IMG/VR virus record: IMGVR_UViG_3300046513_000221
Span: 1 to 64,000 of that record
From: a virus
Direction: 5' to 3' (one strand)
Length of the DNA stretch: 64,000 nt
Part shown: positions 1 to 64,000 of the stretch, piece by piece
How the letters are laid out: each line of letters begins with the position of its first letter
Position numbering within the stretch: the first letter of the stretch is position 1
Notes under the pieces: generated by a model
The model's database searches: none
What the model saw: the letters and a program-made list of their open reading frames with translations, nothing else
Told to the model about the DNA's origin: nothing
Made by a program: the position numbers and the translations under genes

Positions 1-237
1 CATGTCGAACTCCTGACCGACGCCGGGAACGTACACGCCCTTAATCGGGCCGAAGGTCTCGTCCTTCTCGAACTGGCAGGTGCCGAGGGTGATGTAGCCG
101 CCCTTGACAGTGACGCTGGTGCGTGCAACGTAGTAGAACACGTTTCCGAACTTCGCGAGGAAGTGGGCCTCGTGCAGGTGACCGCTCAGGGCCACTTGGC
201 CGGTGCGTGGGATCTTGGCGTTTGCTTGAGTGTTCAT
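1..237 (-). CDS. hypothetical protein, N-terminal part only (gene runs off the 5' edge of the window)
   Basis: Minus-strand ATG at 235-237 preceded by AAGGAAAAT; open frame to position 1 translates to MNTQANAKIPRTGQVALSGHLHEAHFLAKFGNVFYYVARTSVTVKGGYITLGTCQFEKDETFGPIKGVYVPGVGQEFDM. This is a different frame from the listed 41..283 ORF. Confidence 0.5.
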   Translation of the reverse strand, partial: MNTQANAKIPRTGQVALSGHLHEAHFLAKFGNVFYYVARTSVTVKGGYITLGTCQFEKDETFGPIKGVYVPGVGQEFDM

Positions 238-384
238 GATATTTTCCTTGGACGGATATAGTTTGATTTGTATGTGAAGACATCCTAAAAAGTCTCCTCT
301 TTCAGTTTGTCTTCACATAGAAATCATATATGCTCACCAGTTTTTCAGATACGGTAGGGAGGATCCTGAGACCCTCCCAATGCA

Positions 385-804
385 TCAGTCGTTGATGTAG
401 CTCACCACCTTGCACGGTGGCAGGTTCTCCACGTCCTTGTTCTTGTAGAACCAAGACAGGTGCGCGTAGGTGTCGTAGATCTTGTTGTACACCTCGGGGC
501 CGAAGCCGAAGAGGGCGAGCTTGCGACGCATGGACTCCAGCATGGCCTCTTCATACATGCGGTACCACGTCACCTCGCCCTCCTGCAGGGCGCGATCCGG
601 GTTGTTCGGATCCTGACGGCAGACGCCGAAGTTGATGATGTCCTTGTCGTTCTCCTCGTCCACCCACAGGAACAGCATGGCGAAGCCGAACTGGCCGAAG
701 ACCTTGACGTCGATGGTTTTGTCGTGGTCGCCCAGCTTCTCCCAGTCCTTTACAGGCACGGTGTAGAAGCCGTCTTTGTCACGATTCTCGGGATTGAGCA
801 GCAT
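385..804 (-). CDS. hypothetical protein (139 aa)
   Basis: ATG start, balanced amino-acid composition, tightly packed with neighbours. Confidence 0.6.
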   Translation of the reverse strand: MLLNPENRDKDGFYTVPVKDWEKLGDHDKTIDVKVFGQFGFAMLFLWVDEENDKDIINFGVCRQDPNNPDRALQEGEVTWYRMYEEAMLESMRRKLALFGFGPEVYNKIYDTYAHLSWFYKNKDVENLPPCKVVSYIND

Positions 805-855
805 AGTACTTTCTTTCTTTGAAGAACCCCTACCGGGTGGTAGGGGTGTTGGTTT

Positions 856-2721
856 TTAATTGCCGAAGCTGTTGATGATCTGCAGCGCTTGGGAGCGATT
901 CAGGACGATCCCTTTGACCTTGAAGTCCACTTCGGAGACCACATGGGTGGTGATCTCCAGACCGTCGTAGTCCACGGTCGTCTCCGCCTCGGAACCGACC
1001 GAGCGCAGGATGGTACCCAAGGCGCTAGTCAGGGACTTCAACTCGGAGAAGCTGAAGGGAACGCCCTTGATCAGGGTGAGTTGCTCGATCAGCAGCTCAT
1101 CGTCGTCTGCCGGTGCCTTGGCTTTGGCGATTGCCGCATCGACCTTGGCGGTTGCATCGATACGACGGCTGCTGGCGAGCAGATCGCTCATGGTCTTGCC
1201 TTTGGTCGGTGCCAAGGTTTCGTCTGGTGCTTTCAACATGGCATCCTTGATGGCGGCGGTTACATTGGACTGCTCGGCGGTGAGCCGAGGGGTGGATGGT
1301 ACCGTCAGGATCGGACGCACCGGGGCCGGTACTTCTTCCTTGACGATCTGATGTACCTCCTGCACATCACCCTCCGCCTCGCCGTCTTCCTTGACGAGGA
1401 ACCAGATGTTGTTGCCGGGGTACTTGTCGACCAGACCCTCCTCCTTCAGACCCTCCATCTTGCGGTGGACGGTGTGCTCCACCACGTCATAGCCCTTGCC
1501 CTCGACGTGGCGCAGGATCGAGATGATGGAGTGGGAGACCTGATCGGAGTCCTCCAGGAACTTCAGGATCGCATCGCGGAGTGGAGGGCGGGTGTCCTCG
1601 TCGTCCGTCATGTCGTTCAGCACCACGCCCGGATCGACGACCAGATCCGCAGGGTAAGGAATGCCGTCCTTCATGCGGTACTTGAAGGCACGCGATCCGG
1701 GGATCGGAGTGCGCTCGAACCAAGCCATCTTCTTGTCGCGGAAGATGTTGCCGATGCGGGTGCCGATGAAGCCCGGACGGAAGCCCGAGTTGTCCAGCAG
1801 CATCTCCACATCCTTGACGGTGTACCACTCCTGATCCTGAGTGACCTTCCAGATGCACTGGTCAAGCGAGTCCTTCCCGGTGATCTGGGTGTCGATAGTT
1901 GCCTGAATGGCAGCGACCGCCTCCTGCTGGTGGGCGTTCAGACCCGGAATCTTCTTGGTAGCGGCCATGTTACGGGCCACCGCCTCGATCGCGGCGTTGA
2001 CCGCTGGAGGGGTATCCGCCAGCTCCTCCAGAACGGTGGTCGCCAGCTTGGAGGACTTGGTCTCGCCCGGAGCCTTGATGCCCTTGCGGAGCGTGTAGTT
2101 CTTCTTGGTGCCGGTGCCACGCGCCTCGTAGTGATTCTTGTGGACGATCGTGGACATGAAGCGCTGGCGGATCACCTGACGGTTGAAGCCCAGCTCACCC
2201 AGCGTCTCGGCCATCTCGTCGAGGATGCGGGACTTGCCATCGGACATGAGCTTCCAGAGGGCGAGGTCGACGGGGTCCAGAGGGTCGATCTTCCACTCGT
2301 TCCCGGCGTATTTCGAATCTTGTTGGACTGTGTTGTGTCCGATCAGCATACGACCGGCTATGTTATGTTGCTGCATCTTACATCCCTTCAACGTATAGAT
2401 GACGGTATTTTTGACCACCGCCTTGATCATCTCCCCGCTGTTAACGAGGAAGTTGAGTATGGTCTCCACCTTGCCGCGCTCAAGCCCTTGTCGTTTCTCC
2501 ACGGAAGCGAACACCTCGTCAACGGTGCGCCCACGGAGGTCGGACATGATCGTCCAGACCAGTGCGGTCGGGTCGATCTCGGGGTCAGTCAGCATGTTAT
2601 CAGTCTCCTCGGCGATATTTTGCCCGGAGCTCTGCCTCTCCTTCATACGTGACACCTTGAACCTATCGCTCATGAGGAAGCGATTCATAAGTCCGGTGAC
2701 GACGTCGTCGGTATCAGCCAC
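856..2721 (-). CDS. large hypothetical protein (621 aa)
   Basis: GTG start at 2719-2721 preceded by GAAGGAGA RBS; protein-like composition, unlike the antisense 889..2652 ORF which is G/L/R/D/V-rich. Confidence 0.65.
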   Translation of the reverse strand: MADTDDVVTGLMNRFLMSDRFKVSRMKERQSSGQNIAEETDNMLTDPEIDPTALVWTIMSDLRGRTVDEVFASVEKRQGLERGKVETILNFLVNSGEMIKAVVKNTVIYTLKGCKMQQHNIAGRMLIGHNTVQQDSKYAGNEWKIDPLDPVDLALWKLMSDGKSRILDEMAETLGELGFNRQVIRQRFMSTIVHKNHYEARGTGTKKNYTLRKGIKAPGETKSSKLATTVLEELADTPPAVNAAIEAVARNMAATKKIPGLNAHQQEAVAAIQATIDTQITGKDSLDQCIWKVTQDQEWYTVKDVEMLLDNSGFRPGFIGTRIGNIFRDKKMAWFERTPIPGSRAFKYRMKDGIPYPADLVVDPGVVLNDMTDDEDTRPPLRDAILKFLEDSDQVSHSIISILRHVEGKGYDVVEHTVHRKMEGLKEEGLVDKYPGNNIWFLVKEDGEAEGDVQEVHQIVKEEVPAPVRPILTVPSTPRLTAEQSNVTAAIKDAMLKAPDETLAPTKGKTMSDLLASSRRIDATAKVDAAIAKAKAPADDDELLIEQLTLIKGVPFSFSELKSLTSALGTILRSVGSEAETTVDYDGLEITTHVVSEVDFKVKGIVLNRSQALQIINSFGN

Positions 2722-2743
2722 TGATAGTCTCCTTCAGGTTTAT

Positions 2744-2992
2744 TTAAAGCTTCCGTACGCGCCCTAGCAGACGGAAGATCCATAGATGCGAGTTGAATCC
2801 GTCGTACGTCCTCAGCTCGCACTTACTGCACTCCACGGCGTCGCCCATGCCACCGCCGCCCTCCTCGATGTCATGGAGGCAGAAGAAACCTTCCGCCTTG
2901 TCTCCCCACCGGATGAACCCGGCGCTGAGCCACACCACGAGAGCGCCGAAGATGCACACCACCAGAATAGCCACTACGGTGAACCTGTCCAT
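2744..2992 (-). CDS. small membrane protein (82 aa, N-terminal TM helix)
   Basis: AAGGAGG RBS before ATG; hydrophobic segment VVAILVVCIFGALVVWLSAGF. Confidence 0.55.
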   Translation of the reverse strand: MDRFTVVAILVVCIFGALVVWLSAGFIRWGDKAEGFFCLHDIEEGGGGMGDAVECSKCELRTYDGFNSHLWIFRLLGRVRKL

Positions 2993-3012
2993 GATCGACC
3001 TCCTTGAAGTTA

Positions 3013-3378
3013 TTACATCGCACCGATGATGACGAAGTTGTCGCCGACCATGATGCGCTCGGCACCGTTGATTTCCTTCTGCAGCGTGTCCAGTTCCTCG
3101 CGTTGCAAGAGGATGTCCTTGACACGCTGGATACGACCTGCCTCACCCAGACCGAACGATGCGCTGTGGACGCGACCTGGATCGCCGTAGTGGACGAAGG
3201 TGCTGTCCCGACCGAAGTCGTAGACCACGTTGTTCTGGTTGATCACCAGCGAGGCGCGCTTGGGGTTCTGCTGCACGGCCTTGCTCGTCGCGAACACATG
3301 CGACGCGTCATTGAACACCTCGCGACCGGCGCGACCGGCGAGTACGATCTTCCTGCCTTCTGCGTTGATAATCGACAT
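3013..3378 (-). CDS. hypothetical protein (121 aa)
   Basis: AAGGGGA RBS + ATG; possibly a distant paralogue of 3390..3773. Confidence 0.6.
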   Translation of the reverse strand: MSIINAEGRKIVLAGRAGREVFNDASHVFATSKAVQQNPKRASLVINQNNVVYDFGRDSTFVHYGDPGRVHSASFGLGEAGRIQRVKDILLQREELDTLQKEINGAERIMVGDNFVIIGAM

Positions 3379-3389
3379 CTTCGATCCCC

Positions 3390-3773
3390 TTACTTGCGGA
3401 CGATGGTGAGCATGCGCTCGCCGACGATGATGCCGACGGCGTTCGTGAGATCAGGGTAGAGCGGCTGCAGCTCCTTCATCGAGAGCAGGGTGATGACGAT
3501 GTCGTCGTAGCTCTCGTGGTGGATGCCGTTGCGCTCCTCCGTGAAGCCCCACTTGTGCGTGACGTCGCCAACGGGGGTGTGCTGAACGTGGTACAGCTCG
3601 GTCGGGGTGAAGTGGAACGACACGTCGCCGTACTCCTGCGACATGATGACGGAGAGGCGCGAAGGATCCTTGATCACCTCGGGGTTCTTCTTGAAGATCG
3701 CCAGTGCCTTACCGAAGATCTCGGCGTTCTGCGCGACGCCCATGTCTACGCGGGTCTGGATGCCTTGGATCAT
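3390..3773 (-). CDS. hypothetical protein (127 aa)
   Basis: ATG start at 3771-3773; coding-like composition. Confidence 0.6.
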   Translation of the reverse strand: MIQGIQTRVDMGVAQNAEIFGKALAIFKKNPEVIKDPSRLSVIMSQEYGDVSFHFTPTELYHVQHTPVGDVTHKWGFTEERNGIHHESYDDIVITLLSMKELQPLYPDLTNAVGIIVGERMLTIVRK

Positions 3774-4485
3774 TTTTCTGTGTTCCCAAATGTGAGTGAT
3801 TACAAAAAATAAGAGAGATGGCCCGATGCCGAAGCACCGAGCCTCTCAACTGCTTCCCTTTTCTGGTGGAGTGGGTCGCTATCTTCTTCTCGTCTGTTGC
3901 TACGTTGGATTTTGAGGTACAGCTGTGTCGTGTGTACTGCCGATACTGCCTTTTCGACCGTGTCCAGTCTACGTTTGGGTTCCACAGGCCACCATTTCGC
4001 CTGAATCGTTAAGCACCGCCTCGTGGCGGCTCTCTGGGTGATGTGATGAGCGCGTTTCAGCCCCATCCGGTACTCGCCCGGTACGTTACTGTGCTACGAG
4101 TCATAGGGAGGAAACCATTTGTCCGTGTCCCTACGAAGTTGATCCCTCAGTCCCCGACGGTCTGAAGAATTTTGATGCAAGAAGTGAGGTTGAGGTGGGT
4201 AGCTTAAAGGCTTCTTCTCCGCTCGTGTGAAGGGGTGGAGAGAAAGGACGCCTCCCTCCTACCCGGAGAGTGGATCCCAATTAGGTGCCTCAGCGAATCG
4301 ATAAGCTGACCCACCGAGGCGAGAACGGTTCTCGAACTAGGTTCGATCCCCATTGGACCGGATTAACGGTAACCCTTTCGGGCTGCTTGAGAACGGGGGT
4401 TCCGTGGAATTCCCCGTAGTTGTTAGATGAACCTTTCAGTCCATCATCGATATAATATATCAACAAGTGACCTGCAGATACGGTC

Positions 4486-5085
4486 CTACCGGTGGGAGAG
4501 GATGAGCACGATCGAGGAGTTGTCCTGCAGCTGAGCCCAGAAGGTGTGGTCGCGACCACGGCCCGAGTCGCCCTCGCGGTAGCCGAAGCAGTGCAAACGC
4601 TCGCCGCTCTTCGTGACGAAGCCCTGCAGCATGTCTGCCAGCTCCGAGTCCTTGTCGCCCTGCTCGATCTTACCGGCGTACAGGAAGTCGCGGTCAGAGA
4701 CGTCGTCCGGAGCCTCGTTGTACTCGCGCATGAAGACGTACGACTTGAAGCCCTGATTCAGCAGGTTCTCGTCCGGATGCTGCTCCGCGAAGTGCTGCTG
4801 GAGGAACGCCTTGAACTTGTCGTCCTGAGACGCCTCCGGTTCCTTGAAGGCCGTCGAGATGACGACCTCAACGTCCAGACCCAGAAGGTCGTTGGCCTTT
4901 CCCGAGTTCGTCGGCGGACGCATCGAGCCGTGCTTGCCGATGTAGTGGCGCAGCTTCGGGTCGGTACCCGTGTCCATCGAGACGGTCGCACCGGCGTTCT
5001 CCAGAGCGTTCTTGATGGACAGACCTGCCTGGAACAGGCACTCGTCACCCGCCCTGGACTTCACTTCAAACAAAATCGCTTTCAT
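4486..5085 (-). CDS. hypothetical protein (about 199 aa)
   Basis: Second ATG (MKAILFEVK...) is preceded by GGGAGTGGG, so preferred over the listed start at 5097. Confidence 0.5.
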   Translation of the reverse strand: MKAILFEVKSRAGDECLFQAGLSIKNALENAGATVSMDTGTDPKLRHYIGKHGSMRPPTNSGKANDLLGLDVEVVISTAFKEPEASQDDKFKAFLQQHFAEQHPDENLLNQGFKSYVFMREYNEAPDDVSDRDFLYAGKIEQGDKDSELADMLQGFVTKSGERLHCFGYREGDSGRGRDHTFWAQLQDNSSIVLILSHR

Positions 5086-5115
5086 ACCCACTCCCATAAG
5101 AAAACCTACCTTGAT

Positions 5116-5457
5116 TTAACGCCTCCCACGGGCGTAACGGTACCGGCTGTACTGCCGGTCATCGTCACCCGCCTTGGAGACTGCCTTTTCCTGCTTCGGC
5201 CTGAGCGCGTCACGCGCCGCAGCCTGTGCCAGCCTCTCCTCCGTCATGGCCTCGGAGACGAGGCGCACTAGGTCGGAGTTCACTTCCTCGTACTGGTCGA
5301 TGAAACCCTGTACGTCAACCGTGTAGTTGCCAGCCGGTCGCCGGACGATCGTTATCGTCAGGTGCGGTCGGCTGGTCTTGAGCTTCTCTATGGCGTACTC
5401 GTAGTACTTGACGTAGCCAGCGAGGAACGGCTCGTAGTATGCGTCGTTGCTGCTCAT
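5116..5457 (-). CDS. hypothetical protein with basic C-terminus (113 aa)
   Basis: ATG start verified; C-terminal RYRYARGRR. Confidence 0.55.
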   Translation of the reverse strand: MSSNDAYYEPFLAGYVKYYEYAIEKLKTSRPHLTITIVRRPAGNYTVDVQGFIDQYEEVNSDLVRLVSEAMTEERLAQAAARDALRPKQEKAVSKAGDDDRQYSRYRYARGRR

Positions 5458-5463
5458 ACCGTC

Positions 5464-6075
5464 TTAGAAGATGAGGTTCAATCCGACGAGCGAACCCACA
5501 ACCAGCAGCACGGCGGCGCAGACCCAGTGCCAGCCGGTCATGGTGTCGTCGGTGGAGAACTTGGTCACCAGCTTGCGGTTGTACAAGCCCCAGAACATCG
5601 CACGGTTCTCGTACTCGGCGCTATCGTACTTCTTACGCAGCAGGAACCACATCGCCAGCGAGTAGGAGAACAGCAGTACGAACGTGCCGAAGAAGACCTT
5701 CAGCAGCGACGCACCGACGATCTTGTAGACGATGATGCCCATAGTGACCTTACCCAGAGGGGTCTGGACGAAGTCGTTAGCCGCCATGCCGATCTCCTTC
5801 GCTGCGGAGACGGCTGCGCGCCCCATGTTGCCGCCCAGATCGCCCCACGCCTCGGCCTCGGTGCGGATGGTCTTCGAGACGTTGGCCGGAGACTTCTCTT
5901 CCTTCTCCAGAGCGGCCACGTTGGCGATCAGAGTCGCCTTCTGCTCCGCCGTCAGCTTGCTCACGTCCAGCGACGAGATGCTGCTCGCGCTGGTCTGGGC
6001 GAACGCCATAGGGCAGAAGAGGATAGCCATGATAGCTATCAGGAGGTACACTGGTTGCATCAGTTTGTCGATCAT
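5464..6075 (-). CDS. membrane protein with N-terminal signal/TM segment and C-terminal TM helices (203 aa)
   Basis: N-terminus LLIAIMAILFCPMAFAQTSA is signal-peptide-like; three further hydrophobic segments. Confidence 0.6.
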   Translation of the reverse strand: MIDKLMQPVYLLIAIMAILFCPMAFAQTSASSISSLDVSKLTAEQKATLIANVAALEKEEKSPANVSKTIRTEAEAWGDLGGNMGRAAVSAAKEIGMAANDFVQTPLGKVTMGIIVYKIVGASLLKVFFGTFVLLFSYSLAMWFLLRKKYDSAEYENRAMFWGLYNRKLVTKFSTDDTMTGWHWVCAAVLLVVGSLVGLNLIF

Positions 6076-6076
6076 T

Positions 6077-6415
6077 TCATTTCTTTCTGATTTCGGTTGC
6101 GTTGCTGTGCCGTCTCACCAGCGCCGTGAAGCGCTTGAGACGAGCTCCTTTGTCCTTCGTACCGAAGACCCGATCCACCAGCTTCTGAACCTCGCCGATT
6201 TCCTTCGAGTCGTGCTCGTGGAAGAGGTCATACTCCTCCTCGGTCACGGTGACCTTCCGTACTTCCATGAAGTGAGTCGCGTCAGCGGTCTTCACCCACA
6301 TGAGATAAATCCCATCGCTCCTCTTGAAGAAGGCGATCTGTTGGGGCGAGGCCTCGACCATCCGGACGAACCGGGTGGTGGGCCAAGCCTCGTACTGCTC
6401 CGGTAGCGCGCTCAT
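6077..6415 (-). CDS. hypothetical protein (112 aa)
   Basis: ATG start; stop 1 nt from the next gene. Confidence 0.55.
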   Translation of the reverse strand: MSALPEQYEAWPTTRFVRMVEASPQQIAFFKRSDGIYLMWVKTADATHFMEVRKVTVTEEEYDLFHEHDSKEIGEVQKLVDRVFGTKDKGARLKRFTALVRRHSNATEIRKK

Positions 6416-6792
6416 ACCTCGTACATACCCGGAGGCATGTATGCGCTACGGTACTCTTTCTCCACCACGCTATGGTACCGGCTGATAGCCACGAGGTTGT
6501 CGACGATCTTGACGACATCGCTGGTCAAGTCGGCGTAGCTGCGGATGTCGGTGGCCGGGTTCAGGCCGAGGCGGTCAGCCGTCTCGTGGTCAACCTCCAT
6601 CGCGTCCTCGCGGAAGAAGACGACACCGCCCGGAACAGCCATCCAGACAGCGTAGAACTTCGAGTTGCGGCGGTAGAACTCCGCGACGAACGAGGACTTG
6701 TGTACCTTCAGTGCCGCCTCCAGATCGATAGCGGTTCCCGGAGGGTGGACCATCAGCGCGCCGTGATACGGCTTGGGTGGTGTCTTGCTCAT
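6412..6792 (-). CDS. hypothetical protein (126 aa)
   Basis: Real start is the internal ATG at 6790-6792, forming an ATGA overlap with the stop of 6789..7790. The listed N-terminal extension to 7041 is P/R/G-rich out-of-frame sequence inside the upstream gene. Confidence 0.5.
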   Translation of the reverse strand: MSKTPPKPYHGALMVHPPGTAIDLEAALKVHKSSFVAEFYRRNSKFYAVWMAVPGGVVFFREDAMEVDHETADRLGLNPATDIRSYADLTSDVVKIVDNLVAISRYHSVVEKEYRSAYMPPGMYEV

Positions 6793-7790
6793 GCGTACAC
6801 CATCGCGTCGTGGTGGAACTTGCGGGACAGCTGGTGGCGCTCGGAGTCGGTACCGCGCACCCGCTGGAAGACCCGGTGGGCGCAGTGGCGTGCCTCCTCC
6901 ATCGTCTGCGAGTTGCTGAGGTGGTCGGTGAAGAAAGCGATCTCCGAAGGCTTGAGTTCCTCCTTGACAGGGCAGAACACGTAGACCATGCCGTCGTGCT
7001 TCAGCCACTTGAGGAGCCGGGTGTTGCCGATCAGATCCCACTCTGCGATCAGGGGCGACTTCAGGGCTTGCAGCATCACCTCACCGTGAGAGAGCTTCAT
7101 GCGGGTGAAGTCCTCCTCCACTGCGGCCATGTGCTTGAAGCGGTTCACCCAGTTGCTCAGAGCCTTGTAGCCCTCGGTGACGCCGCGCTTGTGGTCGGCG
7201 TAGCTCTGCTCGGTGACCTCGTTGATGCGGTTCAGCATCTGAGGCGAGAGCATCGCGGAGGGGTTGCTGAAGAAGTAGACCTTGCCCTCGAACTTGACCC
7301 AGCGGACGGCGCGGTTGTTTCCGCGAGCGTTGTCGCCGGTGTGCATGATGTCGCCGGTCCCGGATGGGGTGGTCTCCACCTCCGGCTTCGCACTGTCCTT
7401 GTACGGTGGGTAGGCCACCTTCGTGTGGTGCAGGACGCGGATCTCCTCGCCCACACGCTCGCCATCGGAGCGACGGTGCAGACGACAGCCCTCGAACAGC
7501 GTCTCGCCGAGGGTGCTGTACATCTCGTGACTCAACTGCGCGGGAGAGTGGTGCGAGGTCTGCTTGACCGGCTCCAGTTCCGCGCCGACCGGACTCATGA
7601 CGTAGAGCTCCGGGTAGTTCACTGCCAATTCCACCTCGCGGCGTACCTCGGACAGTCGTTGTTCGCCTACGCTGTTAACGATCTCCTCGACGCGGCATGT
7701 GTTGGCGAGGAGATCGTAGTGCAGGAAGGCTCGGCCTACCATCTCCCAGTCGTTCTCGGGAAGACGGAGTATGCCATTTGCTTGGATCAT
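6789..7790 (-). CDS. tandem paralogue family member 1 (333 aa)
   Basis: Shares ELAVNYPELY / W-E-x-I/V-G / MYxxL motifs with the three genes immediately downstream on the minus strand; TTTGGGAGTACC RBS. Confidence 0.65.
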   Translation of the reverse strand: MIQANGILRLPENDWEMVGRAFLHYDLLANTCRVEEIVNSVGEQRLSEVRREVELAVNYPELYVMSPVGAELEPVKQTSHHSPAQLSHEMYSTLGETLFEGCRLHRRSDGERVGEEIRVLHHTKVAYPPYKDSAKPEVETTPSGTGDIMHTGDNARGNNRAVRWVKFEGKVYFFSNPSAMLSPQMLNRINEVTEQSYADHKRGVTEGYKALSNWVNRFKHMAAVEEDFTRMKLSHGEVMLQALKSPLIAEWDLIGNTRLLKWLKHDGMVYVFCPVKEELKPSEIAFFTDHLSNSQTMEEARHCAHRVFQRVRGTDSERHQLSRKFHHDAMVYA

Positions 7791-7822
7791 TGCTTGGTAC
7801 TCCCAAAGTGAAACGGTTGTGG

Positions 7823-8593
7823 TTACTGCTTCTGCTCGATGCGGATGAGCTGGTTCTGGATCGCGGCACCGTTGCTGAGGACGATCTGGCGCAGGTAGTG
7901 GAACATGACGTCCCGATTCTCCGACTTCAGGTAGTCCGGATCCTCCATCATGGCCTTGCGGCTCAGACGACGCAGGTACTCGTACTCCTTGGTGTCGATC
8001 GTCACGGCGCGGTTCAGGCTGTCGCCGTCGTTGAAGGCGCGACCCTCCTTCAGGTTCATCATCACCCAGCGCAACGTCATGCGCGAGTCGCCAATGGAGT
8101 TCTGGTCCGGCACCGCGTAGACGAAGAAGTCCGAGAGGCGCGGATCCTCGAAGTTCGGGGAGTAGAGCGAGATCATGATGCGGTGGGTCTCCTGAATCTC
8201 GTCGTACTGCTTCGACCAGTTCTCCTGACGCTTACCGCCCAGCTTCGGCAGGATGTAGGAGACATTCGTCTTCACGTCCGTCATGATGGTGCTCTGCATG
8301 AGCGCGTGCGACAGCACCTTGTACATGAAGTGGGCGTCGTCCGACGTCTCCTCGATCGCGATCAGGGCACGGTCGTTATCGTCGTTGTAACGAACGAGGA
8401 GGAAGCGGTCGGGGTACGACAGCGCCAGCTCGACCGACTTGATGGCCTGGGTCAGACGCGGGTCGTCCATCACCAGATCCGCGAGGGCGATGCCGGACGA
8501 GCGCAGAGGCTCGTACATGGAGGCCATGCCGATCAGCTCCCAGACATTCTGGCTCTTGTTGAAACGACGTACCTTGTTTGCGACTTGGTTCAC
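7823..8593 (-). CDS. tandem paralogue family member 2 (256 aa)
   Basis: GTG start with GGGAG RBS; motifs RFNKSQNVWELIGMA, ELALSYPDRF, MYKVLSHAL. Confidence 0.65.
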   Translation of the reverse strand: MNQVANKVRRFNKSQNVWELIGMASMYEPLRSSGIALADLVMDDPRLTQAIKSVELALSYPDRFLLVRYNDDNDRALIAIEETSDDAHFMYKVLSHALMQSTIMTDVKTNVSYILPKLGGKRQENWSKQYDEIQETHRIMISLYSPNFEDPRLSDFFVYAVPDQNSIGDSRMTLRWVMMNLKEGRAFNDGDSLNRAVTIDTKEYEYLRRLSRKAMMEDPDYLKSENRDVMFHYLRQIVLSNGAAIQNQLIRIEQKQ

Positions 8594-8618
8594 GGTAGTA
8601 CTCCCAAAAGTGATGCGG

Positions 8619-9371
8619 TTAGCGCCGCTGGTTGGCGGCGAGGGCGGCGGTGTAGACTGCGCGGATGCGGTAGATCATGTAGGCGATACCCGGCATCGTC
8701 GAGTAGATCGGATTCAGCTGGGACTCCTTGCGGCTGATGTGGCGCAGGAAGGCGTACTCGGTCTTGTCGATCAGCGCCTTGGAGTGGCCGATGACGTTGA
8801 TGCGACCATTCGCGTAGATCCAGCCGATGATCATGCTGCCGTTGTCCGGGCGCATGGTGTCCGGGTAGGCGTAGATCATGTGGTCGGAGGTCTGAGCGTC
8901 CTCGCTACCGGGCGCGAACTCGGACACCATGATCCGGTGTACGCGGTTCAGGAGCTTCTTGTTCTCCAGCCAGTCAGCGCCGGTGAGGCCGTAGGCGTAA
9001 CGCTCCTCGATACCGACGTCTGCGACATCGTACTTGCCGGAAAGCAGCATCGAGAGGATCTCGTACATCTTCTCCTCGTCCAGCTCCTCGTTGCGGAACC
9101 CGATGAGTTCGCGCTTCGGATCGTTGCACTTGTACAGGTAGAAGCGGCTCGGGTGCGAGCAGATCAGCTCCGCGCTCTTCTCGCAGAACGAGGTGAACTC
9201 GTCCTGCAACACGATGCCGTTGATGTTGGCACCGGACGACAGCATGGGTTCGTGACCGAACGCCTTGCCGATCGTCTCCCAGACGCTTTGACGCTTGTTG
9301 AACTGACGGATGGTGATGCGCTCTTCCTGCCGGACGATGACGGCGAGGTTCTTCTCGGTGGCTACGTTCAT
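8619..9371 (-). CDS. tandem paralogue family member 3 (250 aa)
   Basis: Motifs RQFNKRQSVWETIGKA, ELICSHPSRF, MYEILSMLL. Confidence 0.65.
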   Translation of the reverse strand: MNVATEKNLAVIVRQEERITIRQFNKRQSVWETIGKAFGHEPMLSSGANINGIVLQDEFTSFCEKSAELICSHPSRFYLYKCNDPKRELIGFRNEELDEEKMYEILSMLLSGKYDVADVGIEERYAYGLTGADWLENKKLLNRVHRIMVSEFAPGSEDAQTSDHMIYAYPDTMRPDNGSMIIGWIYANGRINVIGHSKALIDKTEYAFLRHISRKESQLNPIYSTMPGIAYMIYRIRAVYTAALAANQRR

Positions 9372-10168
9372 ACGAAGCGGATCCTTTTGATGGAGGTGTT
9401 TGTGATGAGCTGCTCGTGCATATCTTCAACCTTGCGATCAGGCATCACGACGCTGAGGGTAGAGGTAAGATCTTTGATAATGAAGCTACCATTGACGAGT
9501 ACGTGGTTCAGAATGTGGTACATGCGCTCACCGGGTTCATCAATGTTGGCGCATGTGATGCTCATCCAACTATCGACATCTGCTCGCATGGCAAGTGCGA
9601 AACGATCAGGGTAGTTGAACGCCAGTTCGGCGACTTTGATGCGGTACTCCATCTCCTCTCGGTGTTCATTCATCAGACGATGGACGAACATGCCGCCGTG
9701 GTTGTAGGAGAGGGCTTTGCCCAGAGTCTGCCAGCGGTTAGGGTGGAAGACGAGCAGACGCTTGTTGCCGGGGTTCCTCTCCCAACCGTCACATCCCGCC
9801 AGCCACTCGGCGTTGTCCACATCGTGCTTCGGGTCGTTTAGCTGCCCGATCAGCGCCTCGCTGAAACGGTAGATCGAGTGGAAGTCGCGTTCCCGGATGT
9901 GCTGACCCAGTGCTTCTTTGTAGGAGGAACGGATCAGCCCTGCCGGGATCTTACCGCGAATGATCTCCGCATCGGGATTATCGATGGTACTGGGGATGAC
10001 GCGGGTCACCTCCGGTGCGTCCAGTGCAGCCACGGGGTTGCCAGGAACCGCACTGGACGGCTTACCGAACCCGGTTGGCACGAAGCCGTGGTTGACACCG
10101 TCGATGGCGCTTACGGTCACGTTGTTGTAAGCTTGTGCTTCACCGGGAAGACTTACCTTTTGATTCAT
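9368..10168 (-). CDS. tandem paralogue family member 4 with about 100-aa N-terminal extension (266 aa)
   Basis: Motifs NRWQTLGKA, ELAFNYPDRF, MYHILNHVL; AAGGAAAAG RBS; ATGA overlap with the next gene. Confidence 0.65.
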   Translation of the reverse strand: MNQKVSLPGEAQAYNNVTVSAIDGVNHGFVPTGFGKPSSAVPGNPVAALDAPEVTRVIPSTIDNPDAEIIRGKIPAGLIRSSYKEALGQHIRERDFHSIYRFSEALIGQLNDPKHDVDNAEWLAGCDGWERNPGNKRLLVFHPNRWQTLGKALSYNHGGMFVHRLMNEHREEMEYRIKVAELAFNYPDRFALAMRADVDSWMSITCANIDEPGERMYHILNHVLVNGSFIIKDLTSTLSVVMPDRKVEDMHEQLITNTSIKRIRFV

Positions 10169-10243
10169 GTTGCTTTTCCTTTACCTTCGGTTTCTTTACG
10201 TTTCCCATCTGGCGGCAGTGATCGCACTTGTCAGAGCACTTCT

Positions 10244-10759
10244 TCATGCTTCGTCAGCACCTATGGATTTTGCGGTCGGGAACGGCCAGGCCGCGCACGA
10301 TGCGGCCTGAGCCTTGCGCTTCGCCACCTCGGAGACCTTGGTCATGTACAGCTTCACATCGCGGGAAGCCAAGAGCTTCAGCAAAATGAAGCAACACATG
10401 ACCTCAGTGTCCTCGATACCGTGAGGGATCACCATCGGCTTGGAGGTGTCCATATCCTCCAGATAGATGCCGTCGCCGAACTTGACGCCGGTGTGCATCT
10501 CGTTGCCAATCATGTAGACAACGTCGAAGCTCTTGGCAAAAACGCGATCGGACGCGGATCGCGCCATGTTGATCATCGCTTTCAGCCTATCGGTATCGTT
10601 CGATGCATCGAACCACGGAGTCAGCTTATCGCGGATGTCTTGCATGATATTTTCGCGACCATAGTGCAGCGTACCTGCCACCATTGTGGCGTTACCGGTC
10701 TTCCACTTGTAGGGAATGACTTCGCTGTCGGGCTTTTGATCGATTTCGGTAGTTTGCAT
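10244..10759 (-). CDS. hypothetical protein (171 aa)
   Basis: Real start is MQTTEID at 10757-10759 with AAGGAAGTACC RBS; the listed 230-aa version has a spurious N-terminus. Confidence 0.55.
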   Translation of the reverse strand: MQTTEIDQKPDSEVIPYKWKTGNATMVAGTLHYGRENIMQDIRDKLTPWFDASNDTDRLKAMINMARSASDRVFAKSFDVVYMIGNEMHTGVKFGDGIYLEDMDTSKPMVIPHGIEDTEVMCCFILLKLLASRDVKLYMTKVSEVAKRKAQAASCAAWPFPTAKSIGADEA

Positions 10760-10787
10760 GGTACTTCCTTTCAATTCTGATTGGACT

Positions 10788-10994
10788 TCATTTCTTTTTC
10801 TTTTCCCACAGACCCGTCTGCTCGTTCTTCTCGTAGCCAGACTTAACGGCGGTCCATGCCGTCTTGAAGCAGACGCTCTCATCGAGTTTCCGATCGTGAG
10901 CGGCGTTGAAAGCATGCATGAAGATCTCTTGAGCATGCTCCGGCAGAACGTGCTGGACGTTCGCCGGTAGGTCGTCGATACTATTGTAGGGCAT
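10788..10994 (-). CDS. ChaB-like protein (68 aa)
   Basis: MPYNSIDDLPANVQHVLPEHAQEIFMHAFNAAHD ... KTAWTAVKSGYEK matches the ChaB family signature; AAGGAGAG RBS. The listed ORF begins 20 codons upstream. Confidence 0.6.
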   Translation of the reverse strand: MPYNSIDDLPANVQHVLPEHAQEIFMHAFNAAHDRKLDESVCFKTAWTAVKSGYEKNEQTGLWEKKKK

Positions 10995-11007
10995 GATACT
11001 CTCCTTG

Positions 11008-11862
11008 TTATGGAGTGAAATCAAAGACCTTCGAAGCACAGTAGCGCAGTTCACGCACGAAGGCCGCTTCTGCCGCCGTTCTCACGGACGGTGATTCCAG
11101 GCGCAACTGATTGCAGATACGGGCCGTCTGCCGGAGACGTCCGTAGGCCCAGCGACTCACCACCGCCACCGAGTCGTAGTGGCCCTTCAAGGCACGGATG
11201 CAGTTCTTCCGTACGGCGTCATCCAAGGTAGGACTCTGACGATGGACGGAGTTGAGGTACTTCACCATGAACTGCTGGAGCTGTACCTCGTTCAAGCTGC
11301 TCTGCTCCGGAGTGGCCTGAATGATGATCGACTGCGCCAGAGCGGAGCCGAAGTCAACGTCCAGATCGTCGGGATGACTGATGTATGTGTCACCGCCGTC
11401 CTTGGCGAACAGCACCGCGTAGAAGATGTCCGGCAGGTCATCTTCCTTGGCGATCGGGAATGGAATAACCTTGACGGCCATGCTACGCAGGTGGTCGTTG
11501 AAGGTCTGGATGCCGGTGTAGACCTCCCGGTCGTTCTCGTCCATCCCGCGCATCATGTCAGCGAACTTGCTGATGAACTCCCGACGATACGCCGGAATGA
11601 TGGCGATCGAGGAGAAGCTGAAACCGCAGTCCTCGCGGATGAAGCTCACCAGATCTTCGAAGCTCGAACCCATCTCAGGGTTGGAGCTGTTGAAAGCCAG
11701 CACATCGCAGGACATCGCGAACGCCAGCAGCTGGTTGTATTGGATGATCTCCTGATCCGGAGTCGCCAGCACGAACGGATACGACGACGGCTGCACCCCC
11801 GGATGGAAGATGAAGCTCTCGCCGAAGGGTACCATGTAGTACTCTTGGTCTTTGTCAGACAT
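11008..11862 (-). CDS. hypothetical protein (284 aa)
   Basis: Real start MSDKDQEYY at 11860-11862 with AGGAAAG RBS; the listed upstream extension is A/S/T-rich junk. Confidence 0.55.
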   Translation of the reverse strand: MSDKDQEYYMVPFGESFIFHPGVQPSSYPFVLATPDQEIIQYNQLLAFAMSCDVLAFNSSNPEMGSSFEDLVSFIREDCGFSFSSIAIIPAYRREFISKFADMMRGMDENDREVYTGIQTFNDHLRSMAVKVIPFPIAKEDDLPDIFYAVLFAKDGGDTYISHPDDLDVDFGSALAQSIIIQATPEQSSLNEVQLQQFMVKYLNSVHRQSPTLDDAVRKNCIRALKGHYDSVAVVSRWAYGRLRQTARICNQLRLESPSVRTAAEAAFVRELRYCASKVFDFTP

Positions 11863-12196
11863 GATTTTCTTTCCTGATTGGAGAATGCTTACGCGGAGGC
11901 ATCCAGATGCCCTTGCGGAGAGGACGGTCCTTGTAGCAGTAAATGCGCTTCTCCGTGCGGAAGAAGACGAGGATGCCGCCATCGAACGCATTGTACTTGA
12001 CGTAGCGAGCGCGCTTGCGCGGGTTGTCGCCGCTGTCACCGGCTGGGCCGATACTGCCGACGCCGGGAATGTCGTTGAGACGAGCAATTTCCTTCATGGA
12101 TAGACCGAACTGGCGCATGATGCAACGACCACCGATGAAGCCCTTGCGCTTGCTCTTGAACTTCAGGTAGTTATAGATGCGACGGTTAGCTGACAT
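11855..12196 (-). CDS. small basic protein (113 aa)
   Basis: ATG verified; K/R-rich; overlaps downstream start by 8 nt. Confidence 0.4.
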   Translation of the reverse strand: MSANRRIYNYLKFKSKRKGFIGGRCIMRQFGLSMKEIARLNDIPGVGSIGPAGDSGDNPRKRARYVKYNAFDGGILVFFRTEKRIYCYKDRPLRKGIWMPPRKHSPIRKENHV

Positions 12197-12518
12197 GCTT
12201 GCGGTCTCCCAGCTGTTGGATCATACAACCAAGTCGTCCGAGATCGCACAGGCGACGGTAGACGTACTCCTTGAAGGCAGTGATGCCGAGGTCGGTGATG
12301 CGCCAGTGAGGGATCACCATGCCACTGAACTCTGCATGGTCGAACTCGCCTTCCACGATGAACTTGTTGTCGATCAGACGATAGATCTCGATCGGCGTAC
12401 CGCTCACATCCCGCGTCGGGTTATGAGTCTGGTGCGTGGAGCCAATGTCGCTGACGATCTGCTCCATCACCACGAAATCGGCATCGGTCAGCTTGACGCT
12501 GCGGTCGGTGTTAGCCAT
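12186..12518 (-). CDS. hypothetical protein (110 aa)
   Basis: ATG verified. Confidence 0.55.
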   Translation of the reverse strand: MANTDRSVKLTDADFVVMEQIVSDIGSTHQTHNPTRDVSGTPIEIYRLIDNKFIVEGEFDHAEFSGMVIPHWRITDLGITAFKEYVYRRLCDLGRLGCMIQQLGDRKHVS

Positions 12519-12531
12519 GATACTCTTTCTT

Positions 12532-13389
12532 TTAATCGTTCGAAGTTTCCTTACCGATTTCGCTGTCTTTACCCTGACGGAGCGAAGCCTCGGCGATCAC
12601 CAGCACGGCCTTCAGCTCATCCAGCGTATACTCGCCGTCGAGCCATACGCGACCGCCCTTGCCGGGGCTGACGTACGGCAGACCGGACTTGCAGATGGAG
12701 CCACCGCCGTTGGAGCGCTCGCGGAACTCCTCCTTGGCCTGAGACAGCGACATCGACTTGCCGAGGCAGAAGGTGTGCTCGGTGTCCATGTTGAAGCCCG
12801 GTTGACCGATGCCGGTCAGCATTGGGATGCCCACGAAGTCGCCCGGCTGAGGGATGTTCATGTCCTTGAACACATCATCCCACGTACCGCCCTGAAATTT
12901 GAGAGGCGGATGCTTGTAGGCTTGACCGGGATCGGTTGCCAGTTTGTCAACGATGGGAGTACCGGCGAAGTCTGCCGGGTCGAAGTCCAGCAGCTTGATC
13001 TTGTGAGGGTACATGAAGTTGATGCTCAGGTCGCCGACCGGCGAAGCCTGACTGTCCGGCACGATCTCGAAGCCGTTCTCGCGCTCCATGCGATCGAAGA
13101 TGTGGCGTGCATCCGGTTCATTCTCCGCGTGGCAGAAGAGATCGGTGTACTGACTACGGGTCACCTTGTGCGGACGGCGCTCGATCTGCTCGGTGGAGAT
13201 GACCACTTCGAGATCCTTGTTAACGCGGCTTTCGCTGATGCTCTTCTGGAGAGCACCTTGGATGTCCTGCGGACGGATGTGGGTGGTGTAACCCTTACCT
13301 TTGAGAAGGATGTCGATGACGTGCGCTACTTGCTGACGATTCGAACCTTCGCCGGAGGTCACATGGACGTGTACTTTTTCTTTTTGCAT
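12532..13389 (-). CDS. hypothetical protein (285 aa)
   Basis: Start MQKEKVHVHV at 13387-13389 with AAGGGGA RBS, directly downstream of a terminator. Confidence 0.55.
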   Translation of the reverse strand: MQKEKVHVHVTSGEGSNRQQVAHVIDILLKGKGYTTHIRPQDIQGALQKSISESRVNKDLEVVISTEQIERRPHKVTRSQYTDLFCHAENEPDARHIFDRMERENGFEIVPDSQASPVGDLSINFMYPHKIKLLDFDPADFAGTPIVDKLATDPGQAYKHPPLKFQGGTWDDVFKDMNIPQPGDFVGIPMLTGIGQPGFNMDTEHTFCLGKSMSLSQAKEEFRERSNGGGSICKSGLPYVSPGKGGRVWLDGEYTLDELKAVLVIAEASLRQGKDSEIGKETSND

Positions 13390-13401
13390 TTCGATCCCCT
13401 T

Positions 13402-13432
13402 AAAAAAAGTTGGACGGGCGAACCCGCCCAAC
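13402..13432 (-). terminator. rho-independent terminator (GTTGGGCGGG-UUCG-CCCGTCCAAC followed by a T7 run on the minus strand)
   Basis: 9-bp stem with one mismatch, UUCG tetraloop and A7 on the plus strand, 6 nt after the stop of the pilin-like micro-gene. Confidence 0.65.
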
Positions 13433-13437
13433 TGGTA

Positions 13438-13575
13438 TTACATGAAGCTGGTGATCAGGTTCTTGATCATCGGCCAGAATTTTTCAACCGCGATGGTGCC
13501 GACGATGCCAATGATGGCGAGGACGACGAGCAGTTCGATCAGCGTGAAGCCGTCGTTATTAGGACGCTGCAGCAT
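13438..13575 (-). CDS. type IV prepilin-like micro-protein (45 aa)
   Basis: Not in the ORF track (<60 aa). Minus strand encodes MLQRPNNDG|FTLIELLVVLAIIGIVGTIAVEKFWPMIKNLITSFM. Perfect AAGGAGG RBS 6 nt before the ATG. Has the class III signal peptide: short basic leader, G-1, F+1, E+5, hydrophobic alpha-1 helix. Confidence 0.5.
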   Translation of the reverse strand: MLQRPNNDGFTLIELLVVLAIIGIVGTIAVEKFWPMIKNLITSFM

Positions 13576-14083
13576 CGGAAGCCTCCTTCTTGTTGCTCTC
13601 GACGATCACGGTGGTGATGTTGTAGCCGAAAGCAGCCAGTGGTTGCAGGAACAGACGGAAGCCAGCCTCGTTGCGCTGAGGATTATCGTCCAGGAACTCG
13701 ACTTCAATCGATTCCAGACCGAGCGCGGCAACCAGCTTGTCGGTTTCAGCCTTCAGACCGAAAATGGAAATCCATGCCTTGAAGGAGTCGATTCCGGTCG
13801 AGTGCTGACCGATCTCTTCCATGCTTCCCGGACGGGTGGTTTGCTCGTTGTGCAGGATGTCGCCGATCGCCTTAATCGCATCGGTGACATCCTTGGAGAT
13901 TTCCTTCTCCGATACCACGCCGGACGTGACCAGCTTGTGGATACCGTACCACAGCATCGAGGTCAGGTACGAGTGTACCTTGTACACGGAGTCCGAGACC
14001 GGTACCTCGCGGTCGAAGATGGAAGTCAGAGCGAAATGCTCCGGGGTGCCCAGACGGATCTGGAGCTTTTGAATCAGAGTCAT
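13559..14083 (-). CDS. hypothetical protein (174 aa)
   Basis: ATG verified at 14081-14083. Confidence 0.55.
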   Translation of the reverse strand: MTLIQKLQIRLGTPEHFALTSIFDREVPVSDSVYKVHSYLTSMLWYGIHKLVTSGVVSEKEISKDVTDAIKAIGDILHNEQTTRPGSMEEIGQHSTGIDSFKAWISIFGLKAETDKLVAALGLESIEVEFLDDNPQRNEAGFRLFLQPLAAFGYNITTVIVESNKKEASDAAAS

Positions 14084-14100
14084 GCGTGTTTCCTTGGCGA

Positions 14101-14134
14101 ATTGATAATACCCTAGACCTGCAAAGGTCTAGGG
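14101..14134 (-). terminator. terminator hairpin CCCTAGACC-N6-GGTCTAGGG
   Basis: Perfect 9-bp inverted repeat 10 nt after the stop of 14145..15557; A/T-rich flank. Confidence 0.5.
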
Positions 14135-14144
14135 CGATTTACTT

Positions 14145-15557
14145 TTAGGCAGCTGCCTTGTCGGTGTTGCCACCGATGCGGGACATGACGTTGTCCAGCA
14201 GAGCCTTGCCTTCGGTGGTGCCGCCCAGAGCGGTGACCATGCTGCCGATGGCGCTACCGCCCTTACCGGAGAACATGTCCATCAGGTTGTTGACACCGCC
14301 CTTGATGTCGCCGCCGTTCGCCACGACGGTCATCTTGGCATGGCCCATTGCAGCAGCCATTGCGATGCCAACTTCCTTGTTTGCCGCGACCTGCTCGATG
14401 CTGATCAGGTAGGTCTGGTAGCCCTCGTCGGAGCCGATCTTCTCGGCCAGCGCGATCTGCGCTTCGACAGGAGCCATCAGCGACGCTTTCTGAGCAGCCG
14501 CTTCGGCGGTACCCTTGGCAGTGATACCTTCAGCGTTCTTCAGTGTTGCCTGCAGTTCACCGTCGGCGCGCAGGGTGGCGGCTTCTTTCTCAGCCGTCGC
14601 ATTGGTAACGCGAACCGACTTCTCGGCTTCGGCGTTCACGGTGGCGACTTCCTTGTTTTGAGCTGCCACGATCACTGCGGTCGCCTTGTTGATCTCGGCC
14701 TTCTTGACGGCGTTGACCGACTCGACGGCCATGTTGGCTTCGGCGGTGTTCTTGGCTTCAGCTGCGATACGCTGTTCGGCTTTTTGCTGCTCGATACCGA
14801 TGTCCTGCTGGGTGGTAGCGGAGCGCATACCGACCTCGCGATCCATGTCCTGCTTCGACAGGGCGATGGCGCGGGACTTCTCGATCTCAGCGGTCTCAGC
14901 GGTCTGCTGATTGGCGGCGATGGCTACGCGGGACTCGCGGTCGATGCGCGACTGTTCCTTGCGCATGATGTTGGCGATCACGTTCGAGCCGGGAGCATCG
15001 CGCAGATCCATGAACTCGATGGTCTTCACGGTGGTTACGCCCCACTCCTTCAGCTGCGCCAGTACCTCTTCGGTGAACTGCGAACCCAGCGACGAACGGG
15101 CTTCCATGATCTCTTCCAGAGTGTTGGTCGCCAGAATGCGACGAACAGCACCTTGGATGATCTGCTTCAGTTGGCTGCGCAAATCTTCAACGGAGGTCAC
15201 GCGCTGCGCAGCCAAGTTCGACTGATCGATACGGAAGAAAGCCGCGACGTCAACAACGAACGGCAGACGAGCGGAGTCGTACGCCTCGTAGTCTTTCAGA
15301 TCGATGGTGAAGTTCGATTCCGGCAGCTTGATCACGGTCAGGCCGACGACAGGGATCCAGCTCGGCCACGCGTAGTAGACGTTACCGGAGTCCTTGCTGT
15401 TGCGACCGTACGAGGTCGCGCCCAACTTGTTCTGGACAATGTGGACCATGTTGGTCGGTACGACGACGCGCAGGTTCAGCGCCCACTTGACGGTGAACAG
15501 CGCGATGATTGCCAGAATGATGACTGCGACCAAAATTACGATACCCAGAATTTCCAT
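14145..15557 (-). CDS. SPFH/band-7 (flotillin-like) membrane protein (470 aa)
   Basis: N-terminal TM helix; SPFH-like core (FTIDLKDYEAYDSARLPFVVDVAAFFRIDQ...); long Ala/Glu/Lys-rich coiled-coil; Gly-rich C-terminus. Architecture of flotillin/YqiK. Confidence 0.65.
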   Translation of the reverse strand: MEILGIVILVAVIILAIIALFTVKWALNLRVVVPTNMVHIVQNKLGATSYGRNSKDSGNVYYAWPSWIPVVGLTVIKLPESNFTIDLKDYEAYDSARLPFVVDVAAFFRIDQSNLAAQRVTSVEDLRSQLKQIIQGAVRRILATNTLEEIMEARSSLGSQFTEEVLAQLKEWGVTTVKTIEFMDLRDAPGSNVIANIMRKEQSRIDRESRVAIAANQQTAETAEIEKSRAIALSKQDMDREVGMRSATTQQDIGIEQQKAEQRIAAEAKNTAEANMAVESVNAVKKAEINKATAVIVAAQNKEVATVNAEAEKSVRVTNATAEKEAATLRADGELQATLKNAEGITAKGTAEAAAQKASLMAPVEAQIALAEKIGSDEGYQTYLISIEQVAANKEVGIAMAAAMGHAKMTVVANGGDIKGGVNNLMDMFSGKGGSAIGSMVTALGGTTEGKALLDNVMSRIGGNTDKAAA

Positions 15558-15685
15558 TTTGTTTCTTTCTACTTTTGTCCTTGATTTATGGGATATTCGA
15601 AGGGAAGCCCGTCAGGGTTGTTTCCACTCCGATGACCTGCCCTGCAGGTCTACACCGCCCTCTGTGGAGCGGACCATGTTCTGTC

Positions 15686-16012
15686 TTACATCGACTTCAG
15701 AATCTGCAAGGACATCGCCTGTGGATTCTTCTTCGTCATGATCTCGATCGCCGTCTTCTTGACGCCGATCCATGCCGTCGCGGACAGCATGCTTGGGTAA
15801 TCCGCCAGCTTGCTCGCCCAGCGCAGTCCGGTACCCTCGGTACGGGCCTTGGCCTCGACGATGATCTCGTCGATTTCATTGGGGAAGATTGCGCAGTTGT
15901 ACAGGCGCACGCGCATGTTGGACTCCACGGTCTCCGGAGCCTTGAGGTCCGGCAGTTGGATGCCCGGATCTGCGGTCAGGTCGGCGTTACTCTTCGGGTA
16001 CTGCAGTGCCAT
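15686..16012 (-). CDS. hypothetical protein (108 aa)
   Basis: ATG verified. Confidence 0.5.
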   Translation of the reverse strand: MALQYPKSNADLTADPGIQLPDLKAPETVESNMRVRLYNCAIFPNEIDEIIVEAKARTEGTGLRWASKLADYPSMLSATAWIGVKKTAIEIMTKKNPQAMSLQILKSM

Positions 16013-16296
16013 TACGGGATTTCCTTCGCCATCAGTTGTTGCTTGATAATTCCGCTCATATCTTCTTGCAGAATGCCGTCGAGCTTGTAGTTGGCATTCT
16101 CCGGAGTGGACTTCGAGAGGCGGCGATAAGTGTCCATCATGTCATTCCCCAACTTCAGCACCTCGTCGCTAGGCATCTCGATCGGGATCGGCTGCGGCAT
16201 GTTGAGCTTGCCGGAGACGGTCGATGAAGGTACATCGCGAGGATTGACTCGTACAGTACGGGTGTTGATCCAAACGGTTTTTTCTTGATTACTCAT
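16012..16296 (-). CDS. hypothetical protein (94 aa)
   Basis: AAGGAAG RBS + ATG. Confidence 0.5.
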   Translation of the reverse strand: MSNQEKTVWINTRTVRVNPRDVPSSTVSGKLNMPQPIPIEMPSDEVLKLGNDMMDTYRRLSKSTPENANYKLDGILQEDMSGIIKQQLMAKEIP

Positions 16297-16388
16297 CTTA
16301 CTTCCTTACTCGTTGTGAAAAGCACGGGCGCTAACCCGCTCCCAGCCCAACTCCGCTGGCCTAAGTCTTTGACTCTCAGCCTCGTTTT

Positions 16389-16398
16389 AATTATATAT
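16389..16398 (-). promoter_or_regulatory. AT-rich promoter-like motif (ATATATAATT on minus strand)
   Basis: One copy of a recurring intergenic motif; 93 nt upstream of the 16012..16296 start. Confidence 0.3.
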
Positions 16399-16422
16399 GA
16401 CACAACGCTCAGAAGATTCCGT

Positions 16423-16887
16423 TCAGTGGAATCTCGTGTAGGGCGTCCTTACGTGCTCCGACAGGAAGTACGGCTTATGGGTCAGCTGACCGATAAGGCA
16501 ATTCTCCATGATCTTGTAGGGACGAACGTTCGGGTCGTACATGAAGACGTTGTTCATCTTCGAGTCGATCCGACCGTCGTTCTTCATCAGGAAGAAGCGT
16601 CCGGGATTGTTGACCAGCTGCTCGATGTTCGTCATGAGACCCTTGATGTAGGGCTCACCGATCTTCTTGACGAACATCTCCGGCTTGGGTAGCGCACGCG
16701 GCCCCGGATAGGTCGAGTACGCCAGCATCCGGGTCAGCTCCGTCAGGATATCATCCTTGAACTTGAATGCACCGCTCAAGATCTTCTCCTTTATGGCGGG
16801 GTGGAACGATAGAACGGTACGCAGAAGGTCGCATCGCGACTGTTGGCACCACGACTCATGATCTTGGCTTCCTTCTCGGACATCCAA
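16423..16887 (-). CDS. hypothetical protein (start uncertain)
   Basis: The listed start overlaps the preceding gene by about 97 nt in another frame. The internal ATG at about 16728 is an alternative start. Confidence 0.4.
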   Translation of the reverse strand: MDVREGSQDHESWCQQSRCDLLRTVLSFHPAIKEKILSGAFKFKDDILTELTRMLAYSTYPGPRALPKPEMFVKKIGEPYIKGLMTNIEQLVNNPGRFFLMKNDGRIDSKMNNVFMYDPNVRPYKIMENCLIGQLTHKPYFLSEHVRTPYTRFH

Positions 16888-17540
16888 ACATCCGGCTCAC
16901 GTCCGGCACCTTCCTTATACCACAGTGCCAGCCAGAAGTTACCTTCCGGCGTCTTGGTCACGGCGAAACCGGCGATAGGGACGTCGTCCTCATCGAAGAT
17001 CATCGAGTAGTTGATCGTCGCACTGGCACCGGTAGGATCGGCGGTCAGGACGCTGGTCCATTCCGTCTCGAAGAGTAGAAGGAAGTCCTCGCCGTGGCGT
17101 ACGGCCACCTTCTCCTCGTCGCTGTTGTACTTGTAGAGGACTGACTTGTTCGCCATCGCCCACGTTTCCTTGCCAACGGTGTTCTCAACCGTGTTCTTGC
17201 GATCGGCGTACTTGGGATCTTTCATCATCGCGCCGAGCCAAGCCTGAAGGTTCTCTTCGGTCGCACGCTCACCCTCGTGGTGATCGATGATGTAGTTGGG
17301 CAGATCCTCCCACGCGGCACCGCCGAAGCTGCGCAGGACGCTCTCGGCACGTTGAGCGCGACGCGCCCACTTGTGACGATTCTCCACCAAGCAGGGGATG
17401 CACTCCTTCATCACGCCGACCATCAGCATGGATTCCGGCTTACCGGCGTCGGGGTGAGGGTTGTCGGACATCAGATATCCGCACTTAGGGCAGTGGCCCG
17501 GTTCGACGAATACGCCATTCTCTTTATTTACAGCCTGCAT
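16791..17540 (-). CDS. zinc-ribbon protein (about 249 aa)
   Basis: HCPKCGY ... CIPC four-Cys motif; real start MQAVNKENG with TTTGGGAGCAACC RBS. Confidence 0.55.
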   Translation of the reverse strand: MQAVNKENGVFVEPGHCPKCGYLMSDNPHPDAGKPESMLMVGVMKECIPCLVENRHKWARRAQRAESVLRSFGGAAWEDLPNYIIDHHEGERATEENLQAWLGAMMKDPKYADRKNTVENTVGKETWAMANKSVLYKYNSDEEKVAVRHGEDFLLLFETEWTSVLTADPTGASATINYSMIFDEDDVPIAGFAVTKTPEGNFWLALWYKEGAGREPDVWMSEKEAKIMSRGANSRDATFCVPFYRSTPP

Positions 17541-17560
17541 GGTTGCTCCCAAAGTTGAAA

Positions 17561-17582
17561 AGACCCTAGCCGGAGCTAGGGT
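17561..17582 (-). terminator. terminator hairpin GACCCTAGC-CGGA-GCTAGGGTC + TTTT
   Basis: Perfect 9-bp stem after the stop of 17596..19767, followed by TTTT on the minus strand. Confidence 0.55.
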
Positions 17583-17595
17583 CGATTGGTGTTAC

Positions 17596-19767
17596 TTACA
17601 GGGTACGATTTTCCGGAAAGCTAGATGCTGCAGCCTCCAGGAACAAACGCACCGTGGTGTTGATGTACGCCCTGTTCATCGGGCCGGTACGGGCCAGACG
17701 GACGTTGATCGCACGCGGGTCGATGTGCGGCCACGCGTACTCCAGAACGGACAGTGCTTGCTTCACCGTCAGAGCCGACATGGTACGGCTGCGGATCAGC
17801 TCCGCGAGTTCCCAAGGAGGGGTCTCGGAACTGAAGAACACACCGTTCGCCGCCTCCGCAGGTGCCTTCGGAATGAAGGTGTCCGGGAACTTCACACGGT
17901 TCTTGTGCTGTTCGGCGAACAACTCGAAGTCACGCTTGCGGTTCAGGACATCGACCGCTCCGCTGCCGTGGTTACGGGTCTGCAGCAGATTGATGTAGGT
18001 CTCCAGAGCACTGACAGCCAAGGTGTCCTTGGCACGCAGGATGAAGACCGGCTCGTCGCTCGGGATTGCATGCCCGGTGCTGCGGACGTACAGTACGCCG
18101 TCACTGATCCCGTACTTAGGATCCTGCGACACAGGGAACGTCGCCTTCTTGGTACCGTAGGCGGTGTTCTCGATGTAGCGACGAGACAATTCCTTCATGC
18201 GTAGCAGGACAGCCAGCTCGTGATCGTAGTACGACATGTTGTCGCGACTCTGGTCATCGTCATGCTCGCGAGCGTCCTCGATGTACTTCTTGAACGAATC
18301 GTAGTGCGACACGATGTCCTTCAGAGCCTCGATCGCGCCATAGCTGAAGAACAGTGCACCGTCCACCAGCGGCAGCTTATCGTCGAAGTCCTTGCTGATC
18401 ATGGTCCGCAGAGCCTCGATCATGTAGGGATTGCTGTCAGTGAAGCGTTCCGCGATTTGACTCGCTGCGAAGAACGCATCGTCGCGCCACGCCTGTACCT
18501 CGGCGCGAGTGTAGACACGCTGGCCCTTCTGGAGGGCGCTGCCGTCGCGGTAGTCCTGTGCCAGATTTTTGTCCGCCACCTTGTCCACCGAGCGACCGAT
18601 CTCGGCCAAAACGGTACCAACCTTGTCGCGGATGCCCTCGATGGATACCGACTTCAACACCTCGTCCAAGGCGTTGAGAAGTGCCACCTCTGGCGGCTCG
18701 GAGCGGTAGATGCTGGTCGCCTTGGGGAAGCGGCGGCACAACTCGTCCAACATGTAGCTCAGACGGAGGCTAGGGGTGCCAGCACCGCCATTCTCCAACT
18801 GGTTGATGCGCCACTCCATCCACTTGATGCGGTCGCGTGCGCCGGTGACGACGGCCTCGTGTTGCAGGTCGCCGCGCATCAGCATACGTACCATACCGGC
18901 CATCTCGTCGTGGGACAGATGACCAAAGGCCAGTTCCGACAGCTCCGTGGAGTGCAGAGCGGTGCCGCTCTCGGAAACCGGAACCTGTGGTCCCTCCAGC
19001 AGCTTACGACGCAGATCGTCGGCCTCAGCACGAGATGCCTCCAGAGCCTTGTTCAGGCGATCGACTTCCTTCTCCAGAGCGGAACGACCCGGAGGAGCAC
19101 TGCTGACCTTGCTGTCCTTCAAGTTGAACAGCTGACCGAAGCCGGTCCACTTGCCGTCGTTCCAGTGCTCGACGAAGCGCATGTCGTTTGGCGTGCGGCG
19201 GGTGATGCAGTAGTGGCCGGTGACGCCGTCGGCACGGTCGGTCAGGTACGGAGCGCCGGGGTTTACCATGTCCAGAGGGACCAGATGGAAGCCGACGTTC
19301 AGGTGATTGCCAGTGCCCACGTCGAAGCCGACCTGCGTGTCGGTGATCTCGACGAACTTGCCGAAGAACAGGAATGCCTTGCGGAAGTTCTCGATGGGAG
19401 CAACGCTGTTGATGTCCAGCATGGCCTCGACCTCGTACACCGAGAATGCCTTCGAGTACTCGGCGAATTCCTCGTTCGAGTAGCCACGGTTGACCATCTC
19501 GTTATTGAGCAGGACGGTCAGGCCGGAGCGGAAGTCGATCTGCACACCGCGATCGGTTCCGTGGTCCTCGTCGGTGTTCAGGGAGATGGTCACACGACGT
19601 GCCAGCATGTCTTCGAGCAGCATCCACAACATGTCGTAGACGGCATTGTAGGCTTTTGTAGGATCCTTGAGCTGGAGCTCCACCTCGATCGGAGGGTTGA
19701 AGGCGGTGAAGCTTACACGGACGTTCTGACCCTCTTCGTGGGGCAGGATTTTATACGAGAAAAGCAT
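17596..19767 (-). CDS. large hypothetical protein (723 aa)
   Basis: Listed start is TTG; first ATG (MLFSYKILPHEEG) at 19765-19767 with TTTGGGAGTACAA RBS. Confidence 0.65.
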   Translation of the reverse strand: MLFSYKILPHEEGQNVRVSFTAFNPPIEVELQLKDPTKAYNAVYDMLWMLLEDMLARRVTISLNTDEDHGTDRGVQIDFRSGLTVLLNNEMVNRGYSNEEFAEYSKAFSVYEVEAMLDINSVAPIENFRKAFLFFGKFVEITDTQVGFDVGTGNHLNVGFHLVPLDMVNPGAPYLTDRADGVTGHYCITRRTPNDMRFVEHWNDGKWTGFGQLFNLKDSKVSSAPPGRSALEKEVDRLNKALEASRAEADDLRRKLLEGPQVPVSESGTALHSTELSELAFGHLSHDEMAGMVRMLMRGDLQHEAVVTGARDRIKWMEWRINQLENGGAGTPSLRLSYMLDELCRRFPKATSIYRSEPPEVALLNALDEVLKSVSIEGIRDKVGTVLAEIGRSVDKVADKNLAQDYRDGSALQKGQRVYTRAEVQAWRDDAFFAASQIAERFTDSNPYMIEALRTMISKDFDDKLPLVDGALFFSYGAIEALKDIVSHYDSFKKYIEDAREHDDDQSRDNMSYYDHELAVLLRMKELSRRYIENTAYGTKKATFPVSQDPKYGISDGVLYVRSTGHAIPSDEPVFILRAKDTLAVSALETYINLLQTRNHGSGAVDVLNRKRDFELFAEQHKNRVKFPDTFIPKAPAEAANGVFFSSETPPWELAELIRSRTMSALTVKQALSVLEYAWPHIDPRAINVRLARTGPMNRAYINTTVRLFLEAAASSFPENRTL

Positions 19768-19781
19768 TTGTACTCCCAAAA

Positions 19782-20261
19782 TTATTCGTGATCTTCGTCT
19801 GCCGGTTCCATCTCAACGAGGCGGATACCGTAGTCTTTGTTGTCGCCGTTCATGCCGACAGTCTTGTGGATGAACAGGAGGCGACGGAGGATCTCCACCG
19901 CATCGCCGTTCAGGTTGATGCCGTTCAGCAGCTGGTTGCGGATCTGATCGCCCTCGCGGACGAGACTGGCGCTGTTCTCCTCCAGATGCTCAGGAATCTC
20001 CTTCTCATCGACGATGCGAGGAGCCAGCTCCATACGGAACTTCTCCATCAGCTTGAGCTTCTCCTCGTCGCGGACCTGCCAGATGTGCTCGATCATGGCG
20101 TCCTTACCGCGCAGACCGCCCTCGATCCGCTTGGCCTTGGCGAGGATCCCGGCCTCGTCGCTCTCGTTTGCGACCACATGGATCACGGACGGGAAACCCG
20201 GTGCGGCGCACCAGAACTCCACGCGGTAGTACTCCATCGGCTTACGTGCAAATAAACTCAT
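19782..20261 (-). CDS. hypothetical protein (159 aa)
   Basis: ATG verified. Confidence 0.55.
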   Translation of the reverse strand: MSLFARKPMEYYRVEFWCAAPGFPSVIHVVANESDEAGILAKAKRIEGGLRGKDAMIEHIWQVRDEEKLKLMEKFRMELAPRIVDEKEIPEHLEENSASLVREGDQIRNQLLNGINLNGDAVEILRRLLFIHKTVGMNGDNKDYGIRLVEMEPADEDHE

Positions 20262-20303
20262 AGCTCTACTTCCAATTAAAAAGTCAACGCATAACCCATA
20301 TGA

Positions 20304-20312
20304 ATAATATAT
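20304..20312 (-). promoter_or_regulatory. AT-rich promoter-like motif (ATATATTAT on minus strand)
   Basis: Intergenic; 43 nt upstream of the 19782..20261 start. Confidence 0.35.
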
Positions 20313-20336
20313 GAGCTATGCGTCTTTCAGATCGAT

Positions 20337-21509
20337 TTACGCCGCCAGAGCGAACATGTCGTCAACTGGACCCGGCAGCGGTTTGGCGTCCTTCAGGTCG
20401 GTCTTGGTCTTGGTCAGAGGATCATCGACCAGACTGCGAGCACGACCGCGCTGAGAACCCTTGCTGCTGCGGGTCTTGCAACCGCCGCCGACGCGCTTCG
20501 TGAACTTGAAGAAGTCCTCCGGGATGAAGGCAGTCAGGGTCTTCGTCTCGGCGTCATAAACGAAGGATGCATTGATGCCGACTTGTACCTCGTCGAACTT
20601 CTCCAGATCTGGCTCGGAGATATTCGACTGCGCCAGAGTCGAGGACTGTACTGCGCCCTGTGCCGTCAGCTTGAAGCCCTTCGGATGGGCCTTCAGCACC
20701 AACATCTGGTTCTTGTCCAGCTCGACGGAGATGTTGCGACCATTGTTGGCGTCGTCGATGTACAGGGAGTCAGCAATCTCCTTGACCATCTTCGAGCCGA
20801 AGGTCACGGTCAGACGACCGAGATTATCGCCCTTGATCTTGCGGTTGTAGCTATAAAACAGCTTCGCCACGATGCGATGATGGTTCGGATACACCGAGTC
20901 CATCAGGAACTTCACCGGGTCGGCGCGGATCAGAGCGATCTGGTCGCTAAACCACAGGCGCAGCTCTGGGTATTTCAGCTGGTTGACCAGACGCGTGTAG
21001 ATTGCCAGATACTCCTTGCCGGATTGGATGATACGGTATCCGGTGCCACGGGAGCCGTCGTTCGTGAAGACCATCTCATGGATGTCGAAGAACGGATGTT
21101 CAGCCAGCGGTGTCTTGCGAGAGCAGCTGTAGAGCGACTTCATGCCGAAGCCGGTCTGCGTGATCTTCATCGCGCCACCCTTCTTACCCTTGCTCTTGAA
21201 CCACAAAGGGATAACCGGGGCGTAACGCTTACCTTCCTTCAGATCGGGGGCCGGGAAGCGGGTACCGGTGTCCATCTGACCGTGACCGTCAGCGGCCAGA
21301 GTCATGGCCCAGATACGGGTGAAGAGTCCTTCGTTGCCGTTCCCGGCACCGTTGCTCTTGCGCAGCCCCTTCGTCACCAGCTCCAGCGATGGCAGCGCGA
21401 TGCGGGACATCGCTCGGAGGATCGGGTCGTTGCGCGAGATCGTCGGCAGGTTCTTAAAGCGGAAGGTGTCCTCGACGCCTTCGATGGTTGCTTGATTGGT
21501 GTCTTTCAT
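20337..21509 (-). CDS. hypothetical protein with basic C-terminal region (390 aa)
   Basis: ATG verified; no recognisable catalytic motif. Confidence 0.6.
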   Translation of the reverse strand: MKDTNQATIEGVEDTFRFKNLPTISRNDPILRAMSRIALPSLELVTKGLRKSNGAGNGNEGLFTRIWAMTLAADGHGQMDTGTRFPAPDLKEGKRYAPVIPLWFKSKGKKGGAMKITQTGFGMKSLYSCSRKTPLAEHPFFDIHEMVFTNDGSRGTGYRIIQSGKEYLAIYTRLVNQLKYPELRLWFSDQIALIRADPVKFLMDSVYPNHHRIVAKLFYSYNRKIKGDNLGRLTVTFGSKMVKEIADSLYIDDANNGRNISVELDKNQMLVLKAHPKGFKLTAQGAVQSSTLAQSNISEPDLEKFDEVQVGINASFVYDAETKTLTAFIPEDFFKFTKRVGGGCKTRSSKGSQRGRARSLVDDPLTKTKTDLKDAKPLPGPVDDMFALAA

Positions 21510-22252
21510 TTTTCTTCTTTCTTCATTGGTAGAGTGATGACGCCGGTGAGAGGATTCAGGATCTGGTCGGACTGTCCGCGAAGCGACAGATCGATCTTGC
21601 CCTTGAAGAATTCCTTCTCGTGGTATGCCACCCCCATGAGGTCTCGCAGTGCGGGTAGTTCGTAGGAGAAGAAGCCAGCCCAGTACATCTGGAAGCAGCT
21701 GCTCTCGAACTCCTTCTCGGAGAACGAGTCCTTACCCTTCTTGACAACGCCATGGACGTTGCCGGTGTCGAATATCACATGAGTTCCTCGTCGGAGTGGA
21801 ACCCTTACTCCCGAGAGCGGGAAAAGCAGATCCCACTCCTCGTCATCTTCCATCCAGTGGACGAAGAAAGCCTTGTCGGCGAACAGCTCGTAGCTAGTGT
21901 CTACGTGAAAAAAAGAACCTTCACACGCGTTCAGCGCGGGTTCACTACACTTGTCGTTATCTTCACACAACAGCCCCACCTCCTCCGCCCGTAGGCGGAG
22001 GAGGTTAGTGTAGGGATTTGGGGATGCTATGTGTGACGTGAAGACGTCACCGGTACCGGCCAGTGGGTTGGCCGCGTGAAGTTGGTCGATCCAAGAAGCA
22101 TAGAGCTCCTCGTTAATCGCTGGTGTGTCGATATGAGCGGTAATCACTTTGAGGCTCACATTGCGGGCATTCCCCTTGGGGAGCGCAACGTAGAGTTGAT
22201 TCGCTACATCGACACCCTTTTGTATTCCAGGTATCGCACTACTATCCATCAT
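21506..22252 (-). CDS. hypothetical protein with HxD...H motif (possible 2OG-Fe(II) oxygenase-like, 248 aa)
   Basis: FHVDTS ... THVIFDTGNVHG resembles a 2-His-1-carboxylate facial triad. Weak evidence. Confidence 0.5.
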   Translation of the reverse strand: MMDSSAIPGIQKGVDVANQLYVALPKGNARNVSLKVITAHIDTPAINEELYASWIDQLHAANPLAGTGDVFTSHIASPNPYTNLLRLRAEEVGLLCEDNDKCSEPALNACEGSFFHVDTSYELFADKAFFVHWMEDDEEWDLLFPLSGVRVPLRRGTHVIFDTGNVHGVVKKGKDSFSEKEFESSCFQMYWAGFFSYELPALRDLMGVAYHEKEFFKGKIDLSLRGQSDQILNPLTGVITLPMKKEEK

Positions 22253-22368
22253 TCACCTCTACACACAAATACTCCCAAATAGTCATCGGTTCGGTGGTCA
22301 CAGCCGTGATCCGTACTGGCATCTAGCTATTCCCTTCGTACTGAAGGAATTCGAAGTCGTGACTATTT

Positions 22369-22788
22369 CTAAACATGGATCGAATTACCTTGCCTAACGG
22401 TAACTTTTCGATCCTGCGCGTGTAATGATGCACCCGTTGAGTGCATGCCCAACGCATGACGCCGATGTTGAACATCCGTGACGTCATCTCCCGGAGATCC
22501 GGGACCGGAACCATCTTCTACCGACTCGCACCCAAGCGCTCGGTCTCCCACCACGGCCATGCAGCCAACGGGATGGTGAAGACGGGTGTTGTAGACTTCA
22601 CCTTTCGGTGTCGCCTCCTGAAGCAGCTGTTCTACCGCCGCTTTGGTGTTGGTATCGCCGACTTTGATGTCGACTAACGGGAAACCATCCGATACAGCAT
22701 GGACGGAATGGGTGCTACCGTTGAGGGAGGTCGTGACCTCTGCCTCGGGCGCTGCTAAACTAGCGCCTTCTTTTATACCGGAACACAC
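22369..22788 (-). CDS. doubtful ORF inside a 1-kb ORF-poor island
   Basis: Longest ORF in 22253-23319; no RBS; mediocre composition. Confidence 0.15.
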   Translation of the reverse strand: MCSGIKEGASLAAPEAEVTTSLNGSTHSVHAVSDGFPLVDIKVGDTNTKAAVEQLLQEATPKGEVYNTRLHHPVGCMAVVGDRALGCESVEDGSGPGSPGDDVTDVQHRRHALGMHSTGASLHAQDRKVTVRQGNSIHV

Positions 22789-23319
22789 AAAATACCTCTA
22801 CTGAAGCATACTGCAATGATACTCTCGGAGTTAGGCAACGACTTCTTACCGTTCCGTGGTTGCAGGGAAATCCTGCACTTGCGACCGATTCGCTTACACT
22901 TGACTTGGATGCCACACATCCGTTGTTGCCAAGTAGGGAATTCACGGCCTTGTATTTGGCGCTAGCATCTTTCCGGGACACAGCTGGTTCACGTACCTGC
23001 GACGGGTGAGAACGCCCGGTACCTTACGAAAAACCATCACGCCTTGCCCTTCCGGGCTGTATCACGAGTACGGAGACGAACCGGGTCTCACCCCGATTTG
23101 ATCGTCTCCGCGCCTGAAGGATCCTACTCTCCAGACTAGCCCCGTGTTGTTGATGAAACGACATCCCTCTCTTGAGTTCAGCCGTACCTCCACGTCACGC
23201 CATCGCCGGAACTCCGGTTGCGCGTGGAATTGTATGAAGTACCTCCGATTACGGATTAACATCCGATCGTCGAACGAGTCCGTCAGGTATCAGGCCTCCA
23301 ATCGACGACCACCAGTACT

Positions 23320-23706
23320 CTACAGATCTTGCATAATCTCTGCCATGGTGCGTGATGCACCGACGAAGCACATTGTCTTACCGAAGCTATCATCGTACGT
23401 ATGCTCAGAATCGAGCATACGCTTCCACATGGCGTGATTGTACGCCATAGCGTACTCACCGTAGTAGAAGTCCTGCCGGATGATCACGGTCTTCCAACCG
23501 CGCTTCGATGCGAACTGTGCTGCCGTCACAACCAACTCATCGTCAGATACCTTGCGCGAGACAAGGCCATCAAACGGGAGCAGTACAACCCTGATGGAGC
23601 GGCGACCTACACCGCTCACAATGTACGACGGATGGATATCCAATCCGTACGGACGGCGGGTTTGATCCGCGTCACGTTTCTGTCTCACGATGTGAGGCTG
23701 TTTCAT
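23320..23706 (-). CDS. ASKRGWK-motif family protein A (128 aa)
   Basis: GGGAGA RBS; paralogue of 28806..29129 (shared ...AAxxASKRGWKxVIxxxDxxYGExA...NxAM...). Confidence 0.55.
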   Translation of the reverse strand: MKQPHIVRQKRDADQTRRPYGLDIHPSYIVSGVGRRSIRVVLLPFDGLVSRKVSDDELVVTAAQFASKRGWKTVIIRQDFYYGEYAMAYNHAMWKRMLDSEHTYDDSFGKTMCFVGASRTMAEIMQDL

Positions 23707-23766
23707 ACTTCTTTTCTCCCAGAGGCTTATGTAGCCACGAACAGGCGGGTCTCCCCGCCCTCAGAA

Positions 23767-24324
23767 TTACTTTTTGAGCCGCTTCAGCTCGTAGAACTGG
23801 CACAGGTCGCTGACGAACTCGTTCTTGGTCGCATCTTCGATGATGTCTTCCAGCAATGCAAAGGTATGATTCACCCGCATTCTTACATCACCCGGTGCCG
23901 TGAACTCGACGTTCTCCTCGTTGAGGACGAAGAACGCTTGTCGGATGGCCGACATCATGCGGAAGATCAACGGCAGAGCCTTGTGCAGCTCGTCGTGGGT
24001 TCCCATGATGCTCTGAACGACCTCGATGTACTTGCGGTCCTGCATGGCAAGCACGTCATCAGCCTTACCCATCAGCTGCTTGTAGATCTCGCGCTGCTCT
24101 ACCGGTACACGTCCCTCAGTGTACTCGGTGTGCATGTGCGCCACGGCGGTCTTGATGACGCCGGAGAAATCAGCCAGTTGGCAGGACTTTGCCGCCACAA
24201 GGGCTTCCAAATGTTGAGCGCGTTTGTTCGCTTCTTCATAGCGTGCCCAGCCTTGATCAGCCGAGAGTTGCAGGGCTGCAATTACACGATGCAGACGGGT
24301 CTCTTCTTCGTTTTTGACTTCCAT
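23767..24324 (-). CDS. hypothetical protein (185 aa)
   Basis: Start MEVKNEEE at 24322-24324; the listed 5' extension is unlikely. Confidence 0.55.
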   Translation of the reverse strand: MEVKNEEETRLHRVIAALQLSADQGWARYEEANKRAQHLEALVAAKSCQLADFSGVIKTAVAHMHTEYTEGRVPVEQREIYKQLMGKADDVLAMQDRKYIEVVQSIMGTHDELHKALPLIFRMMSAIRQAFFVLNEENVEFTAPGDVRMRVNHTFALLEDIIEDATKNEFVSDLCQFYELKRLKK

Positions 24325-24388
24325 GATGCTCCCATAGGTACTAAATTCTTGAGTTTTCGAGTCTCCACTCGGATTTCTCTTCATTTTT

Positions 24389-24397
24389 ATAATATAT
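24389..24397 (-). promoter_or_regulatory. AT-rich promoter-like motif (ATATATTATA on minus strand)
   Basis: Intergenic; 65 nt upstream of the 23767..24324 start. Confidence 0.35.
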
Positions 24398-24430
24398 TCC
24401 CGGATGCCACGTCAATTTCGTTTTTGACGT

Positions 24431-24706
24431 TTAGGCTGGCACCGGGGCTTTTGCGGAGGCCTTGAAGGTCTTCAACGCTTGTTTCTGCCACTGCCAGAAC
24501 CATTCGCGATCCTCTTGCGAGTACATGCGCTCGTAGTCGGCAGTGGTCTTGTTATACACCATCTCAGCATGCGATGGGGCGGGTTTTTGGGTCTTCTCGC
24601 ATATTCGCTTGATGTTTTGCTTCTTCTCTTGAGCATCTTTCTCGATAGCAGCAGCCAGATCGCAGCCGTCAGCGTAGAAGACGTCTTTGTAGACCTTGAG
24701 TTTCAT
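24431..24706 (-). CDS. hypothetical protein (91 aa)
   Basis: AAGGAGAG RBS + ATG at 24704-24706. Confidence 0.5.
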   Translation of the reverse strand: MKLKVYKDVFYADGCDLAAAIEKDAQEKKQNIKRICEKTQKPAPSHAEMVYNKTTADYERMYSQEDREWFWQWQKQALKTFKASAKAPVPA

Positions 24707-24714
24707 CACTCTCC

Positions 24715-25281
24715 TTACACAATGTTGGGGTTGTCTACATGGGCGAAACGCATGTTGCTCGGATGCGGAACGCCCTCGATTGCCACGGTACCGCGACCCT
24801 TGGAACTGAGGTACTTCTCCAGATGGTTGCGACGCACATAGGCGTGGCCGGGAATGCCCGGAGGCAGGGGATCGCCTTCCTTCACGCCGGTCTGGTCAAT
24901 CTCGACAACACCGACGCGACCTGCGGTCAGGATGACCTTCTGGCCCTCGTAGGTACCCATAGCGACAGCGCTGGTCTGCTTGCCACTGATGACGAAGCCG
25001 TCGTGGGCGATCAGGACGTCCTCATCCGTGGTCTCACGGACGAAGAAGAACTTCGGGTTCGAGAAGTTCGTCTCGGTGCGCTCGGAATTCTGGAAATAAC
25101 GAATCCCGGTGATCATCACCTCGACAGTGGCGTCGCGTTCCGGCATCTGCCGCATACGGTCGAACAGGCACAGAATGCCCACGTACTCGTAGCTGACTTT
25201 GCCGTCAACGTTCTCCACCCCGCTCAGTTTCGCAATGACCTTATCCTTCTCGAAACGGTCGGGTTTGGTCGTTACTTTCAT
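24715..25281 (-). CDS. hypothetical protein (188 aa)
   Basis: ATG verified. Confidence 0.55.
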   Translation of the reverse strand: MKVTTKPDRFEKDKVIAKLSGVENVDGKVSYEYVGILCLFDRMRQMPERDATVEVMITGIRYFQNSERTETNFSNPKFFFVRETTDEDVLIAHDGFVISGKQTSAVAMGTYEGQKVILTAGRVGVVEIDQTGVKEGDPLPPGIPGHAYVRRNHLEKYLSSKGRGTVAIEGVPHPSNMRFAHVDNPNIV

Positions 25282-25386
25282 TTTGTACTCCCTTTATGTG
25301 TACTCTTGGAATCCCCTGTTACCCTCGGATCCACTCAGGTTTGTTTACCCATCCCGGCCAATTTCGGGATGGATTACTTCGGAACC

Positions 25387-25659
25387 CTAGTCAGTACTAC
25401 CGGGCCGACTAGGGTGTTTCTGGATCAGTTCCTCGACCAGCTCTTTGAAGGCTTTCTTGTCCTTCGCGAGCAGGTTCCGGAACCGATTACGTAGACTGAA
25501 GGCCTCTTGGCCCCTGATCCACTTGGACTGAAAGTTCTTTCCCGATTTGTCAGTCAGGAAGACGTACAGTTCACCGGCACCGCCATGGACGGAATGATGA
25601 GGCAGCTTGTTCCAAGCACCAGTTTCAAGACGCTCTGCTGCTTTGATCTTGCGACTCAT
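25387..25659 (-). CDS. hypothetical protein (90 aa)
   Basis: GGAGA RBS + ATG. Confidence 0.5.
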   Translation of the reverse strand: MSRKIKAAERLETGAWNKLPHHSVHGGAGELYVFLTDKSGKNFQSKWIRGQEAFSLRNRFRNLLAKDKKAFKELVEELIQKHPSRPGSTD

Positions 25660-25898
25660 TTATTCTCCACTTCGGTCATTTCCTTGATATCGGACATCGA
25701 TACTAGCGTACCGCTGATGTCGAGACGACGGCGGAAGACGCCGAGTACCTTCCCGCTTTGAGGGAAGAAGTAACCACGTCCGCTCTTGTCGATGTCCTGA
25801 TCTCGGAGGTATTTCACGTTCTTTCCGATCAAGGCTTTCGCCTCGACGGAAGTTGTGGGGCGAACGTTAGCCCCGGTAAGTATCCTGCAGTCTGCCAT
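25656..25898 (-). CDS. hypothetical protein (80 aa)
   Basis: ATGA overlap with the next gene. Confidence 0.45.
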   Translation of the reverse strand: MADCRILTGANVRPTTSVEAKALIGKNVKYLRDQDIDKSGRGYFFPQSGKVLGVFRRRLDISGTLVSMSDIKEMTEVENK

Positions 25899-25899
25899 T

Positions 25900-26667
25900 T
25901 CAGGTAACGTTCAGATGATGCACGTTGGCGCGCTTGGTGATGGCCCCGATGTTGTCGAGGGTCATCTGGATCAGCAGCGCGGTATCCGCGTCTCCCTCGT
26001 CGCGCATCTTGTCGAGGTTGACTTGGCTCATGGCCGAGAAGGTGGAGAGCTTCAGGACGCTCATGTTACGGTTCAGCTTCCCCAGCTCCGTGTTCAGGGC
26101 TGGGTCGGCAGAGTGGTCATGAGCGTAGTTGTAGTTCATGCGGGTGTCACGCCACGTATCCGGACGCTTGTAGTCCCAGGCCCGTGCGAAGACGTAACCG
26201 ATGTCATCGGCATCGTCCAGCGAGAAGCCGAAGCCGCCGAGGTTGACCGCGTCGAACGCCTTGCTTTCCTTCTTCCAACGCTGCCAACGCAGGAACGGTC
26301 CCCAGACCTGCTCGTGGCAGGTACCTTCCGGCGCGTAGATCACGAAGTTCTCGTCGATGGTGGCGAAGTTGTGGGTCTTGGTGTAGCCCCGGAACTCCTC
26401 GCTGCCGTCGATCAGTTTATTGATCATTTCCATCTCGTTAGCCGAGGCACCGATGAGCAGGTACTTACGGATTTTGATGGAGCGCTCAGTCAGGGGAGAT
26501 GCGGTCAAGACGAAGCCGCGATCGCTGCCGTGCTGGATGACGCTGACGGACTGGGCTGGGCCGATGTTGGCGACCGCCATCTTGTACTCCTTCAGCTTGT
26601 CCGGCGCGGAGCCGATGCTGTGGATGGTGGCGGAGGCGATATCGGTTTTACGCAGTGGCAAAGACAT
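25900..26667 (-). CDS. hypothetical protein (255 aa)
   Basis: AAGGGAAAAA RBS + ATG. Confidence 0.6.
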   Translation of the reverse strand: MSLPLRKTDIASATIHSIGSAPDKLKEYKMAVANIGPAQSVSVIQHGSDRGFVLTASPLTERSIKIRKYLLIGASANEMEMINKLIDGSEEFRGYTKTHNFATIDENFVIYAPEGTCHEQVWGPFLRWQRWKKESKAFDAVNLGGFGFSLDDADDIGYVFARAWDYKRPDTWRDTRMNYNYAHDHSADPALNTELGKLNRNMSVLKLSTFSAMSQVNLDKMRDEGDADTALLIQMTLDNIGAITKRANVHHLNVT

Positions 26668-26769
26668 GGTTTTTCCCTTCGAAAGTGTATGGATGAGGGT
26701 ATGCCCTTGATGGCATACCCACTTTGTATTAGTCTACTAAATCTATGACTTAGACTGTTACTTTTCGGA

Positions 26770-26901
26770 CTACGAGTCCGCGTACGGACGGATAACACCC
26801 GGTTTCTTCCGGTTGCCAGAGCCGTACGCATCCATCACATCGGGGATTGGTACGAATTCGTTTGCGCCCTTGTTGAGCAGGCGGCTTGCATTGCTTTCCA
26901 T
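26770..26901 (-). CDS. possible micro-protein (43 aa)
   Basis: Internal ATG MESNASRLL preceded by TTTGGGAGTATTT RBS; the listed 69-aa version overlaps the upstream gene. Confidence 0.3.
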   Translation of the reverse strand: MESNASRLLNKGANEFVPIPDVMDAYGSGNRKKPGVIRPYADS

Positions 26902-26953
26902 AAATACTCCCAAATATTGCAAAAGAACGTGGTTAGAGACGCTCTGCTCTTTG

Positions 26954-27442
26954 CTACTTCGCCGCCACCATACCCTCATAGCGAGCGAATTCCTTCTCCT
27001 CCAAACTGCCGGTTTCGATGACCGTCAGGCCCATCAGTTCCGCCAGCTCCTTCGACTTCTTCTCTGCCTCGCTCATCGTGAGGCAGGAGATCTCGACAAC
27101 CTTACGGTCGGTCTCGATCTGGATTACGCCAGCCGAGCCGTGATCTGGATGATCATAGACGCGGATAACGGTCTTCTCCGTACGGGTATTGGCGCTCGGT
27201 TGACGACTCGCCTCAGTCAGAGCCTTCTTCATGGTTGTCACCATGCCCCAGACATCGGCACGAGCTTTGTTGAAACGGTTGCGGCTTTCAGTGATCAAGC
27301 CCGGAGAGGTCTCCGCTTTGGGATTCTCCAGACCACCCAATTCCTTAGCCGCGCGTTCAAAGGCGGTAAGGATGTTGCGCTGATTGTCGCTCAATATGAC
27401 GCGACGTGGACCTTTTTCACCTACACGTTTTTCTTGGTGCAT
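26954..27442 (-). CDS. hypothetical protein (162 aa)
   Basis: GGAGAAA RBS + ATG. Confidence 0.55.
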   Translation of the reverse strand: MHQEKRVGEKGPRRVILSDNQRNILTAFERAAKELGGLENPKAETSPGLITESRNRFNKARADVWGMVTTMKKALTEASRQPSANTRTEKTVIRVYDHPDHGSAGVIQIETDRKVVEISCLTMSEAEKKSKELAELMGLTVIETGSLEEKEFARYEGMVAAK

Positions 27443-27532
27443 TGTATTTCTCCGCTACTTTTACAGCACTACTTTATTATTAAACCTCGAATTTTCTAGT
27501 CGAGGGTGACTCTTGCAGAACGCTTCTTTGTA

Positions 27533-27877
27533 TTAACGGTTACGCTTCTTGGACTTCTTGACGATCTTCGCCGTCGTCTTGCGCTCATCCTTCGAGCGTT
27601 TCTTCTTGTTGTTGCCGTAGCGGATACGGCGCTGGGCCTCGGTCTCGTACGACTCGTCCTGAGTCGCGTCTTCGCCCATGTAATCTTCGTGCTCCGGGTT
27701 GCGGTGATTCAGCATTGCTTTAAGCCTTTCTTCGTCGATAGACGATTCAAAATTGGTGATCAGGATTTGCTCACCTCGTTGGTAGGCTTCCATCGCGAGA
27801 CGCATCTGGAAGTCGGTGCGGATGACGCTGGGGCATCGTCCACTCCAGTGCATATCAGAAATCGTTGCGACGTTCAT
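27533..27877 (-). CDS. protein with GNNKK...SKKRNR basic C-terminal tail (114 aa)
   Basis: C-terminus RIRYGNNKKKRSKDERKTTAKIVKKSKKRNR. Confidence 0.5.
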   Translation of the reverse strand: MNVATISDMHWSGRCPSVIRTDFQMRLAMEAYQRGEQILITNFESSIDEERLKAMLNHRNPEHEDYMGEDATQDESYETEAQRRIRYGNNKKKRSKDERKTTAKIVKKSKKRNR

Positions 27878-28338
27878 CGGCGATTCCTTTGCTTCGAGGC
27901 TTTCGCCATTTTCTTCTTGATCGAACGATCAACATGCCACTTCTTGTTGTTACCGGATCGACGCTGCTCGGTGAGAGCACCCTTGAAGGCCTCGTGTACC
28001 GGTGGCAGCTGACCTTCCGCTCCGACGTAGTTGAAGCTCTCGATCTTGAGGGCGTCCATCATAGCCTCGGTGATACGAGGTCCGACACCACCGAAGCCGA
28101 TGATGTTCGCCTCTCGTTCGTTCAGTTCCTCTCGGGACTTGGCGACGAAGCTACCGAGGCTGTCGATGACGATGATGCTACCGGTCTCGATCGCCTTCTC
28201 CATCTCCGCCTTCAGCTTCTCAACATCGAGATTCGGCATCGGGTGGTTCTGGTTGTGGCGCTCGATGGCCTCAATGGTCTGCTGCATCCGTATCCCGGAA
28301 CCGTCAGTGTCGTAGTCGAGGGTGATGACTTCAGACAT
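27874..28338 (-). CDS. protein with GNNKK...SKQRNRR basic C-terminal tail (154 aa)
   Basis: C-terminus QRRSGNNKKWHVDRSIKKKMAKASKQRNRR is homologous to the tail of the adjacent gene; ATGA overlap. Confidence 0.55.
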   Translation of the reverse strand: MSEVITLDYDTDGSGIRMQQTIEAIERHNQNHPMPNLDVEKLKAEMEKAIETGSIIVIDSLGSFVAKSREELNEREANIIGFGGVGPRITEAMMDALKIESFNYVGAEGQLPPVHEAFKGALTEQRRSGNNKKWHVDRSIKKKMAKASKQRNRR

Positions 28339-28780
28339 TCACCACCTCTTCATCGATTGCCCTCATGCGCTTCAGCGATTCCTCGCTGAACACGCCCTTC
28401 CCAGCGAACCTTCCGCCAGTCATCTTCAGCCAAGCTTCCTCTTCCGTCGCCACAACTGCGGTGGCACGGATCTCGGTCATTCGCTTCGAAGGCACGGTGC
28501 TGTCGAAGGCATCCGTACGGCTCTTCAGGTAGACGCCGCGTTTCACGTCGATGATGTGATCGCAGACGAAAGACAGCTTGACAGGAAGATCATCGATCCT
28601 GGTATCCTCGATCAACCACACCTGACCTCCGTGGTGACGACTGAGCATGAAGATCAGGTCGGTACGCCTCTGAAACTTCGCTGCAGGAGCTTGCTCAGGG
28701 GTCTTCACAAAGTAGCGACGGAATGCCAAGGCCGCTACGACAAATACCAGCAGGACTAATATCGGGGTTACGAAATCCAT
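28331..28780 (-). CDS. N-terminally membrane-anchored protein (149 aa)
   Basis: Real start MDFVTPILVLLVFVVAALAF at 28778-28780; the listed 5' extension is spurious. Confidence 0.5.
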   Translation of the reverse strand: MDFVTPILVLLVFVVAALAFRRYFVKTPEQAPAAKFQRRTDLIFMLSRHHGGQVWLIEDTRIDDLPVKLSFVCDHIIDVKRGVYLKSRTDAFDSTVPSKRMTEIRATAVVATEEEAWLKMTGGRFAGKGVFSEESLKRMRAIDEEVVNV

Positions 28781-28805
28781 TGTAAGTCTCTTTCTTCTAG
28801 TTCTA

Positions 28806-29129
28806 TTAACCGTTTGCCATGCCACTATCGCCGACGTAGCCGATAGTGATGCCGCCGTAACGATGACCCTTCCAGACGTCAATGCACATCGCCAGATTGA
28901 AGATCTCGGCTTCCTCGCCGTACAGGTTATCGGGGTGAACGATGACCTTCTTCCAACCGCGCTTGCTTGCTTCCAGAGCCGCCAGCTTGATCAGATCCTC
29001 TTCCTCCATACGCCACTCGACGATGTGGAAGGGGTGCATCACCACAACGACTGCGCGCTTGCCGTAGCCGCGTACGAGGTGTTGGAACCGGTGCTGGTAC
29101 ATCTTTTGTTTCTTCTCGATGGTTATCAT
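28806..29129 (-). CDS. ASKRGWK-motif family protein B (107 aa)
   Basis: Start MITIEKK with GGGAGTAAC RBS (the listed start is TTG 4 codons upstream); paralogue of 23320..23706. Confidence 0.55.
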   Translation of the reverse strand: MITIEKKQKMYQHRFQHLVRGYGKRAVVVVMHPFHIVEWRMEEEDLIKLAALEASKRGWKKVIVHPDNLYGEEAEIFNLAMCIDVWKGHRYGGITIGYVGDSGMANG

Positions 29130-29144
29130 CGTTACTCCCAATGG

Positions 29145-29498
29145 TTAGAAATTGTTTGCCACCCAGCTGTCGCGCTCCCGGTCGGAGGCGAATGCCTTTG
29201 GATGACGTACTGCGAACAGCTCGAACTCCGGTCCCACATCGTCCCTCAGAACGTAGTGGGTGCCGTTGGCGCTCTCGTAGATTACACGGTTCGCCATGTC
29301 GATCCCGGCTGTGTCGTGCCGGAAGTCGTCGATACGGATCTCGTCATCATCCATTTTGCGCAGAGCCTGATGGGTGAGCTGGAGACGCGTCAGGATGATT
29401 GCCTTGAACGTGACCGGGGGTCTGTACTTCTGCTGTGGACCAAGGTCTTGCCGCAGACTGCCGATGTGTACCGGCTTGTTTTCTTCGATAGTTTTCAT
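29145..29498 (-). CDS. hypothetical protein (117 aa)
   Basis: Real start MKTIEENKP at 29496-29498; the listed 198-aa version runs into the upstream gene in another frame. Confidence 0.5.
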   Translation of the reverse strand: MKTIEENKPVHIGSLRQDLGPQQKYRPPVTFKAIILTRLQLTHQALRKMDDDEIRIDDFRHDTAGIDMANRVIYESANGTHYVLRDDVGPEFELFAVRHPKAFASDRERDSWVANNF

Positions 29499-29571
29499 TA
29501 TTATATTGATTGAAGAGGACCGCCATTCCGTAGGGACAGCGGTCGAAGGCCTTGACGACCTTCGCGCTTCC

Positions 29572-30645
29572 TTACATGAACAGGGTGGAGACCTCGACAC
29601 GATTGTCGAAGGCCGTGATGTTGTAGTGATCGAAGTCCGAACGCGACACCTTGTTGGCGGCTGCGAACTGGCTCTCGACCTTGAGGATGTCTTCGTCGGC
29701 CAGCAGATTGACGTGCTCAAACACGTCGAACAGCGCGACACGGGCCTTCATGGTCTCGATGTCGGCGTCCAGCACATCGAAATCCTTGAGGATGTCGTAG
29801 TCGTTGAACTTGCTGTGGGTCTGCTTGATCTTGTTGATCAGGTCGATGGCCTTCTTCGACTTGTACTTGGCGATCATCGGGACGTCGTCGGTGCCCACCA
29901 GATTGCCGTACAGTTGGATGAACGAATCGCTCGTCTTCAGCTCGTCGCCGTGCTTCACCGCGTACTTGTGCTTCTCGTACAGGTAGTTGAAGTAGCCGTT
30001 CGTCGTGACCATCTTGGAGTTCTCACCTGCCGGGTGCAGGTTGAAGAAGCCCTTGAAGCACTGCGAGTACTGCTGGATCAGTGGATCATTGCTGATGAAG
30101 ACGTTGTACTTCGACTGCGTCAGCACGTTCGGATCCTGACGCTGAGAGAGCGCTGGGATCACAGAAAGATCCACATCATCGGTGTTGACGACGAACAGAT
30201 CCGGGATGCAGTTGGCGAAGCGCGCCATTTTCTCGCCGATGAAGCCGAGGTAGGCCGGTTTGACGGTCTTCTCGATGATCGTCTTGCTCCAGTCCGGCGC
30301 GATGGCGGTCTTGTACTTGTCCGGGGTCTTACCGCTGTCGAACATGAGGACGACCTGCAGGTTGCAATTGCGCTTCTCGACGAAGTAGCGCTTGTAGTGG
30401 ACGATGAAGTTCAGCGTCTCAGCAATGACCTTGTTGGAGTCGGTCACGAACTCGGAGGTCACCATGTCAGCGTAGTACTTGATGCGCATGATGTCCATGA
30501 TGTATTTCATGTCGATGAACAGCGTGACAGAGGTCTCGATCACGCGCTCAGCGAACAGCTCATCCAGAACGGAGTACTTGACCTTCTTGCGATTGAAGGC
30601 GAAGCCGAAGCTGCTGTTCTCGTCTTGATTGCCGTGGTAACTCAT
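29572..30645 (-). CDS. T4 RNase H / FEN-family 5'-3' exonuclease-like protein (357 aa)
   Basis: Acidic clusters in FEN-like order (VVLMFDSGKTP ... VVNTDDVDLSVIPAL ...) resembling T4 rnh; AAAGGAAAT RBS. Confidence 0.6.
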   Translation of the reverse strand: MSYHGNQDENSSFGFAFNRKKVKYSVLDELFAERVIETSVTLFIDMKYIMDIMRIKYYADMVTSEFVTDSNKVIAETLNFIVHYKRYFVEKRNCNLQVVLMFDSGKTPDKYKTAIAPDWSKTIIEKTVKPAYLGFIGEKMARFANCIPDLFVVNTDDVDLSVIPALSQRQDPNVLTQSKYNVFISNDPLIQQYSQCFKGFFNLHPAGENSKMVTTNGYFNYLYEKHKYAVKHGDELKTSDSFIQLYGNLVGTDDVPMIAKYKSKKAIDLINKIKQTHSKFNDYDILKDFDVLDADIETMKARVALFDVFEHVNLLADEDILKVESQFAAANKVSRSDFDHYNITAFDNRVEVSTLFM

Positions 30646-30671
30646 AATATTTCCTTTGGATTGAAGTCTTT

Positions 30672-30917
30672 TTATTTTGCTTTGATCGCCACTGCTTGGC
30701 AGTCCACATCGTCCGGGTCGGCGAAGTTGCGGATCTCCTCGCGGTAGATCTCGCCCTTGCGCTCGGTACTGTCAGCCCAGTCAGTGTGGATGGTCAGGGC
30801 ATCCGGCCCGTAGGAGATGAGAAAGTCGCCGTCTGCCAGCTCGCCGTTCTCGTCGGCACATTGCACCTTGATCTTCTGTCCCGGTTTGAGCAGGACGATC
30901 ATTTCGTTAGAGCTCAT
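30672..30917 (-). CDS. hypothetical protein (81 aa)
   Basis: AAGGGAAA RBS + ATG. Confidence 0.5.
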   Translation of the reverse strand: MSSNEMIVLLKPGQKIKVQCADENGELADGDFLISYGPDALTIHTDWADSTERKGEIYREEIRNFADPDDVDCQAVAIKAK

Positions 30918-30953
30918 TAGTTTCCCTTTAGATTCTAGTCACAGTCAAACCTA

Positions 30954-30962
30954 TAATATATC
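30954..30962 (-). promoter_or_regulatory. AT-rich promoter-like motif (ATATATTATAGG on minus strand)
   Basis: Intergenic; 37 nt upstream of the 30672..30917 start. Confidence 0.35.
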
Positions 30963-31090
30963 TCACACAAGAGTTTAGTTCCGATTCTCGCGTTATCGTC
31001 TTTTTGACTGTAGTGAATAAAAAAGACGGGGTAACTGAGGGTCTCTACCGGGAAACTAGTCCGCAGTATGACCCTCAGCTATCCGTCCAT

Positions 31091-31675
31091 TTAGATGCTC
31101 ACCTTGATGGCGTTGTAGAGCGAAAGGTACGGTTCGACGAGACTTTTGGCACGCACCGAGTCATCGTTGACATCGCAGGGGTGTACGCTGACCTCGTCGA
31201 GCTTCTCCCTGATGACTTTCTGAGCAGCGGCCAACAGGCCAGTGGCCTTGTGTACTGCATCCCGCTGTTCCCAGCCGTTCAGCCAGATGTTTTGAACTGG
31301 CATGAGACCCAGTGATCTCTCAACCCTTTTGTATGCTTCCTGACAGATGGCATCCACACAGGGATGCTTTATCAGGAGTTCATCCGACCAGTCCCGCTTG
31401 CCGGAGAAGTATAGGCAGAGCTGCTGAACCCGTTCCTTGTATGCGATCATGAAGGGGATCGAGAACCAAGCAATCTCCTCCGACGCGAGGGTGACGATCA
31501 TCTCGAAACCCTTGTACGGATCGCTGCCCGGTTGCAGAATACACATGGCGTTCCGAGCAGAATGAATGATCTCGCGCAGGTTCTCGCGGACGCTCTCGAT
31601 GTTGAACCATTCGATGCGATTCAACGAGAATTCGATCTTGGAAGCGAAGGCTAGACATTCCTGTTTGATCTTCAT
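31091..31675 (-). CDS. hypothetical protein (194 aa)
   Basis: ATG verified. Confidence 0.55.
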   Translation of the reverse strand: MKIKQECLAFASKIEFSLNRIEWFNIESVRENLREIIHSARNAMCILQPGSDPYKGFEMIVTLASEEIAWFSIPFMIAYKERVQQLCLYFSGKRDWSDELLIKHPCVDAICQEAYKRVERSLGLMPVQNIWLNGWEQRDAVHKATGLLAAAQKVIREKLDEVSVHPCDVNDDSVRAKSLVEPYLSLYNAIKVSI

Positions 31676-32316
31676 CGCCGCCCCAGCTTCTTCTCAGCAG
31701 CTTGGATGGCCCCGCGAATAGTACCGTGGCTCTCGGCACGGTTGTGGTGCCACATCAGCTCCAGCTCCTTGGGGTTGTCGGCCTTGCGGATGGTCAGGCC
31801 GGTGTACGAATCCTTCGCCAGCTCTTCGATGAAATTGATGAGATCGGTGTCGTCATTGTCCTCCGGGATCGCGTGCGCCTTGATGGCACCGGCGATAGCT
31901 GCTGCAGAACGATCCGGGTTCTCGATCAAGAACTCGTCCATGCCAACGATGACTGGATTACCTTTTACATCGGCGAACAGCTTGGCCTTGTAATCATTGT
32001 CGAACAGACGACGGATCTTGAGCGCTGCCAATGCATGATCCTGCAGAGAGATCTCGATGAAGTCCGGAATGCCCTCGATCTGCGACTCCGAAGGCTGGAA
32101 CCACAGTGATTTGTACTGCGTGACCGCATGGCGCTTGGCTTTCTCAGCGGTGTGCATGATGCGGCGGCTCTGGCCGAGGTTGTAACCCAATTCGTAAGCC
32201 TCGGAGTGATCCGGGTTACCGTGAGGGGTCTTGAAGATGTCCATACCGTCTCCGGCAAGGCCGTGGCCCATACCGGATTCGTAGGCATCAACGATCATAA
32301 AAACGTTGGATGGCAT
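31672..32316 (-). CDS. hypothetical protein (214 aa)
   Basis: ATG verified; ATGA overlap. Confidence 0.55.
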   Translation of the reverse strand: MPSNVFMIVDAYESGMGHGLAGDGMDIFKTPHGNPDHSEAYELGYNLGQSRRIMHTAEKAKRHAVTQYKSLWFQPSESQIEGIPDFIEISLQDHALAALKIRRLFDNDYKAKLFADVKGNPVIVGMDEFLIENPDRSAAAIAGAIKAHAIPEDNDDTDLINFIEELAKDSYTGLTIRKADNPKELELMWHHNRAESHGTIRGAIQAAEKKLGRR

Positions 32317-32323
32317 GATTACC

Positions 32324-32953
32324 TTATTGAGTTTTGATCAGCTCGTACTTCTCTTCGAACTCACCTTCGGTCAGGGCGAACGAGTCGGTACCTTCTCCGA
32401 TGACCCAGTCGCCGACGCTCAGGGTGAAGTCACCGATCAGGTGAACCTGCTTGCCGTACATGGTCTCCGACAGGATGTACTGGTGAACAGACGGATCGCC
32501 CTTGTACTGGACCGCCTTGACCTCGTCGCCAGCCGGGACGGGCTTGGTGCGTGCGATGATCGGCTTGCCGAGGATGATGTTGGCGCACAGCTTGCTGTCC
32601 TCCTGACGGTTCATCAGGTCGATGACGTACCAGAGGATCTTCATGATGTCCTCGCGACTGCGGCGACCGCCATACACGGTGAAGATCTTCTGGTCACCGC
32701 GTCGGATGGTCTGGTGGCCCGTTGCAGTCCAGATCCTCGACACCGGTTTCTCGCTAGGAGCGATGAAACCCTTGTGCAGATCAACCAGCAGTTGAGCGTA
32801 CTTCACGCGGTCCTTGACGCCGAGCGTGGCGTGCATCGAGATAATCTGTTGGCCGGACTTGAGATCGCTGATTGACCAAGCATATTTACGACCGTGAGCC
32901 AACTCCGGGCAGACCCACTCCCCTGCTCCGTCCAGCTTATTGAACTGCGCCAT
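32324..32953 (-). CDS. hypothetical protein (209 aa)
   Basis: Coding-like composition. Confidence 0.55.
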   Translation of the reverse strand: MAQFNKLDGAGEWVCPELAHGRKYAWSISDLKSGQQIISMHATLGVKDRVKYAQLLVDLHKGFIAPSEKPVSRIWTATGHQTIRRGDQKIFTVYGGRRSREDIMKILWYVIDLMNRQEDSKLCANIILGKPIIARTKPVPAGDEVKAVQYKGDPSVHQYILSETMYGKQVHLIGDFTLSVGDWVIGEGTDSFALTEGEFEEKYELIKTQ

Positions 32954-33281
32954 CGCGTTTCTCCTCGATATGTTTGGGGTTTGTGTTCTCAGCGTTGCCG
33001 CTGAACCCGAACGGACACTTGCCGCCCGTGGTCACATCGGTTTGGTGCTCGATGGAGGCTTCGAATCGCTTCGAGTTCTCCTTGGGCTTCTTGCCGCCGA
33101 AGGCATCGATGATCATGGCGAACGGGAGCCACACCGGAATGGTGATGATGAGCCACTTGCACAGCATCAGGCAAACGTATAAGATTGCCGGGATGATGGT
33201 GTATAAGACCCACGGCTTCGTCAGTACTTCGAGATCGTAGATCCAGAGGTTGACGAGGATGGTGATGAGTTTGTCGAGCAT
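32937..33281 (-). CDS. two-TM membrane protein (114 aa)
   Basis: AAGGAAGTACC RBS; hydrophobic segments ILVNLWIY ... and LIITIPVWLPFAMII. Confidence 0.5.
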   Translation of the reverse strand: MLDKLITILVNLWIYDLEVLTKPWVLYTIIPAILYVCLMLCKWLIITIPVWLPFAMIIDAFGGKKPKENSKRFEASIEHQTDVTTGGKCPFGFSGNAENTNPKHIEEKRDGAVQ

Positions 33282-33290
33282 GGTACTTCC

Positions 33291-34094
33291 TTATTTGATG
33301 TCTTTGAGGGAGTTCAACAGCTCCCACATGGCGTTGCGTTCGTGGGCCGGGATGCCGCTGGAGCCTCCCAAGACCGCCTGTTCGTACTTGCGCAGCAGAG
33401 CCAGCATCAGCGGTGCGGCGTTCACCAGCGCCTCGATGCGGGTGTTCTGCTCCTTGCTGTTGGCCGGGTTGGACTCGTCGCCACCGGAGTACAGGACGTT
33501 GTCGCCGTCCTCGTCCTTGACGAACATGAACTGGAACTCGCAGTCCAGCAGCGGCCACTCGAAGTCGCCGTCAAATACGCAGCGCTTCTTGTTGACGACC
33601 TTGGCCGGAGCCAGTTCGTAGTCCGATTCGATCTTCAGTTCGAACGGCAGCTTGTTGTTGTATCCGGACTCGATCTCGTCCTGTAGGGTGTTGGTCTCTT
33701 CATCGACGCGTACCCAGTGATAGACGCGACCGGCGTCGTCGTCCTCGACGTTCACGATGTACGCGAGGTAGCTGTCTTTCGGAACGACGGAATTACCGAA
33801 GGACGAGTTGTACTCGTTCACGGTGACGAAGGTACCCGGCATCATCTGGACCACCGGAGCCGGGTTCGGATCCACCCAATCGCGATCCTCGCGCTCGATC
33901 CACTCCAGACCGGCCACACCGGCATAGACCTGCTGGTCGTTACCGGCGATATCGACGGTCACGAAGCCGCTGCTTGCGGCACTGCGAGGCTTCTGGAAGG
34001 ACACGATCTTCACCTTGCCTTCGTGGTTGTGCAGCGATACCTCGTCGCCTACCTTCGCCTCGCGGCTGTGGTCGTTCTCATACACGATGCGCAT
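33291..34094 (-). CDS. hypothetical protein (267 aa)
   Basis: GAGGAGA RBS + ATG. Confidence 0.55.
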   Translation of the reverse strand: MRIVYENDHSREAKVGDEVSLHNHEGKVKIVSFQKPRSAASSGFVTVDIAGNDQQVYAGVAGLEWIEREDRDWVDPNPAPVVQMMPGTFVTVNEYNSSFGNSVVPKDSYLAYIVNVEDDDAGRVYHWVRVDEETNTLQDEIESGYNNKLPFELKIESDYELAPAKVVNKKRCVFDGDFEWPLLDCEFQFMFVKDEDGDNVLYSGGDESNPANSKEQNTRIEALVNAAPLMLALLRKYEQAVLGGSSGIPAHERNAMWELLNSLKDIK

Positions 34095-34578
34095 TTGCGG
34101 TCTCCTCGTTGATTTTCTTCATTTGTGCTTCGGTCAGCGCGAGACGCGCCATAGGGATCATCCATGTCAGATCTGGAACGATCTTGTGGGAGGCGCAGTT
34201 CAGCGTCCAATAGCCGAGGTCGTTGCAGTCCAGTTCGATGCAGTAGAGATCCTCGTCTGCCGGATTGTCAACCATCTCCAGAGCGGTGATGTTCGGCAGT
34301 TCGATGGCGTAGCACCAGATGATGTAGTCCGGCTCTTCGACGATGTGGAAGCGAACCCACTGTTCCTTCACCGTATCGACGCCGGTCTCCTCGCGGAACT
34401 CACGCATCATCGCACCGACAGGACTCTCGTGAGGCTCTTTCTTGCCGCCCTGACCGTTGTACTTGTCGATCAAGTTCATCGGACCGCGATTCTTCAGCTG
34501 CAACAGCACCTGATCCAGATCACCGGCCTCGAACGGGAAACCCAACACGTATTGTTGCTTCTTGGAATTTTCAAACAT
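34078..34578 (-). CDS. Nudix hydrolase (166 aa)
   Basis: Perfect Nudix box GGKKEPHESPVGAMMREFREETGV (Gx5Ex7REUxEExGU); GAGGAG RBS. Confidence 0.75.
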   Translation of the reverse strand: MFENSKKQQYVLGFPFEAGDLDQVLLQLKNRGPMNLIDKYNGQGGKKEPHESPVGAMMREFREETGVDTVKEQWVRFHIVEEPDYIIWCYAIELPNITALEMVDNPADEDLYCIELDCNDLGYWTLNCASHKIVPDLTWMIPMARLALTEAQMKKINEETANAHRV

Positions 34579-34579
34579 C

Positions 34580-34945
34580 TCAGCACTCCTCTTCTTCTAT
34601 GTGACGACGAGTCTTGCGCTTGCGGCGCTCGTCGATGATTTTCATTACTTTACGGATGATATTGTCGCCGTGACACTCCTTCGGAGCGCACCAGCACATC
34701 AAGGCGATATCTTCACCTGCTTCTACCCTGTCGGCCAAGGAGTTCAATTCCTTCCTGATGGCCCAGTCCTTCTCGTACAGCTCGTCCAGTCGGACGGCAT
34801 GTTCGCGGATGCACTTGCCCCGCTCGTGTTCGAACACGAGCCTCACCGGATTCTCCAGAAGGCTCGGTCTACTGATCTTCACCACAGTCTCGTGCTTGAG
34901 AGGCTTGGTGCCTCCCACGCGAGCGCTAACGACTCGGATTCCCAT
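34580..34945 (-). CDS. small protein with MCWCAPKECHGD motif (DUF4326-like by recollection) and basic C-terminus (121 aa)
   Basis: C-x-C ... C-H-G-D cluster near the C-terminus; KRKTRRH tail. Confidence 0.5.
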   Translation of the reverse strand: MGIRVVSARVGGTKPLKHETVVKISRPSLLENPVRLVFEHERGKCIREHAVRLDELYEKDWAIRKELNSLADRVEAGEDIALMCWCAPKECHGDNIIRKVMKIIDERRKRKTRRHIEEEEC

Positions 34946-35375
34946 CGACGGACTTCCAGTTCGGGGTCCACACGGATCCCGTATACTCGTCGGACTTATA
35001 ACCTGCCTTGGTCAGAAAATCTGCCACCTTACGCTCACCGACGTTGTAGTCACGGTTGCGGTCGGCATGGTTGTCAGTCACGAATGTTGCATGCGCCTCG
35101 ATGGCTTTCGTGATCTCATTCCAATCAGGATCTCTGCGGCAGCTGCGATTCCCCTCAGCAGAGATGAAGACCCAATCATCGCCGGTGTACTGACCGCAGT
35201 TAGCAAGGTTGCCAGCGAAGCGGCGGTAGCGGTCGGAGGACGAGCGCAGCGAACCTTGGCCGATGAACTTGTTGCAACGTGCTGCCTTCTTCATGTCCTT
35301 CTCGAAGTATGGCGACTGCGCGTCCGGAGGGAGTTCGCGGAGGCGGCGAACGAGAATGCTCTTATTTATAATCAT
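34926..35375 (-). CDS. hypothetical protein (149 aa)
   Basis: Start MIINKSIL at 35373-35375. Confidence 0.5.
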   Translation of the reverse strand: MIINKSILVRRLRELPPDAQSPYFEKDMKKAARCNKFIGQGSLRSSSDRYRRFAGNLANCGQYTGDDWVFISAEGNRSCRRDPDWNEITKAIEAHATFVTDNHADRNRDYNVGERKVADFLTKAGYKSDEYTGSVWTPNWKSVDGNPSR

Positions 35376-35427
35376 AATCTCTCCAAAATGAAGGTCGCTA
35401 TGGCGATGAACCATAGCGACCCTTGGA

Positions 35428-36873
35428 TTAGTGTACGTTCTTCGGATCTTCGAAGAACATGTCCTTCACGTTCGTGCAGAACGGCACGATGGTACCGCTC
35501 AAGCCCGGATCACCGGACGAGGACGCATTCAGCGACAGGTTGCCGAGGAACGACTCGTGGATGCTGCGGTACTTGACCAGAACGTTACCACCGTTCGCAC
35601 CGAGGGACTGAGCGCCACGCGCCGACCACTTCAGTGCCACGTTGAACAGGTTCAGCGTGTTGGTGATGTTGGAGTAGCGCAGCAGCTCGTTGGTGATCAG
35701 GCGCTTGACGAGGAACATCGCGCCGATGTTGCTGAACACCGTCTCCAGACGCTTCATGTCGATGTTGCGGCTGTTCAGGATGCGGACGGTGATCTCGGAC
35801 CACTTGATCAGCAGCGGGAAGATCAGGTACTCGTACAGGCGCAGACGGCGCGTGTAGATGTTGAGGCTGTCCAGCTGGTGCAGCTCTTCGTAGTTCCATG
35901 CCATGTAGCGCACGACATCGAAGGTGCTCTGCTTACCGTCATCCGGCAGCTCGCGCAGGTTCTTCTTGGTACGCTCGTCGAGGATGCGCTCCAGCGACAT
36001 GATGGCCTTGTCTGCCTTCTCCAGCTTGGAGGTCGGCGAGGTCAGGATCTTACGACGCCAGAAGTCGCCGGACGCCAGACTAGTGGACTTCTTCACGTTC
36101 TCCAGCACATGATGCAGGGAAATCACGAGGTTGCGGAAGTTGGCATCGGACTGCAGACGCTCCTTGTTGACCACCATCGTCATGGTCTTGCTCGGATGGA
36201 AGTACTCGAAGTCGCTGTCCACCTCGACCTCTTGATCATTGAAGACGAACACGTCCTCATCCAGCTTCATCAGACGCATGGTCTCCTCGAAGCCGTACTT
36301 GATGAAGAAGTAGATGAAGAAGTTCTTGAATGCGTTGATGTTGTTCGAGCGGGTCTTGAAGAAGTCCAGCAGGAACACCTTACCGTTGTAGTCGGTGCCG
36401 CCGTTCGACTGGATGGTCGTCTGCTTGTGGCGAACGCCCAACGGCATCAGCAGCGTCTTCAGGAAGATACCATTGCGCACGTTGTAGAAGTTCTTGTCTG
36501 CAACCTGCAGGATCGCGTAGTAGCGGTTCCCGTTCAGGATGAAGAAGTAGTCGTCGACCAGCTTCGGGATGAACAGGTGCAGAGCGCGCTCCTTCTTCTC
36601 ACCCTCCCACTCGATCATGAACCGGGCCTCGATCAGGTCCAGACGCGATTCCTCGATCGAGATGGTCTGCTTCGAGATGTACTTGTGGCACTCCTCCTCG
36701 TTGATGCGCTTCATGTCGAGGAACTTGATGCCGGGGATCGAGTTCAGCGTCGAGAACAGGTCGCGGAAGTAGCTGTCGATGTCCTCGCGTTGACGGATGT
36801 AGATCAGGTCTTCATTGAACTTCTCCGGGTTGTCTGCCTGGAACTTCTTGTAGAATTGGGTTTGGATGTCCAT
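35428..36873 (-). CDS. candidate multisubunit RNA polymerase beta-subunit N-terminal fragment (481 aa)
   Basis: Real start MDIQTQFYKK with AAGGAG RBS. C-terminal LGANGG ... RSIHESFLGNLSLNASSSGDPGLSGTIVP resembles the beta fork-loop region (LGPGGL ... [24 protein letters not shown]). Lies a few genes from the beta'-like gene. The product call is tentative. Confidence 0.6.
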   Translation of the reverse strand: MDIQTQFYKKFQADNPEKFNEDLIYIRQREDIDSYFRDLFSTLNSIPGIKFLDMKRINEEECHKYISKQTISIEESRLDLIEARFMIEWEGEKKERALHLFIPKLVDDYFFILNGNRYYAILQVADKNFYNVRNGIFLKTLLMPLGVRHKQTTIQSNGGTDYNGKVFLLDFFKTRSNNINAFKNFFIYFFIKYGFEETMRLMKLDEDVFVFNDQEVEVDSDFEYFHPSKTMTMVVNKERLQSDANFRNLVISLHHVLENVKKSTSLASGDFWRRKILTSPTSKLEKADKAIMSLERILDERTKKNLRELPDDGKQSTFDVVRYMAWNYEELHQLDSLNIYTRRLRLYEYLIFPLLIKWSEITVRILNSRNIDMKRLETVFSNIGAMFLVKRLITNELLRYSNITNTLNLFNVALKWSARGAQSLGANGGNVLVKYRSIHESFLGNLSLNASSSGDPGLSGTIVPFCTNVKDMFFEDPKNVH

Positions 36874-36881
36874 GCTGCTCC

Positions 36882-37139
36882 TTAGCGAACGTTCTTGTAG
36901 GCTTCCAGAACTGCCGCCTTGACGACCTCCGGTGCTGCGGTGAAGTAGTCGGCAACCATCGCCACGGTCCACTTGGAGCCGTTGCGCGGTGCCGAGCCGG
37001 TCATGTAGAATGCCAGCTTGTCGGAGATGACGCGCCAATGACGTTCAGTGATCTCTTCCATCTTGAGGCCGAGAAACTCAGCGACTTCCTCTGCGTGGTA
37101 GATGTAGCTGTGGGTTACCAGCCCGGATACGATAGCCAT
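36882..37139 (-). CDS. hypothetical protein (85 aa)
   Basis: ATG verified. Confidence 0.45.
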   Translation of the reverse strand: MAIVSGLVTHSYIYHAEEVAEFLGLKMEEITERHWRVISDKLAFYMTGSAPRNGSKWTVAMVADYFTAAPEVVKAAVLEAYKNVR

Positions 37140-37636
37140 TATGATTCTTCCTCGGTTATAACTCTTTTGTGCTTATTGACTAGCACGAAGTCTGGATCAT
37201 TCCTGATCCTCCACAGCTCGGTCGCCTGACAGGCATGACCGCTCTGGCCGAACTTGTCGGATAATCCCGATGCGTCACGTATGACCGCGTACAGCTTCGG
37301 GTTTTCCCTTATGTATTCATCCCAGAGCCGAGAGTACAGAACTCGTACCTCGTCCGGGTTTAGCGGCACTTTGCCTTTGGCGAACTTCCAGCCCATGCCA
37401 CTGATGTTGCCCTCGAAGACCTTCGATGCTTGATAGATCTCCTCGATACTTCTGTTGCCGCGAGAGCGGATCCTCGCATAGAAGGCTGAGAGCCTGCAGT
37501 CCCCTTGAGAACTGCATTCGAGAAACGGCGACTCTCCGTGGCTTATCACACCGATTTTCCCATACTCGTAATCAACTGTTCGTCTGGCATCCGGAATCGA
37601 TTGCCAAAACGTGATTGGTATGCATAGGTCTTCCAA
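37139..37636 (-). CDS. hypothetical protein, possibly NADAR/YbiA-like (165 aa, start uncertain)
   Basis: Weak similarity of PFLECSS ... SIEEIYQASKVFEG to the NADAR core (SNF ... EHyfQAxKF). An alternative GTG start at 37549 would remove the overlap with 37546..37800. Confidence 0.4.
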   Translation of the reverse strand: MEDLCIPITFWQSIPDARRTVDYEYGKIGVISHGESPFLECSSQGDCRLSAFYARIRSRGNRSIEEIYQASKVFEGNISGMGWKFAKGKVPLNPDEVRVLYSRLWDEYIRENPKLYAVIRDASGLSDKFGQSGHACQATELWRIRNDPDFVLVNKHKRVITEEES

Positions 37637-37800
37637 AGTTCACGGTTTTCCAGCATGTCTTTGAACGGGAAATGCTCAGAATTATCCTGCAGAAGGAACA
37701 CATACTGGATGTCGCCGGTCACAAGATACATATTCCGGGCAAGCAGGGATGTCTTCGTGCTCAGCATCCCTGCAGCGGTGTTCAGATCCAGAATACTCAT
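37546..37800 (-). CDS. doubtful small ORF (84 aa)
   Basis: ATGA overlap with the upstream gene, but it overlaps the 5' end of 37139..37636 by about 90 nt. Confidence 0.25.
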   Translation of the reverse strand: MSILDLNTAAGMLSTKTSLLARNMYLVTGDIQYVFLLQDNSEHFPFKDMLENRELWKTYAYQSRFGNRFRMPDEQLITSMGKSV

Positions 37801-38123
37801 GCCATACCTCGCTTCCACTTAGGGATCTTGGGCTTCTTGGCCTTCTGGAACACGGCCCCGGTAGGGTTGGCTGCACCCTGCCAGCGCGCCTTGGTGGCTT
37901 GCTTGACGGACACCTCCATCTTACCGCCCTCCTTGTAGAGCCAACGCCAGCCATCCCAGAACAGCCGCTCGATGTTCTTGGCCAGATTCGAAGCCTCCAC
38001 ATTGTACCAACCCGGTTCGGTCGGCGATACCACGGTCGCGTCGAACCAGTCGGAATCAGGCGGGAGACCACATGCAGCGGCGACGGTCTTAGGCATTGGT
38101 TTACGCTTGGGAATTACTGCCAT
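37797..38123 (-). CDS. hypothetical protein (108 aa)
   Basis: Trp-rich; basic C-terminus. Confidence 0.5.
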   Translation of the reverse strand: MAVIPKRKPMPKTVAAACGLPPDSDWFDATVVSPTEPGWYNVEASNLAKNIERLFWDGWRWLYKEGGKMEVSVKQATKARWQGAANPTGAVFQKAKKPKIPKWKRGMA

Positions 38124-38580
38124 CTTCCTCTCCGAGGTTCACGTTCACGGACTCCCACTTCTCGATCAGGTCGCACACGACCATGAAGTTGGGGTGCATC
38201 AGGTGGTCCTCGTCGGAGCCGACGACATCGGCCAGCCAGTCGCCGAGGTAGTGAATCCGGTCGAAATCCTGCTCGTTCTCGATGACATAGTCCTTGGTGA
38301 GGGCCATGATATCGTCCGGCAGACTGCGCCCGAATTTCTGCTTGTAGTGGACCGAGTTCGGCTCACGGTTGCCGATGTTCACCGTCAGGATGTCGGCCAG
38401 CAGATGGATCGGGAAGATGCGCGAGAATACGCGACGCACATCGTTCAGGTTGGAGTGCTGCATGCACTCGCCGTCCGGCATCACCGGATCCTTGAACATG
38501 TAGCAGTGCAGTTCAGGATTGTCGTTCAACTTCTTGTGAGTGCAGCTTTCGCACTTCAGCATGTCTTGAGTTTCGGCCAA
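38101..38580 (-). CDS. Cys-rich (putative zinc-binding) protein (159 aa)
   Basis: TTG start 6 nt after a perfect AAGGAG RBS; CESCTHK ... HCYMF ... GECMQH. Confidence 0.5.
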   Translation of the reverse strand: MAETQDMLKCESCTHKKLNDNPELHCYMFKDPVMPDGECMQHSNLNDVRRVFSRIFPIHLLADILTVNIGNREPNSVHYKQKFGRSLPDDIMALTKDYVIENEQDFDRIHYLGDWLADVVGSDEDHLMHPNFMVVCDLIEKWESVNVNLGEEDGSNSQA

Positions 38581-38595
38581 GATCTACTCCTTGAG

Positions 38596-38634
38596 TTAAA
38601 ATAATCGGAGGATGACCTTTTCGGGTCATCCTCC
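38596..38634 (-). terminator. terminator hairpin GGAGGATGACC-N6-GGTCATCCTCC + T-rich tail
   Basis: 11-bp perfect stem downstream of the beta'-like gene, followed by GATTATTTTAA on the minus strand. Confidence 0.5.
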
Positions 38635-38708
38635 TCTCAGTTCGGCATCTATTATAACGCCATTTTCGGTTTTACGCTATGCAACTTAACAACAGTCGAT
38701 ATCACTGC

Positions 38709-38718
38709 TATTATATAT
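38709..38718 (-). promoter_or_regulatory. AT-rich promoter-like motif (ATATATAATA on minus strand)
   Basis: Intergenic between the beta' gene stop and 38580. Confidence 0.3.
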
Positions 38719-38739
38719 GTGCAAAACGTCGCACGAAAA

Positions 38740-40308
38740 TTACTCCTTGGTGAGCATGTACAGTGCCAGACCACCCTCACGATGGATGCCCCGGATGAAG
38801 TTACCCTGAGTATCCATATAGTTCATCGGCGAGAACATGATCTTTTCCGCCTCGATGTTGGCCTCTGCGGAGAACAGACCTGCCACACGCATCGTGTCGC
38901 CGTCGTAGTCACCACCGAGACCCTTCATGTATGCGAAGTTCGGTACGTAGGTGTCGATCCACTGGATCTTGTCTTCGAGGATCGTGTTCTTACCATCGGT
39001 CGGGAAGAACGGGTAGTCCTTGAAGTTCTTGTTACCGGTTCCGCCCTCGCTCACCAGACCGGACACGTCCACGGTTTTCTCCGTGGTCAGGATCTTCACC
39101 CGGCAGGTGATGACGGACTCGGGACCAGTCACCGGGAAGCGGGTGGCGATTACGTGCTTGTCGCGGCACACGTCGATCGCGGCGTCGTACAGGAAGTCGG
39201 TCAGTGTGTAGTGGCGATCCGGCAGACCCTTGATACCCTCGATGTTTTTCATGATCGGAGTGCGATCACCGACGCCGTTCAGACGAAAGGCCTGAGTACG
39301 GATCCGCTTAGTCTTGTCCTTGATGTAGCCGTTCACGATCTTCTGGATGTTCGCGGACGAGATGGTCTCGTACACGGTGTCCTGTAGGTCGTAGCGTTCG
39401 TCACCCTCCAGTACGATCGATGCCGAGTGCTCGTACTCATGGAAGAAGTCTTCGATCCACTTGATGATGAACGGATAGAACAGGTTCAGTGCCAGATGGA
39501 GCGGTACCCCGAAGTAGTTGTATGGGATCTGCTGCGTCTCGGGGGTGTTGCTCTTGATCTGCGAGCAGGAGAGCACGCCGATGGTCGAGTAGTCGATGGA
39601 CTTACCCATGATGGCCTGACGGATCACGCCCTTCTTACCGGCGATCTTCTGAGTCAGTTCCTTATGGATCTCGACCAGCAGGTTCTGCACGGAGGATTGG
39701 GTGATGTAGCTGTTCTCGAAGATGATGGCCTCCGAGGTGGCGGCATTCAGGAGCTTGATGTACAGGGCGTTGACACCCTCCACAGTGATCTTCTTGGAGC
39801 CGGACTGACTGGAGAAGTTCACATCGCGGTAGTAGGCAGGGATGACCAGCCACTTGTCGAGGAAGATCTCATCGAACTTGAGCATGTTGAGCAGCTCGTC
39901 CTTCTTCTCGCGGCTAGCGTTGATAGTACCTTCCTTCACCCACTTGATCTTCTTCCAGTTCTTGACGAAGAAGTCGATGCCGCACTCACCCTGCTCCGGG
40001 TCGTCGGACACAACGAGGTTGCCGAACTGGTCGAGCCGGACGTACTTGTCACCAGCCAGAACGAGCGGCAGCGCACGAAACATCTGGAAGATGGTGATGT
40101 ACACCATCGGGTGAAAGAACTTACGACGGAGATCGATAAAGCCGAAGTTGTTCTTACGCTCTTCCGAGCCGAACTTACCGAAGATCTTTGTCGAGAACAG
40201 ACCGTCCTCGCTTGGGAGTCCATCCGATCCGAGATAGAAGCGGTTGTTTACTTGCTCGCAGCCGTTCACACGGATGAACTCGTTCATGTTGAATGCGTCT
40301 AATTGCAT
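38740..40308 (-). CDS. multisubunit RNA polymerase beta'-like subunit, N-terminal fragment (522 aa)
   Basis: KGLGGDYDGDTMRVAG is the universal NADFDGD Mg-binding motif, sitting near the C-terminus as in split beta' N-fragments; RFPVTGPESV region; AAGGGAAAG RBS. Confidence 0.7.
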   Translation of the reverse strand: MQLDAFNMNEFIRVNGCEQVNNRFYLGSDGLPSEDGLFSTKIFGKFGSEERKNNFGFIDLRRKFFHPMVYITIFQMFRALPLVLAGDKYVRLDQFGNLVVSDDPEQGECGIDFFVKNWKKIKWVKEGTINASREKKDELLNMLKFDEIFLDKWLVIPAYYRDVNFSSQSGSKKITVEGVNALYIKLLNAATSEAIIFENSYITQSSVQNLLVEIHKELTQKIAGKKGVIRQAIMGKSIDYSTIGVLSCSQIKSNTPETQQIPYNYFGVPLHLALNLFYPFIIKWIEDFFHEYEHSASIVLEGDERYDLQDTVYETISSANIQKIVNGYIKDKTKRIRTQAFRLNGVGDRTPIMKNIEGIKGLPDRHYTLTDFLYDAAIDVCRDKHVIATRFPVTGPESVITCRVKILTTEKTVDVSGLVSEGGTGNKNFKDYPFFPTDGKNTILEDKIQWIDTYVPNFAYMKGLGGDYDGDTMRVAGLFSAEANIEAEKIMFSPMNYMDTQGNFIRGIHREGGLALYMLTKE

Positions 40309-40447
40309 GATGCTTTCCCTTGATTGGTTGGGTTATCTAAAGTACTGTTACTCTTTAAACTAAAGGAGTTTTGTCGGTAATTACCTGAAAGCACCAGCTG
40401 TGCGCAAACAGTTGGTTAGATCCCACTAACCAACCGAGTCAATCCAC

Positions 40448-40879
40448 ATGGACTTCATTTTCGAACTCATCAAGTTAGTCTTCACGATGGTGCAATTCAC
40501 AAACATCGTCCTGTCCTGCATCTTGATCTTCTCCGGAATCGCGCTGTTCCGGTACATCAAGCAGGCACTTCGAGGATTCGACAGGTGGATTCACCTGATC
40601 GTGGTGCTGCAAGTGGCCGTGTGCCTCCTGCTGCTATCCATCTACGAAGTGAAGAGTGCAGAGACCGTCATAAAGACGGCCTTGTATTCAAGTTTTGCGT
40701 ATCAATTCTCCATCTTCGCGCTGCTGGTCATAAACGCCCTGTTCCAATCCGGCATCTACAAGTTCTTCTCGGAGAAACATTGCGACGTGACGCTCTTGGG
40801 CAACATCCTCAAGATCATCCACAGCCAGAGCAACGTGAGCGTCAAACCTTCGAACGAAGGCGAAGCCTCCGCAACCTAG
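40448..40879 (+). CDS. polytopic membrane protein (143 aa, about 4 TM)
   Basis: ATG verified; four hydrophobic helices. Confidence 0.55.
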   Translation: MDFIFELIKLVFTMVQFTNIVLSCILIFSGIALFRYIKQALRGFDRWIHLIVVLQVAVCLLLLSIYEVKSAETVIKTALYSSFAYQFSIFALLVINALFQSGIYKFFSEKHCDVTLLGNILKIIHSQSNVSVKPSNEGEASAT

Positions 40880-40894
40880 GAATACGTTTCTACC

Positions 40895-41422
40895 ATGAGC
40901 AAGCAAGGCTTTATTACTGAAGAAGGGGTGTACTACGAGTCTATGACGCAAATTAACGCATCGGACGCACCTGTCCCTCTTCGCCCGAGTGAAGACGATG
41001 TCTTCACGAACGGAACATGGATCTCGAACCGCCGCGCCAGCCGCCAGCAGCAGTTCGACTTCCAGACCCAGCCTACGGTTCGGGAGATCCCGCAACCAGC
41101 TTCTCAGGATAGCTCGTCGCGTGATATAAACACTTACAGGATCGGCGAGGACACGCAGTTCAAGTTCAAGCTGAAGGACATCGTCATCGTGGTGGCATTC
41201 ATCGTCTCGATCGCAATTAGCTGGAATAACTCCGACACGCGCATGACGCGTACCGAGGAGAAGCTCTCCCAGCTCAAGAGCGATCTGGTTCAGCTCAAGA
41301 GCGATCTGAGTGAATCGATGAAAAAGAACGATGAACTCTGGCGTCGCCAAGAGGACATGAACCGTACCCTGTCGCAGCAGATCTTCAACGAGTTCCGCGA
41401 TCGCACAGGACAACACAAGTAA
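40895..41422 (+). CDS. single-pass membrane protein with C-terminal coiled coil (175 aa)
   Basis: TM segment IVIVVAFIVSIAISW followed by a LSQLKSDLVQLKSDLSESMKK heptad region. Confidence 0.55.
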   Translation: MSKQGFITEEGVYYESMTQINASDAPVPLRPSEDDVFTNGTWISNRRASRQQQFDFQTQPTVREIPQPASQDSSSRDINTYRIGEDTQFKFKLKDIVIVVAFIVSIAISWNNSDTRMTRTEEKLSQLKSDLVQLKSDLSESMKKNDELWRRQEDMNRTLSQQIFNEFRDRTGQHK

Positions 41423-41467
41423 AAAAAAAGACACCCATAGCCCCGGAAAGGGCTATGGGTTCTTTTT
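41421..41467. terminator. bidirectional terminator A9-ACCCATAGCCC-N6-GGGCTATGGGT-T5 between convergent genes
   Basis: 11-bp perfect stem flanked by an A-run and a T-run. Confidence 0.7.
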
Positions 41468-42230
41468 AATGATCCCAGGCCAAGTACTGGCCGTCATCGA
41501 GAACGTGCTCGTTCTCGGGATCGTACAGGCGATGGGTGTTGGGGTTCACGCGCAGCTCGGTGTCATACCAGAAGATGCCTACCTGATGCTCGCGCTTCAG
41601 ATCCAACTCCATAGGAATGTCCACGTTGTGGCGCAGACGCGGCAGGAAGAACTCCTTGCCGTGCGAGTCGGTGTTCTCGATGACATCGACGATGTTGTAC
41701 GTTGCGTCATCGGCGAACGAGGTGTAAATGACATCATGCTCCTTCATGGCCTCGGATTTCTTCTGCTTGCCCTCGGTCAGGATGAAGCGCACCTTGACAC
41801 CGGCGCTCTTGAACGGTTCCATGATGCGGTCGAGCATCCGGATCTTGCTCGCCGTGACCGGGTAGGACACATCCACGCAGCTCGTGATGACGGTGATGCT
41901 GTTCAGCACGTCATGCTGGAGCATCTGGCGCAGCAGATGGTAGTACGCCGACGTCTGCAGGTTGTCGTAGAAATTCGGATCGTAGAAAAATTTGTTCAGC
42001 ATCAGCTTGCCCAGTTCAGGATACTTCTTCTCGAAGTCCTCTTCAAAGTGGGTAAGGATTGGGTACTGGAGGCGGTTAGCCGGGTTCGAGTTGATTGCCG
42101 AACTGAACTGCGTCTCGGACAATGCACCACGAAGCTTCGTGTCGTTAAGGATAACCTTCACCCATGGAGTGCTGCAGTCAACCAGCACATCGTCCATATC
42201 GGTGGCTATGTCGAATTTCTTATTCGTCAT
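41466..42230 (-). CDS. HAD-superfamily phosphatase, 5'(3')-deoxyribonucleotidase-like (254 aa)
   Basis: Motif I DIATDMDDVLVD (DxDxV) and later SFADDATYN (DD). Confidence 0.5.
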   Translation of the reverse strand: MTNKKFDIATDMDDVLVDCSTPWVKVILNDTKLRGALSETQFSSAINSNPANRLQYPILTHFEEDFEKKYPELGKLMLNKFFYDPNFYDNLQTSAYYHLLRQMLQHDVLNSITVITSCVDVSYPVTASKIRMLDRIMEPFKSAGVKVRFILTEGKQKKSEAMKEHDVIYTSFADDATYNIVDVIENTDSHGKEFFLPRLRHNVDIPMELDLKREHQVGIFWYDTELRVNPNTHRLYDPENEHVLDDGQYLAWDH

Positions 42231-42235
42231 TTTCT

Positions 42236-42280
42236 CAGGAAAAAATAAAAGCGATAGCCACCAGATCGGTGGCTATCGCT
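42236..42280 (-). terminator. terminator AGCGATAGCCACC-N5-GGTGGCTATCGCT + TTTATTTTTT
   Basis: 13-bp stem 20 nt after the stop of 42302..43048. Confidence 0.65.
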
Positions 42281-42301
42281 AGTTACTTAGACGCTACAGG
42301 A

Positions 42302-43048
42302 TTACTCCTGGAACTCGTCGGACAGGTTGGTCTTCTTGGCACCGGCCTTGCCGCTCGGCTTGCCGGACGACTCTTCGCCGCCTTCTTCGCTATCTTCTTC
42401 GATGGCGCGACGGGCAGGCTTCTTGCCAGCGGACTGGTAGCTACTACCGCCGCCACCATTGCGCTTGGCACCGTGTGCCGAAACGCCGAATGCGTTGTCG
42501 ATCACTGCGTTGAAGAACTCGACCAGCAGCAGCATGTCGATTTCCTGCGTGTCTTCGATCACATCGTTGTCGGCGGTCTTGAACTCGGAGGTGGCGCGCT
42601 GCATGATGTGGAACATCTTCTGCTCGCCGTCGTCCTTGGTCTGGGTCAGCTTCAGGACGAACTCGCCGAAGAAGTTGCCGCCCAGCTTGATCGCGTTCGG
42701 CTTGAAGATCGTGAAGGTACGCGGCGACTTCTCGTTGCCGAACTTCATGGTGAAGCTCTTCAGCGCGCCGTCTTCGTCGGCCAGCAGATCCTGCACGCCC
42801 TTGCGGCCCAGCAGGGCAGCTTGCGCGTCGATCATGAAGTTCATCTTCTCGTCGTAGTCGTAGACGTTGTCGCCCTTCTTCGGTTCCTTGTTCAGGAACT
42901 CGTCGAAGATCGGTGCCAGCGAGATCAGCGAGCCGCCGTTGACCAGCGTGAAGTTCATTGCCGAGAATTGGCGCTCGTAGGAGTTCACGTCACTCTTCGA
43001 GTAGACGGATTGGCGGCGTTGGTTTGGTTGTTGACGGTCGTCGGACAT
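42302..43048 (-). CDS. hypothetical protein with Gly/Ser/Glu-rich C-terminal tail (248 aa)
   Basis: Start MSDDRQQPNQ at 43046-43048. Confidence 0.55.
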   Translation of the reverse strand: MSDDRQQPNQRRQSVYSKSDVNSYERQFSAMNFTLVNGGSLISLAPIFDEFLNKEPKKGDNVYDYDEKMNFMIDAQAALLGRKGVQDLLADEDGALKSFTMKFGNEKSPRTFTIFKPNAIKLGGNFFGEFVLKLTQTKDDGEQKMFHIMQRATSEFKTADNDVIEDTQEIDMLLLVEFFNAVIDNAFGVSAHGAKRNGGGGSSYQSAGKKPARRAIEEDSEEGGEESSGKPSGKAGAKKTNLSDEFQE

Positions 43049-43117
43049 GGTATTTCCTATTGAATTGATTTGGGATTTATGGAACTTGATCAATTTAGGG
43101 TGATCAACCCTTTACCT

Positions 43118-43867
43118 CTACTTACCTGTTCGATTGTGTAAATCGTGCAGGTGGAATTTGTAGATGAAGTCGTACTCGCTATTTCCGTAGCTGACGTACA
43201 GACGATTCATGCCGACGTGGAGCTGCATGTACTCCTCCGTTTCGGTCTTTTTGTTCTTCAATTTCTCGAAGTTGTGCAGACAGATGAGCGTCTTGTTCTC
43301 CAGCGAGAGGCCGAGCTTGGTCTCATGCAGGTGGATGTCACCGTCGATGATCTCCATGAAGACGAACAGGTTCTGGACCAGTTGCTTCTTCAGGTCGACG
43401 ATCTCGATGATGTCGTTCATGACGATATCACCTTCCTTGACGATGTCGCCATCGTAGTACAGGTTCGCTTTCTTGCAGTCCAGTTCTTTCAACGAGCTGG
43501 TGGGCTCGTCGGACAGGAGGCTCATGTCGATCTTCCCGGTGAACTTTACCGGGAACTCCTCACCGTTGCAGGTGAACCCGCGTTCGTTGAGGTACATGTC
43601 TGGCACGTACTTCTTGTTATCGGCACCGATGAGCTGCTTCTTGTGCAAGCTCAAGAAGGTGTACAGTTTCTTACCGTCTTCGATGAAGATGTACCGTGGC
43701 ATCTCATCTTCGACCTCGATCTTGAAGCTGTCGCAGCTGATCAAGATATCGGACTGACCATCGTTCGAGATGATGGTCTGCTCGACTAGGTCGAAATAGT
43801 ACGGGTTGTTCTTTACATACTGATTTACCTCGTAAAGCTTTTTCGAGTCGATTAGGATTGGTTTCAT
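43118..43867 (-). CDS. hypothetical protein (249 aa)
   Basis: ATG verified. Confidence 0.55.
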   Translation of the reverse strand: MKPILIDSKKLYEVNQYVKNNPYYFDLVEQTIISNDGQSDILISCDSFKIEVEDEMPRYIFIEDGKKLYTFLSLHKKQLIGADNKKYVPDMYLNERGFTCNGEEFPVKFTGKIDMSLLSDEPTSSLKELDCKKANLYYDGDIVKEGDIVMNDIIEIVDLKKQLVQNLFVFMEIIDGDIHLHETKLGLSLENKTLICLHNFEKLKNKKTETEEYMQLHVGMNRLYVSYGNSEYDFIYKFHLHDLHNRTGK

Positions 43868-43919
43868 GTCAAATCTCTATGTGAGTAATAGATTGTTGGA
43901 TCGTCTCACTCACACCAAA

Positions 43920-43928
43920 ATAATATAT
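43920..43928 (-). promoter_or_regulatory. AT-rich promoter-like motif (ATATATTATTTT on minus strand)
   Basis: 53 nt upstream of the 43118..43867 start. Confidence 0.35.
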
Positions 43929-43978
43929 CCGAGATCTTTCATTCAGAAATTGCTCCTGTTCATCCGATGCCCTAGAGA

Positions 43979-44013
43979 ATAAAAAATCCGAAAGCCCGGT
44001 GAGGGGCTTTCGG
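43979..44013 (-). terminator. terminator CCGAAAGCCC-N6-GGGCTTTCGG + ATTTTTTAT
   Basis: 10-bp stem after the stop of 44042..44695. Confidence 0.65.
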
Positions 44014-44041
44014 AGAGGCTACATCTCAGGAGCTTGCTACG

Positions 44042-44695
44042 TTACTGGAGGTCGTTCTTCACGGTGGCCGGTTTCTTGGCGGTCACCGACATGTCGGCGG
44101 CGTCGTGCGCCGCTGCCGCTTGAGGACGCAGCTGCAGGGTCTTCTCTTTGCCGGTGCGGAAGGTCTCTTCGGTATGGTCATCCTTCACGATCTTGTATTT
44201 GTCCAGATCGATGTGCGGATAGCCGCCGAAGCTCAAGAAGAACGAACGTGGTGCGGTGTTCAGACCGACTTCGTATGCACGCTTGACATCGATCAGACGG
44301 GTCTGAGCGTTCTTGAACTCGTCGCGACCAGCTTCGATCATGTTCATCAGCTTGCGGTACAGTTCGGTGTCCAACGTAGGATTTTGTTCCTTGATGGACA
44401 GGAATGCGGCGCGGCTACCGTCCGGGCCGTAGCGACCGGAGATCGATGCCTTCACCAGCTCGGCCATGTCGTTCTTGGCCATTTCCGGGATCTGCGTGCT
44501 GGTCATGACCTTTTGCGAGTAGTTCGCCAGAACGTTCTGGTTGTCCTCGTAAGCTGCTTTGATCAGGGCTTCCTGACGGTTGGCCCAGTTGCTCGCGGAG
44601 AAGTACGCGATGACCAGTGCGACCAGTGCGGCGACGATCACGCCGACGATGGCCAAGGCGATGATGCCAGCGCTACCTTGTTGATTCTTTTTCAT
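44042..44695 (-). CDS. N-terminally anchored membrane protein (217 aa)
   Basis: TM helix IIALAIVGVIVAALVALVIAYF; soluble domain of about 190 aa. Confidence 0.55.
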   Translation of the reverse strand: MKKNQQGSAGIIALAIVGVIVAALVALVIAYFSASNWANRQEALIKAAYEDNQNVLANYSQKVMTSTQIPEMAKNDMAELVKASISGRYGPDGSRAAFLSIKEQNPTLDTELYRKLMNMIEAGRDEFKNAQTRLIDVKRAYEVGLNTAPRSFFLSFGGYPHIDLDKYKIVKDDHTEETFRTGKEKTLQLRPQAAAAHDAADMSVTAKKPATVKNDLQ

Positions 44696-44719
44696 TTGTG
44701 TTGCCTTTCTTTTCGGGGT

Positions 44720-45805
44720 TTAAAAACGACGGTACTTGTACGGCGATGCGTTCTTCTGAACGAAGATCGCAGCCGCGATGCAGGATACTACTGACAGGAA
44801 GAGCGTGATGAAGATAGCCCAGCCATCGACCTCAATGTCATCCTTGAGGTACTCGAAGTCCTTCATGCTCTTACGAACGAAGGTGGTGCGGGTGTGCTCC
44901 GTCATCTTCTCGATGATCTTCTCGCGGTCGATAGTGCCAACATCGAGGATCGCTTCCCGAAGATTTACCTTGAAGTCCTCGCGGTCTGTCCACGAGATCA
45001 CGCGCACCCAACTGATCTTCGGGTACTCCTCGGTTCCGATTACGATGATGACATCGTTCTTCTTGCCGCCGAGCCACTCGTGCTCGACCTTCGAGGCGTA
45101 TCCGGGATTACCGGTCTTCGCGACGACTACTACAAAGTTGACCTGCTTCGTGGCACCCAGCTTCCGCAGGGCCATCGAGATATCGACATTCCACTTCTGC
45201 AAGTCGGGCATTGCCAGACCTACCTGCATAACGCGGTCGATCTTGTAGTAGTCATAAATGCTCTTGGGATATGGAGGAACGGGCATCTCCATCTTTGTGT
45301 ATCCCTTGTTGTGGTACAGAGACTTCTCTGCACCCTTGATGTAGTTAATGAAGATGTGATCCTTCGACACCGGGTCGCCCTTGTTGATCACGGTCCAGCG
45401 GCGAGGCTCGTTCAGACCCTGACGGTCGATGCGGTCGATATCGAAATCACCGATAGTCGTCTTGGCTGTCCAGTCCACATCGTAGCGGTGTTCGTAGCAG
45501 GTCTGACAACTCTTGTGGGTCGTCGTGTTGCCATTGGAATCCTTGGATGTTGTGTAGGTGCAGTTGCATTCGTAGGAATGCGAGCAGCTAACCTCCTCGC
45601 GAACCTTACTGACGATCTCGCCATTCCAGATCTCTACATCGGCATTCTTGCTCATTACGGCCAGACCCCAGCCCATAACGACCACAATACAGCCGAGTGC
45701 GATGATCCCGAGTACCATGCCGATTGAGAGATCCTTCCCGAAGAAGACCTTGTAGATCAGGACGGCGACGATGGGAACCAACATCATGAGAAGCAGCGTT
45801 TCCAA
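44720..45805 (-). CDS. Cys-rich polytopic membrane protein (about 361 aa, start uncertain)
   Basis: Two N-terminal TM helices and one C-terminal; CSHSYECNCTY ... CQTCYEH cluster. The TTG at 45803-45805 lies 9 nt after AAGGAG; ATG alternatives at 45787 and 45784; the listed GTG start is at 45850. Confidence 0.5.
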   Translation of the reverse strand: METLLLMMLVPIVAVLIYKVFFGKDLSIGMVLGIIALGCIVVVMGWGLAVMSKNADVEIWNGEIVSKVREEVSCSHSYECNCTYTTSKDSNGNTTTHKSCQTCYEHRYDVDWTAKTTIGDFDIDRIDRQGLNEPRRWTVINKGDPVSKDHIFINYIKGAEKSLYHNKGYTKMEMPVPPYPKSIYDYYKIDRVMQVGLAMPDLQKWNVDISMALRKLGATKQVNFVVVVAKTGNPGYASKVEHEWLGGKKNDVIIVIGTEEYPKISWVRVISWTDREDFKVNLREAILDVGTIDREKIIEKMTEHTRTTFVRKSMKDFEYLKDDIEVDGWAIFITLFLSVVSCIAAAIFVQKNASPYKYRRF

Positions 45806-45849
45806 TTTATTATTCTCCTTTGAGGGGCGACTCTCGCCGCCCCGTTTCA

Positions 45850-47535
45850 CTATGCCAGCAGCGCCTCCAGATCGACGATGACGTCGTTGACGTCAGGCAG
45901 ACCGAGGAGTTCCTTGCCGATTCGGATGATATCGTTCTCGGCGATGAGGCCGGGGATGATATCGTCGAGTTCCGGACGCTTGTCGCACATGATCTTGCCG
46001 ATCATGGTGTCCGCATCGATGTTACCTGCCAGAATGATCGATGGATACATGGACGATAAGTCCTCGTCCACAATATTCTCGAAGATGCGATTGGAGCGCT
46101 TGCCATCCTTGCTGATGACGATGCCGACGGCGTCCATCATCTCAGGCAGAGCCACGAATGCACCCTTGAACTTCTTCTTCTCTTCCTCTTCCTTCAGACG
46201 GTTGTGGTTGTTGGACAGGAGGAAACCCTCCTTCTCCAGAACCATCGCCGCGAAGTTACGGATCGAGGTGGTCTTGGTCATGACCTTGTTGAAGCGGGTC
46301 GCGGTCATCAGGCCCATGTTGTACAGCAGGTCGATGTCGTTGTTCTGCTCTTCGAGCTGATACAGACGGAACGAGTCATACATCGAGTACTTGAGGAAGC
46401 TCTCGTAGTTGATGTACATCGCGTCCGTGATCTCGCCCTCGTACTCATACTTACCTTCGATCCCCTCGTCGATCAGGATCGCATCCAGAGCGTACGATTC
46501 GCGCTTGCCCATCGTCGCCCGGATCTTGGCGAACTGCTCCTGCATCTCGACGAACTGCGAGTAACCTGCAACCTCCAGCTTGGTGTTCCGCTTGGTGAAG
46601 TCGGTTGCGAAGGAATCGTTCTCGATCCATGTGGACTTGTACGGCAGCTCCTTTGGACACATCACCTCTTCAGGCTTTAGCTTCAGTCGGAGCATACGGT
46701 TCTTCATGGTTACCAAGTCGAACCCGGCGTTCCAAGCACCCATGAAGTCGGGTTTGTCACGCTTCACGATCTTGAAGAAGTCCTTCAGCAGCTCCGCCTC
46801 ATCGTCGTAGATGTGTACCTCGATCGCACGCACCTTGGCGTAATCGATCTTGGAGTTTGGATCCTTCTCGTTCATCTCGTCGATGACCTGAGAGATCCAC
46901 TCATCGCCGTATTCTGCGAATGCTTCAAGGAAGTCCATCTGAGATTGGTTGTTCTCGTTCTTCAGGATGAACGAGTGGATGGTCATCGTCGGCTGGTGGA
47001 TGTACGAGATCATCGACACCGGACATGGAGCCAGCTCTGGTTCAGGAAACTCCCTGTACTCCGACACATCGACCTCAATATCGTAGAACGCCTTGGTGAT
47101 CGGCAGGACTGCGATCTGGTGACGGTTGCGGTCGAGCCACTCACGCGTCTTGTAGTCTGCCAGATCCATGTCCGTCAGGTGCAGGTTGTTGTCCTTGTGG
47201 AGGTTACGGAGTTCCTTCCACTTACCGTTGTTCTTACAAGCCTTGTAGAAGTCCATCTGGTCGGAGGCCTTAGCCATCTCATACTGCAGATTGTCGAACT
47301 TCACGGTTATCGGCTCGACCTTGTCGAACTCGATGTAATTCGCTGCCTTCTTCAGCCTGAACTCGTCCTTGGTAATGTAGAACGTGTAGGACGGATCCTC
47401 CTCGATCTCGAATTGCTTCTTGATCGTACCATCCGGTTGAAGTACGCTCTCCACATAGATGATCTTGGAGTGCTGGCGATTGTTGTCGTCACGATCGCGA
47501 ACGTGCAAGACGTTCGATAGCTGTTTTCCGCTCAT
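45850..47535 (-). CDS. family-B DNA polymerase, N-terminal part (3'-5' exonuclease domain + polymerase motif A, 561 aa)
   Basis: Exo I YDIEVD; Exo II WNAGFDLVTM; Exo III YSMYDSFRLYQL; motif A DLSSMYPSIILAGN. The protein ends about 70 aa after motif A. Confidence 0.75.
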   Translation of the reverse strand: MSGKQLSNVLHVRDRDDNNRQHSKIIYVESVLQPDGTIKKQFEIEEDPSYTFYITKDEFRLKKAANYIEFDKVEPITVKFDNLQYEMAKASDQMDFYKACKNNGKWKELRNLHKDNNLHLTDMDLADYKTREWLDRNRHQIAVLPITKAFYDIEVDVSEYREFPEPELAPCPVSMISYIHQPTMTIHSFILKNENNQSQMDFLEAFAEYGDEWISQVIDEMNEKDPNSKIDYAKVRAIEVHIYDDEAELLKDFFKIVKRDKPDFMGAWNAGFDLVTMKNRMLRLKLKPEEVMCPKELPYKSTWIENDSFATDFTKRNTKLEVAGYSQFVEMQEQFAKIRATMGKRESYALDAILIDEGIEGKYEYEGEITDAMYINYESFLKYSMYDSFRLYQLEEQNNDIDLLYNMGLMTATRFNKVMTKTTSIRNFAAMVLEKEGFLLSNNHNRLKEEEEKKKFKGAFVALPEMMDAVGIVISKDGKRSNRIFENIVDEDLSSMYPSIILAGNIDADTMIGKIMCDKRPELDDIIPGLIAENDIIRIGKELLGLPDVNDVIVDLEALLA

Positions 47536-47586
47536 TGGTTTCCTATAAGTACATTTTAATCATTACTCTTATCACTAAAAACATGT

Positions 47587-47614
47587 ACCGCTTCCGGAGC
47601 GGTCCCGTTTTTTT
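47587..47614. other. hairpin ACCGCT-N5-AGCGGT followed by T7, in the 5' region of the DNA polymerase N-fragment gene
   Basis: 6-bp stem plus CCCGTTTTTTT on the plus strand; T5 on the minus strand after the same stem. Confidence 0.35.
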
Positions 47615-47727
47615 ATTTATTATTTATAATTATTTAAATTCGCGACACGTACGCGCGCGCGAGAAAGTCATTCGAGCTCCACCAGCTGACCGGAAGTCCA
47701 CTGAAAATGTGATGCTTAACAACCCAA

Positions 47728-47736
47728 TAATATATA
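47728..47736. promoter_or_regulatory. AT-rich promoter-like motif in divergent region (AATAATATATA)
   Basis: Between the 47535 (-) start and the 47777 (+) start; the following AT-rich block 47610-47660 also looks promoter-like. Confidence 0.3.
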
Positions 47737-47776
47737 CTCGAAACACCGGTAAGAAAACGGTGCATCTGGAGCAATC

Positions 47777-48625
47777 ATGGCAGAAACAGGAAATCAAGTC
47801 GCCACCACAGGTCAGTCCTTCAGTAATACTGAGCTGACCCTGCGCGACATCATAGCACAGAATACATTCTCGGACAACGAGGCGATGTTGAAGCAGGAGC
47901 TGACAGAGGCCAATGAGCTCTTCACTCTTGTCAAGGGACTGCTGATGGACGAGGTAGGCGAGATCGCCAAACCGGCCACCCCTCAGCGCATGGGTACGGT
48001 GCAGCAGACCAAGCGTCGCAACATGATGTTCATCTCAAGTCAGACGACGAACCTGATCAGCATCAAGAACCTTAAGATGTCGCTGATCACGAAGCTCAGC
48101 GGCCTCCAGCAGGACCAGCTGGATCGTAACATCAGGGCGCTCTCCCAGATCGCCAAAGAGAACAAGATCGAGGATTCCGAGAGCAACCCAACGGCGGTTC
48201 TGGACTTCATCCTCAACAACCTCAACATCACGATCCCAATCGCCCCGGCTCTCCGGGCGCAGATGGGACTGCGGCCAGCCCACGACATCTCCGCCGAAGT
48301 CGATCTGGACTCGATCATCGATGCCGAGGAGGCAAGGGAGAACGAGTTCAAGCAGGAAAAGACCTCGTTCACCGCACCGCCTCCGAAGAAGCTGGTGAAG
48401 CCGAAGGTGGAACCCAAGGTCGAGGAACCGCTCTACAAACTGGCGTACGACGACGCTGGGAACACCCTCGTCTACAACGTGGAAGAGGACAAGATGGTCG
48501 TGGTCGATGGTGGCTACGAGATCATCAAGGAGCTGCAGTCTGACGAATACGAGGTTGACGTCCTCCCGGACGGCTCGTACTACGACAAGCACACCAACAC
48601 ACTAATCGAACTCATAGGAGAATAA
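47777..48625 (+). CDS. hypothetical protein, first gene of plus-strand late block (282 aa)
   Basis: GGAG RBS + ATG; GC3-rich codon usage. Confidence 0.55.
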   Translation: MAETGNQVATTGQSFSNTELTLRDIIAQNTFSDNEAMLKQELTEANELFTLVKGLLMDEVGEIAKPATPQRMGTVQQTKRRNMMFISSQTTNLISIKNLKMSLITKLSGLQQDQLDRNIRALSQIAKENKIEDSESNPTAVLDFILNNLNITIPIAPALRAQMGLRPAHDISAEVDLDSIIDAEEARENEFKQEKTSFTAPPPKKLVKPKVEPKVEEPLYKLAYDDAGNTLVYNVEEDKMVVVDGGYEIIKELQSDEYEVDVLPDGSYYDKHTNTLIELIGE

Positions 48626-48627
48626 CG

Positions 48628-49176
48628 ATGGCTACCGATTACTTCATGCCGAACTACAACCAGCTGCTCAAGGACGAGGGAGAGTTCAGCAACAACAAGA
48701 ACGATTCCGGCGGCGCTACCCGCTGGGGTGTCACCGAGAAGGTGGCACGCGCCCACGGCTACACTGGCCGCATGGAAGACCTCCCGCTGGAGACAGCGAA
48801 GGTCATCTACAAGGAACAGTACTGGGACATCAACAAGCTGGACGACATCGCCGCCCTCTCCCCGGAGATCGCGTCGAAGATCTTCAATGCCGGTGTAAAC
48901 TGCGGTGTGACGCGCCCAATCAAGTGGCTGCAACGCGCTCTGAACGTCCTGAACGGACGCGGCGAATTCTTTTCCGACATCTCCGCTGACGGCGTGTCCG
49001 GCAAGATGACCGTGTTCGCACTGTCCAGCTTCCTCAAGAAGCGCGGCACTATGGGCGTAACCGTCCTGATGCGTCTGCTGAATGACCAGCAAGGCGTCTA
49101 CTACGTCGAGTGCGCAGAGGGTAACGACAAGAACGAGGACTTCGTCTTCGGCTGGGTCGCTAACCGCGTCGCGTAA
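48628..49176 (+). CDS. GH108-family lysozyme-like protein (182 aa)
   Basis: DEGEFSNNKNDSGGATRWGVTEKVARAHGY matches the GH108 N-terminal signature (EGGY.NDP.D.GG.T..GIT); AGGAGA RBS. Confidence 0.65.
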   Translation: MATDYFMPNYNQLLKDEGEFSNNKNDSGGATRWGVTEKVARAHGYTGRMEDLPLETAKVIYKEQYWDINKLDDIAALSPEIASKIFNAGVNCGVTRPIKWLQRALNVLNGRGEFFSDISADGVSGKMTVFALSSFLKKRGTMGVTVLMRLLNDQQGVYYVECAEGNDKNEDFVFGWVANRVA

Positions 49177-49186
49177 GGGATAGGAC

Positions 49187-49840
49187 ATGGCACTTTTCCT
49201 GAATGAAAGCACTCTCCTTCAGTACAAACTGATGGACGAGAAGCTGCTCTCCGAGGCCGTTACCGACCCGGAAGCCGGGGCTGATCCGAAGGATTCCAAG
49301 GATCCTAAAGAGAGCTCCGATGACAAGACCGCGACCGATGTGTCTGCCGATGCGAAGGACGCCGCTGCGGTCCCTACCGACTCTGGCGATGATGCACCAC
49401 CAGCCGGTGATCCACCTGCGGATGATTCCGATAGTGGTGATGACGAAGATGACGGCGGTGACGATCCTGCCACCCCACCCTCCTCCTTCCAGACCCGGAA
49501 AACGATCGGTGGCGTGGAAGTGGAAGACACTGCCCTCAACCGTCGCTACCTCTTCAACCAGTTCCAAGAGATCATTAAGATCCACGAGAACTTGCTGGAG
49601 TTCGTCACCAACATGACGGTGAAATTCCCAAATGACAAAAAGCGACTCCAGCTGCTCGGACAGATCAAAGAGAAATCCGAGTTCGATCTGCGCATGCTTA
49701 ACAACGCTCTAGACGATCAGATCTTTGTCGGCATGGACATCACCTCGCTGTTCGCGCTGTACAAGATCTACTTTAACGACGCCTCAAGCGCCCTTAGAGT
49801 GATCAAACTTGTTCTTAACTACCAACCGATAAAATCGTAG
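49187..49840 (+). CDS. acidic low-complexity protein, scaffold-like (217 aa)
   Basis: Asp/Glu/Pro/Ser-rich N-half immediately upstream of the capsid-like gene. Confidence 0.5.
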   Translation: MALFLNESTLLQYKLMDEKLLSEAVTDPEAGADPKDSKDPKESSDDKTATDVSADAKDAAAVPTDSGDDAPPAGDPPADDSDSGDDEDDGGDDPATPPSSFQTRKTIGGVEVEDTALNRRYLFNQFQEIIKIHENLLEFVTNMTVKFPNDKKRLQLLGQIKEKSEFDLRMLNNALDDQIFVGMDITSLFALYKIYFNDASSALRVIKLVLNYQPIKS

Positions 49841-49979
49841 GTTCTTCGGCGGCGGTCTCCAAAAAATGCTACCGCCGAACTAAATTGACCCTAACATTCA
49901 GATAGAATGCAGCCTTCAGAGGGCTGTGTAAGTTGATTTAGGATAACCTAAACCTCTTTTACTTTTAAGGAAGAATCAC

Positions 49980-51563
49980 ATGTCTATCAGCTACGATACC
50001 GTCCACCAAAGCACCGTGGGCAGCAAAGTCTCCGCCATTCTGGAAAAACTGCCAGCGATCAACGAATCGTTCGCAGCAGAAGGCCTGAACGTCCTGAACG
50101 AAGGTTTCTCGGAAGTTGCTGCTAACAAGCACTACTACGAAGACTACGTCACCAAGCTGAGCGAAGGTCTGGACCCGGTAGCTGCCGCCCAGTTCCAATC
50201 GCTGGCCGACACCACCCGTACCCAGATCCTGCAAGAAAGCTCGATCTCGGGCATCAACCCGATCACCGCACTGGCGCTGCCGATGCTGCGCGTGGCATGG
50301 CCAAAAACCTCGATCCGCGAAGGCTTCCCGACCGAACCGGTCATGCAGCCGAAGTTCAAGGTGACCTGGCTGAAGCCGTACTTCATCGACGCTTCGACCA
50401 ACGAAAAGATCTTCATGCCTGCTGGCATCAGCAAGCGTAAAGACCTGTTCAAGCTGAAAATGCTGCAGGAAACCCCAATTCTGGTCGGCGCTGCCGGTCT
50501 GAACGGCTACGACCTGCTGACCCCTGTCGGCGCGAACGCATCGCTGGGCGACGAAATCGATCCGAACTTCTCGATCAGCGGCGTGACCTTCAAGGCACTG
50601 GACGCAACCGGCGCTAACCCGGTCAACGTCACCGTGGACGTCGAGTTCGAACTGGACACCAACATCGACGTGATCGAAGGCACCGCCTCCGGCAAGCACA
50701 CCGATGGTACCGACAACAAAGTTCGCGTGTTCGCGAAACTGAACCGTCGTGACGGCCAGATGGACGTCGTCGGTCTGGGCCGCGAAGTCGTCAGCGTAAC
50801 CGTCAAGGGCTACCTGTCGTCCGAAGCCAACAACCGCGCTACCCAAGTCGGTTTCGACGTTACGTCGGACGAGACCGTCATCGGTACCGGCCAACCGATC
50901 GAATCGCCGATCAACATCCAGCAGATGACCGACACGATGGCGATGTACAACATCGACTCGACCGTCAAGACGCTGGAAATCATGTCCACCGCGCTGGCAC
51001 AATCGACCGATCTGGAAGGCATCGACTTCCTGGAGCGTCGCTTCATGCTGGGCCTGAAACTGCAGACCGAGTTCGACGTGAACCCACCTGCCAACTTCCA
51101 GCTGGGCAACACCGCATGGCGCGAAGAGATCAAGATCAAGATCGACAATCTCGTGACCCGTCTGATGCAGTCCACCAACATCACCGCTGGCTCGGTCGTG
51201 ATCTTCGGCAACCCGCTGGACACGCAGATCCTGTCGAACGTGAAGTGGATGTACTCCGGCGAAGACCAGCCTAACGGCGTCAACATCGAGTACCGCGTCG
51301 GTAACTACACCTCCGGCGTGACGAACTACAAGGTTCTGTCGTCGTTCAACTTCGGTCAAGGCGAGCTGTACGTCGCGTTCCTGCCATCCACCCCGGATCA
51401 GGCGACGCTGAAGTACTACCCGTACTCGTTCAACGTTGTGCGCGGCACCGCCTCGCCTAACCGCACGTTCAACCCTGCTGTTCAGATGATCAAACGCCAC
51501 GTCTTCAAGGAGTACTCCTCGATGGTCGGCAAGATCAAGATCAAGAACAACAACGGCCTGTAA
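49980..51563 (+). CDS. putative major capsid protein (527 aa)
   Basis: Extreme codon bias (CTG, CCG, GGC, ATC ... dominate). AAGGAAG RBS; strong terminator immediately downstream; position in the structural module. Fold not verified. Confidence 0.65.
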   Translation: MSISYDTVHQSTVGSKVSAILEKLPAINESFAAEGLNVLNEGFSEVAANKHYYEDYVTKLSEGLDPVAAAQFQSLADTTRTQILQESSISGINPITALALPMLRVAWPKTSIREGFPTEPVMQPKFKVTWLKPYFIDASTNEKIFMPAGISKRKDLFKLKMLQETPILVGAAGLNGYDLLTPVGANASLGDEIDPNFSISGVTFKALDATGANPVNVTVDVEFELDTNIDVIEGTASGKHTDGTDNKVRVFAKLNRRDGQMDVVGLGREVVSVTVKGYLSSEANNRATQVGFDVTSDETVIGTGQPIESPINIQQMTDTMAMYNIDSTVKTLEIMSTALAQSTDLEGIDFLERRFMLGLKLQTEFDVNPPANFQLGNTAWREEIKIKIDNLVTRLMQSTNITAGSVVIFGNPLDTQILSNVKWMYSGEDQPNGVNIEYRVGNYTSGVTNYKVLSSFNFGQGELYVAFLPSTPDQATLKYYPYSFNVVRGTASPNRTFNPAVQMIKRHVFKEYSSMVGKIKIKNNNGL

Positions 51564-51579
51564 CCTGCGTTGATAAACT

Positions 51580-51614
51580 CCCGCTACCTCAAAAGGGTAG
51601 CGGGGTTTTTCTTT
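51580..51614 (+). terminator. terminator CCCGCTACC-N6-GGTAGCGGG + TTTTTCTTT
   Basis: 9-bp stem plus T-run after the capsid-like gene. Confidence 0.75.
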
Positions 51615-51664
51615 GCCTCGTCTCGAATCGGCTAACTAAGTATTAGTGGTAACGACTAGGAGGC

Positions 51665-52555
51665 ATGACCATGAACCACCCAAGCAATTTTACTCAAGAG
51701 CTGCACGCATATGCCGAACAGGCAGGTTGCGGTCTCACCACGCTGAGTTCCGATGTGATCGATGGCTACGTCATCGACATCGCCGACCCGGCCAGCCGCG
51801 TGGCTATCAACCTCGTACCCCTGAACGGGATCGAGAGTCCAGACAACAGGTTGCTCGAAATGTCCATGAAGGCACATGAGAACAACTTCACACTCTATCA
51901 CGTCTTCGAATCGGACTGGATGCATCGTCGCTCAGTCCTGATGAAGAAGATCGACTCCCTTCTCGGGATTGGCAGCGAAGAGAAAACGATCTACCGCTCG
52001 AAAAAGTGTGAGATCCGGCGCATCGATGAGAAGACCTTCCGGGAATTCTTCCGCACCAATTCGGTCGCGGTAACATCGAAAGCCGATAAGTACTTCGGAA
52101 TGTATCCGATCGACAAGCAAGACACAACACTGGTCGCGGCGATCGCCGTTAAGAACCTGAAGAAGGATCCGAACGGCTCCATCATCACGTCCTATGTGAC
52201 CAACCTCGACCACAAGGTCGTTGGTGCTTTTGGCAAGTTCGTGGGATACCTGAAGGGCGGCAAGAACTACTGTCTGTACCACGCGGATCTCCGCTGGTTG
52301 GACCTGCGTTCGACCTTCCTCAACAAGGCTTCCATGAAGTTCGTCAAGGTGTCGGAGCCACTGCGCTTCGCCTACACCCAGAGCATCAAGAAGCTCCACC
52401 TGCTGAACGGGATGACCCGCGAGAGTCTTTCGTCCCGCGTATCCTTGTCGAAGCCGTACGATACACGGCTCTCGATTGAGGATAATCTGGCAGCGAATGA
52501 CTTCAGCTTCATCCGCGATGCTGGCTGTATGATCTTCTCCTCGAAGAAGAACTGA
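51665..52555 (+). CDS. hypothetical protein in its own terminator-flanked unit (296 aa)
   Basis: AGGAGG RBS; terminators on both sides; less biased codon usage than the capsid gene. Confidence 0.55.
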   Translation: MTMNHPSNFTQELHAYAEQAGCGLTTLSSDVIDGYVIDIADPASRVAINLVPLNGIESPDNRLLEMSMKAHENNFTLYHVFESDWMHRRSVLMKKIDSLLGIGSEEKTIYRSKKCEIRRIDEKTFREFFRTNSVAVTSKADKYFGMYPIDKQDTTLVAAIAVKNLKKDPNGSIITSYVTNLDHKVVGAFGKFVGYLKGGKNYCLYHADLRWLDLRSTFLNKASMKFVKVSEPLRFAYTQSIKKLHLLNGMTRESLSSRVSLSKPYDTRLSIEDNLAANDFSFIRDAGCMIFSSKKN

Positions 52556-52560
52556 AAAAC

Positions 52561-52598
52561 CCGCTAGACCCCGAGAGGTCTAGCGGTTTTCATTTTAC
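52561..52598. terminator. bidirectional terminator CCGCTAGACC-N6-GGTCTAGCGG + TTTTCATTTT
   Basis: 10-bp stem; A5 upstream and T-run downstream. Confidence 0.7.
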
Positions 52599-53011
52599 TT
52601 CTTGGCCATCGGCTGCGGTACCGCACCCTGCATGAACTGGCGTGCGCGAGCAACGGCCTTCGAGCCGTACTTGCGATGGATCAGTTCGCGCAGCTGCAGA
52701 CGGATGCCGTTGTACTTGGCGTACTTGGCATACAGGGCGTCGCCCTTGGCTTTCGCCAGCAGCAGAGCCTGACGGTGGGCCAGGTTGTTGGTCTTGGCTT
52801 GACGGTTCAGGTGGACGATGATGTTCTGCTCGGACAGAGCTTTGATCACGACTTCCTCGTCCAGTGCTTGGAAAGCACCGGCCATCTTGCGCATCGCCAG
52901 CTCTTCGTCCAGCGGCAGTTCCACTTCAGGGGCAGCGCCCGGAGCGCCGGTTTGGACTGCGGTCTCAGCCAGCAGGTCTTGCAACAGTTTCGTCGACATA
53001 TGTGACTCCAT
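52595..53011 (-). CDS. hypothetical protein (138 aa)
   Basis: ATG at 53009-53011; Ala/Lys-rich. Confidence 0.5.
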   Translation of the reverse strand: MESHMSTKLLQDLLAETAVQTGAPGAAPEVELPLDEELAMRKMAGAFQALDEEVVIKALSEQNIIVHLNRQAKTNNLAHRQALLLAKAKGDALYAKYAKYNGIRLQLRELIHRKYGSKAVARARQFMQGAVPQPMAKK

Positions 53012-53145
53012 AAGTTGGGGTGTTAAGCGTCACCGTCCCACGTCTGGGAGACGTAAATCCCTTCAGATGAAATGAGACAGTTACTTTCTAATTAGATGTT
53101 AGGCTTGCGAAAAAATAAAATAGCCAATCACAAGAACGGATACGT

Positions 53146-53157
53146 GTATATATAATA
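53146..53157 (+). promoter_or_regulatory. AT-rich promoter-like motif (TATATATAATAT) upstream of the DNA polymerase C-fragment gene
   Basis: 55 nt upstream of the 53212 ATG in a divergent intergenic region. Confidence 0.3.
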
Positions 53158-53211
53158 TGGATGTATGAGTTAGAAGCATCCTCGAATGAATTTTGAAAGG
53201 AAGGTTAGTGT

Positions 53212-55176
53212 ATGAGCGGAGTCTACCATGACAAATATTTCGAGACGCTGGAACGGCGTCTCAGCCTCGTCTGCGGCGAACTCAGCGACGAGGATCGTGC
53301 AAAGCTCCGGGAGCGCATCTGGGCGATGCGCAAGCCAATCGAACTGACGATCGAAAACAACTACAAAGACACATGGATCGATACCAACTCGGAAGAGATC
53401 CTCAACATCATCTACGACAAGAAGCCGAACATCTCCGGCTATGGCGTACTGTTCAACCACAAGCCGAACATCCCCGGTCGCGTTCTGGACTTCCTGCTGA
53501 AGGAACGTAAGGTCAAGAAGAACAAGATGTTCGACCACCTGAACGACGACGACAAGACCATGTACAACAAGCTGGACGTGGAGCAGAAGGTGCTCAAGGT
53601 TCTGGCGAATGCGTACTACGGTGCGTTCGGTCAGCGTTCGTTCCACTTCTTCAATCCGTTCCTTGGTCCATCAGTGACCTACACGGGTCAGCACATCATT
53701 CTGAGCGCGATTCTCGGCTTCGAATCGTTCATGTCGGACAACTTCGCGTTCTTCACGTTCGACCAGCTGCTGAAGTACGTGGACAACATCACTCAGGAGT
53801 TCGACGCCGAGCTGACGGCTCTGGACGAGAAGGTCACCGTCGAGCAGGTGTACGCTCGTCTGTCCGGCAAGTGCAACTTCGAGCTGACCGAGGAGCAGCA
53901 GATGGTGCTGGGCGGCGTCCTCGATGACATGCCTTACACCCAGCTGGAGCGTCTGTTCCTCAAGAACAACCTGTTCTTCCTGCTGCGTAACTCCACGGAG
54001 GTGCGTGACATCTTCGGTGAGTGCTTCAGTTCGGAATTCCTCGATCCAGACCATCCTCCGAAGGAGATCGCTGAGAACGTCGAGGCACTGAACGAGTACT
54101 TCAGCTACTTCGTCTCCTATCCGTACCAGTGGGACGACAAGTACGAGACTGCGCAGAATATCAAACGCAAAACCGTGCTGATCTCCGACACGGACTCCAC
54201 ATTCCTCAATATGGATCCTGCCGTCAAGTGGTACGAGGAAACGTTTGGTGTCAAGCTTGATAAAGTGGGCAAGATCAACGTCTGCAACATCATGGTATAC
54301 AACGTTACGAAGTTCATCGAGAAGGTGTTCTACCAGCTTACGACGAACCTGAACGTGAAGGAGAACATGCGTTCGAAGATCAATATGAAATCCGAGTTCA
54401 ACTTCTCCCGGATCATCTTGACTAAGAACAAGAAGCAGTATGCAGGTCAGATCGTTCTACAAGAAGGCAAGCTGCTCGGTAAGCCCAAGTTCGCGGTCGT
54501 CGGCCTGTCAATCAAGAAGGTCGGTACTCCTAAGATCGCTCGCAAGCGGTTCAATGACATTCTCGAAAAGGACATGTTGTTGGCCGACGTCATCGATCCG
54601 CTGGTACCGTTCATGAAGTTCATGGAGTTCGAGCGCGACATCAACAACTCGCTCCGGGCCGGTGAGTCGAGCTTCCTGAAACCGGCGCGCTTCACCGCTG
54701 AACGCGCCTACAAGAAGCCATTCACTCAGCAGACCGTTCGCGGCGTACGCCTCTGGAATGCTATCTTCCCCAACAGGAAGATCCCTAACTTCACCTCCGT
54801 CAATATGCTGAAGCTGCGTAAGTACTCGCTGCCGAAGTTCGAAGTGGACAAGGATGGCGAACCGGTAGAGAACGTCAACAAGGAAGTCGACATTCTGGAA
54901 TTCATGGAGGAGATTGCTAAGCTGAATCTCGCCGAGAATATTCTGGAGGGCATCGCCGAGTTCATCCAGACCCCGGAGATCGGCAACTACGGCATCGACG
55001 TGATCGCCATTCCGAAGGACATCGACCAGTTCCCGGAGGAGCTGGTTCCTCTGGCCGACATCAGTTCCATCATCAACGACAACATGAAGAATGGTAACAT
55101 CCTTCTGGAGTCCATTGGGTTCAAGGTAATCAAGAGCCTGAAGTACGATACGGTGAGTAACATCATCGAGATCTAA
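53212..55176 (+). CDS. family-B DNA polymerase, C-terminal part (motifs B and C, thumb; 654 aa)
   Basis: Motif B KVLANAYYGAFG (KxxxNSxYG); motif C LISDTDSTF (DTDS); GAAAGGAAGG RBS. Confidence 0.75.
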   Translation: MSGVYHDKYFETLERRLSLVCGELSDEDRAKLRERIWAMRKPIELTIENNYKDTWIDTNSEEILNIIYDKKPNISGYGVLFNHKPNIPGRVLDFLLKERKVKKNKMFDHLNDDDKTMYNKLDVEQKVLKVLANAYYGAFGQRSFHFFNPFLGPSVTYTGQHIILSAILGFESFMSDNFAFFTFDQLLKYVDNITQEFDAELTALDEKVTVEQVYARLSGKCNFELTEEQQMVLGGVLDDMPYTQLERLFLKNNLFFLLRNSTEVRDIFGECFSSEFLDPDHPPKEIAENVEALNEYFSYFVSYPYQWDDKYETAQNIKRKTVLISDTDSTFLNMDPAVKWYEETFGVKLDKVGKINVCNIMVYNVTKFIEKVFYQLTTNLNVKENMRSKINMKSEFNFSRIILTKNKKQYAGQIVLQEGKLLGKPKFAVVGLSIKKVGTPKIARKRFNDILEKDMLLADVIDPLVPFMKFMEFERDINNSLRAGESSFLKPARFTAERAYKKPFTQQTVRGVRLWNAIFPNRKIPNFTSVNMLKLRKYSLPKFEVDKDGEPVENVNKEVDILEFMEEIAKLNLAENILEGIAEFIQTPEIGNYGIDVIAIPKDIDQFPEELVPLADISSIINDNMKNGNILLESIGFKVIKSLKYDTVSNIIEI

Positions 55177-55181
55177 CCGTC

Positions 55182-55220
55182 AGGGAGGGGCTTCGGCCTC
55201 TCCCTTTCTTTTTTTTTTTA
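55182..55220 (+). terminator. terminator AGGGAGGGGC-UUCG-GCCTCTCCCT + T15
   Basis: 10-bp stem, UUCG tetraloop, very long T-run. Confidence 0.8.
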
Positions 55221-55236
55221 TGACAGAAAACTAAAA

Positions 55237-55674
55237 ATGAACCAAGTCACAGTAATCAATCCCGACCTGTCCAACATCGATCTGGTCGCGGACCAAGCAA
55301 ACAGAATCAAGATCAGCGCTATGGTCACCTACTTCGAGACCGACGAGGGAAAGATTCTGTTACAGGAACTCAACGCCAAGAAGTTCGAATACGTCCTCGT
55401 CAACGAGGCGGAGACGAATCTGGTTGATCCGACCTTCGAGGGTAACATCGTGAACTCCGCCATCAACGTTATCACGGATGGCGAGACTTCCATGTACTCC
55501 CTCATGCAGGAGCCGGATCGCAACAAGATCGTCAGGATCTACTTCCTGCCCTACGCTACAACCTCGTCGGTCTTCCGGGAGTTCATCGACGAGTACCTGT
55601 CCGATGATGGTCTGGACGACGAGGATGAGATCTACACGCCTCCCTACATGGTCGAAGGCAAGTACCTGAACTAA
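55237..55674 (+). CDS. hypothetical acidic protein (145 aa)
   Basis: ATG verified. Confidence 0.5.
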   Translation: MNQVTVINPDLSNIDLVADQANRIKISAMVTYFETDEGKILLQELNAKKFEYVLVNEAETNLVDPTFEGNIVNSAINVITDGETSMYSLMQEPDRNKIVRIYFLPYATTSSVFREFIDEYLSDDGLDDEDEIYTPPYMVEGKYLN

Positions 55675-55679
55675 ACGAA

Positions 55680-55716
55680 AACCGGGATGAGCTCACTTTG
55701 GCTCATCCCGGTTTAA
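55680..55716 (+). terminator. terminator AACCGGGATGAGC-N7-GCTCATCCCGGTT
   Basis: 13-bp stem after 55237..55674; weak T-tail. Confidence 0.5.
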
Positions 55717-55781
55717 TACTCTACCTATCGATTTACGGCCATCAGCCAACATAAGAATAACCTAATTCCAATGGAATACCT

Positions 55782-56294
55782 ATGCAAAACGTATCCGAAC
55801 TGAAGGGAACCTTCGATCGGCTTCCGGTATCAACAGGCAACTACTCCCTCTACGAGCGGCTGCTAGCTCTCGACCAGAGCGTCTTCAAGCCTCTGATGGA
55901 AGAGATCCTCGCCGGAAGACTGGATATCGAGGATACCCGCCCTCTCTTCAACGTAAACATCCGGGAGATCGTCAGCGCCGCTGAGAAGATCTCGACCAAC
56001 AAGATCATTCAGACGCCAGATGACCTGCGCCGGAACCTTGTCAACCGCGTTTTCAGTCCCAACGATGTGATCAAGGAAGTGACTCTTCCAAGAATCGACA
56101 TCATGGATCTCAAGATGCAGATCTCGGAGCAGTACACCGCTAAGACCGGTGACGTACTGACCGACGCCCAGATGCAAGTCATCCTCGTGGCCGTAGACCT
56201 GACGAGAGACATCTCCGCTACAAGCGGTAGCTCGAAGGAAGAACAGCAGATCTACGTCAACGCAATGTCAGCCAAACCACTTACGGAGTTCTAA
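55782..56294 (+). CDS. hypothetical protein (170 aa)
   Basis: ATG verified. Confidence 0.5.
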   Translation: MQNVSELKGTFDRLPVSTGNYSLYERLLALDQSVFKPLMEEILAGRLDIEDTRPLFNVNIREIVSAAEKISTNKIIQTPDDLRRNLVNRVFSPNDVIKEVTLPRIDIMDLKMQISEQYTAKTGDVLTDAQMQVILVAVDLTRDISATSGSSKEEQQIYVNAMSAKPLTEF

Positions 56295-57338
56295 ATGTCC
56301 GCAGAATTACTCATCACCCAGAACGAACTCGATCAGTACCTCGCCGGTCTCGATCTGAGTACGGCCCTGAACAACCGCGTCTTCAACGCCATCCAGCTCC
56401 TAACGGCGTCGCTGTACAACGATACACTGTACTACCTTGTCATCGGCAAGCTGACGCCGGAGCGTCTGGACACGATCCCGATCAACAATGCTTCCATCAA
56501 GGTATTGCTGGACAGCCTGTCCGGTGCCGACGAGAGCGTCCTCGCACGCAAGCGTGTGTACGAGAAGTTCCATGATGATCTGCCGCTGTATCGCGGATTC
56601 ATCAAGAAAATGAATCAGACCTCGCCGCAGTTCTTCTTCCGTATGCAGCAGCCCAACACGAACTTCATCACGGAGCTGACCCTCGACAAGACGGGTCTTG
56701 ACCCGACGAAGTTTACCGGTCTCTTCGAGACCAAGACCAAGTACAACCAGATCATCGCCCAGACTCGCCTGAGTGCCGAGTACGTGGAGCTGGCCGCTTA
56801 CGCCCAGACCCACAGCTTCTCCCGGCTCCTGACCTTGATCGAGAACGAGCTGAACGCCTTCCGGCTGATTACCGTCGTGAACACCTCTGTTCAGAGTCAG
56901 ATTCCCGCTGACACCAGTCTGCTCGGGTACATCCTGCGCGGCGTGTTCACGGATCCTTTCCGCGTCGGTTTCATCGACAACATCAACTACGCGCTGATGC
57001 GCATGGTGGACAAGTACGATCAGGACACGTCGAAGACGGGGGTTGTCGGTATCAAGAACGCATGGTTGACGGACACTTGGGAGAATGTGTTCCTCTCACA
57101 AACCAGTGCCGAATTCATTGAGAAATTGGGTCGTACGTCGTACATCCGCTACGTACTTCCCAATGTCTACGGAACGGTCTACTTCACCCCCGACGAGATC
57201 GCGGCCGAATCCGCTGCGCACAGTACGATCATTTCCGGCGTGGAGACATCCAGTGGCGTGATGGATTTGGCTTACAAGTACCTGATAAAGGTGGTGATCC
57301 AGATCCGCCTCAACATGACACCGCTGTCGGTCATCTAA
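56295..57338 (+). CDS. hypothetical protein (347 aa)
   Basis: TAAATG stop-start junction with the previous gene. Confidence 0.55.
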   Translation: MSAELLITQNELDQYLAGLDLSTALNNRVFNAIQLLTASLYNDTLYYLVIGKLTPERLDTIPINNASIKVLLDSLSGADESVLARKRVYEKFHDDLPLYRGFIKKMNQTSPQFFFRMQQPNTNFITELTLDKTGLDPTKFTGLFETKTKYNQIIAQTRLSAEYVELAAYAQTHSFSRLLTLIENELNAFRLITVVNTSVQSQIPADTSLLGYILRGVFTDPFRVGFIDNINYALMRMVDKYDQDTSKTGVVGIKNAWLTDTWENVFLSQTSAEFIEKLGRTSYIRYVLPNVYGTVYFTPDEIAAESAAHSTIISGVETSSGVMDLAYKYLIKVVIQIRLNMTPLSVI

Positions 57339-57348
57339 GGAGAAAAGA

Positions 57349-58410
57349 ATGACTTTAACCAAAGAGCAACTGCGGGCTTTCGTGGACGATCAGATCAACT
57401 CCCGGAACTTCCTGCTGTTCGCTAAGCTGCTCAACATCGGCAACCAGACGAACTTCCAGCGCGTAGTGGAGCTGCTGTACAACAACCAGATCAACTACTT
57501 CATGCTGAATGATCTGAGGATCATCGACGACCAGAGCATCTCGAACTTCCTCGCTCAGTACGATCTGAACGCCAACCCGACCATCCTGTTCGCCGCCGGG
57601 AACGGCGTCTTCATCGCGGAGCGGTGGCTTTCGGGACGGTTCGACGGCAAGGCCTTCGACTACATCAACGATGTCATCACCGCATTCAACTCCGGTGCGA
57701 ACGACAACTACCTCAACGATCGCAAGTACGTCCAGATCAAGCGTCCGGCTGTGCTGGTCGGGGATAAGGACTTCCGCTCTTACAGTTCCGATGTGGAGCT
57801 GCGAAACTCGTTCCATGAGAAGGTGGTCCTCCCACTGCTGGCGAAGTACGGCGTGACTGACATCCGCCAGCTGTTCCCCCTCAGCGCGGCTTATCCGGTC
57901 ACATCGCCGTTCCCGACCTCGATTCAGGGCAAGTACGAGTCGATCTTCGGCAGTATCCTGCCCTACCTGAACAACGCCGACCTCATCCGCGTCTTCCTGA
58001 CGGTGAACGACGATAGCTCGATGCTCGACCGCTTCCTCGTCGAGATGACTGAGATCAGTAACTTCCAGACCGTCAGCGAATCGACCATGAGCACCCACAG
58101 GTTCCACCTGTTTGAGCTCTCCGCGATCCAGCGTCCCTACAACGACGTGGAGACTAGCCTTCAGGAGCGGAACCTGCACGAGTTCCGTTTTCCTGTGGCT
58201 AAACTCTCGGAGAACTTCTCGCAAATGATGTACAGTGCAGAGTTGGTGCGACTGGCGAAGGCATACGGCGGTGACGCCGAGTACTTCAATAGCTACATCG
58301 CAGATCTGAAGGGGTTGGCTGCAACTATCATGAAATTCAATGAGTTTGCGAAGGATGTGTACGCTAACATCTTAAATAGTATTAAACTAATCAACTCGAA
58401 CGGAAATTAG
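57349..58410 (+). CDS. hypothetical protein (353 aa)
   Basis: AAGGAGAAAAG RBS. Confidence 0.55.
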   Translation: MTLTKEQLRAFVDDQINSRNFLLFAKLLNIGNQTNFQRVVELLYNNQINYFMLNDLRIIDDQSISNFLAQYDLNANPTILFAAGNGVFIAERWLSGRFDGKAFDYINDVITAFNSGANDNYLNDRKYVQIKRPAVLVGDKDFRSYSSDVELRNSFHEKVVLPLLAKYGVTDIRQLFPLSAAYPVTSPFPTSIQGKYESIFGSILPYLNNADLIRVFLTVNDDSSMLDRFLVEMTEISNFQTVSESTMSTHRFHLFELSAIQRPYNDVETSLQERNLHEFRFPVAKLSENFSQMMYSAELVRLAKAYGGDAEYFNSYIADLKGLAATIMKFNEFAKDVYANILNSIKLINSNGN

Positions 58411-58415
58411 TTGCA

Positions 58416-60878
58416 ATGAAAAAGAATTCGGACCAAAAACTGAAGGTCAGCGCAAGCGCCGTCAAGGCCTTGGAGTCGCTCTCGAAGAGCAACAACAAGC
58501 TTTTGACCGCGCAGGACGGTATCCCTGATATCATGCTCAACGCCGGTTCCAAGACCGAGCGGCTGGGCAAGAACCTCAACTCCGTCATCGCCAGAGCCTA
58601 TAACAACTTCGTGGGACTGGGACAGGACGTCAACGCCCATGAGGTGAACCAACTGCTGGCGCTCTCGAAACGTAAGGGCGACAAGCGTTCCACCAACGTG
58701 AAGAAGCAGCTGGAGGATTTCAAGAAATCCGTCGGCACCAACGACCAAGCCGCGATGCTCGTGCAGCAACGCAAGACCTACAAGGCTAGTCTCTACAGCT
58801 CTTACGACCTCATCCTCAACATCATCCCCAAGATGAAGCTGGCAGTCAACACGATCGCCAACAGCATCATCTCTCCGGACGACTTCAGCAAGCACAGCTT
58901 CGCCTCGATGTTCAACGAGACCCGGATGAGCAAGGAGAACATCGATGTGACCAAGGAGCGGGTCAAGGATCTGCTCAAGAAGCACAAGATCGAGGACGAG
59001 CTGAAGGCCGATGTGGTTGACGCACTCGTCAAGGGCGAGAAGTTCTTCGCCGTCCTTTCCATGAACGACGAGATCAAGTCGCTCCTGAAGGAGAATGCCG
59101 ACACCGAGAAGGATGGTGGCTACGAGACCCTCAAGGGTTCCTGCGGCTCCATGCTCAACGAGGCGGCAATGCATCGCGACGAGGGCTACATGGTCGAGGA
59201 AGGCCTCGCCCTCTTCAGCGAGAGCAAGGACGAGAAAGATCAGACCAAGGTCGCCGAGAAGCGCAAGAAGTTCGTGGACGACCTCGACGAGTTCCTGCAC
59301 GAGAACCTGATCATCGGCGACAGCAAGAACTTCCTCGCAGAGCATCTGGAGCAGGAAACCGAACTCAACGAGAGCGCGATCTTCCAGCGCTACAGCCAGA
59401 ACGCAAATGACACGCCAGAGAAGACGGATACTACTTCCGGCCTCGACGGTCTGCGTCTCAGCACCGACAGCGCAGTGCTGAAGCGTCTGGATGCCGACAA
59501 CGTGGTCAAACTGGAGTACGATGGTCGTACCTACGGCTATATCTACCTCGATGTGGTCAAGTCAGACAAGAACGACAAGACCACCAAGCCGGGTGCCGCA
59601 AGCAGCTCCGGTGGCATGATGGCGGGTAACTCCAACAGCGTGACCTCGTCGATTCAGGGTGTCCTGTACTCGGCCAACGATGTCGATCGCGGCATCAACA
59701 ATACCGGTCAAAAATCCGGTCAGGTTCTGAACGATCCGAAGCTGGCGTTCATCGCCGATGCCTTCGTGAATCGTCTGAGCCAGAAGGAAAACATCCGTCT
59801 GATCCGGAAGAACGAGCAGCTGAAATACATGATCTACCATTCGCTGATCACGAAGCGGATCACGAAGGACGAGAAGATGCGCATCATCTTCTTCTCGGCG
59901 AATGAAGTCGTTCACATCGACCGCAAAGAATCGATCTTCGACAACATTCTCTTCTTCGCGAAGATGTACATCGCGACCCTGATCACCATTCTGATGCAGA
60001 ACATCGTACGCGGCGCAGACAAGCGCGCCTACTACATCGACATCGGCTTGGAGAACGACGCCGCCAACGCGGTGAACGACGTGATCCGGAGCGTGAAGGC
60101 CAAGGACATCGCTAACCTCCACAACATGGACATCGGTTCCGTGCTGAACGTCCTCGGCGAGTTCAACGACTACTACATGCCGACCATCGACGGCGAGAAG
60201 CCTATCACGATGGAGACGATCGAGGGTCTGAGCAACGTATCGCTCGACAACGATTTCCTCAACTGGCTGTCCAACAATATCTTCTCCGGTATCGGTCTGC
60301 CATCGGCGTACCTGACCGAAGTCGAGAACGTGGACTTCGCCAAGACGCTGGGTATGCAGTCGGCACGCTTCATCCGCGACATCATCGCGGAGCAGATCAT
60401 CTTCGGCAAGGGCTACTCCGAGTTGCTGCAGAAGCTGTACCTGATCGAGCACGGCGACCCTCGCAAGAAGGCCGCTGCTGCCAAGTCGGACGGCTCGACC
60501 CCGGAAGATGGAAAGAAGAGCAAGGAGAAAGACGACGATGTGCTGTTGGACATTGAGTCCCTCTGCGTCAAGTTCCCCTCCCCGGTCAGTCTCAACATGA
60601 CCAACCTGAACGACCAGCTGAACAACCTCAACATGCTCGTCGAGACCCTCGGCGACATCATCGATGTACCGGAGGCCGACAAGGCCATCGGTCAGACCGC
60701 ATTCAAGCGAGAAATGTACAAGAAATTCTTGTCCAACCTCGACTGGGAAGCGGTGGAGGAGATCATGAAGAAGGTCCAGCAGGAGGTGATCAAATCTAAG
60801 CTGAATCCGGCTAATGCCCCGGCAGATGCAGCTCCACCTGCGGGAGCGGACGACGGCAGCGAAGACGACGCACCATAA
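58416..60878 (+). CDS. large structural-module protein, possibly portal (820 aa)
   Basis: Size, acidic Ala/Pro/Asp-rich C-terminal tail, position before the sheath/tube genes and near the capsid gene. Function not verified. Confidence 0.6.
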   Translation: MKKNSDQKLKVSASAVKALESLSKSNNKLLTAQDGIPDIMLNAGSKTERLGKNLNSVIARAYNNFVGLGQDVNAHEVNQLLALSKRKGDKRSTNVKKQLEDFKKSVGTNDQAAMLVQQRKTYKASLYSSYDLILNIIPKMKLAVNTIANSIISPDDFSKHSFASMFNETRMSKENIDVTKERVKDLLKKHKIEDELKADVVDALVKGEKFFAVLSMNDEIKSLLKENADTEKDGGYETLKGSCGSMLNEAAMHRDEGYMVEEGLALFSESKDEKDQTKVAEKRKKFVDDLDEFLHENLIIGDSKNFLAEHLEQETELNESAIFQRYSQNANDTPEKTDTTSGLDGLRLSTDSAVLKRLDADNVVKLEYDGRTYGYIYLDVVKSDKNDKTTKPGAASSSGGMMAGNSNSVTSSIQGVLYSANDVDRGINNTGQKSGQVLNDPKLAFIADAFVNRLSQKENIRLIRKNEQLKYMIYHSLITKRITKDEKMRIIFFSANEVVHIDRKESIFDNILFFAKMYIATLITILMQNIVRGADKRAYYIDIGLENDAANAVNDVIRSVKAKDIANLHNMDIGSVLNVLGEFNDYYMPTIDGEKPITMETIEGLSNVSLDNDFLNWLSNNIFSGIGLPSAYLTEVENVDFAKTLGMQSARFIRDIIAEQIIFGKGYSELLQKLYLIEHGDPRKKAAAAKSDGSTPEDGKKSKEKDDDVLLDIESLCVKFPSPVSLNMTNLNDQLNNLNMLVETLGDIIDVPEADKAIGQTAFKREMYKKFLSNLDWEAVEEIMKKVQQEVIKSKLNPANAPADAAPPAGADDGSEDDAP

Positions 60879-60892
60879 GAAGTAATGTAAAC

Positions 60893-60926
60893 CCCCATAG
60901 ACCGATTAAGGTCTATGGGGATTCTT
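60893..60926 (+). terminator. terminator CCCCATAGACC-N6-GGTCTATGGGG
   Basis: 11-bp stem 15 nt after the stop. Confidence 0.65.
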
Positions 60927-61075
60927 ACACAAGCTTACGTCCATCGTCAGCATTTTTAGCGCGGAGGCTACAGGTCGATGCGCAAGGCTTCCTCTAAGGA
61001 GCAACAGGTTGGGCGCAGACGCTGCGAGTCCACCGCGACAGGGACTATAGGTATGTTAGGAACTGAAACTGAAGA

Positions 61076-61104
61076 GCCAATAGACCCCGGAGGATCTATT
61101 GGCT
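61076..61104 (-). terminator. terminator hairpin GCCAATAGA-N11-TCTATTGGC for the convergent minus-strand gene
   Basis: 9-bp stem 10 nt after the stop of 61115..61897. Confidence 0.45.
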
Positions 61105-61114
61105 TTCAGTCCGA

Positions 61115-61897
61115 TTAGGCCGAAGGGACCGAGGTTGCTACCTCGCTCATGTTCAGGTAATCGTTCTCGTTGTAGAACTTGTAGGTGGACGACTGCGACA
61201 TCTGGGAAGCTGCGAATTTCTCCACAGCGCCGCCGATGTTCATGTAACCCTTGAAGTCCTGTGTCGGCTCGGCGAACTCATGCGAACCCGATTCGAAGTT
61301 GAAGTGGTCCAGGATGATCTTCGTCGGCATGACGTTGGTGTACAGCGCAGCGAACTCGATGTTCGAGCCGTCCGGGCCGTTGCCGAAGTTGTCGGCGTCG
61401 GGACGCGTGACAACGTACAGCAGAATGCCGGTGTGGTTCGACGAGTGGTACGCCAGACCCGATTTCTTCGGATAGGTAGCGATACCCGTCTTCGGATCAC
61501 GGATGCCGGAAACCCACTCGTTGTAGTACTTGGTCTCAGGCGAGCCGGACTTTTCCTGATACTTCAGGGAGAAGCCTTCGGCCTTCTGGACGGTACCCTT
61601 CGCGTGCGAGGTCTCGTTGTTGGTGAAGCCCGACGTGATAGCGCCGGTATCCATCGTCATGTCGCTCAGGCCCGACAGAGCCTTGAAGTTGCGCTCGGAC
61701 AGCTGCTTGAACTCGCGGCCCTCGTCGGTGCCGATCCATTTAGGGACTTTGATCCACTTGATGAATGCGTAACCGGAGACGTACGGGTCTTTGGTGTTTT
61801 CGCCGGTGGCGACGTAGCCGTTGAAGAACGACGCCAGACCGGGATCGACCTTGTGGCTGGTGAGCGAGGTGTCGCGCACCATGTTATCGTTTGCCAT
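61115..61897 (-). CDS. putative tail tube protein (260 aa)
   Basis: Size and position immediately downstream of the sheath-like gene; biased codon usage. Confidence 0.6.
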   Translation of the reverse strand: MANDNMVRDTSLTSHKVDPGLASFFNGYVATGENTKDPYVSGYAFIKWIKVPKWIGTDEGREFKQLSERNFKALSGLSDMTMDTGAITSGFTNNETSHAKGTVQKAEGFSLKYQEKSGSPETKYYNEWVSGIRDPKTGIATYPKKSGLAYHSSNHTGILLYVVTRPDADNFGNGPDGSNIEFAALYTNVMPTKIILDHFNFESGSHEFAEPTQDFKGYMNIGGAVEKFAASQMSQSSTYKFYNENDYLNMSEVATSVPSA

Positions 61898-61917
61898 TTC
61901 GATGACCTTTCTGCTGA

Positions 61918-63705
61918 TTAGCGGTTGATGATGAAGTCGGCGAAGATCCGCTCGATCAGACCGTTGAAGGTCAGCTCAACCTGCACACGCACGATCTTTT
62001 GCTGCTTATCGTAGTCGGATGCGTAAACGGTCGCCTTGATGGTCGAGCAAGCACGGTTGCTCACCCACTTCTTCAGGTAACTGTTCAGGTTGTAGGACAT
62101 CGCCTCGTGGGTGATGTCATCGTTGAACTCGTCGCGGTATTCGTCGACGAGTTGCTCGACGTCACGCTTGATACGGAACAGCGCACGAACGTTGTTCAGG
62201 TTCGACAGGGCCGAGTTGACGGTCTGCGAGGTCAGCTGGGTACCGAGATTGACGCGTTTAGGGTCTTTCTCGATGTAGTTGATCTGCTTCTTGTACAGGG
62301 TCTCTTTCCATGCCTCGTTCGGGAAGAAGTTGATGGCTTCGTAGCCCGAGATCACGCCGCGACGTGGACCTGCGAAGGACCAGTGTACGCCGAACTTGTC
62401 GTCGTGCGGGGCGATCTTCTTCGCGAGGAAGTAAGGCGTGGTGACCTTGACGTTCTGGCCGGTGTACTCGTCGTAGACCACGAAGTCCTGTGCGAAGATC
62501 GCGGTGGCGAACGAGGACATACCGATCGAGTTGGTGCGGAAGTCCACGGTCTGCTGCTCATTGGCTTGGAAGCCGCAGTCCAGCAGTGCCACGCAGTCGC
62601 CACGGATGTCCGTAGCCATCTGCGACATGGCGTTCTTCACGGCGGCGCTGTTGTTGCCGTCCAGCATCAGGTCGAACAGGTATTGCTTCTTGTCGGTCGC
62701 GTTGGAGTCCAGCTGGCCGGTGTAGGCTTTGATCAGCAGGGAGTCTTCCGAGTTGCCACCGGTCCAGGTACCTTCCGAGCCGCCCGAGATGTGATTCACG
62801 GTCTTCAGGTCAGCGGCGGTGTCGTCGGTGACTTGGTTATCGGCCAGACCAGCGGTCAGCGGAGTCGCGAACTTGACAGCTTGGTGGATACCTTGTGCGA
62901 CGGACACGCCGTTACGCTCGGCACCGAAGAAGATGTCCAGATGCAGCGGGTTCACAGTATCCGTAGGATTGATGAACTCGCGGATGGTATCGATCAGATC
63001 CTTGCGGTCGAGGACGCGGAAGGTAGTCGAGTACTTGTTGACCACGTTGGCCCAGTACATGGATTCGCGGTTGCGGTCCTTGGCGGTAGGCTCGAACGAA
63101 ACGGTGTATGGACCATCGATGATGGTGTCCACGCCGACCGTGTTCTTCGCGGCGATCTCGAAGGTGTACGTACGGAAGTCGTAGGTACCGTCCAGCGAGT
63201 CCAGCAGCGAGATGCGGAAGCCCAGATCTTCGTAGGCTTTGCCGCGACCGACAGGCATCAGGACGCCCAGCGGGTAGGACACGAAGGTGGCATCGGTCAC
63301 CGGGTCAGCGCCCAGCAGGGTCTGCATCGCGGCGACGGAGGTCGCGCCCGGTACAGTCGTCAGCGTTGGCTTGACGATGTTGGTCAGGCCATCCTGACCG
63401 CAAGCGACGCTCAGCATCGCGTTGGCGTACAGGCCGTCTTCCGGCAGAATGCGGATGAAGTAGGCTTCGCCGCCAGCTTTCAGATGCTCGAACACGTTGT
63501 AGAGCGTCTGGCCGGTTTCCGACATATCGGGTTCACCGAAGTAGAACTTCGCCTCGCCGACGGAGGTCAGGCGCACCAGTTTGTTGTCTGGGCCTTTGGT
63601 TGCTTTACCGCATGCAAACAGGACGGTCGAGCCCTCAGCCGTCTGGAAGACGAAGGAGTTGTCGATGATCCTGGAATGCACTGAAGGGTGGAGATATTCA
63701 GGCAT
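61918..63705 (-). CDS. putative contractile tail sheath protein (595 aa)
   Basis: Size, AAGGAAAG RBS, highly biased codons, followed by a tube-sized gene. Sheath fold not verified. Confidence 0.65.
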   Translation of the reverse strand: MPEYLHPSVHSRIIDNSFVFQTAEGSTVLFACGKATKGPDNKLVRLTSVGEAKFYFGEPDMSETGQTLYNVFEHLKAGGEAYFIRILPEDGLYANAMLSVACGQDGLTNIVKPTLTTVPGATSVAAMQTLLGADPVTDATFVSYPLGVLMPVGRGKAYEDLGFRISLLDSLDGTYDFRTYTFEIAAKNTVGVDTIIDGPYTVSFEPTAKDRNRESMYWANVVNKYSTTFRVLDRKDLIDTIREFINPTDTVNPLHLDIFFGAERNGVSVAQGIHQAVKFATPLTAGLADNQVTDDTAADLKTVNHISGGSEGTWTGGNSEDSLLIKAYTGQLDSNATDKKQYLFDLMLDGNNSAAVKNAMSQMATDIRGDCVALLDCGFQANEQQTVDFRTNSIGMSSFATAIFAQDFVVYDEYTGQNVKVTTPYFLAKKIAPHDDKFGVHWSFAGPRRGVISGYEAINFFPNEAWKETLYKKQINYIEKDPKRVNLGTQLTSQTVNSALSNLNNVRALFRIKRDVEQLVDEYRDEFNDDITHEAMSYNLNSYLKKWVSNRACSTIKATVYASDYDKQQKIVRVQVELTFNGLIERIFADFIINR

Positions 63706-63879
63706 GTTTCTTTCCTTAGAGAAAGTGGTTATTGACTTCCAAAAGTCGGTGTTACGATAAACTTTGGAATGCGATCTAATCTACTGTTTGGCAGTAAGAC
63801 GTACTATTCGATTGCTTTTCAGACCCGCCGCGACAGCGAAGGCTCTGGTTCAAATACGCAATCGGGAATCCCCCGTAGA

Positions 63880-63987
63880 TCACGCGAATTTCGGATGATT
63901 CCTCAAGAACTCCTCCTGATGACGCAGTTTCGCCTCATTCTGCTGAATGGTGTGCTCGTAGCTCTTCCGAAGAGCGTATTGAGTCAT
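63880..63987 (-). CDS. possible micro-ORF (35 aa) at the window edge
   Basis: Minus-strand ATG at 63985-63987 encodes MTQYALRKSYEHTIQQNEAKLRHQEEFLRNHPKFA. No upstream context available. Confidence 0.15.
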   Translation of the reverse strand: MTQYALRKSYEHTIQQNEAKLRHQEEFLRNHPKFA

Positions 63988-64000
63988 AAGCAGTGAATCG

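What the first reader, a model, noticed from the sequence alone, without database searches (positions are those of the whole stretch)
22253..23319. A second, 1-kb ORF-poor island between the oxygenase-like gene and the ASKRGWK-family gene
About 1070 nt with only short, mutually overlapping ORFs of poor quality; the longest is 22369..22788 (139 aa, no RBS). It contains nested inverted repeats, e.g. CGGAGACG ... CGTCTCCG around 23070-23112 with an internal GAGAC-N7-GTCTC hairpin. It is either a large structured RNA or the remains of a decayed gene or selfish element. Two such islands in an otherwise gap-free region stand out.
Basis: seen in the sequence. Interest (0 to 1): 0.5.

Follow-up and report, generated by a model that had tools for sequence, protein, structure and literature searches.

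The report
ORF-poor spacer inside early phage operon
A 1-kb stretch without a convincing gene sits inside an early operon of an uncultured jumbo phage related to AR9 and phiR1-37. It looks like a lineage-specific leftover of gene turnover, one doubtful short ORF plus untranslated RNA, and not like a large structured RNA, so it is only mildly interesting.

Summary
The island 22253..23319 is real and is the longest ORF-poor stretch in the window. Nothing tested supports one large structured RNA. Rfam gives no match. The ORF-free half folds no better than coding controls (z -2.1), and ensemble diversity is ordinary.

The island has two parts.
- **Left part (about 22370-22790).** It shows weak but significant codon periodicity (p=0.017). 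Two in-phase antisense ORFs share it. It has no homolog among 1.84 billion proteins. ORF78 (plus) has weakly gene-like codon usage and a terminator-like hairpin downstream, but no SD and no promoter.
- **Right part (22789..23319).** This is featureless non-coding DNA with one strong hairpin.

The island contains no AR9-type early promoter (ATATATTAT-N6-G) and no minus-strand terminator. It is therefore probably read through from the promoter at 24397 to the terminator at about 20286.

No relatives exist beyond two haplotypes that are 99.4% identical. They differ by 6 transitions and no indels, so conservation and covariation cannot be tested.

Best reading: a gene-turnover scar or marginal ORFan with untranslated flanks. 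Low to moderate interest.

The parts
22253..23319 (.). The ORF-poor island as a whole. It lies between two minus-strand genes and inside an early operon.
   Evidence: present without indels in all five related contigs
22369..22788 (-). ORF139 (GTG start, 139 aa). It has the same orientation as the operon, and its coding status is doubtful.
   Evidence: It has an SD; a >=5-nt SD occurs in 30% of genes and 5% of non-gene ORFs. Codon log-likelihood is -0.24 and -0.02, the value typical of shadow ORFs and below all 66 genes. Its only hit among 1.84e9 proteins is itself. AF2 pLDDT is 33.7. It was called as a gene in 2 of 5 contigs.
22794..22801 (-). GTAGAGGT, the Shine-Dalgarno-like 8-mer 5 nt upstream of the GTG of ORF139. 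The same 8-mer precedes the 248-aa gene at 22255-22262.
   Evidence: The wider similarity between the two initiation regions is not significant as an alignment (p=0.06).
22441..22677 (+). ORF78 (GTG 22441, or ATG 22456 giving 73 aa). It is antisense to ORF139 and in phase with it.
   Evidence: Its codon log-likelihood is +0.15/+0.20, with a six-frame profile like weak true genes. All 84 leave-one-out tests of window genes score best in their own frame. Its score lies in the top 1.5% of non-gene ORFs and the bottom 3% of genes. It has no SD and no promoter motif. No relatives were found. AF2 pLDDT is 53. It was called as a gene in 3 of 5 contigs.
22747..22778 (+). Terminator-like hairpin (8 bp) followed by TCTTTTAT, 70 nt after the ORF78 stop codon. 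On the minus strand no U-run follows it.
   Evidence: -12.6 kcal/mol, z -2.7. SNP 22749 weakens it to -8.0 in the second haplotype.
22789..23319 (-). ORF-free stretch of 531 nt with no coding signal in any frame. It is presumably an untranslated part of the early mRNA.
   Evidence: Six-frame codon scores are -0.4 to -1.0. There is no 3-periodicity. MFE z is -2.1 on both strands.
23070..23111 (-).
   Evidence: -27.6 kcal/mol, z -3.5. SNP 23095 changes C-G to U-G.
22373..22417 (-). Hairpin at the 3' end of ORF139 (8-bp plus 6-bp helices, 9-nt loop).
   Evidence: -17.8 kcal/mol, z -4.3, 0 of 200 shuffles. SNP 22390 falls in the loop.
24382..24397 (-). AR9-type early promoter ATATATTAT-N6-G, with the inferred start site at G 24382. 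It drives the operon that contains the island.
   Evidence: all ten ATATAT[TA]AT sites in the window have G exactly 6 nt downstream. The AR9 consensus is AAATATATATTAT-N6-G (PMC5312081).
20286..20324 (-). The first strong minus-strand terminator downstream of the island (-20.6 kcal/mol hairpin plus U5). It overlaps the next early promoter.

Best explanation
The island is not a single object.

**What it is.** It is a lineage-specific internal segment of an early operon in a jumbo phage related to phiR1-37 and AR9.

**How it is expressed (inferred).** The injected virion RNA polymerase starts at the early promoter at 24397, with the start site at G 24382. It reads through a 185-aa gene, the 128-aa gene, the island, the 247-aa gene and the 390-aa gene, and stops at the terminator near 20286. 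The island therefore becomes an internal part of a roughly 4.1-kb polycistronic mRNA.

**Left 40% (about 22370-22790).** This is a short coding or recently ex-coding segment, read as ORF139 on the minus strand or ORF78 on the plus strand. It is poorly adapted to the phage's codon usage and has no relatives. I read it as a young, foreign or decaying accessory gene.

**Remainder.** The other 531 nt plus 116 nt are untranslated RNA carrying a few stable hairpins. At most these affect mRNA stability, processing or translation of the downstream gene.

**Shown here.** The anatomy, the promoter and terminator motifs, the absence of homologs, and the coding statistics.

**Inferred only.** Transcription, lack of translation, and lack of a dedicated function.
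For: - **Phage identity.** Major capsid protein is 46% identical to phiR1-37 and 36% to AR9/PBS1; split RNAP beta and DNA polymerase genes are present.
- **Promoters.** Ten AR9-type promoter sites all have G at N6+1. None lies in the island on either strand. The putative late motif GATAACC is also absent.
- **Terminators.** No minus-strand terminator lies in the island; the next strong one is at 20324-20286.
- **Coding signal.** 3-periodicity is confined to 22253-22880, with max chi2 15.0 and permutation p 0.017. That is comparable to the weakest real neighbouring genes.
- **Rest of the island.** No coding signal in any frame.
- **ORF139.** It has an SD but shadow-like codon usage.
- **ORF78.** It has the better codon score but no SD.
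- **Homology.** No homolog for any six-frame segment in Pfam, PHROGs, NCBIfam, PADLOC or PDB, in 50,697 phage genomes, or in 72,556 plasmids. HMMER of ORF139 against 1.84e9 proteins finds only itself.
- **Composition.** Tetranucleotide composition is atypical for the window (rank 13 of 315) and CTAG is not depleted, as expected for non-coding DNA.
- **RNA structure.** Signals are ordinary.
Against: - SNP density in the island is 6/1067 = 0.56%. This is below third-codon-position divergence in the same haplotype pair: 3.3% pooled and 1.1% in the two flanking genes. That hints at constraint. However, divergence is patchy; L003 and L004 are identical to the window from 21337 to 23814. The local test is therefore weak (roughly p 0.003-0.25, depending on the neutral rate assumed).
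- The 1000-nt minus-strand fold has z -5.0, stronger than eight coding controls.
- All four SNPs at predicted paired positions keep pairing on the minus strand, while three of five break it on the plus strand.
- An intact 139-codon ORF with a good SD is not what random decay predicts.
- No transcription data were available.
Confidence: 0.42

Rival explanations
1. The functional element is a small antisense (plus-strand) transcription unit. An RNA runs rightward through 22441-22677 and ends at the terminator at 22747-22778. It either encodes the 73-78-aa protein or acts as an antisense RNA against the early operon, for example by late shut-off of early mRNA through duplex formation or transcriptional interference.
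For: - ORF78 is the best-scoring of the six frames, and every one of the 84 leave-one-out gene tests also scores best in its true frame.
- A terminator-like hairpin with a T-run lies on the correct strand 70 nt after the stop codon. It is the only strong plus-strand one in an intergenic position within the minus-strand gene block.
- Gene callers chose this ORF in 3 of 5 contigs.
- Antisense RNAs of 100-400 nt and antisense late promoters are documented in the closest cultured relatives, phiR1-37 and AR9 (PMC4848604; PMC5312081).
Against: - No SD is present.
- Neither an early promoter motif nor the putative late motif lies upstream.
- The codon score of 0.15-0.20 is in the tail of both the gene and the non-gene distributions.
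- Terminator-like sites occur by chance at about 2.6 per 3.5 kb.
- SNP 22749 weakens the stem from -12.6 to -8.0 kcal/mol in one haplotype.
- No relatives were found.
- AF2 pLDDT is 53.
Confidence: 0.2
2. ORF139 is a genuine ORFan protein, recently acquired or newly arisen, and is translated from the early mRNA. The 531 nt upstream and 116 nt downstream are simply long untranslated spacers.
For: - It has GAGGT-N5-GTG within the same GTAGAGGT 8-mer as the next gene.
- An SD of this quality occurs in 30% of genes and 5% of non-gene ORFs.
- It has the orientation of the operon.
- The ORF spans most of the periodic region.
- It was called as a gene in 2 of 5 contigs.
Against: - Its codon score equals the median of non-gene ORFs and lies below all 66 genes. 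Under a model trained only on low-GC3 accessory genes it is 2.8 sd below the gene mean.
- GC1 exceeds GC3 (0.66 against 0.53), as in shadow ORFs.
- No homolog exists in 1.84e9 proteins.
- AF2 pLDDT is 33.7.
- An open frame of this length is expected by chance in the island with p about 0.2 (my calculation from the stop frequency).
- Of its two SNPs, one is non-synonymous (P14S) and one is synonymous.
Confidence: 0.15
3. The island, or most of it, is a functional long structured non-coding RNA or cis-regulatory RNA on the minus strand, made early in infection.
For: - Minus-strand MFE z is -5.0 for 22290-23289. The plus strand gives -2.9 and coding controls give -0.8 to -3.3.
- All six SNPs are compatible with the minus-strand MFE structure: two are unpaired and four convert one valid pair into another.
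- SNP density is lower than at third codon positions, and there are no indels.
- A second ORF-less island in the window (3774..4485) has its own early promoter and terminator. This phage therefore probably makes at least one long non-coding transcript.
- phiR1-37 expresses an ORF-less intergenic RNA, misc_4.
Against: - No Rfam match at E<=10.
- The ORF-free half has z -2.1 on both strands.
- Local z-scores and ensemble diversity match coding controls.
- In energy terms the excess is 34 kcal/mol, and one coding control reaches 33.
- The SNP pairing result has p about 0.125.
- The island has no promoter or terminator of its own.
- No relatives exist, so covariation cannot be tested.
Confidence: 0.15
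4. It is a DNA-level element: a replication origin, a packaging site, or the scar of a mobile or selfish element such as a decayed homing-endonuclease gene.
For: It is non-coding DNA of unusual tetranucleotide composition in a hypervariable accessory region.
Against: - No iterons, direct repeats longer than 19 nt or AT-rich tract are present, and GC is 53.6%.
- There is no GC-skew turning point at the island on the scale of the window.
- No endonuclease, transposase or integrase remnant appears in any frame.
- No second copy exists in the window or in the phage, plasmid or IMG/VR collections.
- No presence/absence polymorphism was seen.
Confidence: 0.05

Closest known systems
Non-coding and antisense RNA species of Yersinia phage phiR1-37: misc_1-10, including the 296-nt ORF-less misc_4 between g099 and g100 (Leskinen et al. 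2016, PMC4848604)
   Same: It comes from the same phage lineage; the capsid protein is 46% identical. It is also an ORF-less or antisense transcribed stretch of a few hundred nt, of unknown function, inside a densely packed jumbo-phage genome.
   Different: No sequence similarity was found by blastn or tblastn against all phage records. The genomic neighbourhood is different. At 1067 nt the island is 3-10 times longer. Here there is no transcription evidence at all.
Early operons of Bacillus phage AR9, driven by virion RNAP from AAATATATATTAT-N6-G promoters, with internal and antisense late promoters (Lavysh et al. 2017, PMC5312081)
   Same: The promoter core and the spacing to a G start site are identical at ten sites in the window. 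Polycistronic early units end at hairpin/U-run terminators.
   Different: In my reading of the find-passages of that paper, no 1-kb untranslated segment inside an early operon came up. The AR9 late motif AACA-N6-T[AG] was not found upstream of ORF78 by eye. This phage has 55% GC and shares no DNA similarity with AR9.
Large ornate phage-associated ncRNAs in Rfam (GOLLD, ROOL and similar)
   Same: They are of comparable size (0.5-1 kb), lack ORFs and reside in phages.
   Different: No covariance-model match to any of the 4227 Rfam families appears even at E<=10. No exceptional thermodynamic signal was found. No tRNA is adjacent.
Decaying accessory genes, ORFans and freestanding homing-endonuclease relics in hypervariable regions of large phages (general knowledge, not looked up here)
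   Same: It shows residual codon periodicity over only part of the region, has no homologs, and lies among lineage-specific hypothetical genes with weak codon adaptation (GC3 0.64 against 0.8 for core genes).
   Different: No recognisable parent gene exists. The longest ORF is still intact and keeps an SD. No indels separate the two haplotypes.

Membership tests
Any described RNA family (Rfam 15), including group I/II introns, GOLLD, ROOL, riboswitches and ribozymes | Covariance-model match at or near the family's gathering score | tested here: not met
   There are 0 matches at gathering thresholds over the whole window. There are 0 matches at E<=10 over 21900-23700 on both strands.
tRNA / tmRNA | ARAGORN-detectable cloverleaf or tmRNA | tested here: not met
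   0 genes in the 64-kb window
Structured non-coding RNA (generic) | Folding energy clearly below that of shuffled sequence and of coding controls | tested here: inconclusive
   The 1000-nt minus strand has z -5.0. The halves give -2.1 and -3.8. Controls range from -0.8 to -3.3. Ensemble diversity is ordinary.
Structured non-coding RNA (generic) | Compensatory base changes across homologs | not testable with these tools
   Only two haplotypes exist, differing by 6 transitions. All six are compatible with minus-strand pairing, but p is about 0.125. No more distant relatives were found in any collection.
Protein-coding gene: ORF139 (22369..22788, minus) | Ribosome-binding site at the correct spacing | tested here: met
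   GAGGT lies 5 nt before the GTG.
Protein-coding gene: ORF139 (22369..22788, minus) | Codon usage of the genome, with the ORF's own frame scoring best of six | tested here: not met
   Its own frame scores -0.24 (core-gene model) and -0.02 (accessory-gene model). This equals the shadow-ORF mean and is lower than the antisense frame.
Protein-coding gene: ORF139 (22369..22788, minus) | Homologs or a recognisable domain | tested here: not met
   Only a self-hit among 1.84e9 representatives. Pfam, PHROGs, NCBIfam, PADLOC and PDB give nothing.
Protein-coding gene: ORF78 (22441..22677, plus) | Codon usage of the genome, with the ORF's own frame scoring best of six | tested here: inconclusive
   Its own frame is best, at +0.15/+0.20. 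That value is in the bottom 3% of genes and the top 1.5% of non-gene ORFs.
Protein-coding gene: ORF78 (22441..22677, plus) | Ribosome-binding site and a promoter on its strand | tested here: not met
   No SD precedes GTG 22441 or ATG 22456. Neither ATATATTAT nor GATAACC occurs in the island.
Pseudogene of a known gene | A translated search reconstructs a disrupted homolog | tested here: not met
   Six-frame segments were searched against Pfam, PADLOC, all phage genomes, all plasmids and the rest of the window by tblastx. Nothing scored below E 0.05.
Gene read with a reassigned stop codon | One frame is interrupted by only one kind of stop codon | tested here: not met
   Every frame has 10-15 stops and more than one kind of stop codon; the three minus-strand frames each mix TAA, TAG and TGA.
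Intrinsic terminator (plus strand, 22747-22778) | GC-rich hairpin immediately followed by a U-run | tested here: met
   An 8-bp stem at -12.6 kcal/mol with the tail UCUUUUAU. This is a consensus-level match only, and chance sites are frequent.
AR9-type early transcription unit | ATATAT[TA]AT-N6-G promoter upstream on the same strand, with no intervening terminator | tested here: met
   The promoter lies at 24397-24382. No minus-strand terminator occurs until 20324-20286. Transcription itself was not observed.
Mobile or selfish element | Terminal repeats, element-encoded enzyme, extra copies, or empty sites in relatives | tested here: not met
Replication origin | Iterons or an AT-rich unwinding element, with a skew inflection | tested here: not met

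The most novel reading that the evidence does not exclude
The island is a roughly 1-kb lineage-specific structured non-coding RNA. It is made early in infection by the virion RNA polymerase of a jumbo phage of the phiR1-37/AR9/PBS1 group (cultured members have uracil-containing DNA, from my own knowledge; not tested here). It is kept under purifying selection and unrelated to any Rfam family. Together with the stand-alone ORF-less early unit at 3774..4485, it would mean this phage devotes about 1.7 kb of a 64-kb region to long early ncRNAs.
Probability: 0.15. Interest if true: 0.55.

Novelty: new member of a known kind. Interest (0 to 1): 0.27.

Why it matters
If the ordinary reading holds, the value is practical. 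The window can be annotated with AR9-type early promoters and terminators. The island should be labelled as an untranslated or marginal-ORF segment and not as a gene or an RNA family.

If the minority reading holds, the island and the other one at 3774..4485 would be early-expressed long non-coding RNAs in a phage group whose transcription machinery is unusual. That would be worth an RNA-seq experiment.

Because the region has no relatives in any collection searched, sequence analysis alone cannot settle the matter.

Tried and rejected
**Searches that found nothing**
- Relatives of the flanking genes were sought in IMG/VR, JGI metagenome contigs and GTDB genomes.
- The same three collections were searched with ORF78.
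- Exact DNA patterns from two hairpins had no hit in IMG/VR.
- blastn and tblastn against phages and plasmids found nothing.

**Leads that gave no usable comparison**
- Distant homologs of the 248-aa protein (P0002 and P0003, 35-36% identity) lie in unrelated gene contexts and tell nothing about the island.
- Exact-protein look-ups gave only five contigs that are 99-100% identical, representing two haplotypes.

**Technical failures, not evidence**
They did not even recover proteins known to be in the database.
- One folding script timed out.

**Readings considered and rejected**
- Stop-codon reassignment.
- Intron or split gene. Rfam is negative, and the homologs of the 248-aa protein are stand-alone proteins of similar length.
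- DGR, CRISPR or an array of repeats.
- A paralogous decayed copy of a window gene.
- Similarity between the two islands.
- Replication origin.
- Significant homology between the initiation regions of ORF139 and the 248-aa gene beyond the shared 8-mer.
- CTAG enrichment as a sign of foreign DNA. CTAG sites are concentrated in intergenic DNA generally.

**Uninformative**
- Single-sequence AlphaFold models of both ORFs had pLDDT of 34 and 53.
Full report
**Context**

The window comes from an uncultured jumbo phage.
- Its major capsid protein is 46% identical to that of Yersinia phage phiR1-37 and 36% identical to those of Bacillus phages AR9 and PBS1.
- It encodes split RNA polymerase beta subunits, a split family-B DNA polymerase and a tail sheath.
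- GC content is 55.5%, and core genes have GC3 of about 0.8.
- No DNA similarity to any of 50,697 phage records was found.

**Checking the observation**

Positions 22253..23319 lie exactly between two minus-strand genes: the 128-aa gene (23320..23706) and the 248-aa gene (21506..22252, probably starting at ATG 22249).
- This is the longest stretch in the window without a codon-biased ORF. The second longest is 3774..4485.
- Each of the six frames carries 10-15 stop codons of mixed type. That is about the random density and rules out a gene read with a reassigned stop.
- The longest ORF is 22369..22788 (139 aa).
- The inverted repeat is real. On the minus strand it forms a two-tier hairpin of -27.6 kcal/mol, with z -3.5 and 1 of 200 shuffles folding as well.
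- One detail is wrong. The 139-aa ORF does have a ribosome-binding site, GAGGT five nt before its GTG. It lies within the 8-mer GTAGAGGT, which also precedes the 248-aa gene.

**Transcriptional setting**

The motif ATATAT[TA]AT occurs ten times in the window: nine on the minus strand upstream of minus-strand genes and one on the plus strand upstream of a plus-strand gene. All ten have a G exactly six nt downstream.
- This matches the AR9 early (virion RNAP) promoter AAATATATATTAT-N6-G(+1) (PMC5312081).
- The nearest site upstream of the island is at 24397, with an inferred start at G 24382. The next one downstream is at 20312.
- Strong hairpin/U-run terminators on the sense strand mark the ends of units elsewhere. 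The first on the minus strand after the island is at 20324-20286.
- The island contains no early motif and no copy of GATAACC. That motif recurs upstream of the capsid, sheath and RNAP-beta genes and is my tentative late motif.
- The island also contains no minus-strand terminator.

By inference the island is an internal part of a 4.1-kb early polycistronic transcript. It has no promoter or terminator of its own on that strand.

**Is anything coding?**

*Periodicity.* A GC-phase test shows 3-periodicity only in the left part, roughly 22253-22880. The maximum chi2 is 15.0, with p=0.017 against shuffles of the island. That is comparable to the weakest real neighbouring genes. From 22700 rightward there is none. 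Two ORFs share this region as in-phase antisense partners, so one is the shadow of the other.

*ORF139 (minus strand).*
- It has the SD and the orientation of the operon.
- Its codon log-likelihood is -0.24. All 66 reference genes score at least 0.016, with a mean of 0.54, and each scores best in its own frame.
- The median of 202 non-gene ORFs is also -0.24.
- Under a model trained only on low-GC3 accessory genes it scores -0.02. That equals the shadow mean and is 2.8 sd below the gene mean.
- HMMER against 1.84 billion representative proteins finds only the ORF itself.

*ORF78 (plus strand; GTG 22441 or ATG 22456).*
- It scores +0.15 and +0.20, the best of the six frames. That value sits in the tails of both the gene and the non-gene distributions.
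- It has no SD.
- A terminator-like hairpin with a T-run lies 70 nt after its stop on the same strand.
- No relatives were found.

*Other evidence.*
- Metagenome gene callers chose ORF78 in three contigs and ORF139 in two.
- Single-sequence AlphaFold models were uninformative, with pLDDT of 34 and 53.
- No other six-frame segment matches any Pfam or PADLOC profile, any phage or plasmid, or any other part of the window.

**Is it a large structured RNA?**

- Rfam gives nothing at any threshold, and there is no tRNA or tmRNA.
- Sliding 150-nt z-scores inside the island (-3.2 to +1.3) resemble those in the flanking genes.
- For 22290-23289 the minus strand has z -5.0 and the plus strand -2.9.
- Eight 1000-nt coding controls give -0.8 to -3.3.
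- In energy terms the excess is 34 kcal/mol, and one control reaches 33.
- Split in two, the ORF-free half (22789-23319) has z -2.1 on both strands. The excess lies in the ORF139 half, at -3.8.
- Ensemble diversity is 194, within the control range of 198-360.

The thermodynamic case is weak.

**Comparative evidence**

Exact-protein look-ups retrieved five contigs from two JGI and three Logan samples. They are 98.9-100% identical to the window and have no indels in the island. Cluster listings show that no further variants exist.
- Only two haplotypes differ in the island. They differ by six transitions, at 22390, 22749, 22836, 22868, 22934 and 23095.
- On the minus-strand MFE structure, two fall in unpaired positions. 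Four change one valid pair into another: C-G to U-G twice, G-U to A-U, and A-U to G-U.
- On the plus strand, three of five break a pair.
- Given that all six are transitions, the chance of this pattern is about 0.125. It is a hint of the strand, no more.
- SNP density in the island is 0.56%. Third codon positions diverge by 3.3% over 12 kb, but by only 1.1% in the two flanking genes.
- Other contigs are identical to the window across the whole neighbourhood, which shows a recombination mosaic.

Constraint on the island is therefore possible but not shown. No more distant relatives of the flanking genes exist in any searchable collection. The distant homologs of the 248-aa protein sit in unrelated contexts.

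**Other readings**

- There are no iterons and no AT-rich tract, and GC skew does not turn at the island on the scale of the window.
- There is no internal similarity to the other island or to any window sequence.
- No copy exists elsewhere.
- Tetranucleotide composition is atypical (rank 13 of 315), and CTAG occurs at the random rate. CTAG is generally concentrated in intergenic DNA here, so this says only that the island is non-coding.

**Conclusion**

The island is real but composite.
- Its left 40% is a short coding or formerly coding segment of uncertain strand. It is poorly adapted and has no relatives.
- The remainder is untranslated sequence with a few stable hairpins.
- The whole island is most likely read through as part of an early operon.

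I put about 0.42 on this reading, a gene-turnover scar or marginal ORFan with untranslated flanks. I put 0.20 on a functional plus-strand antisense unit. That reading is plausible because phiR1-37 and AR9 both make antisense RNAs. I put 0.15 on ORF139 being a real protein, 0.15 on a functional long structured RNA, and 0.05 on a DNA-level element.

The closest documented analogues are the ORF-less and antisense RNA species of phiR1-37 (PMC4848604). The island shares no sequence with them. Strand-specific RNA-seq with end mapping, together with read-level population analysis of the source metagenomes, would settle the matter.

Noticed in passing
window 3774..4485 (minus strand): The other ORF-poor island looks like a stand-alone early transcription unit of about 640 nt. 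It has an AR9-type promoter, ATATATTAT-N6-G, at 4460->4445. It also has a strong minus-strand terminator: a hairpin at 3847->3815 (-22.9 kcal/mol) followed by UCUUAUUUUUUG. No ORF with an SD or coding signal lies between them, and no gene is called there in the two fetched contigs that span it. It has no Rfam match, and its MFE z is -3.25. This makes it a better long-ncRNA candidate than the island under review. The two haplotypes are identical there, so there is no comparative signal.
   Followed up: partly
window, ten sites: minus strand 47735, 43928, 38718, 30961, 24397, 20312, 16398, 4460, 331; plus strand 53148: The early promoter motif ATATAT[TA]AT always has a G six nt downstream. The core and spacing are the same as in the Bacillus phage AR9 virion-RNAP promoter, even though this phage has 55% GC and shares no DNA similarity with AR9.
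   Followed up: partly
window 20286..20324 (minus strand): A terminator hairpin (-20.6 kcal/mol plus U5) carries the next early promoter, ATATATTAT, in its loop. The end of one early unit and the start of the next therefore overlap.
   Followed up: no
window about 21975..22004, inside the 248-aa gene: A perfect 11-bp GC-rich hairpin, CCTCCTCCGCC-CGTA-GGCGGAGGAGG, lies within coding sequence. It is the strongest local folding signal in the neighbourhood (150-nt z -6.4 on the minus strand, -3.9 on the plus strand).
   Followed up: no
window 40336 (-), 49943 (+), 55757 (+), 63732 (-): [AG]ATAACC recurs 30-40 nt upstream of the RNAP-beta, major capsid, g55782 and tail-sheath genes. Five of its 15 occurrences fall in the 10% of the window that is non-coding. 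It may be a middle or late promoter element and differs from the AR9 late motif AACA-N6-T[AG].
   Followed up: partly
window 23320..23706 and 28806..29141 (minus strand): The 128-aa protein upstream of the island has a paralog in the window that shares the motif A(S)KRGWK-(T/K)VI. Neither has a hit in Pfam, PHROGs, NCBIfam, PADLOC or any phage genome.
   Followed up: no
window 22261..22273 and 22783..22795 (minus strand): The UG-rich motif GUAUUU(U)GUGUGU occurs only twice in the 64 kb. Both copies lie next to the GUAGAGGU Shine-Dalgarno-like 8-mer: one just upstream of the SD of the 248-aa gene, and one covering the GTG of ORF139. It could be a shared translational control element or chance.
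   Followed up: partly
L004, corresponding to window about 18565..20275: Contig L004 (JGI 3300046615) loses register with the window below about 20275, which points to an indel near the intergenic region at 20262-20336. Gapless comparison then shows mismatches at most positions.
   Followed up: no

Follow-up and report, generated by a model that had tools for sequence, protein, structure and literature searches.

It is very probable that the gene at positions 35428-36873 of the 64-kb stretch of DNA analysed here (the window) encodes the N-terminal half, betaN, of a split beta-like subunit of a non-virion RNA polymerase (nvRNAP), and that the beta-prime gene beside it belongs to the other enzyme, the virion-packaged RNA polymerase (vRNAP). 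The phage is an undescribed relative of two jumbo phages, Yersinia phage phiR1-37 and Bacillus phage AR9. The protein adds a new member to a known family, in which the structure of AR9 gp105 has been solved. The gene and the two parts of it considered below are:

35428..36873, minus strand: predicted nvRNAP betaN gene, 481 aa, orthologue of AR9 gp105 and phiR1-37 g194
35479..35622, minus strand, codons 418-465: conserved C-terminal segment ARGAQSLG...KYRSIHESFLGNLSLNASSSGDPGLSGTIVPF, homologous to the fork loop 2 / Rif-cluster region of bacterial beta
35728..35784, minus strand, codons 364-382: pocket residues R364, R375 and N382, equivalents of AR9 gp105 R363, K375 and N382

Residues 8-471 of betaN match residues 5-470 of PDB 7S00 chain c (phmmer, E 4e-83); AR9 gp105 is chain c of four structures (7S00, 7S01, 7UM0 and 7UM1). 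The protein is 42.5% identical to phiR1-37 g194, its closest deposited relative (over 99% of the protein), and also matches PHROG 2943 (E 3e-59). An AlphaFold model (pLDDT 86, pTM 0.84) is placed by Foldseek at TM 0.85 to 7S00_c, at TM 0.66-0.67, normalised on either chain, to the phiKZ nvRNAP chains 9RJS_E and 8QUE_E, and at TM about 0.5, taken over about 500 columns, to bacterial beta, many chains of which are matched with a probability of 1.00 and E values from 2e-10 to 1e-8. Resemblance to beta is thus far above chance, whether judged against the phage betaN structure or against bacterial beta, and the proposal in the preliminary description that the 481-aa protein is an N-terminal fragment of RNAP beta is well founded. 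The profile of the betaN family gives E 3e-192 with 7S00_c and E 0.014, across the fork-loop region, with the bacterial beta chain 8I23_C; this last sequence link is marginal, and the relation to bacterial beta rests mainly on the modelled fold and the AR9 structure.

Altogether 144 homologues were found, and 43 were aligned, most of them 475-520 aa long and carrying the conserved C-terminal motif. Logan contig SRR26076596_129887 carries this gene as well. AR9 gp105 is annotated 'non-virion RNAP subunit, beta N-terminus' and the Staphylococcus phage homologues 'non-viral RNA polymerase beta subunit', while the named metagenomic members of the family are each a 'hypothetical protein'. Pfam returns no Rpb2 family on betaN at E <= 1, only sub-threshold noise (LAIKA, DUF7862), and precomputed Pfam domains are found on none of the listed homologues. 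Compared with AR9 gp105, betaN is homologous over its full length (481 against 496 aa) and has the same C-terminal fork-loop motif; the two differ in that identity is about 38% (37.8%) and the phage of the window is GC-rich (about 55%).

The gene itself has the features of an intact coding sequence. Its ATG lies at 36873, with an AAGGAG ribosome-binding site at 36883-36878 that overlaps the stop codon (TAA) of the 85-aa gene upstream, and its codon-position GC (0.50/0.29/0.88) is like that of the other core genes of the window. A 484-aa antisense ORF at 35431-36885 on the plus strand (0.88/0.30/0.49) was dismissed as a mirror artefact of the GC3 of betaN. The 34-41 kb part of the window has no megablast match among deposited phages, and Rfam and tRNA scans of the window found nothing.

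From its homology to AR9 gp105, phiKZ gp123 and bacterial beta, betaN is taken to include the beta2 lobe as well as the fork region, to which fork loop 2 and the Rif-cluster segment belong. In phiKZ, it is gp123 that holds the beta2 lobe, which grips downstream DNA (PMC7618050). The C-terminal text was confirmed as ARGAQSLGANGG from residue 418, KYRSIHESFLGN from 434 and SSSGDPGLSGTIVPF from 451, and the family consensus over the 43 aligned homologues is S.RGPQSLG..KYRG.HPSY.G.I.L...SAGDPG.SGT..PF. The family profile puts this segment on bacterial beta (LSALGPGGL...), in an alignment to residues 396-560 of 8I23_C, of which 496-560 correspond to codons 418-465. The motif at residues 418-465 is kept in the 43 homologues, and about 15 residues come after it before the protein ends, so that the polypeptide stops just past the fork-loop and Rif-cluster motif, at the nvRNAP-type split site. 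Conservation of the segment and its alignment to bacterial beta support both the identification of betaN and the position of the split. The earlier suggestion that the C-terminus mirrors the beta fork-loop region, where phiKZ-type subunits are divided, therefore stands, as does the expectation of an RpoB-like region conserved in homologues. One detail of it does not: LGANGG had been paired with the GPGGL of beta, whereas it is GAQSL, within RGAQSLG, that aligns with GPGGL.

The same split position is indicated by phiKZ, whose nvRNAP chains 9RJS_E, 8QUE_E and 7OGP_E share the fold and chain length of betaN (TM 0.67, 488-493 residues); chain E is assigned to gp123 from its length and fold. Unlike the AR9 subunit, gp123 is only about 15% identical to betaN and has no BLAST similarity to it, matches being confined to the group of AR9, phiR1-37 and Staphylococcus phage S6. 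The N-terminal 45% or so of bacterial RpoB likewise has a homologous fold and an alignable fork loop 2 and Rif-cluster motif. In contrast to RpoB, betaN is a separate polypeptide, ending near the equivalent of residue 575 of the 1250-residue beta chain 8I23_C, and lacks the half that carries the catalytic DPBB and binds the hybrid, which in AR9 is a separate protein, gp089. By our own reading of the alignment, the positions of the rifampicin pocket are substituted.

In AR9, R363 and K375 of gp105 touch the promoter's template-strand uracil at -10, which is flipped out (PMC9209446). The equivalents of R363 and N382 are kept in the window protein, and K375 is replaced by arginine; in the 43 aligned sequences, R occurs at 364 in 42, R or K at 375 in 29, and N at 382 in 24. 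Because the arginine stacking on the flipped -10 base in AR9 has a conserved counterpart in R364, template-strand promoter recognition at an interface of betaN with a sigma-like subunit is likely, by analogy with AR9. Specificity for U over T is set by V206 of gp226, and a tblastn comparison of the window with the complete AR9 genome found no gp226 equivalent encoded here.

The neighbouring RNAP gene lies 1.87 kb upstream of betaN in the same orientation, with five small ORFs between them:

38740..40308, minus strand: predicted vRNAP beta-prime N-terminal half, orthologue of AR9 gp145 and phiR1-37 g178, with DYDGD at residues 467-471
38101..38580, minus strand: small ORF 1, 159 aa, Cys-rich N-terminus, GC3 0.82
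37797..38123, minus strand: small ORF 2, 108 aa, weak match to PHROG 26541 (unknown function)
37546..37818, minus strand: small ORF 3, 90 aa, no PHROG or Pfam match, weak coding signal, GC3 0.58
37139..37549, minus strand: small ORF 4, NADAR-like, 136 aa, GTG start at 37549, GTGA overlapping the previous stop, GC3 0.65
36882..37139, minus strand: small ORF 5, 85 aa, no homologue found

The beta-prime fragment is 37% identical (E 6e-73) to AR9 gp145, annotated as the virion RNAP beta-prime N-terminus, and also matches phiR1-37 g178, annotated as a structural protein. Its match to gp270, the nvRNAP beta-prime N-terminus, is weak (23% identity, E 3e-5), and it matches no chain of the AR9 nvRNAP structure. 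Judged by these matches, its product is a vRNAP subunit and not a partner of betaN; the products of the two genes would therefore belong to different polymerases, and co-purification of betaN with beta-prime would be expected to fail. The catalytic, metal-binding DYDGD motif is uninterrupted, whereas an HNH-endonuclease insertion splits g178 of phiR1-37 at its catalytic motif. Expression of g178 has been reported as constitutive, not strictly late (PMC4848604). Neither a PHROG search with the ten largest ORFs nor a tblastn comparison of every ORF of 50 aa or more in the window (346 in all) with the complete AR9 genome revealed a further RNAP subunit; thus, betaN and beta-prime being the only RNAP genes found, the window holds no larger RNAP cluster. 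The placing of the two genes differs from that in AR9, where gp105 follows a uracil-DNA-glycosylase inhibitor gene far from gp145; here, betaN is 2 kb from the gp145 orthologue. In phiR1-37, as in the window, the vRNAP beta-prime gene (g178) and the orthologue of betaN (g194) share a strand, with g194 the downstream one, but 15 genes (about 10 kb) separate them.

The GC3 of the small ORFs is atypical. None of the five has a detectable homologue (tblastn) in the same interval of related phages whose RNAP genes are 44-72% identical to those here. In the four relatives compared, the interval holds 0, 5, 7 and about 15 genes, none homologous to the small ORFs. Small ORFs 1 and 5 have no homologue in PHROGs, Pfam, the syntenic intervals of relatives or deposited phages. 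Small ORF 4 matches Pfam NADAR-DarT1 (E 2e-5, under the curated cutoff) and PHROG 9995 (E 2e-35). It is 73% identical to p043 of Rhizobium phage 16-3, which lies outside the phiR1-37/AR9 group, and the gene is common to 51 deposited phage records, mostly of phages unrelated to that group; it is a mobile, widespread cargo gene.

Sequences resembling promoters of both AR9 types are found around these genes:

38703..38718, minus strand: early (virion-RNAP type) promoter motif ATATATAAT-AGCAGT-G, predicted start G at 38703
38607..38634, minus strand: terminator-like hairpin (11 bp, GC-rich) with GATTATTTTA after it, between the early promoter and the operon's first gene
40338..40349, minus strand: AACA-N6-TA motif AACAGTACTTTA, resembling a late (nvRNAP type) promoter, 30 nt before the predicted vRNAP beta-prime gene

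The early motif follows closely on the beta-prime stop codon and precedes the operon in which betaN lies. Nine such sites (11 overlapping 9-mer matches) occur in the window, against 0.23 expected, and all nine have a G after 6 nt and point along the genes. The motif agrees with the AR9 early consensus, AAATATATATTAT-(6N)-G (PMC5312081), and with the annotated phiR1-37 promoter before g194, where the same order of promoter and then hairpin is annotated. AR9 late promoters have the consensus AACA-(6N)-TA/G, and the early and late logic has been described for that phage (PMC5312081). In the window, AACA-N6-TA occurs within 100 nt upstream of gene starts at 10 of 18 sites, the highest figure among 70 patterns tested, although this is a low-information motif whose enrichment was gauged against control patterns only. 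It precedes the beta-prime, major capsid, tail sheath and gp153-like genes among others, and in two related loci, L012 and L013, it also precedes the beta-prime genes. The late promoters of the phage thus appear AR9-like, in contrast to the TATG late promoters of phiKZ (PMC5312081). A scan for sigma-70 promoters gave fewer matches than shuffled sequence, and one sigma-70-like match, on the plus strand at 38686-38714, is simply the AT-rich early-promoter motif read from the opposite strand.

The preliminary description had combined betaN and the nearby beta-prime fragment into a local cluster for one polymerase, with the five small genes as its accessory factors. The two genes do share a strand at a distance of only 1.87 kb, and the order beta-prime N-terminal half, small genes, betaN is seen again in the related contigs L012 and L013 and, less strictly, in phiR1-37. 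Such a cluster is nevertheless highly improbable, given that the beta-prime fragment fits the vRNAP subunit gp145 so much better than gp270 and no AR9 nvRNAP chain at all, and that an early promoter and a hairpin lie between the two genes. The genes of the interval speak against it too: they differ completely between relatives, two of the five are without a homologue in deposited phages, the NADAR-like gene has its close counterpart in Rhizobium phage 16-3, and GC3 is atypical. As no conserved RNAP-linked family was found among the small ORFs (PHROGs, Pfam, tblastn, and pairwise comparison with AR9 gp140), the idea of accessory factors was rejected.

That betaN is instead the beta N-terminal subunit of the virion-packaged enzyme, and so the true partner of the adjacent beta-prime, is scarcely credible, even though the gene adjoins a vRNAP gene and beta is split in both polymerases of these phages (PMC7598289). 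The split sites of the two enzymes differ (PMC7598289), and the length and ends of betaN are those of nvRNAP chains. At a tblastn threshold of E 1e-4 betaN matches none of the AR9 vRNAP genes, including gp189, which encodes the vRNAP beta N-terminus, whereas gp105 is matched at E 7e-84. The annotation of the Staphylococcus homologues points the same way, as does that of phiR1-37, where g178 and g203 are flagged as structural but the orthologue g194 is not. There is next to no likelihood that the ORF represents a beta gene in decay or its non-functional remains, for which the lack of a Pfam Rpb2 domain could be cited: the match is full-length and untruncated, the fold is confidently predicted, the codon-position signature is strong, the ribosome-binding site is canonical, functional residues are conserved and there are many homologues of the same length.

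With betaN read as the nvRNAP subunit, a course of events can be proposed by comparison with AR9 and phiKZ. The virion-packaged RNAP would transcribe the gene early, together with others of a polycistronic unit, from ATATATAAT-N6-G at 38718-38703; since the terminator-like hairpin lies between the predicted early start and the operon, read-through must be assumed. BetaN would then join betaC, the two beta-prime halves and a sigma-like subunit to form the late-gene enzyme. These partners would be the equivalents of AR9 gp089, gp270, gp154 and gp226, all encoded outside the window; as no other nvRNAP subunit lies within it, we infer this assembly. The vRNAP beta-prime gene, for its part, would carry a late-type promoter. 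With a promoter of early, vRNAP type before betaN and one of late type before beta-prime, the adjacent genes would serve two polymerases, each transcribing the other's genes.

A broader, two-part reading, in which conserved RNAP genes bookend an island of early cargo and AR9-type late promoters are used in this GC-rich, phiR1-37-like clade, is tentative and, taken as a whole, somewhat doubtful. In its first part, a late vRNAP beta-prime N-terminal gene and an early nvRNAP betaN gene would bookend a promoter switch and a hypervariable island, and the island would collect acquired host-takeover or anti-defence genes such as that for the NADAR-like enzyme, which could reverse DNA ADP-ribosylation of the DarT type. 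In its second, AACA-N6-TA would be read from the template strand, perhaps in the form UUGU if the DNA contains uracil. To our knowledge, all characterised members of the AR9/phiR1-37 group have uracil-containing DNA.

The gain from these results is mainly one of annotation, in a family without a Pfam domain and in which phiR1-37 g194 is labelled merely 'polymerase'; the firm link to the solved AR9 subunit fixes the function of betaN. They also correct a tempting error, because these jumbo phages carry two polymerases and adjacent beta and beta-prime fragments in them need not be partners; here, the two genes flank an early/late promoter switch. The AR9/phiR1-37 group is extended to a phage of 55% GC, and the motifs found in it hint that AR9-type early and late promoters are common across the group. 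The transcriptome study of phiR1-37 did not include g194 among its RNAP subunits (PMC4848604); if AR9-type late promoters are indeed used in the clade, they would represent a late consensus that this study missed.

The betaN gene, encoding the N-terminal half of the split beta subunit of a non-virion RNA polymerase (nvRNAP), was correctly delimited in the preliminary description, and lies downstream of a virion RNA polymerase (vRNAP) gene on the same strand.

Genes and ORFs around betaN
36873 to 35428, minus strand: betaN, 481 codons
36882-38580, minus strand: interval with ORFs of 159, 108, 90, 136 and 85 aa
37139-37549, minus strand: the 136-aa ORF, NADAR-like
38740-40308, minus strand: vRNAP beta-prime fragment, 522 aa

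AAGGAG precedes the betaN ATG and shares bases with the stop codon of the 85-aa gene upstream, and the codon-position GC of betaN (0.50/0.29/0.88) is that of the core genes of the window. A TTG-initiated 536-aa version from an ORF finder merely extends over the 85-aa gene, and a 484-aa antisense ORF, which carries the mirror image of the betaN codon-position GC signature, is not a gene.

Pfam finds no domain in the betaN protein, or in the 120 listed of its 144 homologues in a large protein collection, which are ~475-520 aa long, fragments aside. The protein belongs over its full length to phrog_2943 ('polymerase', E 3e-59), and in a search of solved structures its sole significant match is chain c of 7S00/7S01/7UM0/7UM1, titled 'DNA-directed RNA polymerase beta subunit' (E 4e-83), with residues 8-471 aligned to 5-470 of its 496. 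A tblastn search of deposited phages returned 21 records only: phiR1-37 g194 (42.5% identity), AR9/PBS1 gp105 (37.8%) and, for the remainder, B. pumilus phage BpSp, the Staphylococcus S6 group and Listeria phage LPJP1. In the AR9 record gp105 is labelled 'non-virion RNAP subunit; beta subunit, N-terminus', and several Staphylococcus phage records give 'non-viral RNA polymerase beta subunit' as the name of their homologue. Modelled with AlphaFold2 from 43 aligned sequences, the protein gives a confident structure (pLDDT 86, pTM 0.84). Its best Foldseek match is AR9 7S00_c (TM 0.85), followed by chain E of the phiKZ nvRNAP structures (TM 0.67, 488-493 residues), presumably gp123, the beta2-lobe subunit (PMC7618050), and then by bacterial beta subunits, dozens of them (E 2e-10 to 1e-8, query-normalised TM ~0.5). 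The sequence and fold matches to AR9 gp105 and 7S00_c bear out the original identification of a beta N-terminal fragment. With 38-43% identity to characterised relatives, betaN adds a moderately divergent new member to a family whose structure is solved and whose biochemistry is known.

The C-terminus had been likened to the beta fork-loop region, and the strings quoted in support are present at residues 418-465. Here the family consensus is S.RGPQSLG....KYRG.HPSY.G.I.L...SAGDPG.SGT..PF, with R436, H439, G444, D455, P456, G457 and P464 invariant or near-invariant. The family profile also hits the bacterial beta chain 8I23_C, with a marginal E value (0.014) but at just the expected place: its positions 310-469 align with residues 396-560, and the C-terminal motif falls on the GPGGL-bearing stretch of that chain. 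With an RpoB-like region found and the segment conserved in homologues, the fork-loop comparison holds, but its register does not: GAQSL of RGAQSLG, not LGANGG, aligns with GPGGL. The polypeptide stops ~15 residues past the motif and the AR9 and phiKZ nvRNAP chains end alike; the split site was rightly inferred, and betaN ends as an nvRNAP-type chain. In E. coli numbering, Rif clusters I and II cover ~residues 525-572; on this scale the betaN fragment would end near beta residue 590, and its Rif-pocket positions would presumably be substituted. According to a review (PMC7598289), beta is not split at the same point in vRNAP and nvRNAP, and neither point coincides with the archaeal one.

The beta-prime fragment had been proposed as the partner of betaN in a local RNAP cluster. 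Its product, with a DYDGD metal-binding motif at residues 467-471, matches, among solved structures, a large number of beta-prime chains from bacteria and two gamma chains of plastid/cyanobacterial type, and no AR9 nvRNAP chain. By tblastn it matches phiR1-37 g178 (45% identity; annotated 'phage structural protein'), AR9 gp145 ('virion RNAP subunit, beta-prime N-terminus') and, in Staphylococcus phages, genes labelled 'viral RNA polymerase beta-prime subunit'. In a local tblastn on the complete AR9 genome, it reaches E 6e-73 with gp145 versus E 3e-5 (23% identity) with the nvRNAP gene gp270; betaN matches gp105 only, with no match to the vRNAP beta gene gp189, and no further RNAP subunit of either enzyme was detected in the window. 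Since the beta-prime fragment matches virion subunits and betaN matches gp105 rather than gp189, they are subunits of two different enzymes. The proposed partnership and local cluster are therefore rejected, and co-purification of the two products should be negative.

The beta-prime gene is uninterrupted in the window and in the related contig L012. In phiR1-37, AR9 and the related contigs L013 and L011 its homologue is broken at residue 470/471, inside the catalytic DYDGD. The break is filled by HNH or homing-endonuclease genes in phiR1-37 and AR9 and holds an unassigned 260-aa gene in L013; in L011 the gap lies beyond the contig. In phiR1-37, the last exon of g178 is apparently g181, labelled 'hypothetical protein'.

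Pieces of split beta-prime genes
L004 (phiR1-37): 4001-5419 and 6824-6979
L013: 5930-7318 and 8550-8705
L011: 101-256

The five small genes between the RNAP genes had been suggested as polymerase accessory factors. None has a homologue in AR9 (tblastn, whole genome) or between the RNAP genes of phiR1-37, L012 or L013, which are 44-62% identical to those of the window; the 159-aa and 85-aa ORFs have none among deposited phages. Here L012 has 7 genes, L013 about 5 together with an HNH endonuclease, and phiR1-37 15; in L011, whose betaN is 72% identical, the last beta-prime exon and betaN are only ~220 nt apart. An interval so variable, with 0 to 15 genes and no homologues in common among relatives, argues against the suggestion: it is a variable cargo island rather than a set of conserved accessory factors, and looks like an early-expressed one. 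At 0.58-0.65, the 90-aa and NADAR-like ORFs fall well short of the core genes in GC3 (0.8-0.88).

The NADAR-like ORF begins with GTG at 37549, and its start codon and the stop codon before it overlap as GTGA. Its match to PHROG 9995 has E 2e-35; that to Pfam PF22397, a DarT1-associated antitoxin family, has E 2e-5 and misses the curated cutoff. It shares 73% identity with p043 of Rhizobium phage 16-3. Of the 51 phage records with a homologue, most are of Pseudomonas, Rhizobium and Achromobacter phages that are not kin of this group, and the gene may serve in anti-DarT counter-defence. Shortly downstream of betaN, after a 162-aa ORF, lie DUF4326 and NUDIX-family genes (34580-34945 and 34078-34578, minus strand); in L011, too, a DUF4326 gene is found, directly after betaN.

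Two promoter motifs recur in the window.

Promoter motifs
Early core ATATATWAT-N6-G, minus strand: 4460, 16398, 20312, 24397, 30961, 38718, 43928, 47735
Early core ATATATWAT-N6-G, plus strand: 53148
AACA-N6-TA, 19-78 nt upstream of ten gene starts, minus strand: 40349, 43897, 43130, 53100, 63788, 37580
AACA-N6-TA, same set, plus strand: 40407, 47718, 49893, 55748

On the minus strand, ACATATATAATAGCAGTGAT follows sixteen bases after the stop codon of beta-prime. Nine promoter sites in the window carry ATATAWWAT (11 overlapping 9-mer matches) against 0.23 expected; a G follows after exactly six bases at 9/9, and their strands agree with local gene orientation. The AR9 early (vRNAP) promoter, AAATATATATTAT-(6N)-G+1 (PMC5312081), has the same core, and annotated phiR1-37 promoters also match, including one upstream of g194, ATATATAAT-TAAAAT-G. 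Between the predicted early start and the operon's first gene lies a strong, terminator-like 11-bp hairpin with a T-rich tail (38634-38607, minus strand), an order of promoter then hairpin that is also annotated before phiR1-37 g194 (7921-7947 of locus L002). The hairpin may halt late read-through from the beta-prime gene while vRNAP passes, or may stabilise the 5' end.

Thirty nt upstream of the beta-prime start codon sits AACAGTACTTTA, which fits the AR9 late (nvRNAP) consensus, AACA-(6N)-TA/G (PMC5312081). AACA-N6-TA is a low-information motif, but 10 of its 18 occurrences precede a gene of the same orientation, within 100 nt of the start; among 70 patterns tested this was the highest count, the next being 8 and most controls 0-5. 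The genes behind it include those for the major capsid protein, tail sheath, a gp153-like virion protein and beta-prime, and it also precedes the beta-prime genes of L012 and L013. One copy (37580-37569) lies 20 nt upstream of the NADAR-like gene's GTG. The early motifs at 47.7 kb and 53.1 kb are paired with oppositely oriented AACA-N6-TA motifs, much as in AR9, where divergent early and late promoters lie between g152 and g153.

On the AR9 pattern, the early unit containing nvRNAP betaN would be read by the packaged vRNAP, and the late vRNAP beta-prime gene by nvRNAP. Two caveats apply: the hairpin stands downstream of the predicted early start, and phiR1-37 g178 is reported to be constitutively expressed (PMC4848604). 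The findings for betaN itself are homology, fold, motif conservation and promoter motifs, and its functional roles are drawn from the AR9 and phiKZ structures. By that analogy, betaN would supply the fork region and the lobe holding downstream DNA, as shown for phiKZ gp123 (PMC7618050). AR9 betaN and the sigma-like gp226 form a pocket for the flipped -10 uracil of the template-strand 3'-UUGU-5', with gp105 R363 stacking on this base and K375 hydrogen-bonding to it (PMC9209446). The equivalents in betaN are R364, kept in 42/43 family members, and R375. Given these equivalents and the AACA-N6-TA motifs, AR9-like template-strand promoter recognition is likely in this phage.

Near the beta-prime gene, as gp151 is in AR9, lies a HAD-family gene with a DMDDV motif (41466-42230, minus strand), kept in phiR1-37 (g177), L012 and L013. 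It is weakly similar to gp151, a 5'(3')-deoxyribonucleotidase (pairwise E 3.5e-4), and may encode a dTMP phosphatase of a uracil-DNA pathway, lending weak support to uracil-containing DNA.

The phage is an undescribed one: a nucleotide search of a phage collection with 34-41 kb of the window gave no match, and the betaN gene was seen on one Logan contig. It belongs to the phiR1-37/AR9 group, since its split family-B DNA polymerase, major capsid, portal, sheath and two RNAP genes match AR9. The exonuclease-containing half of the DNA polymerase matches AR9 gp132 and the catalytic half gp152; the two are encoded on opposite strands, separated by 6 kb that include the capsid gene, and a Hef-like homing endonuclease gene adjoins the capsid gene.

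Split DNA polymerase and Hef-like region
45850-47535, minus strand
53212-55176, plus strand
51665-52555, plus strand

The first 29 kb (1-29000) form a large block of genes without assigned function: no ORF there has an AR9 tblastn match, and proteins of 621, 470, 727 and 390 aa have no PHROG match either.

Beyond a new family member, the window offers modest extras, namely back-to-back genes of two polymerases that would transcribe each other's genes, the variable island dividing them and, for a GC-rich relative, promoter motifs of the AR9 type. AACA-N6-TA may merit testing in the phiR1-37 clade, for which the phiR1-37 transcriptome paper reported no late consensus.

Follow-up and report, generated by a model that had tools for sequence, protein, structure and literature searches.

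The 64,000-nucleotide stretch of viral DNA analysed here (the window; positions 1 to 64,000 of IMG/VR virus record IMGVR_UViG_3300046513_000221) encodes a 522-aa protein that, judged from sequence comparisons, is very probably the N-terminal part of the β′ subunit (β′N) of a virion RNA polymerase (vRNAP), orthologous to AR9 gp145, phiR1-37 g178, and phiKZ gp180. Jumbo phages of the AR9/phiKZ sort have two split multisubunit RNA polymerases (RNAP), a vRNAP that is packaged and a non-virion RNAP (nvRNAP) that is made post-infection (PMC7598289). Below, we present the evidence that the protein is a β′ fragment, that it goes with the packaged rather than the non-virion enzyme, that its gene is complete, and that the genome around it carries motifs matching both AR9 promoter classes.

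Table 1. Coordinates of the β′N gene and of associated features in the window
Feature	Coordinates	Strand	Evidence
nvRNAP βN gene, AR9 gp105 ortholog	35428-36873	minus	phmmer PDB 7s00_c, E 4e-83; tblastn AR9 g105, E 6e-84; phiR1-37 g194
Predicted β′N coding sequence, 522 aa	38740-40308	minus	ORF list, PHROG 2986, PDB profile and fold matches, AR9 g145 orthology
Codons D467-Y-D469-G-D471, predicted Mg2+-chelating Asp triad, equivalent to the NADFDGD loop	38896-38910	minus	Translation, alignments
Codons A223-Y240 (AGKKGVIRQAIMGKSIDY), conserved β′ GKxGxxRxxxxGKxxDYS block, ~E. coli β′ residue 330 onward	39589-39642	minus	Translation, alignments
RBS-like purine run AAGGGAAAG, 5' of the β′N ATG	40313-40321	minus	Read from sequence
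Candidate late promoter AACAGTACTTTA, AACA-N6-TA match; predicted start A (40338) 30 nt upstream of the β′N ATG	40338-40349	minus	Consensus match
Early motif ATATATAATAGCAGTG, 22 nt downstream of the β′N stop	38703-38718	minus	Exact match
Early motif	4445-4460	minus	Exact match
Early motif	16383-16398	minus	Exact match
Early motif	20297-20312	minus	Exact match
Early motif	24382-24397	minus	Exact match
Early motif	30946-30961	minus	Exact match
Early motif	43913-43928	minus	Exact match
Early motif	47720-47735	minus	Exact match
Early motif upstream of the catalytic part of DNA polymerase	53148-53163	plus	Exact match

The Window Encodes a β′ Fragment with the Catalytic Asp Loop

In the ORF listing, the β′N gene (Table 1) starts with an ATG, which is preceded by an AGGGA RBS-like sequence. 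This start codon is confirmed since 30 aligned homologs all have their first residues (MK/QxD...) there. GC content at the first, second, and third codon positions is 0.51/0.33/0.81, compared to ~0.55/0.35/0.80 for real genes of the window, which has a GC content of 51-60% (55% overall) and a GC3 of ~0.8, while the long plus-strand ORFs that overlap the gene display mirrored codon-position GC, as in shadow frames. In addition, gene calling on two independent metagenome contigs gave the same 522-aa gene, and SRR26076596 and JGI 3300046660 contain related reads. The translated protein contains KGLGGDYDGDTMRVAG, and its C-terminal residues (...LYMLTKE) lie 51 residues past a DYDGD motif at positions 467-471, which confirms the description, in a first-pass annotation made from the sequence alone, of a 522-aa protein that ends soon after DYDGD.

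The same annotation had recognized the protein as a β′ fragment of a phage multisubunit RNAP, and profile, sequence, and fold matches all support this. PHROG 2986 ("RNA polymerase beta subunit") covers residues 2-510 with an E value of 6e-96. The only Pfam match, to RNA_pol_Rpb1_2 (PF00623) on residues 464-491, is sub-threshold (E 0.014; 16.1 bits vs. a gathering cut-off of 25.3 bits), and Pfam alone is thus insufficient for this protein. Profile matches to phage and PDB β′ families are highly significant, and only the Rpb1_2 match remains below its cut-off. When the single sequence was compared to the PDB using phmmer, β′/γ chains were matched at E ~1e-6 in two blocks, with residues 213-284 falling on the GKxGRFRxxxLGKRVDYS region (E. 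coli β′ 325-383) and residues 461-520 on kGfnADFDGDqMaVh...LYvLT. HMMER places the DYDGD stretch on the NADFDGD loop of plastid β′/γ chains. A family profile built from 30 homologs, which share 29-70% identity with the query, matched the AR9 nvRNAP β′N in the PDB (7s00_d/7s01_d) with an E value of 2e-22, and dozens of bacterial β′ chains at ~1e-16.

In an alignment of 30 sequences, G466, D467, D469, G470, and D471 are invariant, and by this measure DYDGD is no chance motif. Residues K225, G227, G235, K236, and D239 are invariant or near-invariant in the same alignment. The conserved GKxGxxRxxxxGKRxDYSxR block is present as AGKKGVIRQAIMGKSIDYS at residues 223-241, which align with E. coli β′ 325-383. 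Compared to the cellular NADFDGD, the catalytic loop is spelled with GG in place of NA and Y in place of F. This GGDYDGD spelling is the majority form in the family (76 of 120 homologs), and the SGDYDGD of AR9 gp270 aligns to it.

We then modelled the protein with AlphaFold2 from the alignment of 30 homologs, and obtained a model of moderate global confidence (mean pLDDT 76, pTM 0.51). Searching the PDB with Foldseek returned 589 matches at E ≤ 0.001, and the best 50 of these 589 were all RNAP chains or complexes, headed by 7s00_d (E 4e-17), with plastid, cyanobacterial, and bacterial β′ coming next. TM-scores of the model against full β′ chains were low (0.33-0.41). In this model, a double-psi β-barrel fold carries the Asp loop. 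The first-pass reading as β′ is upheld because the two features on which it hung, significant matches to β′ profiles and a predicted double-psi barrel, were both looked for and found, with RNAP chains topping the structural matches.

The Protein Is Probably a Virion RNAP Subunit

When compared by tblastn to 50,697 phage records, the protein matched 314 records, all at <60% identity. The best isolates are Yersinia phage phiR1-37 (g178, 45% identity), Bacillus phages Goe21 and BpSp (36%), AR9/PBS1 (37% over the first exon), and Staphylococcus phage S6 and its relatives (35%). At a threshold of 1e-5, vRNAP genes are the only ones to match in AR9 and phiKZ. The AR9 gene, g145, is annotated in its record as "virion RNAP subunit; β′ subunit, N-terminus," the annotation of phiR1-37 g178 is that of a phage structural protein, and the sole phiKZ match is gp180. 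In phiKZ, gp180 is a vRNAP subunit found in virions by experiment, at ~10 copies each, and gp55 is its nvRNAP counterpart (PMC10612078). The proposed phiKZ gp180/gp55 type can hence be narrowed to the gp180 (vRNAP) type, gp55 being set aside since gp180 is the only phiKZ match. Similarly, of the phiKZ-like or AR9-like genome type that had been proposed, we retain the AR9/PBS1/phiR1-37 clade and not phiKZ proper.

The main alternative is that the protein is instead the β′N of the nvRNAP (AR9 gp270/phiKZ gp55 type), which would be made early and remain unpackaged. This would account for a fold, a DYDGD motif, and a split point that are the same as in AR9 gp270, the best match among solved structures, and for the nvRNAP βN gene next door. 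However, 7s00_d comes out on top of the solved structures only because the PDB searches returned no vRNAP structure match, and direct comparison to the two AR9 genes favors the packaged enzyme. Local tblastn against AR9 gives 246 bits (exon 1, 37% identity) plus 46 bits (exon 3) for the vRNAP gene g145, whereas the nvRNAP gene g270 scores only 40 bits at 23% identity. The restriction of matches at 1e-5 to vRNAP genes, the annotation of the phiR1-37 ortholog as structural, and a promoter motif upstream of the gene that is of late rather than early type (see below) all speak against an nvRNAP subunit too, and we consider this alternative improbable.

The β′N Gene Is Stand-Alone and Uninterrupted

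The first-pass annotation described the gene as a stand-alone N-terminal half of β′. It is indeed stand-alone and N-terminal, but it corresponds to ~37% of β′, reaching to ~E. coli residue 513, rather than to half of it. As many as 95 of 120 homologs end alike, 50-59 residues past D[YF]DG and with a conserved LYxLTK C-terminus, so this layout is a fixed property of the family and no truncation. According to a review, the split sites coincide (PMC7598289). In our alignments, which cover plastid RpoC1 chains, the β′N end aligns to residues 543-550 of plastid RpoC1 chains of 677-688 residues. Since plastid RpoC1 runs on for ~135 residues past this point, the phage split would lie ~135 residues before the rpoC1/rpoC2 break, and in these alignments the two split points are near but not identical. 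The IFGK-to-FIDL segment is short in the 30-sequence alignment, and the N-terminal zinc ribbon (four Cys) is absent, none of the five Cys in the protein (17, 109, 248, 381, and 402) being found in a CxC...CxxC arrangement. We take this absence to be a lineage-specific loss, and do not count it among the traits that define the superfamily.

Several relatives of the gene are interrupted. AR9 g145 is joined, in its record, from three pieces around two homing-endonuclease genes. In phiR1-37 g178, an insert of ~1.4 kb that carries g179 separates the G of DYDGD from its last D. The annotated g178 product (472 aa) ends at DYDG, without the third Asp, and the codons for the remaining 52 residues (DTFRLIGLFS...LYMMTRD; 60% identity to the window protein) lie past g179, 1.4 kb downstream. 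A stop at the same point, just past D[YF]DG and with unrelated residues, is seen in 14 of 120 metagenomic homologs. That mobile introns target jumbo-phage RNAP genes is known from the AR9 annotation, and a preprint describes a mobile intron in a jumbo phage (bioRxiv 10.1101/2023.09.30.560319).

These interruptions could suggest that the window gene is a decayed remnant of a larger interrupted or truncated β′ gene, or no more than its first exon, and so no functional stand-alone subunit. We find this very unlikely. Uninterrupted homologs (those of Goe21, BpSp, and S6 and 95 metagenomic proteins), all of which end in LYxLTK, are colinear with the protein down to its final residue, every catalytic and conserved position is intact, and directly past the stop codon come an early promoter motif and another gene. 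Moreover, an Rfam scan of the 64-kb window detected no family, group I introns included; a tRNA scan of the window found none. By these comparisons, the β′N gene of the window is uninterrupted, unlike its intron-bearing relatives. An origin as a cellular rpoC1-like gene (cyanobacterial/plastid γ-type) or host-derived fragment, for which one could invoke that the best single-sequence PDB matches are plastid/cyanobacterial split β′/γ chains, is scarcely credible given an identity to cellular chains of only ~15%, the lack of a Cys-rich N-terminal zinc ribbon, close relatives that are all jumbo phages, neighboring genes for phage head, portal, sheath, and split DNA polymerase, and the absence of alpha, omega, and sigma homologs from the window ORFs compared.

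Motifs Resembling AR9 Early and Late Promoters Occur in the Window

The consensus of AR9 early promoters, which are read by the vRNAP, is AAATATATATTAT-(6N)-G (PMC5312081). We found the TATATWAT core nine times in the GC-rich window, against 0.29 expected, and none of 100 shuffles reached nine. All nine sites extend to aTATATWAT-N5-Y-G, and when up to one mismatch is allowed in the full early pattern, there are 10 sites vs. 0.62 expected. Each of the nine is in gene orientation, in a gap just past the preceding gene. The early promoters annotated in the phiR1-37 and AR9 records have the same core and spacing. The motif that follows the β′N stop heads a tightly packed minus-strand run of small genes ending with nvRNAP βN, and both halves of the DNA polymerase are preceded by early motifs; none precedes β′N. 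Motif statistics and homology to AR9/phiR1-37 thus point to an early-promoter role for these nine motifs.

For late promoters, which are read by the nvRNAP, the AR9 consensus is AACA-(6N)-TA/G (PMC5312081). The window contains 18 AACA-N6-TA sites, half of which (9/18) are ≤100 nt upstream of a gene start and in gene orientation, a zone that represents 5.9% of positions (binomial p 2.7e-7). Some of the nine precede the genes for head, sheath, and g153-like virion proteins. In controls with altered spacing or an altered tetranucleotide, two to three sites fell in the upstream zone, and for AACA-N6-TG there was no enrichment (1/31). For the late motif, it is the positional test of AACA-N6-TA alone that is convincing, the whole-window count of AACA-N6-TR being weakly above chance (49 vs. 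36.6). The vRNAP genes of AR9, g145 included, are late genes, and the AACA-N6-TA match upstream of β′N (Table 1) agrees with this scheme. On the basis of motif statistics and homology to AR9, this match may be the late promoter of β′N.

One Subunit of Each Polymerase Is Encoded in the Window

The nvRNAP βN gene listed in Table 1 is the ortholog of AR9 g105, annotated as "non-virion RNAP subunit, beta N-terminus." Since it sits on the same strand as β′N, 1.9 kb downstream, the window holds one subunit of each of the two polymerases. PHROG scans of 20 large ORFs, and tblastn of 95 candidate ORFs against AR9 50-250 kb, revealed no RNAP match in the window beyond these g105 and g145 orthologs. AR9 1-50 kb, outside this interval, has no annotated RNAP gene going by gene numbers (PMC5312081). 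Conversely, the AR9 g089, g125, g154, g226, and g264 proteins have no significant match in the window. None of the other four vRNAP pieces (β′C, the small C-terminal β′ piece, βN, and βC) is thus found in these 64 kb. In AR9, these four are g078, g125, g189, and g264, and the further nvRNAP pieces besides g105 are g089, g154, g226, and g270. As the same PHROG and tblastn comparisons detected no β′C fragment with the trigger loop in the 64-kb window, this fragment would sit elsewhere in the genome.

Local synteny with AR9 is only partly kept. One minus-strand ORF (41466-42230) was considered as an ortholog of AR9 g151, a 5'(3')-deoxyribonucleotidase, and dropped, having no AR9 tblastn match, no Pfam match, and matches to PHROGs of unknown function only. 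Studied members of the AR9/PBS1/phiR1-37 group have deoxyuridine-containing DNA, and a deoxyribonucleotidase at this position would have suited such a dU-DNA lifestyle.

Discussion

What is new here is the divergent member itself, since its function, fold, split layout, and motif, as well as the two-polymerase strategy and the promoter grammar, are already published for AR9/phiR1-37/phiKZ. No close relative has been sequenced, as megablast of the β′N gene against the 50,697 phage records returned no match; the protein is ≤45% identical to that of any isolate and ≤70% identical to any metagenomic protein besides itself. The closest isolate protein, phiR1-37 g178, is 45% identical over residues 1-470 and 60% over residues 471-522, and the early promoters of this phage share the ATATATWAT-N5-T-G core with the window. 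AR9 gp145 and its uninterrupted orthologs (in vB_BsuM-Goe21, vB_BpuM-BpSp, and Staphylococcus phage S6) have in common with the window protein the GGDYDGD loop and the LYxLTK end, and where uninterrupted they are 35-37% identical to it across residues 1-522. The genomes are also alike in their grammar of early ATATATTAT-N6-G and late AACA-N6-TA motifs. They differ in that two group I introns with homing endonucleases break up AR9 g145 whereas the window gene is intact, and in that the window genome is 55% GC, with the AT-rich early element shortened to a 9-base core.

Other known systems are more distant. phiKZ gp180 has the role and the stand-alone N-terminal layout that we assign to the window β′N, but it is only ~24% identical over 73% of the protein, its motif is reported as DFDGD, and it belongs to a different jumbo-phage clade. 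AR9 gp270 (nvRNAP β′N, PDB 7S00/7S01 chain d) is a paralog with 14-23% identity, whose motif at 370-DYDGD-374 (PMC9209446) has the same spelling as in the window protein; the enzyme to which it belongs uses gp226 for the recognition of promoters through dU in the template strand. Cyanobacterial γ and plastid RpoC1 are separate N-terminal β′ polypeptides too, with NADFDGD, but the phage protein lacks their zinc ribbon.

How β′N would work can be proposed from AR9 and phiKZ. In all likelihood, it is the N-terminal piece of the β′-like catalytic subunit of a vRNAP that is predicted to be virion-packaged. It would contribute the clamp, lid-side elements, and the double-psi β-barrel, whose loop, GGD467-Y-D469-G-D471, would chelate the catalytic Mg2+. 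The rest of β′ (bridge helix and trigger loop) and the β pieces would be separate polypeptides encoded outside the window. As in AR9 and phiKZ, the assembled vRNAP would be packaged in virions and injected with the DNA, and would initiate at ATATATWAT-N6-G promoters with no need of host RNAP or sigma. Among the early genes that it would express are the nvRNAP subunit gene downstream of β′N and both DNA polymerase halves. The nvRNAP would then read late genes from AACA-N6-TA promoters, β′N included, and this late transcription would lead to new vRNAP being made late, for packaging. For a jumbo phage that both brings and makes its own multisubunit RNAPs, gene expression would probably be independent of the host polymerase, as the first-pass annotation had proposed and as homology and promoter motifs suggest.

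The β′N of the window leaves current understanding unchanged. Its uses would be in annotating the contig and in predicting its early and late gene classes, and as a divergent GC-rich member it widens the sequence diversity of vRNAP, for which no solved structure was among the PDB matches obtained. Being intact, the gene offers a reference free of introns for the site within the DYDG|D codons at which insertions recur in its relatives. The early promoter core stands out cleanly on a GC-rich background, the GC content of the window being far above that of the AT-rich promoter-bearing relatives read here. It is an evenly balanced question whether the window comes from an uncultured high-GC lineage of the AR9/PBS1/phiR1-37 group in which both promoter codes have stayed essentially unchanged despite the shift in composition. 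If it does, the 9-base AT core would be the minimal determinant read by a structurally uncharacterized vRNAP, and the conserved late motif would suggest that template-strand, possibly dU-dependent, promoter recognition extends beyond low-GC hosts.

An interruption of g178 in phiR1-37

In phiR1-37, the closest isolate, the annotated product of g178 (the ortholog of our virion RNA polymerase [vRNAP] β′N) is 472 aa long and its last residues are DYDG, within the Mg-binding loop. The coding sequence for the third catalytic Asp and the final 51 residues lies 1.4 kb downstream, where the tiny ORF g181 is a partial annotation of this displaced C-terminal part. The two parts are separated by the 310-aa ORF g179 together with an early promoter marked in the record, so the insertion is probably a mobile intron that escaped annotation, in the position that intron 2 has in AR9. 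A truncation at the same point was found in 14 of the 120 metagenomic homologs.

Coding content and composition of the window

The window proteins are rich in K, N, I, F, and Y, a composition typical of AT-rich phages. The GC content of the DNA is nevertheless 51-60%, owing to third codon positions with about 80% GC, a bias that also produces a long opposite-strand shadow ORF for almost every gene. No tRNA or Rfam family was found across the 64 kb. Five large ORFs have a genuine coding signature but matched neither a PHROG family (E ≤ 1e-5) nor, by tblastn, anything in AR9 50-250 kb. In the gene for the N-terminal β-like subunit of nvRNAP (the non-virion RNA polymerase), homology puts the start codon at ATG 36873, while mechanical ORF listing begins at an upstream TTG (37038).

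Two other ORFs were observed. A small protein has a sub-threshold Pfam NADAR-DarT1 match (E 2e-5; 24.4 bits vs. a 27-bit cut-off), and in AR9 the corresponding neighborhood contains g140, a "YbiA family NAD-utilizing enzyme." A free-standing 296-aa ORF, with the major head gene on one side and the gene for a g153-like virion protein on the other, gave tblastn matches (E 6e-18 to 9e-14) to g265, g188, and g146, the "Hef-like homing endonucleases" of AR9.

Features of the window and of phiR1-37 g178
Feature	Coordinates	Strand	Remarks
phiR1-37 g178, two pieces	AJ972879.2 8001-9419, 10824-10979
Large ORFs	856-2721, 14145-15557, 17596-19779, 20337-21509, 29572-30645	-	357-727 aa
nvRNAP N-terminal β-like subunit	35428-36873	-	AR9 gp105 ortholog; PDB 7s00_c, E 4e-83
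Small protein, sub-threshold NADAR-DarT1 match	37139-37549	-
Family-B DNA polymerase, exonuclease/N-terminal	45850-47535	-	about AR9 g132
Homing endonuclease-like ORF	51665-52555	+
Family-B DNA polymerase, catalytic	53212-55176	+	about AR9 g152
ATATATWAT-N5-YG, exact	4445-4460, 16383-16398, 20297-20312, 24382-24397, 30946-30961, 38703-38718, 43913-43928, 47720-47735	-
ATATATWAT-N5-YG, exact	53148-53163	+
ATATATWAT-N5-YG, 1 mismatch	316-331	-
AACA-N6-TA	40407-40418, 47718-47729, 49893-49904, 55748-55759	+	AR9 late-promoter consensus
AACA-N6-TA	43886-43897, 53089-53100, 63777-63788, 43119-43130, 37569-37580	-	AR9 late-promoter consensus

Early and late promoter motifs

The early motif occurs nine times without mismatch, against an expectation of 0.29 for its 8-base core. 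All nine copies are intergenic and oriented with the genes, and they share core and spacing with the early (vRNAP) promoters annotated in AR9 and phiR1-37. One copy lies upstream of each of the two DNA polymerase genes, which are on opposite strands with 5.7 kb between them. Among jumbo phages that encode an RNAP, a split family-B DNA polymerase is already known as a core trait. Gene starts, including those of the head and sheath genes, lie 19-80 nt downstream of the nine late-type sites. Since the late motif at 43886 adjoins the early motif at 43913, these sites suggest that one gene has promoters of both kinds, which in the AR9 scheme would make it "continuously expressed."
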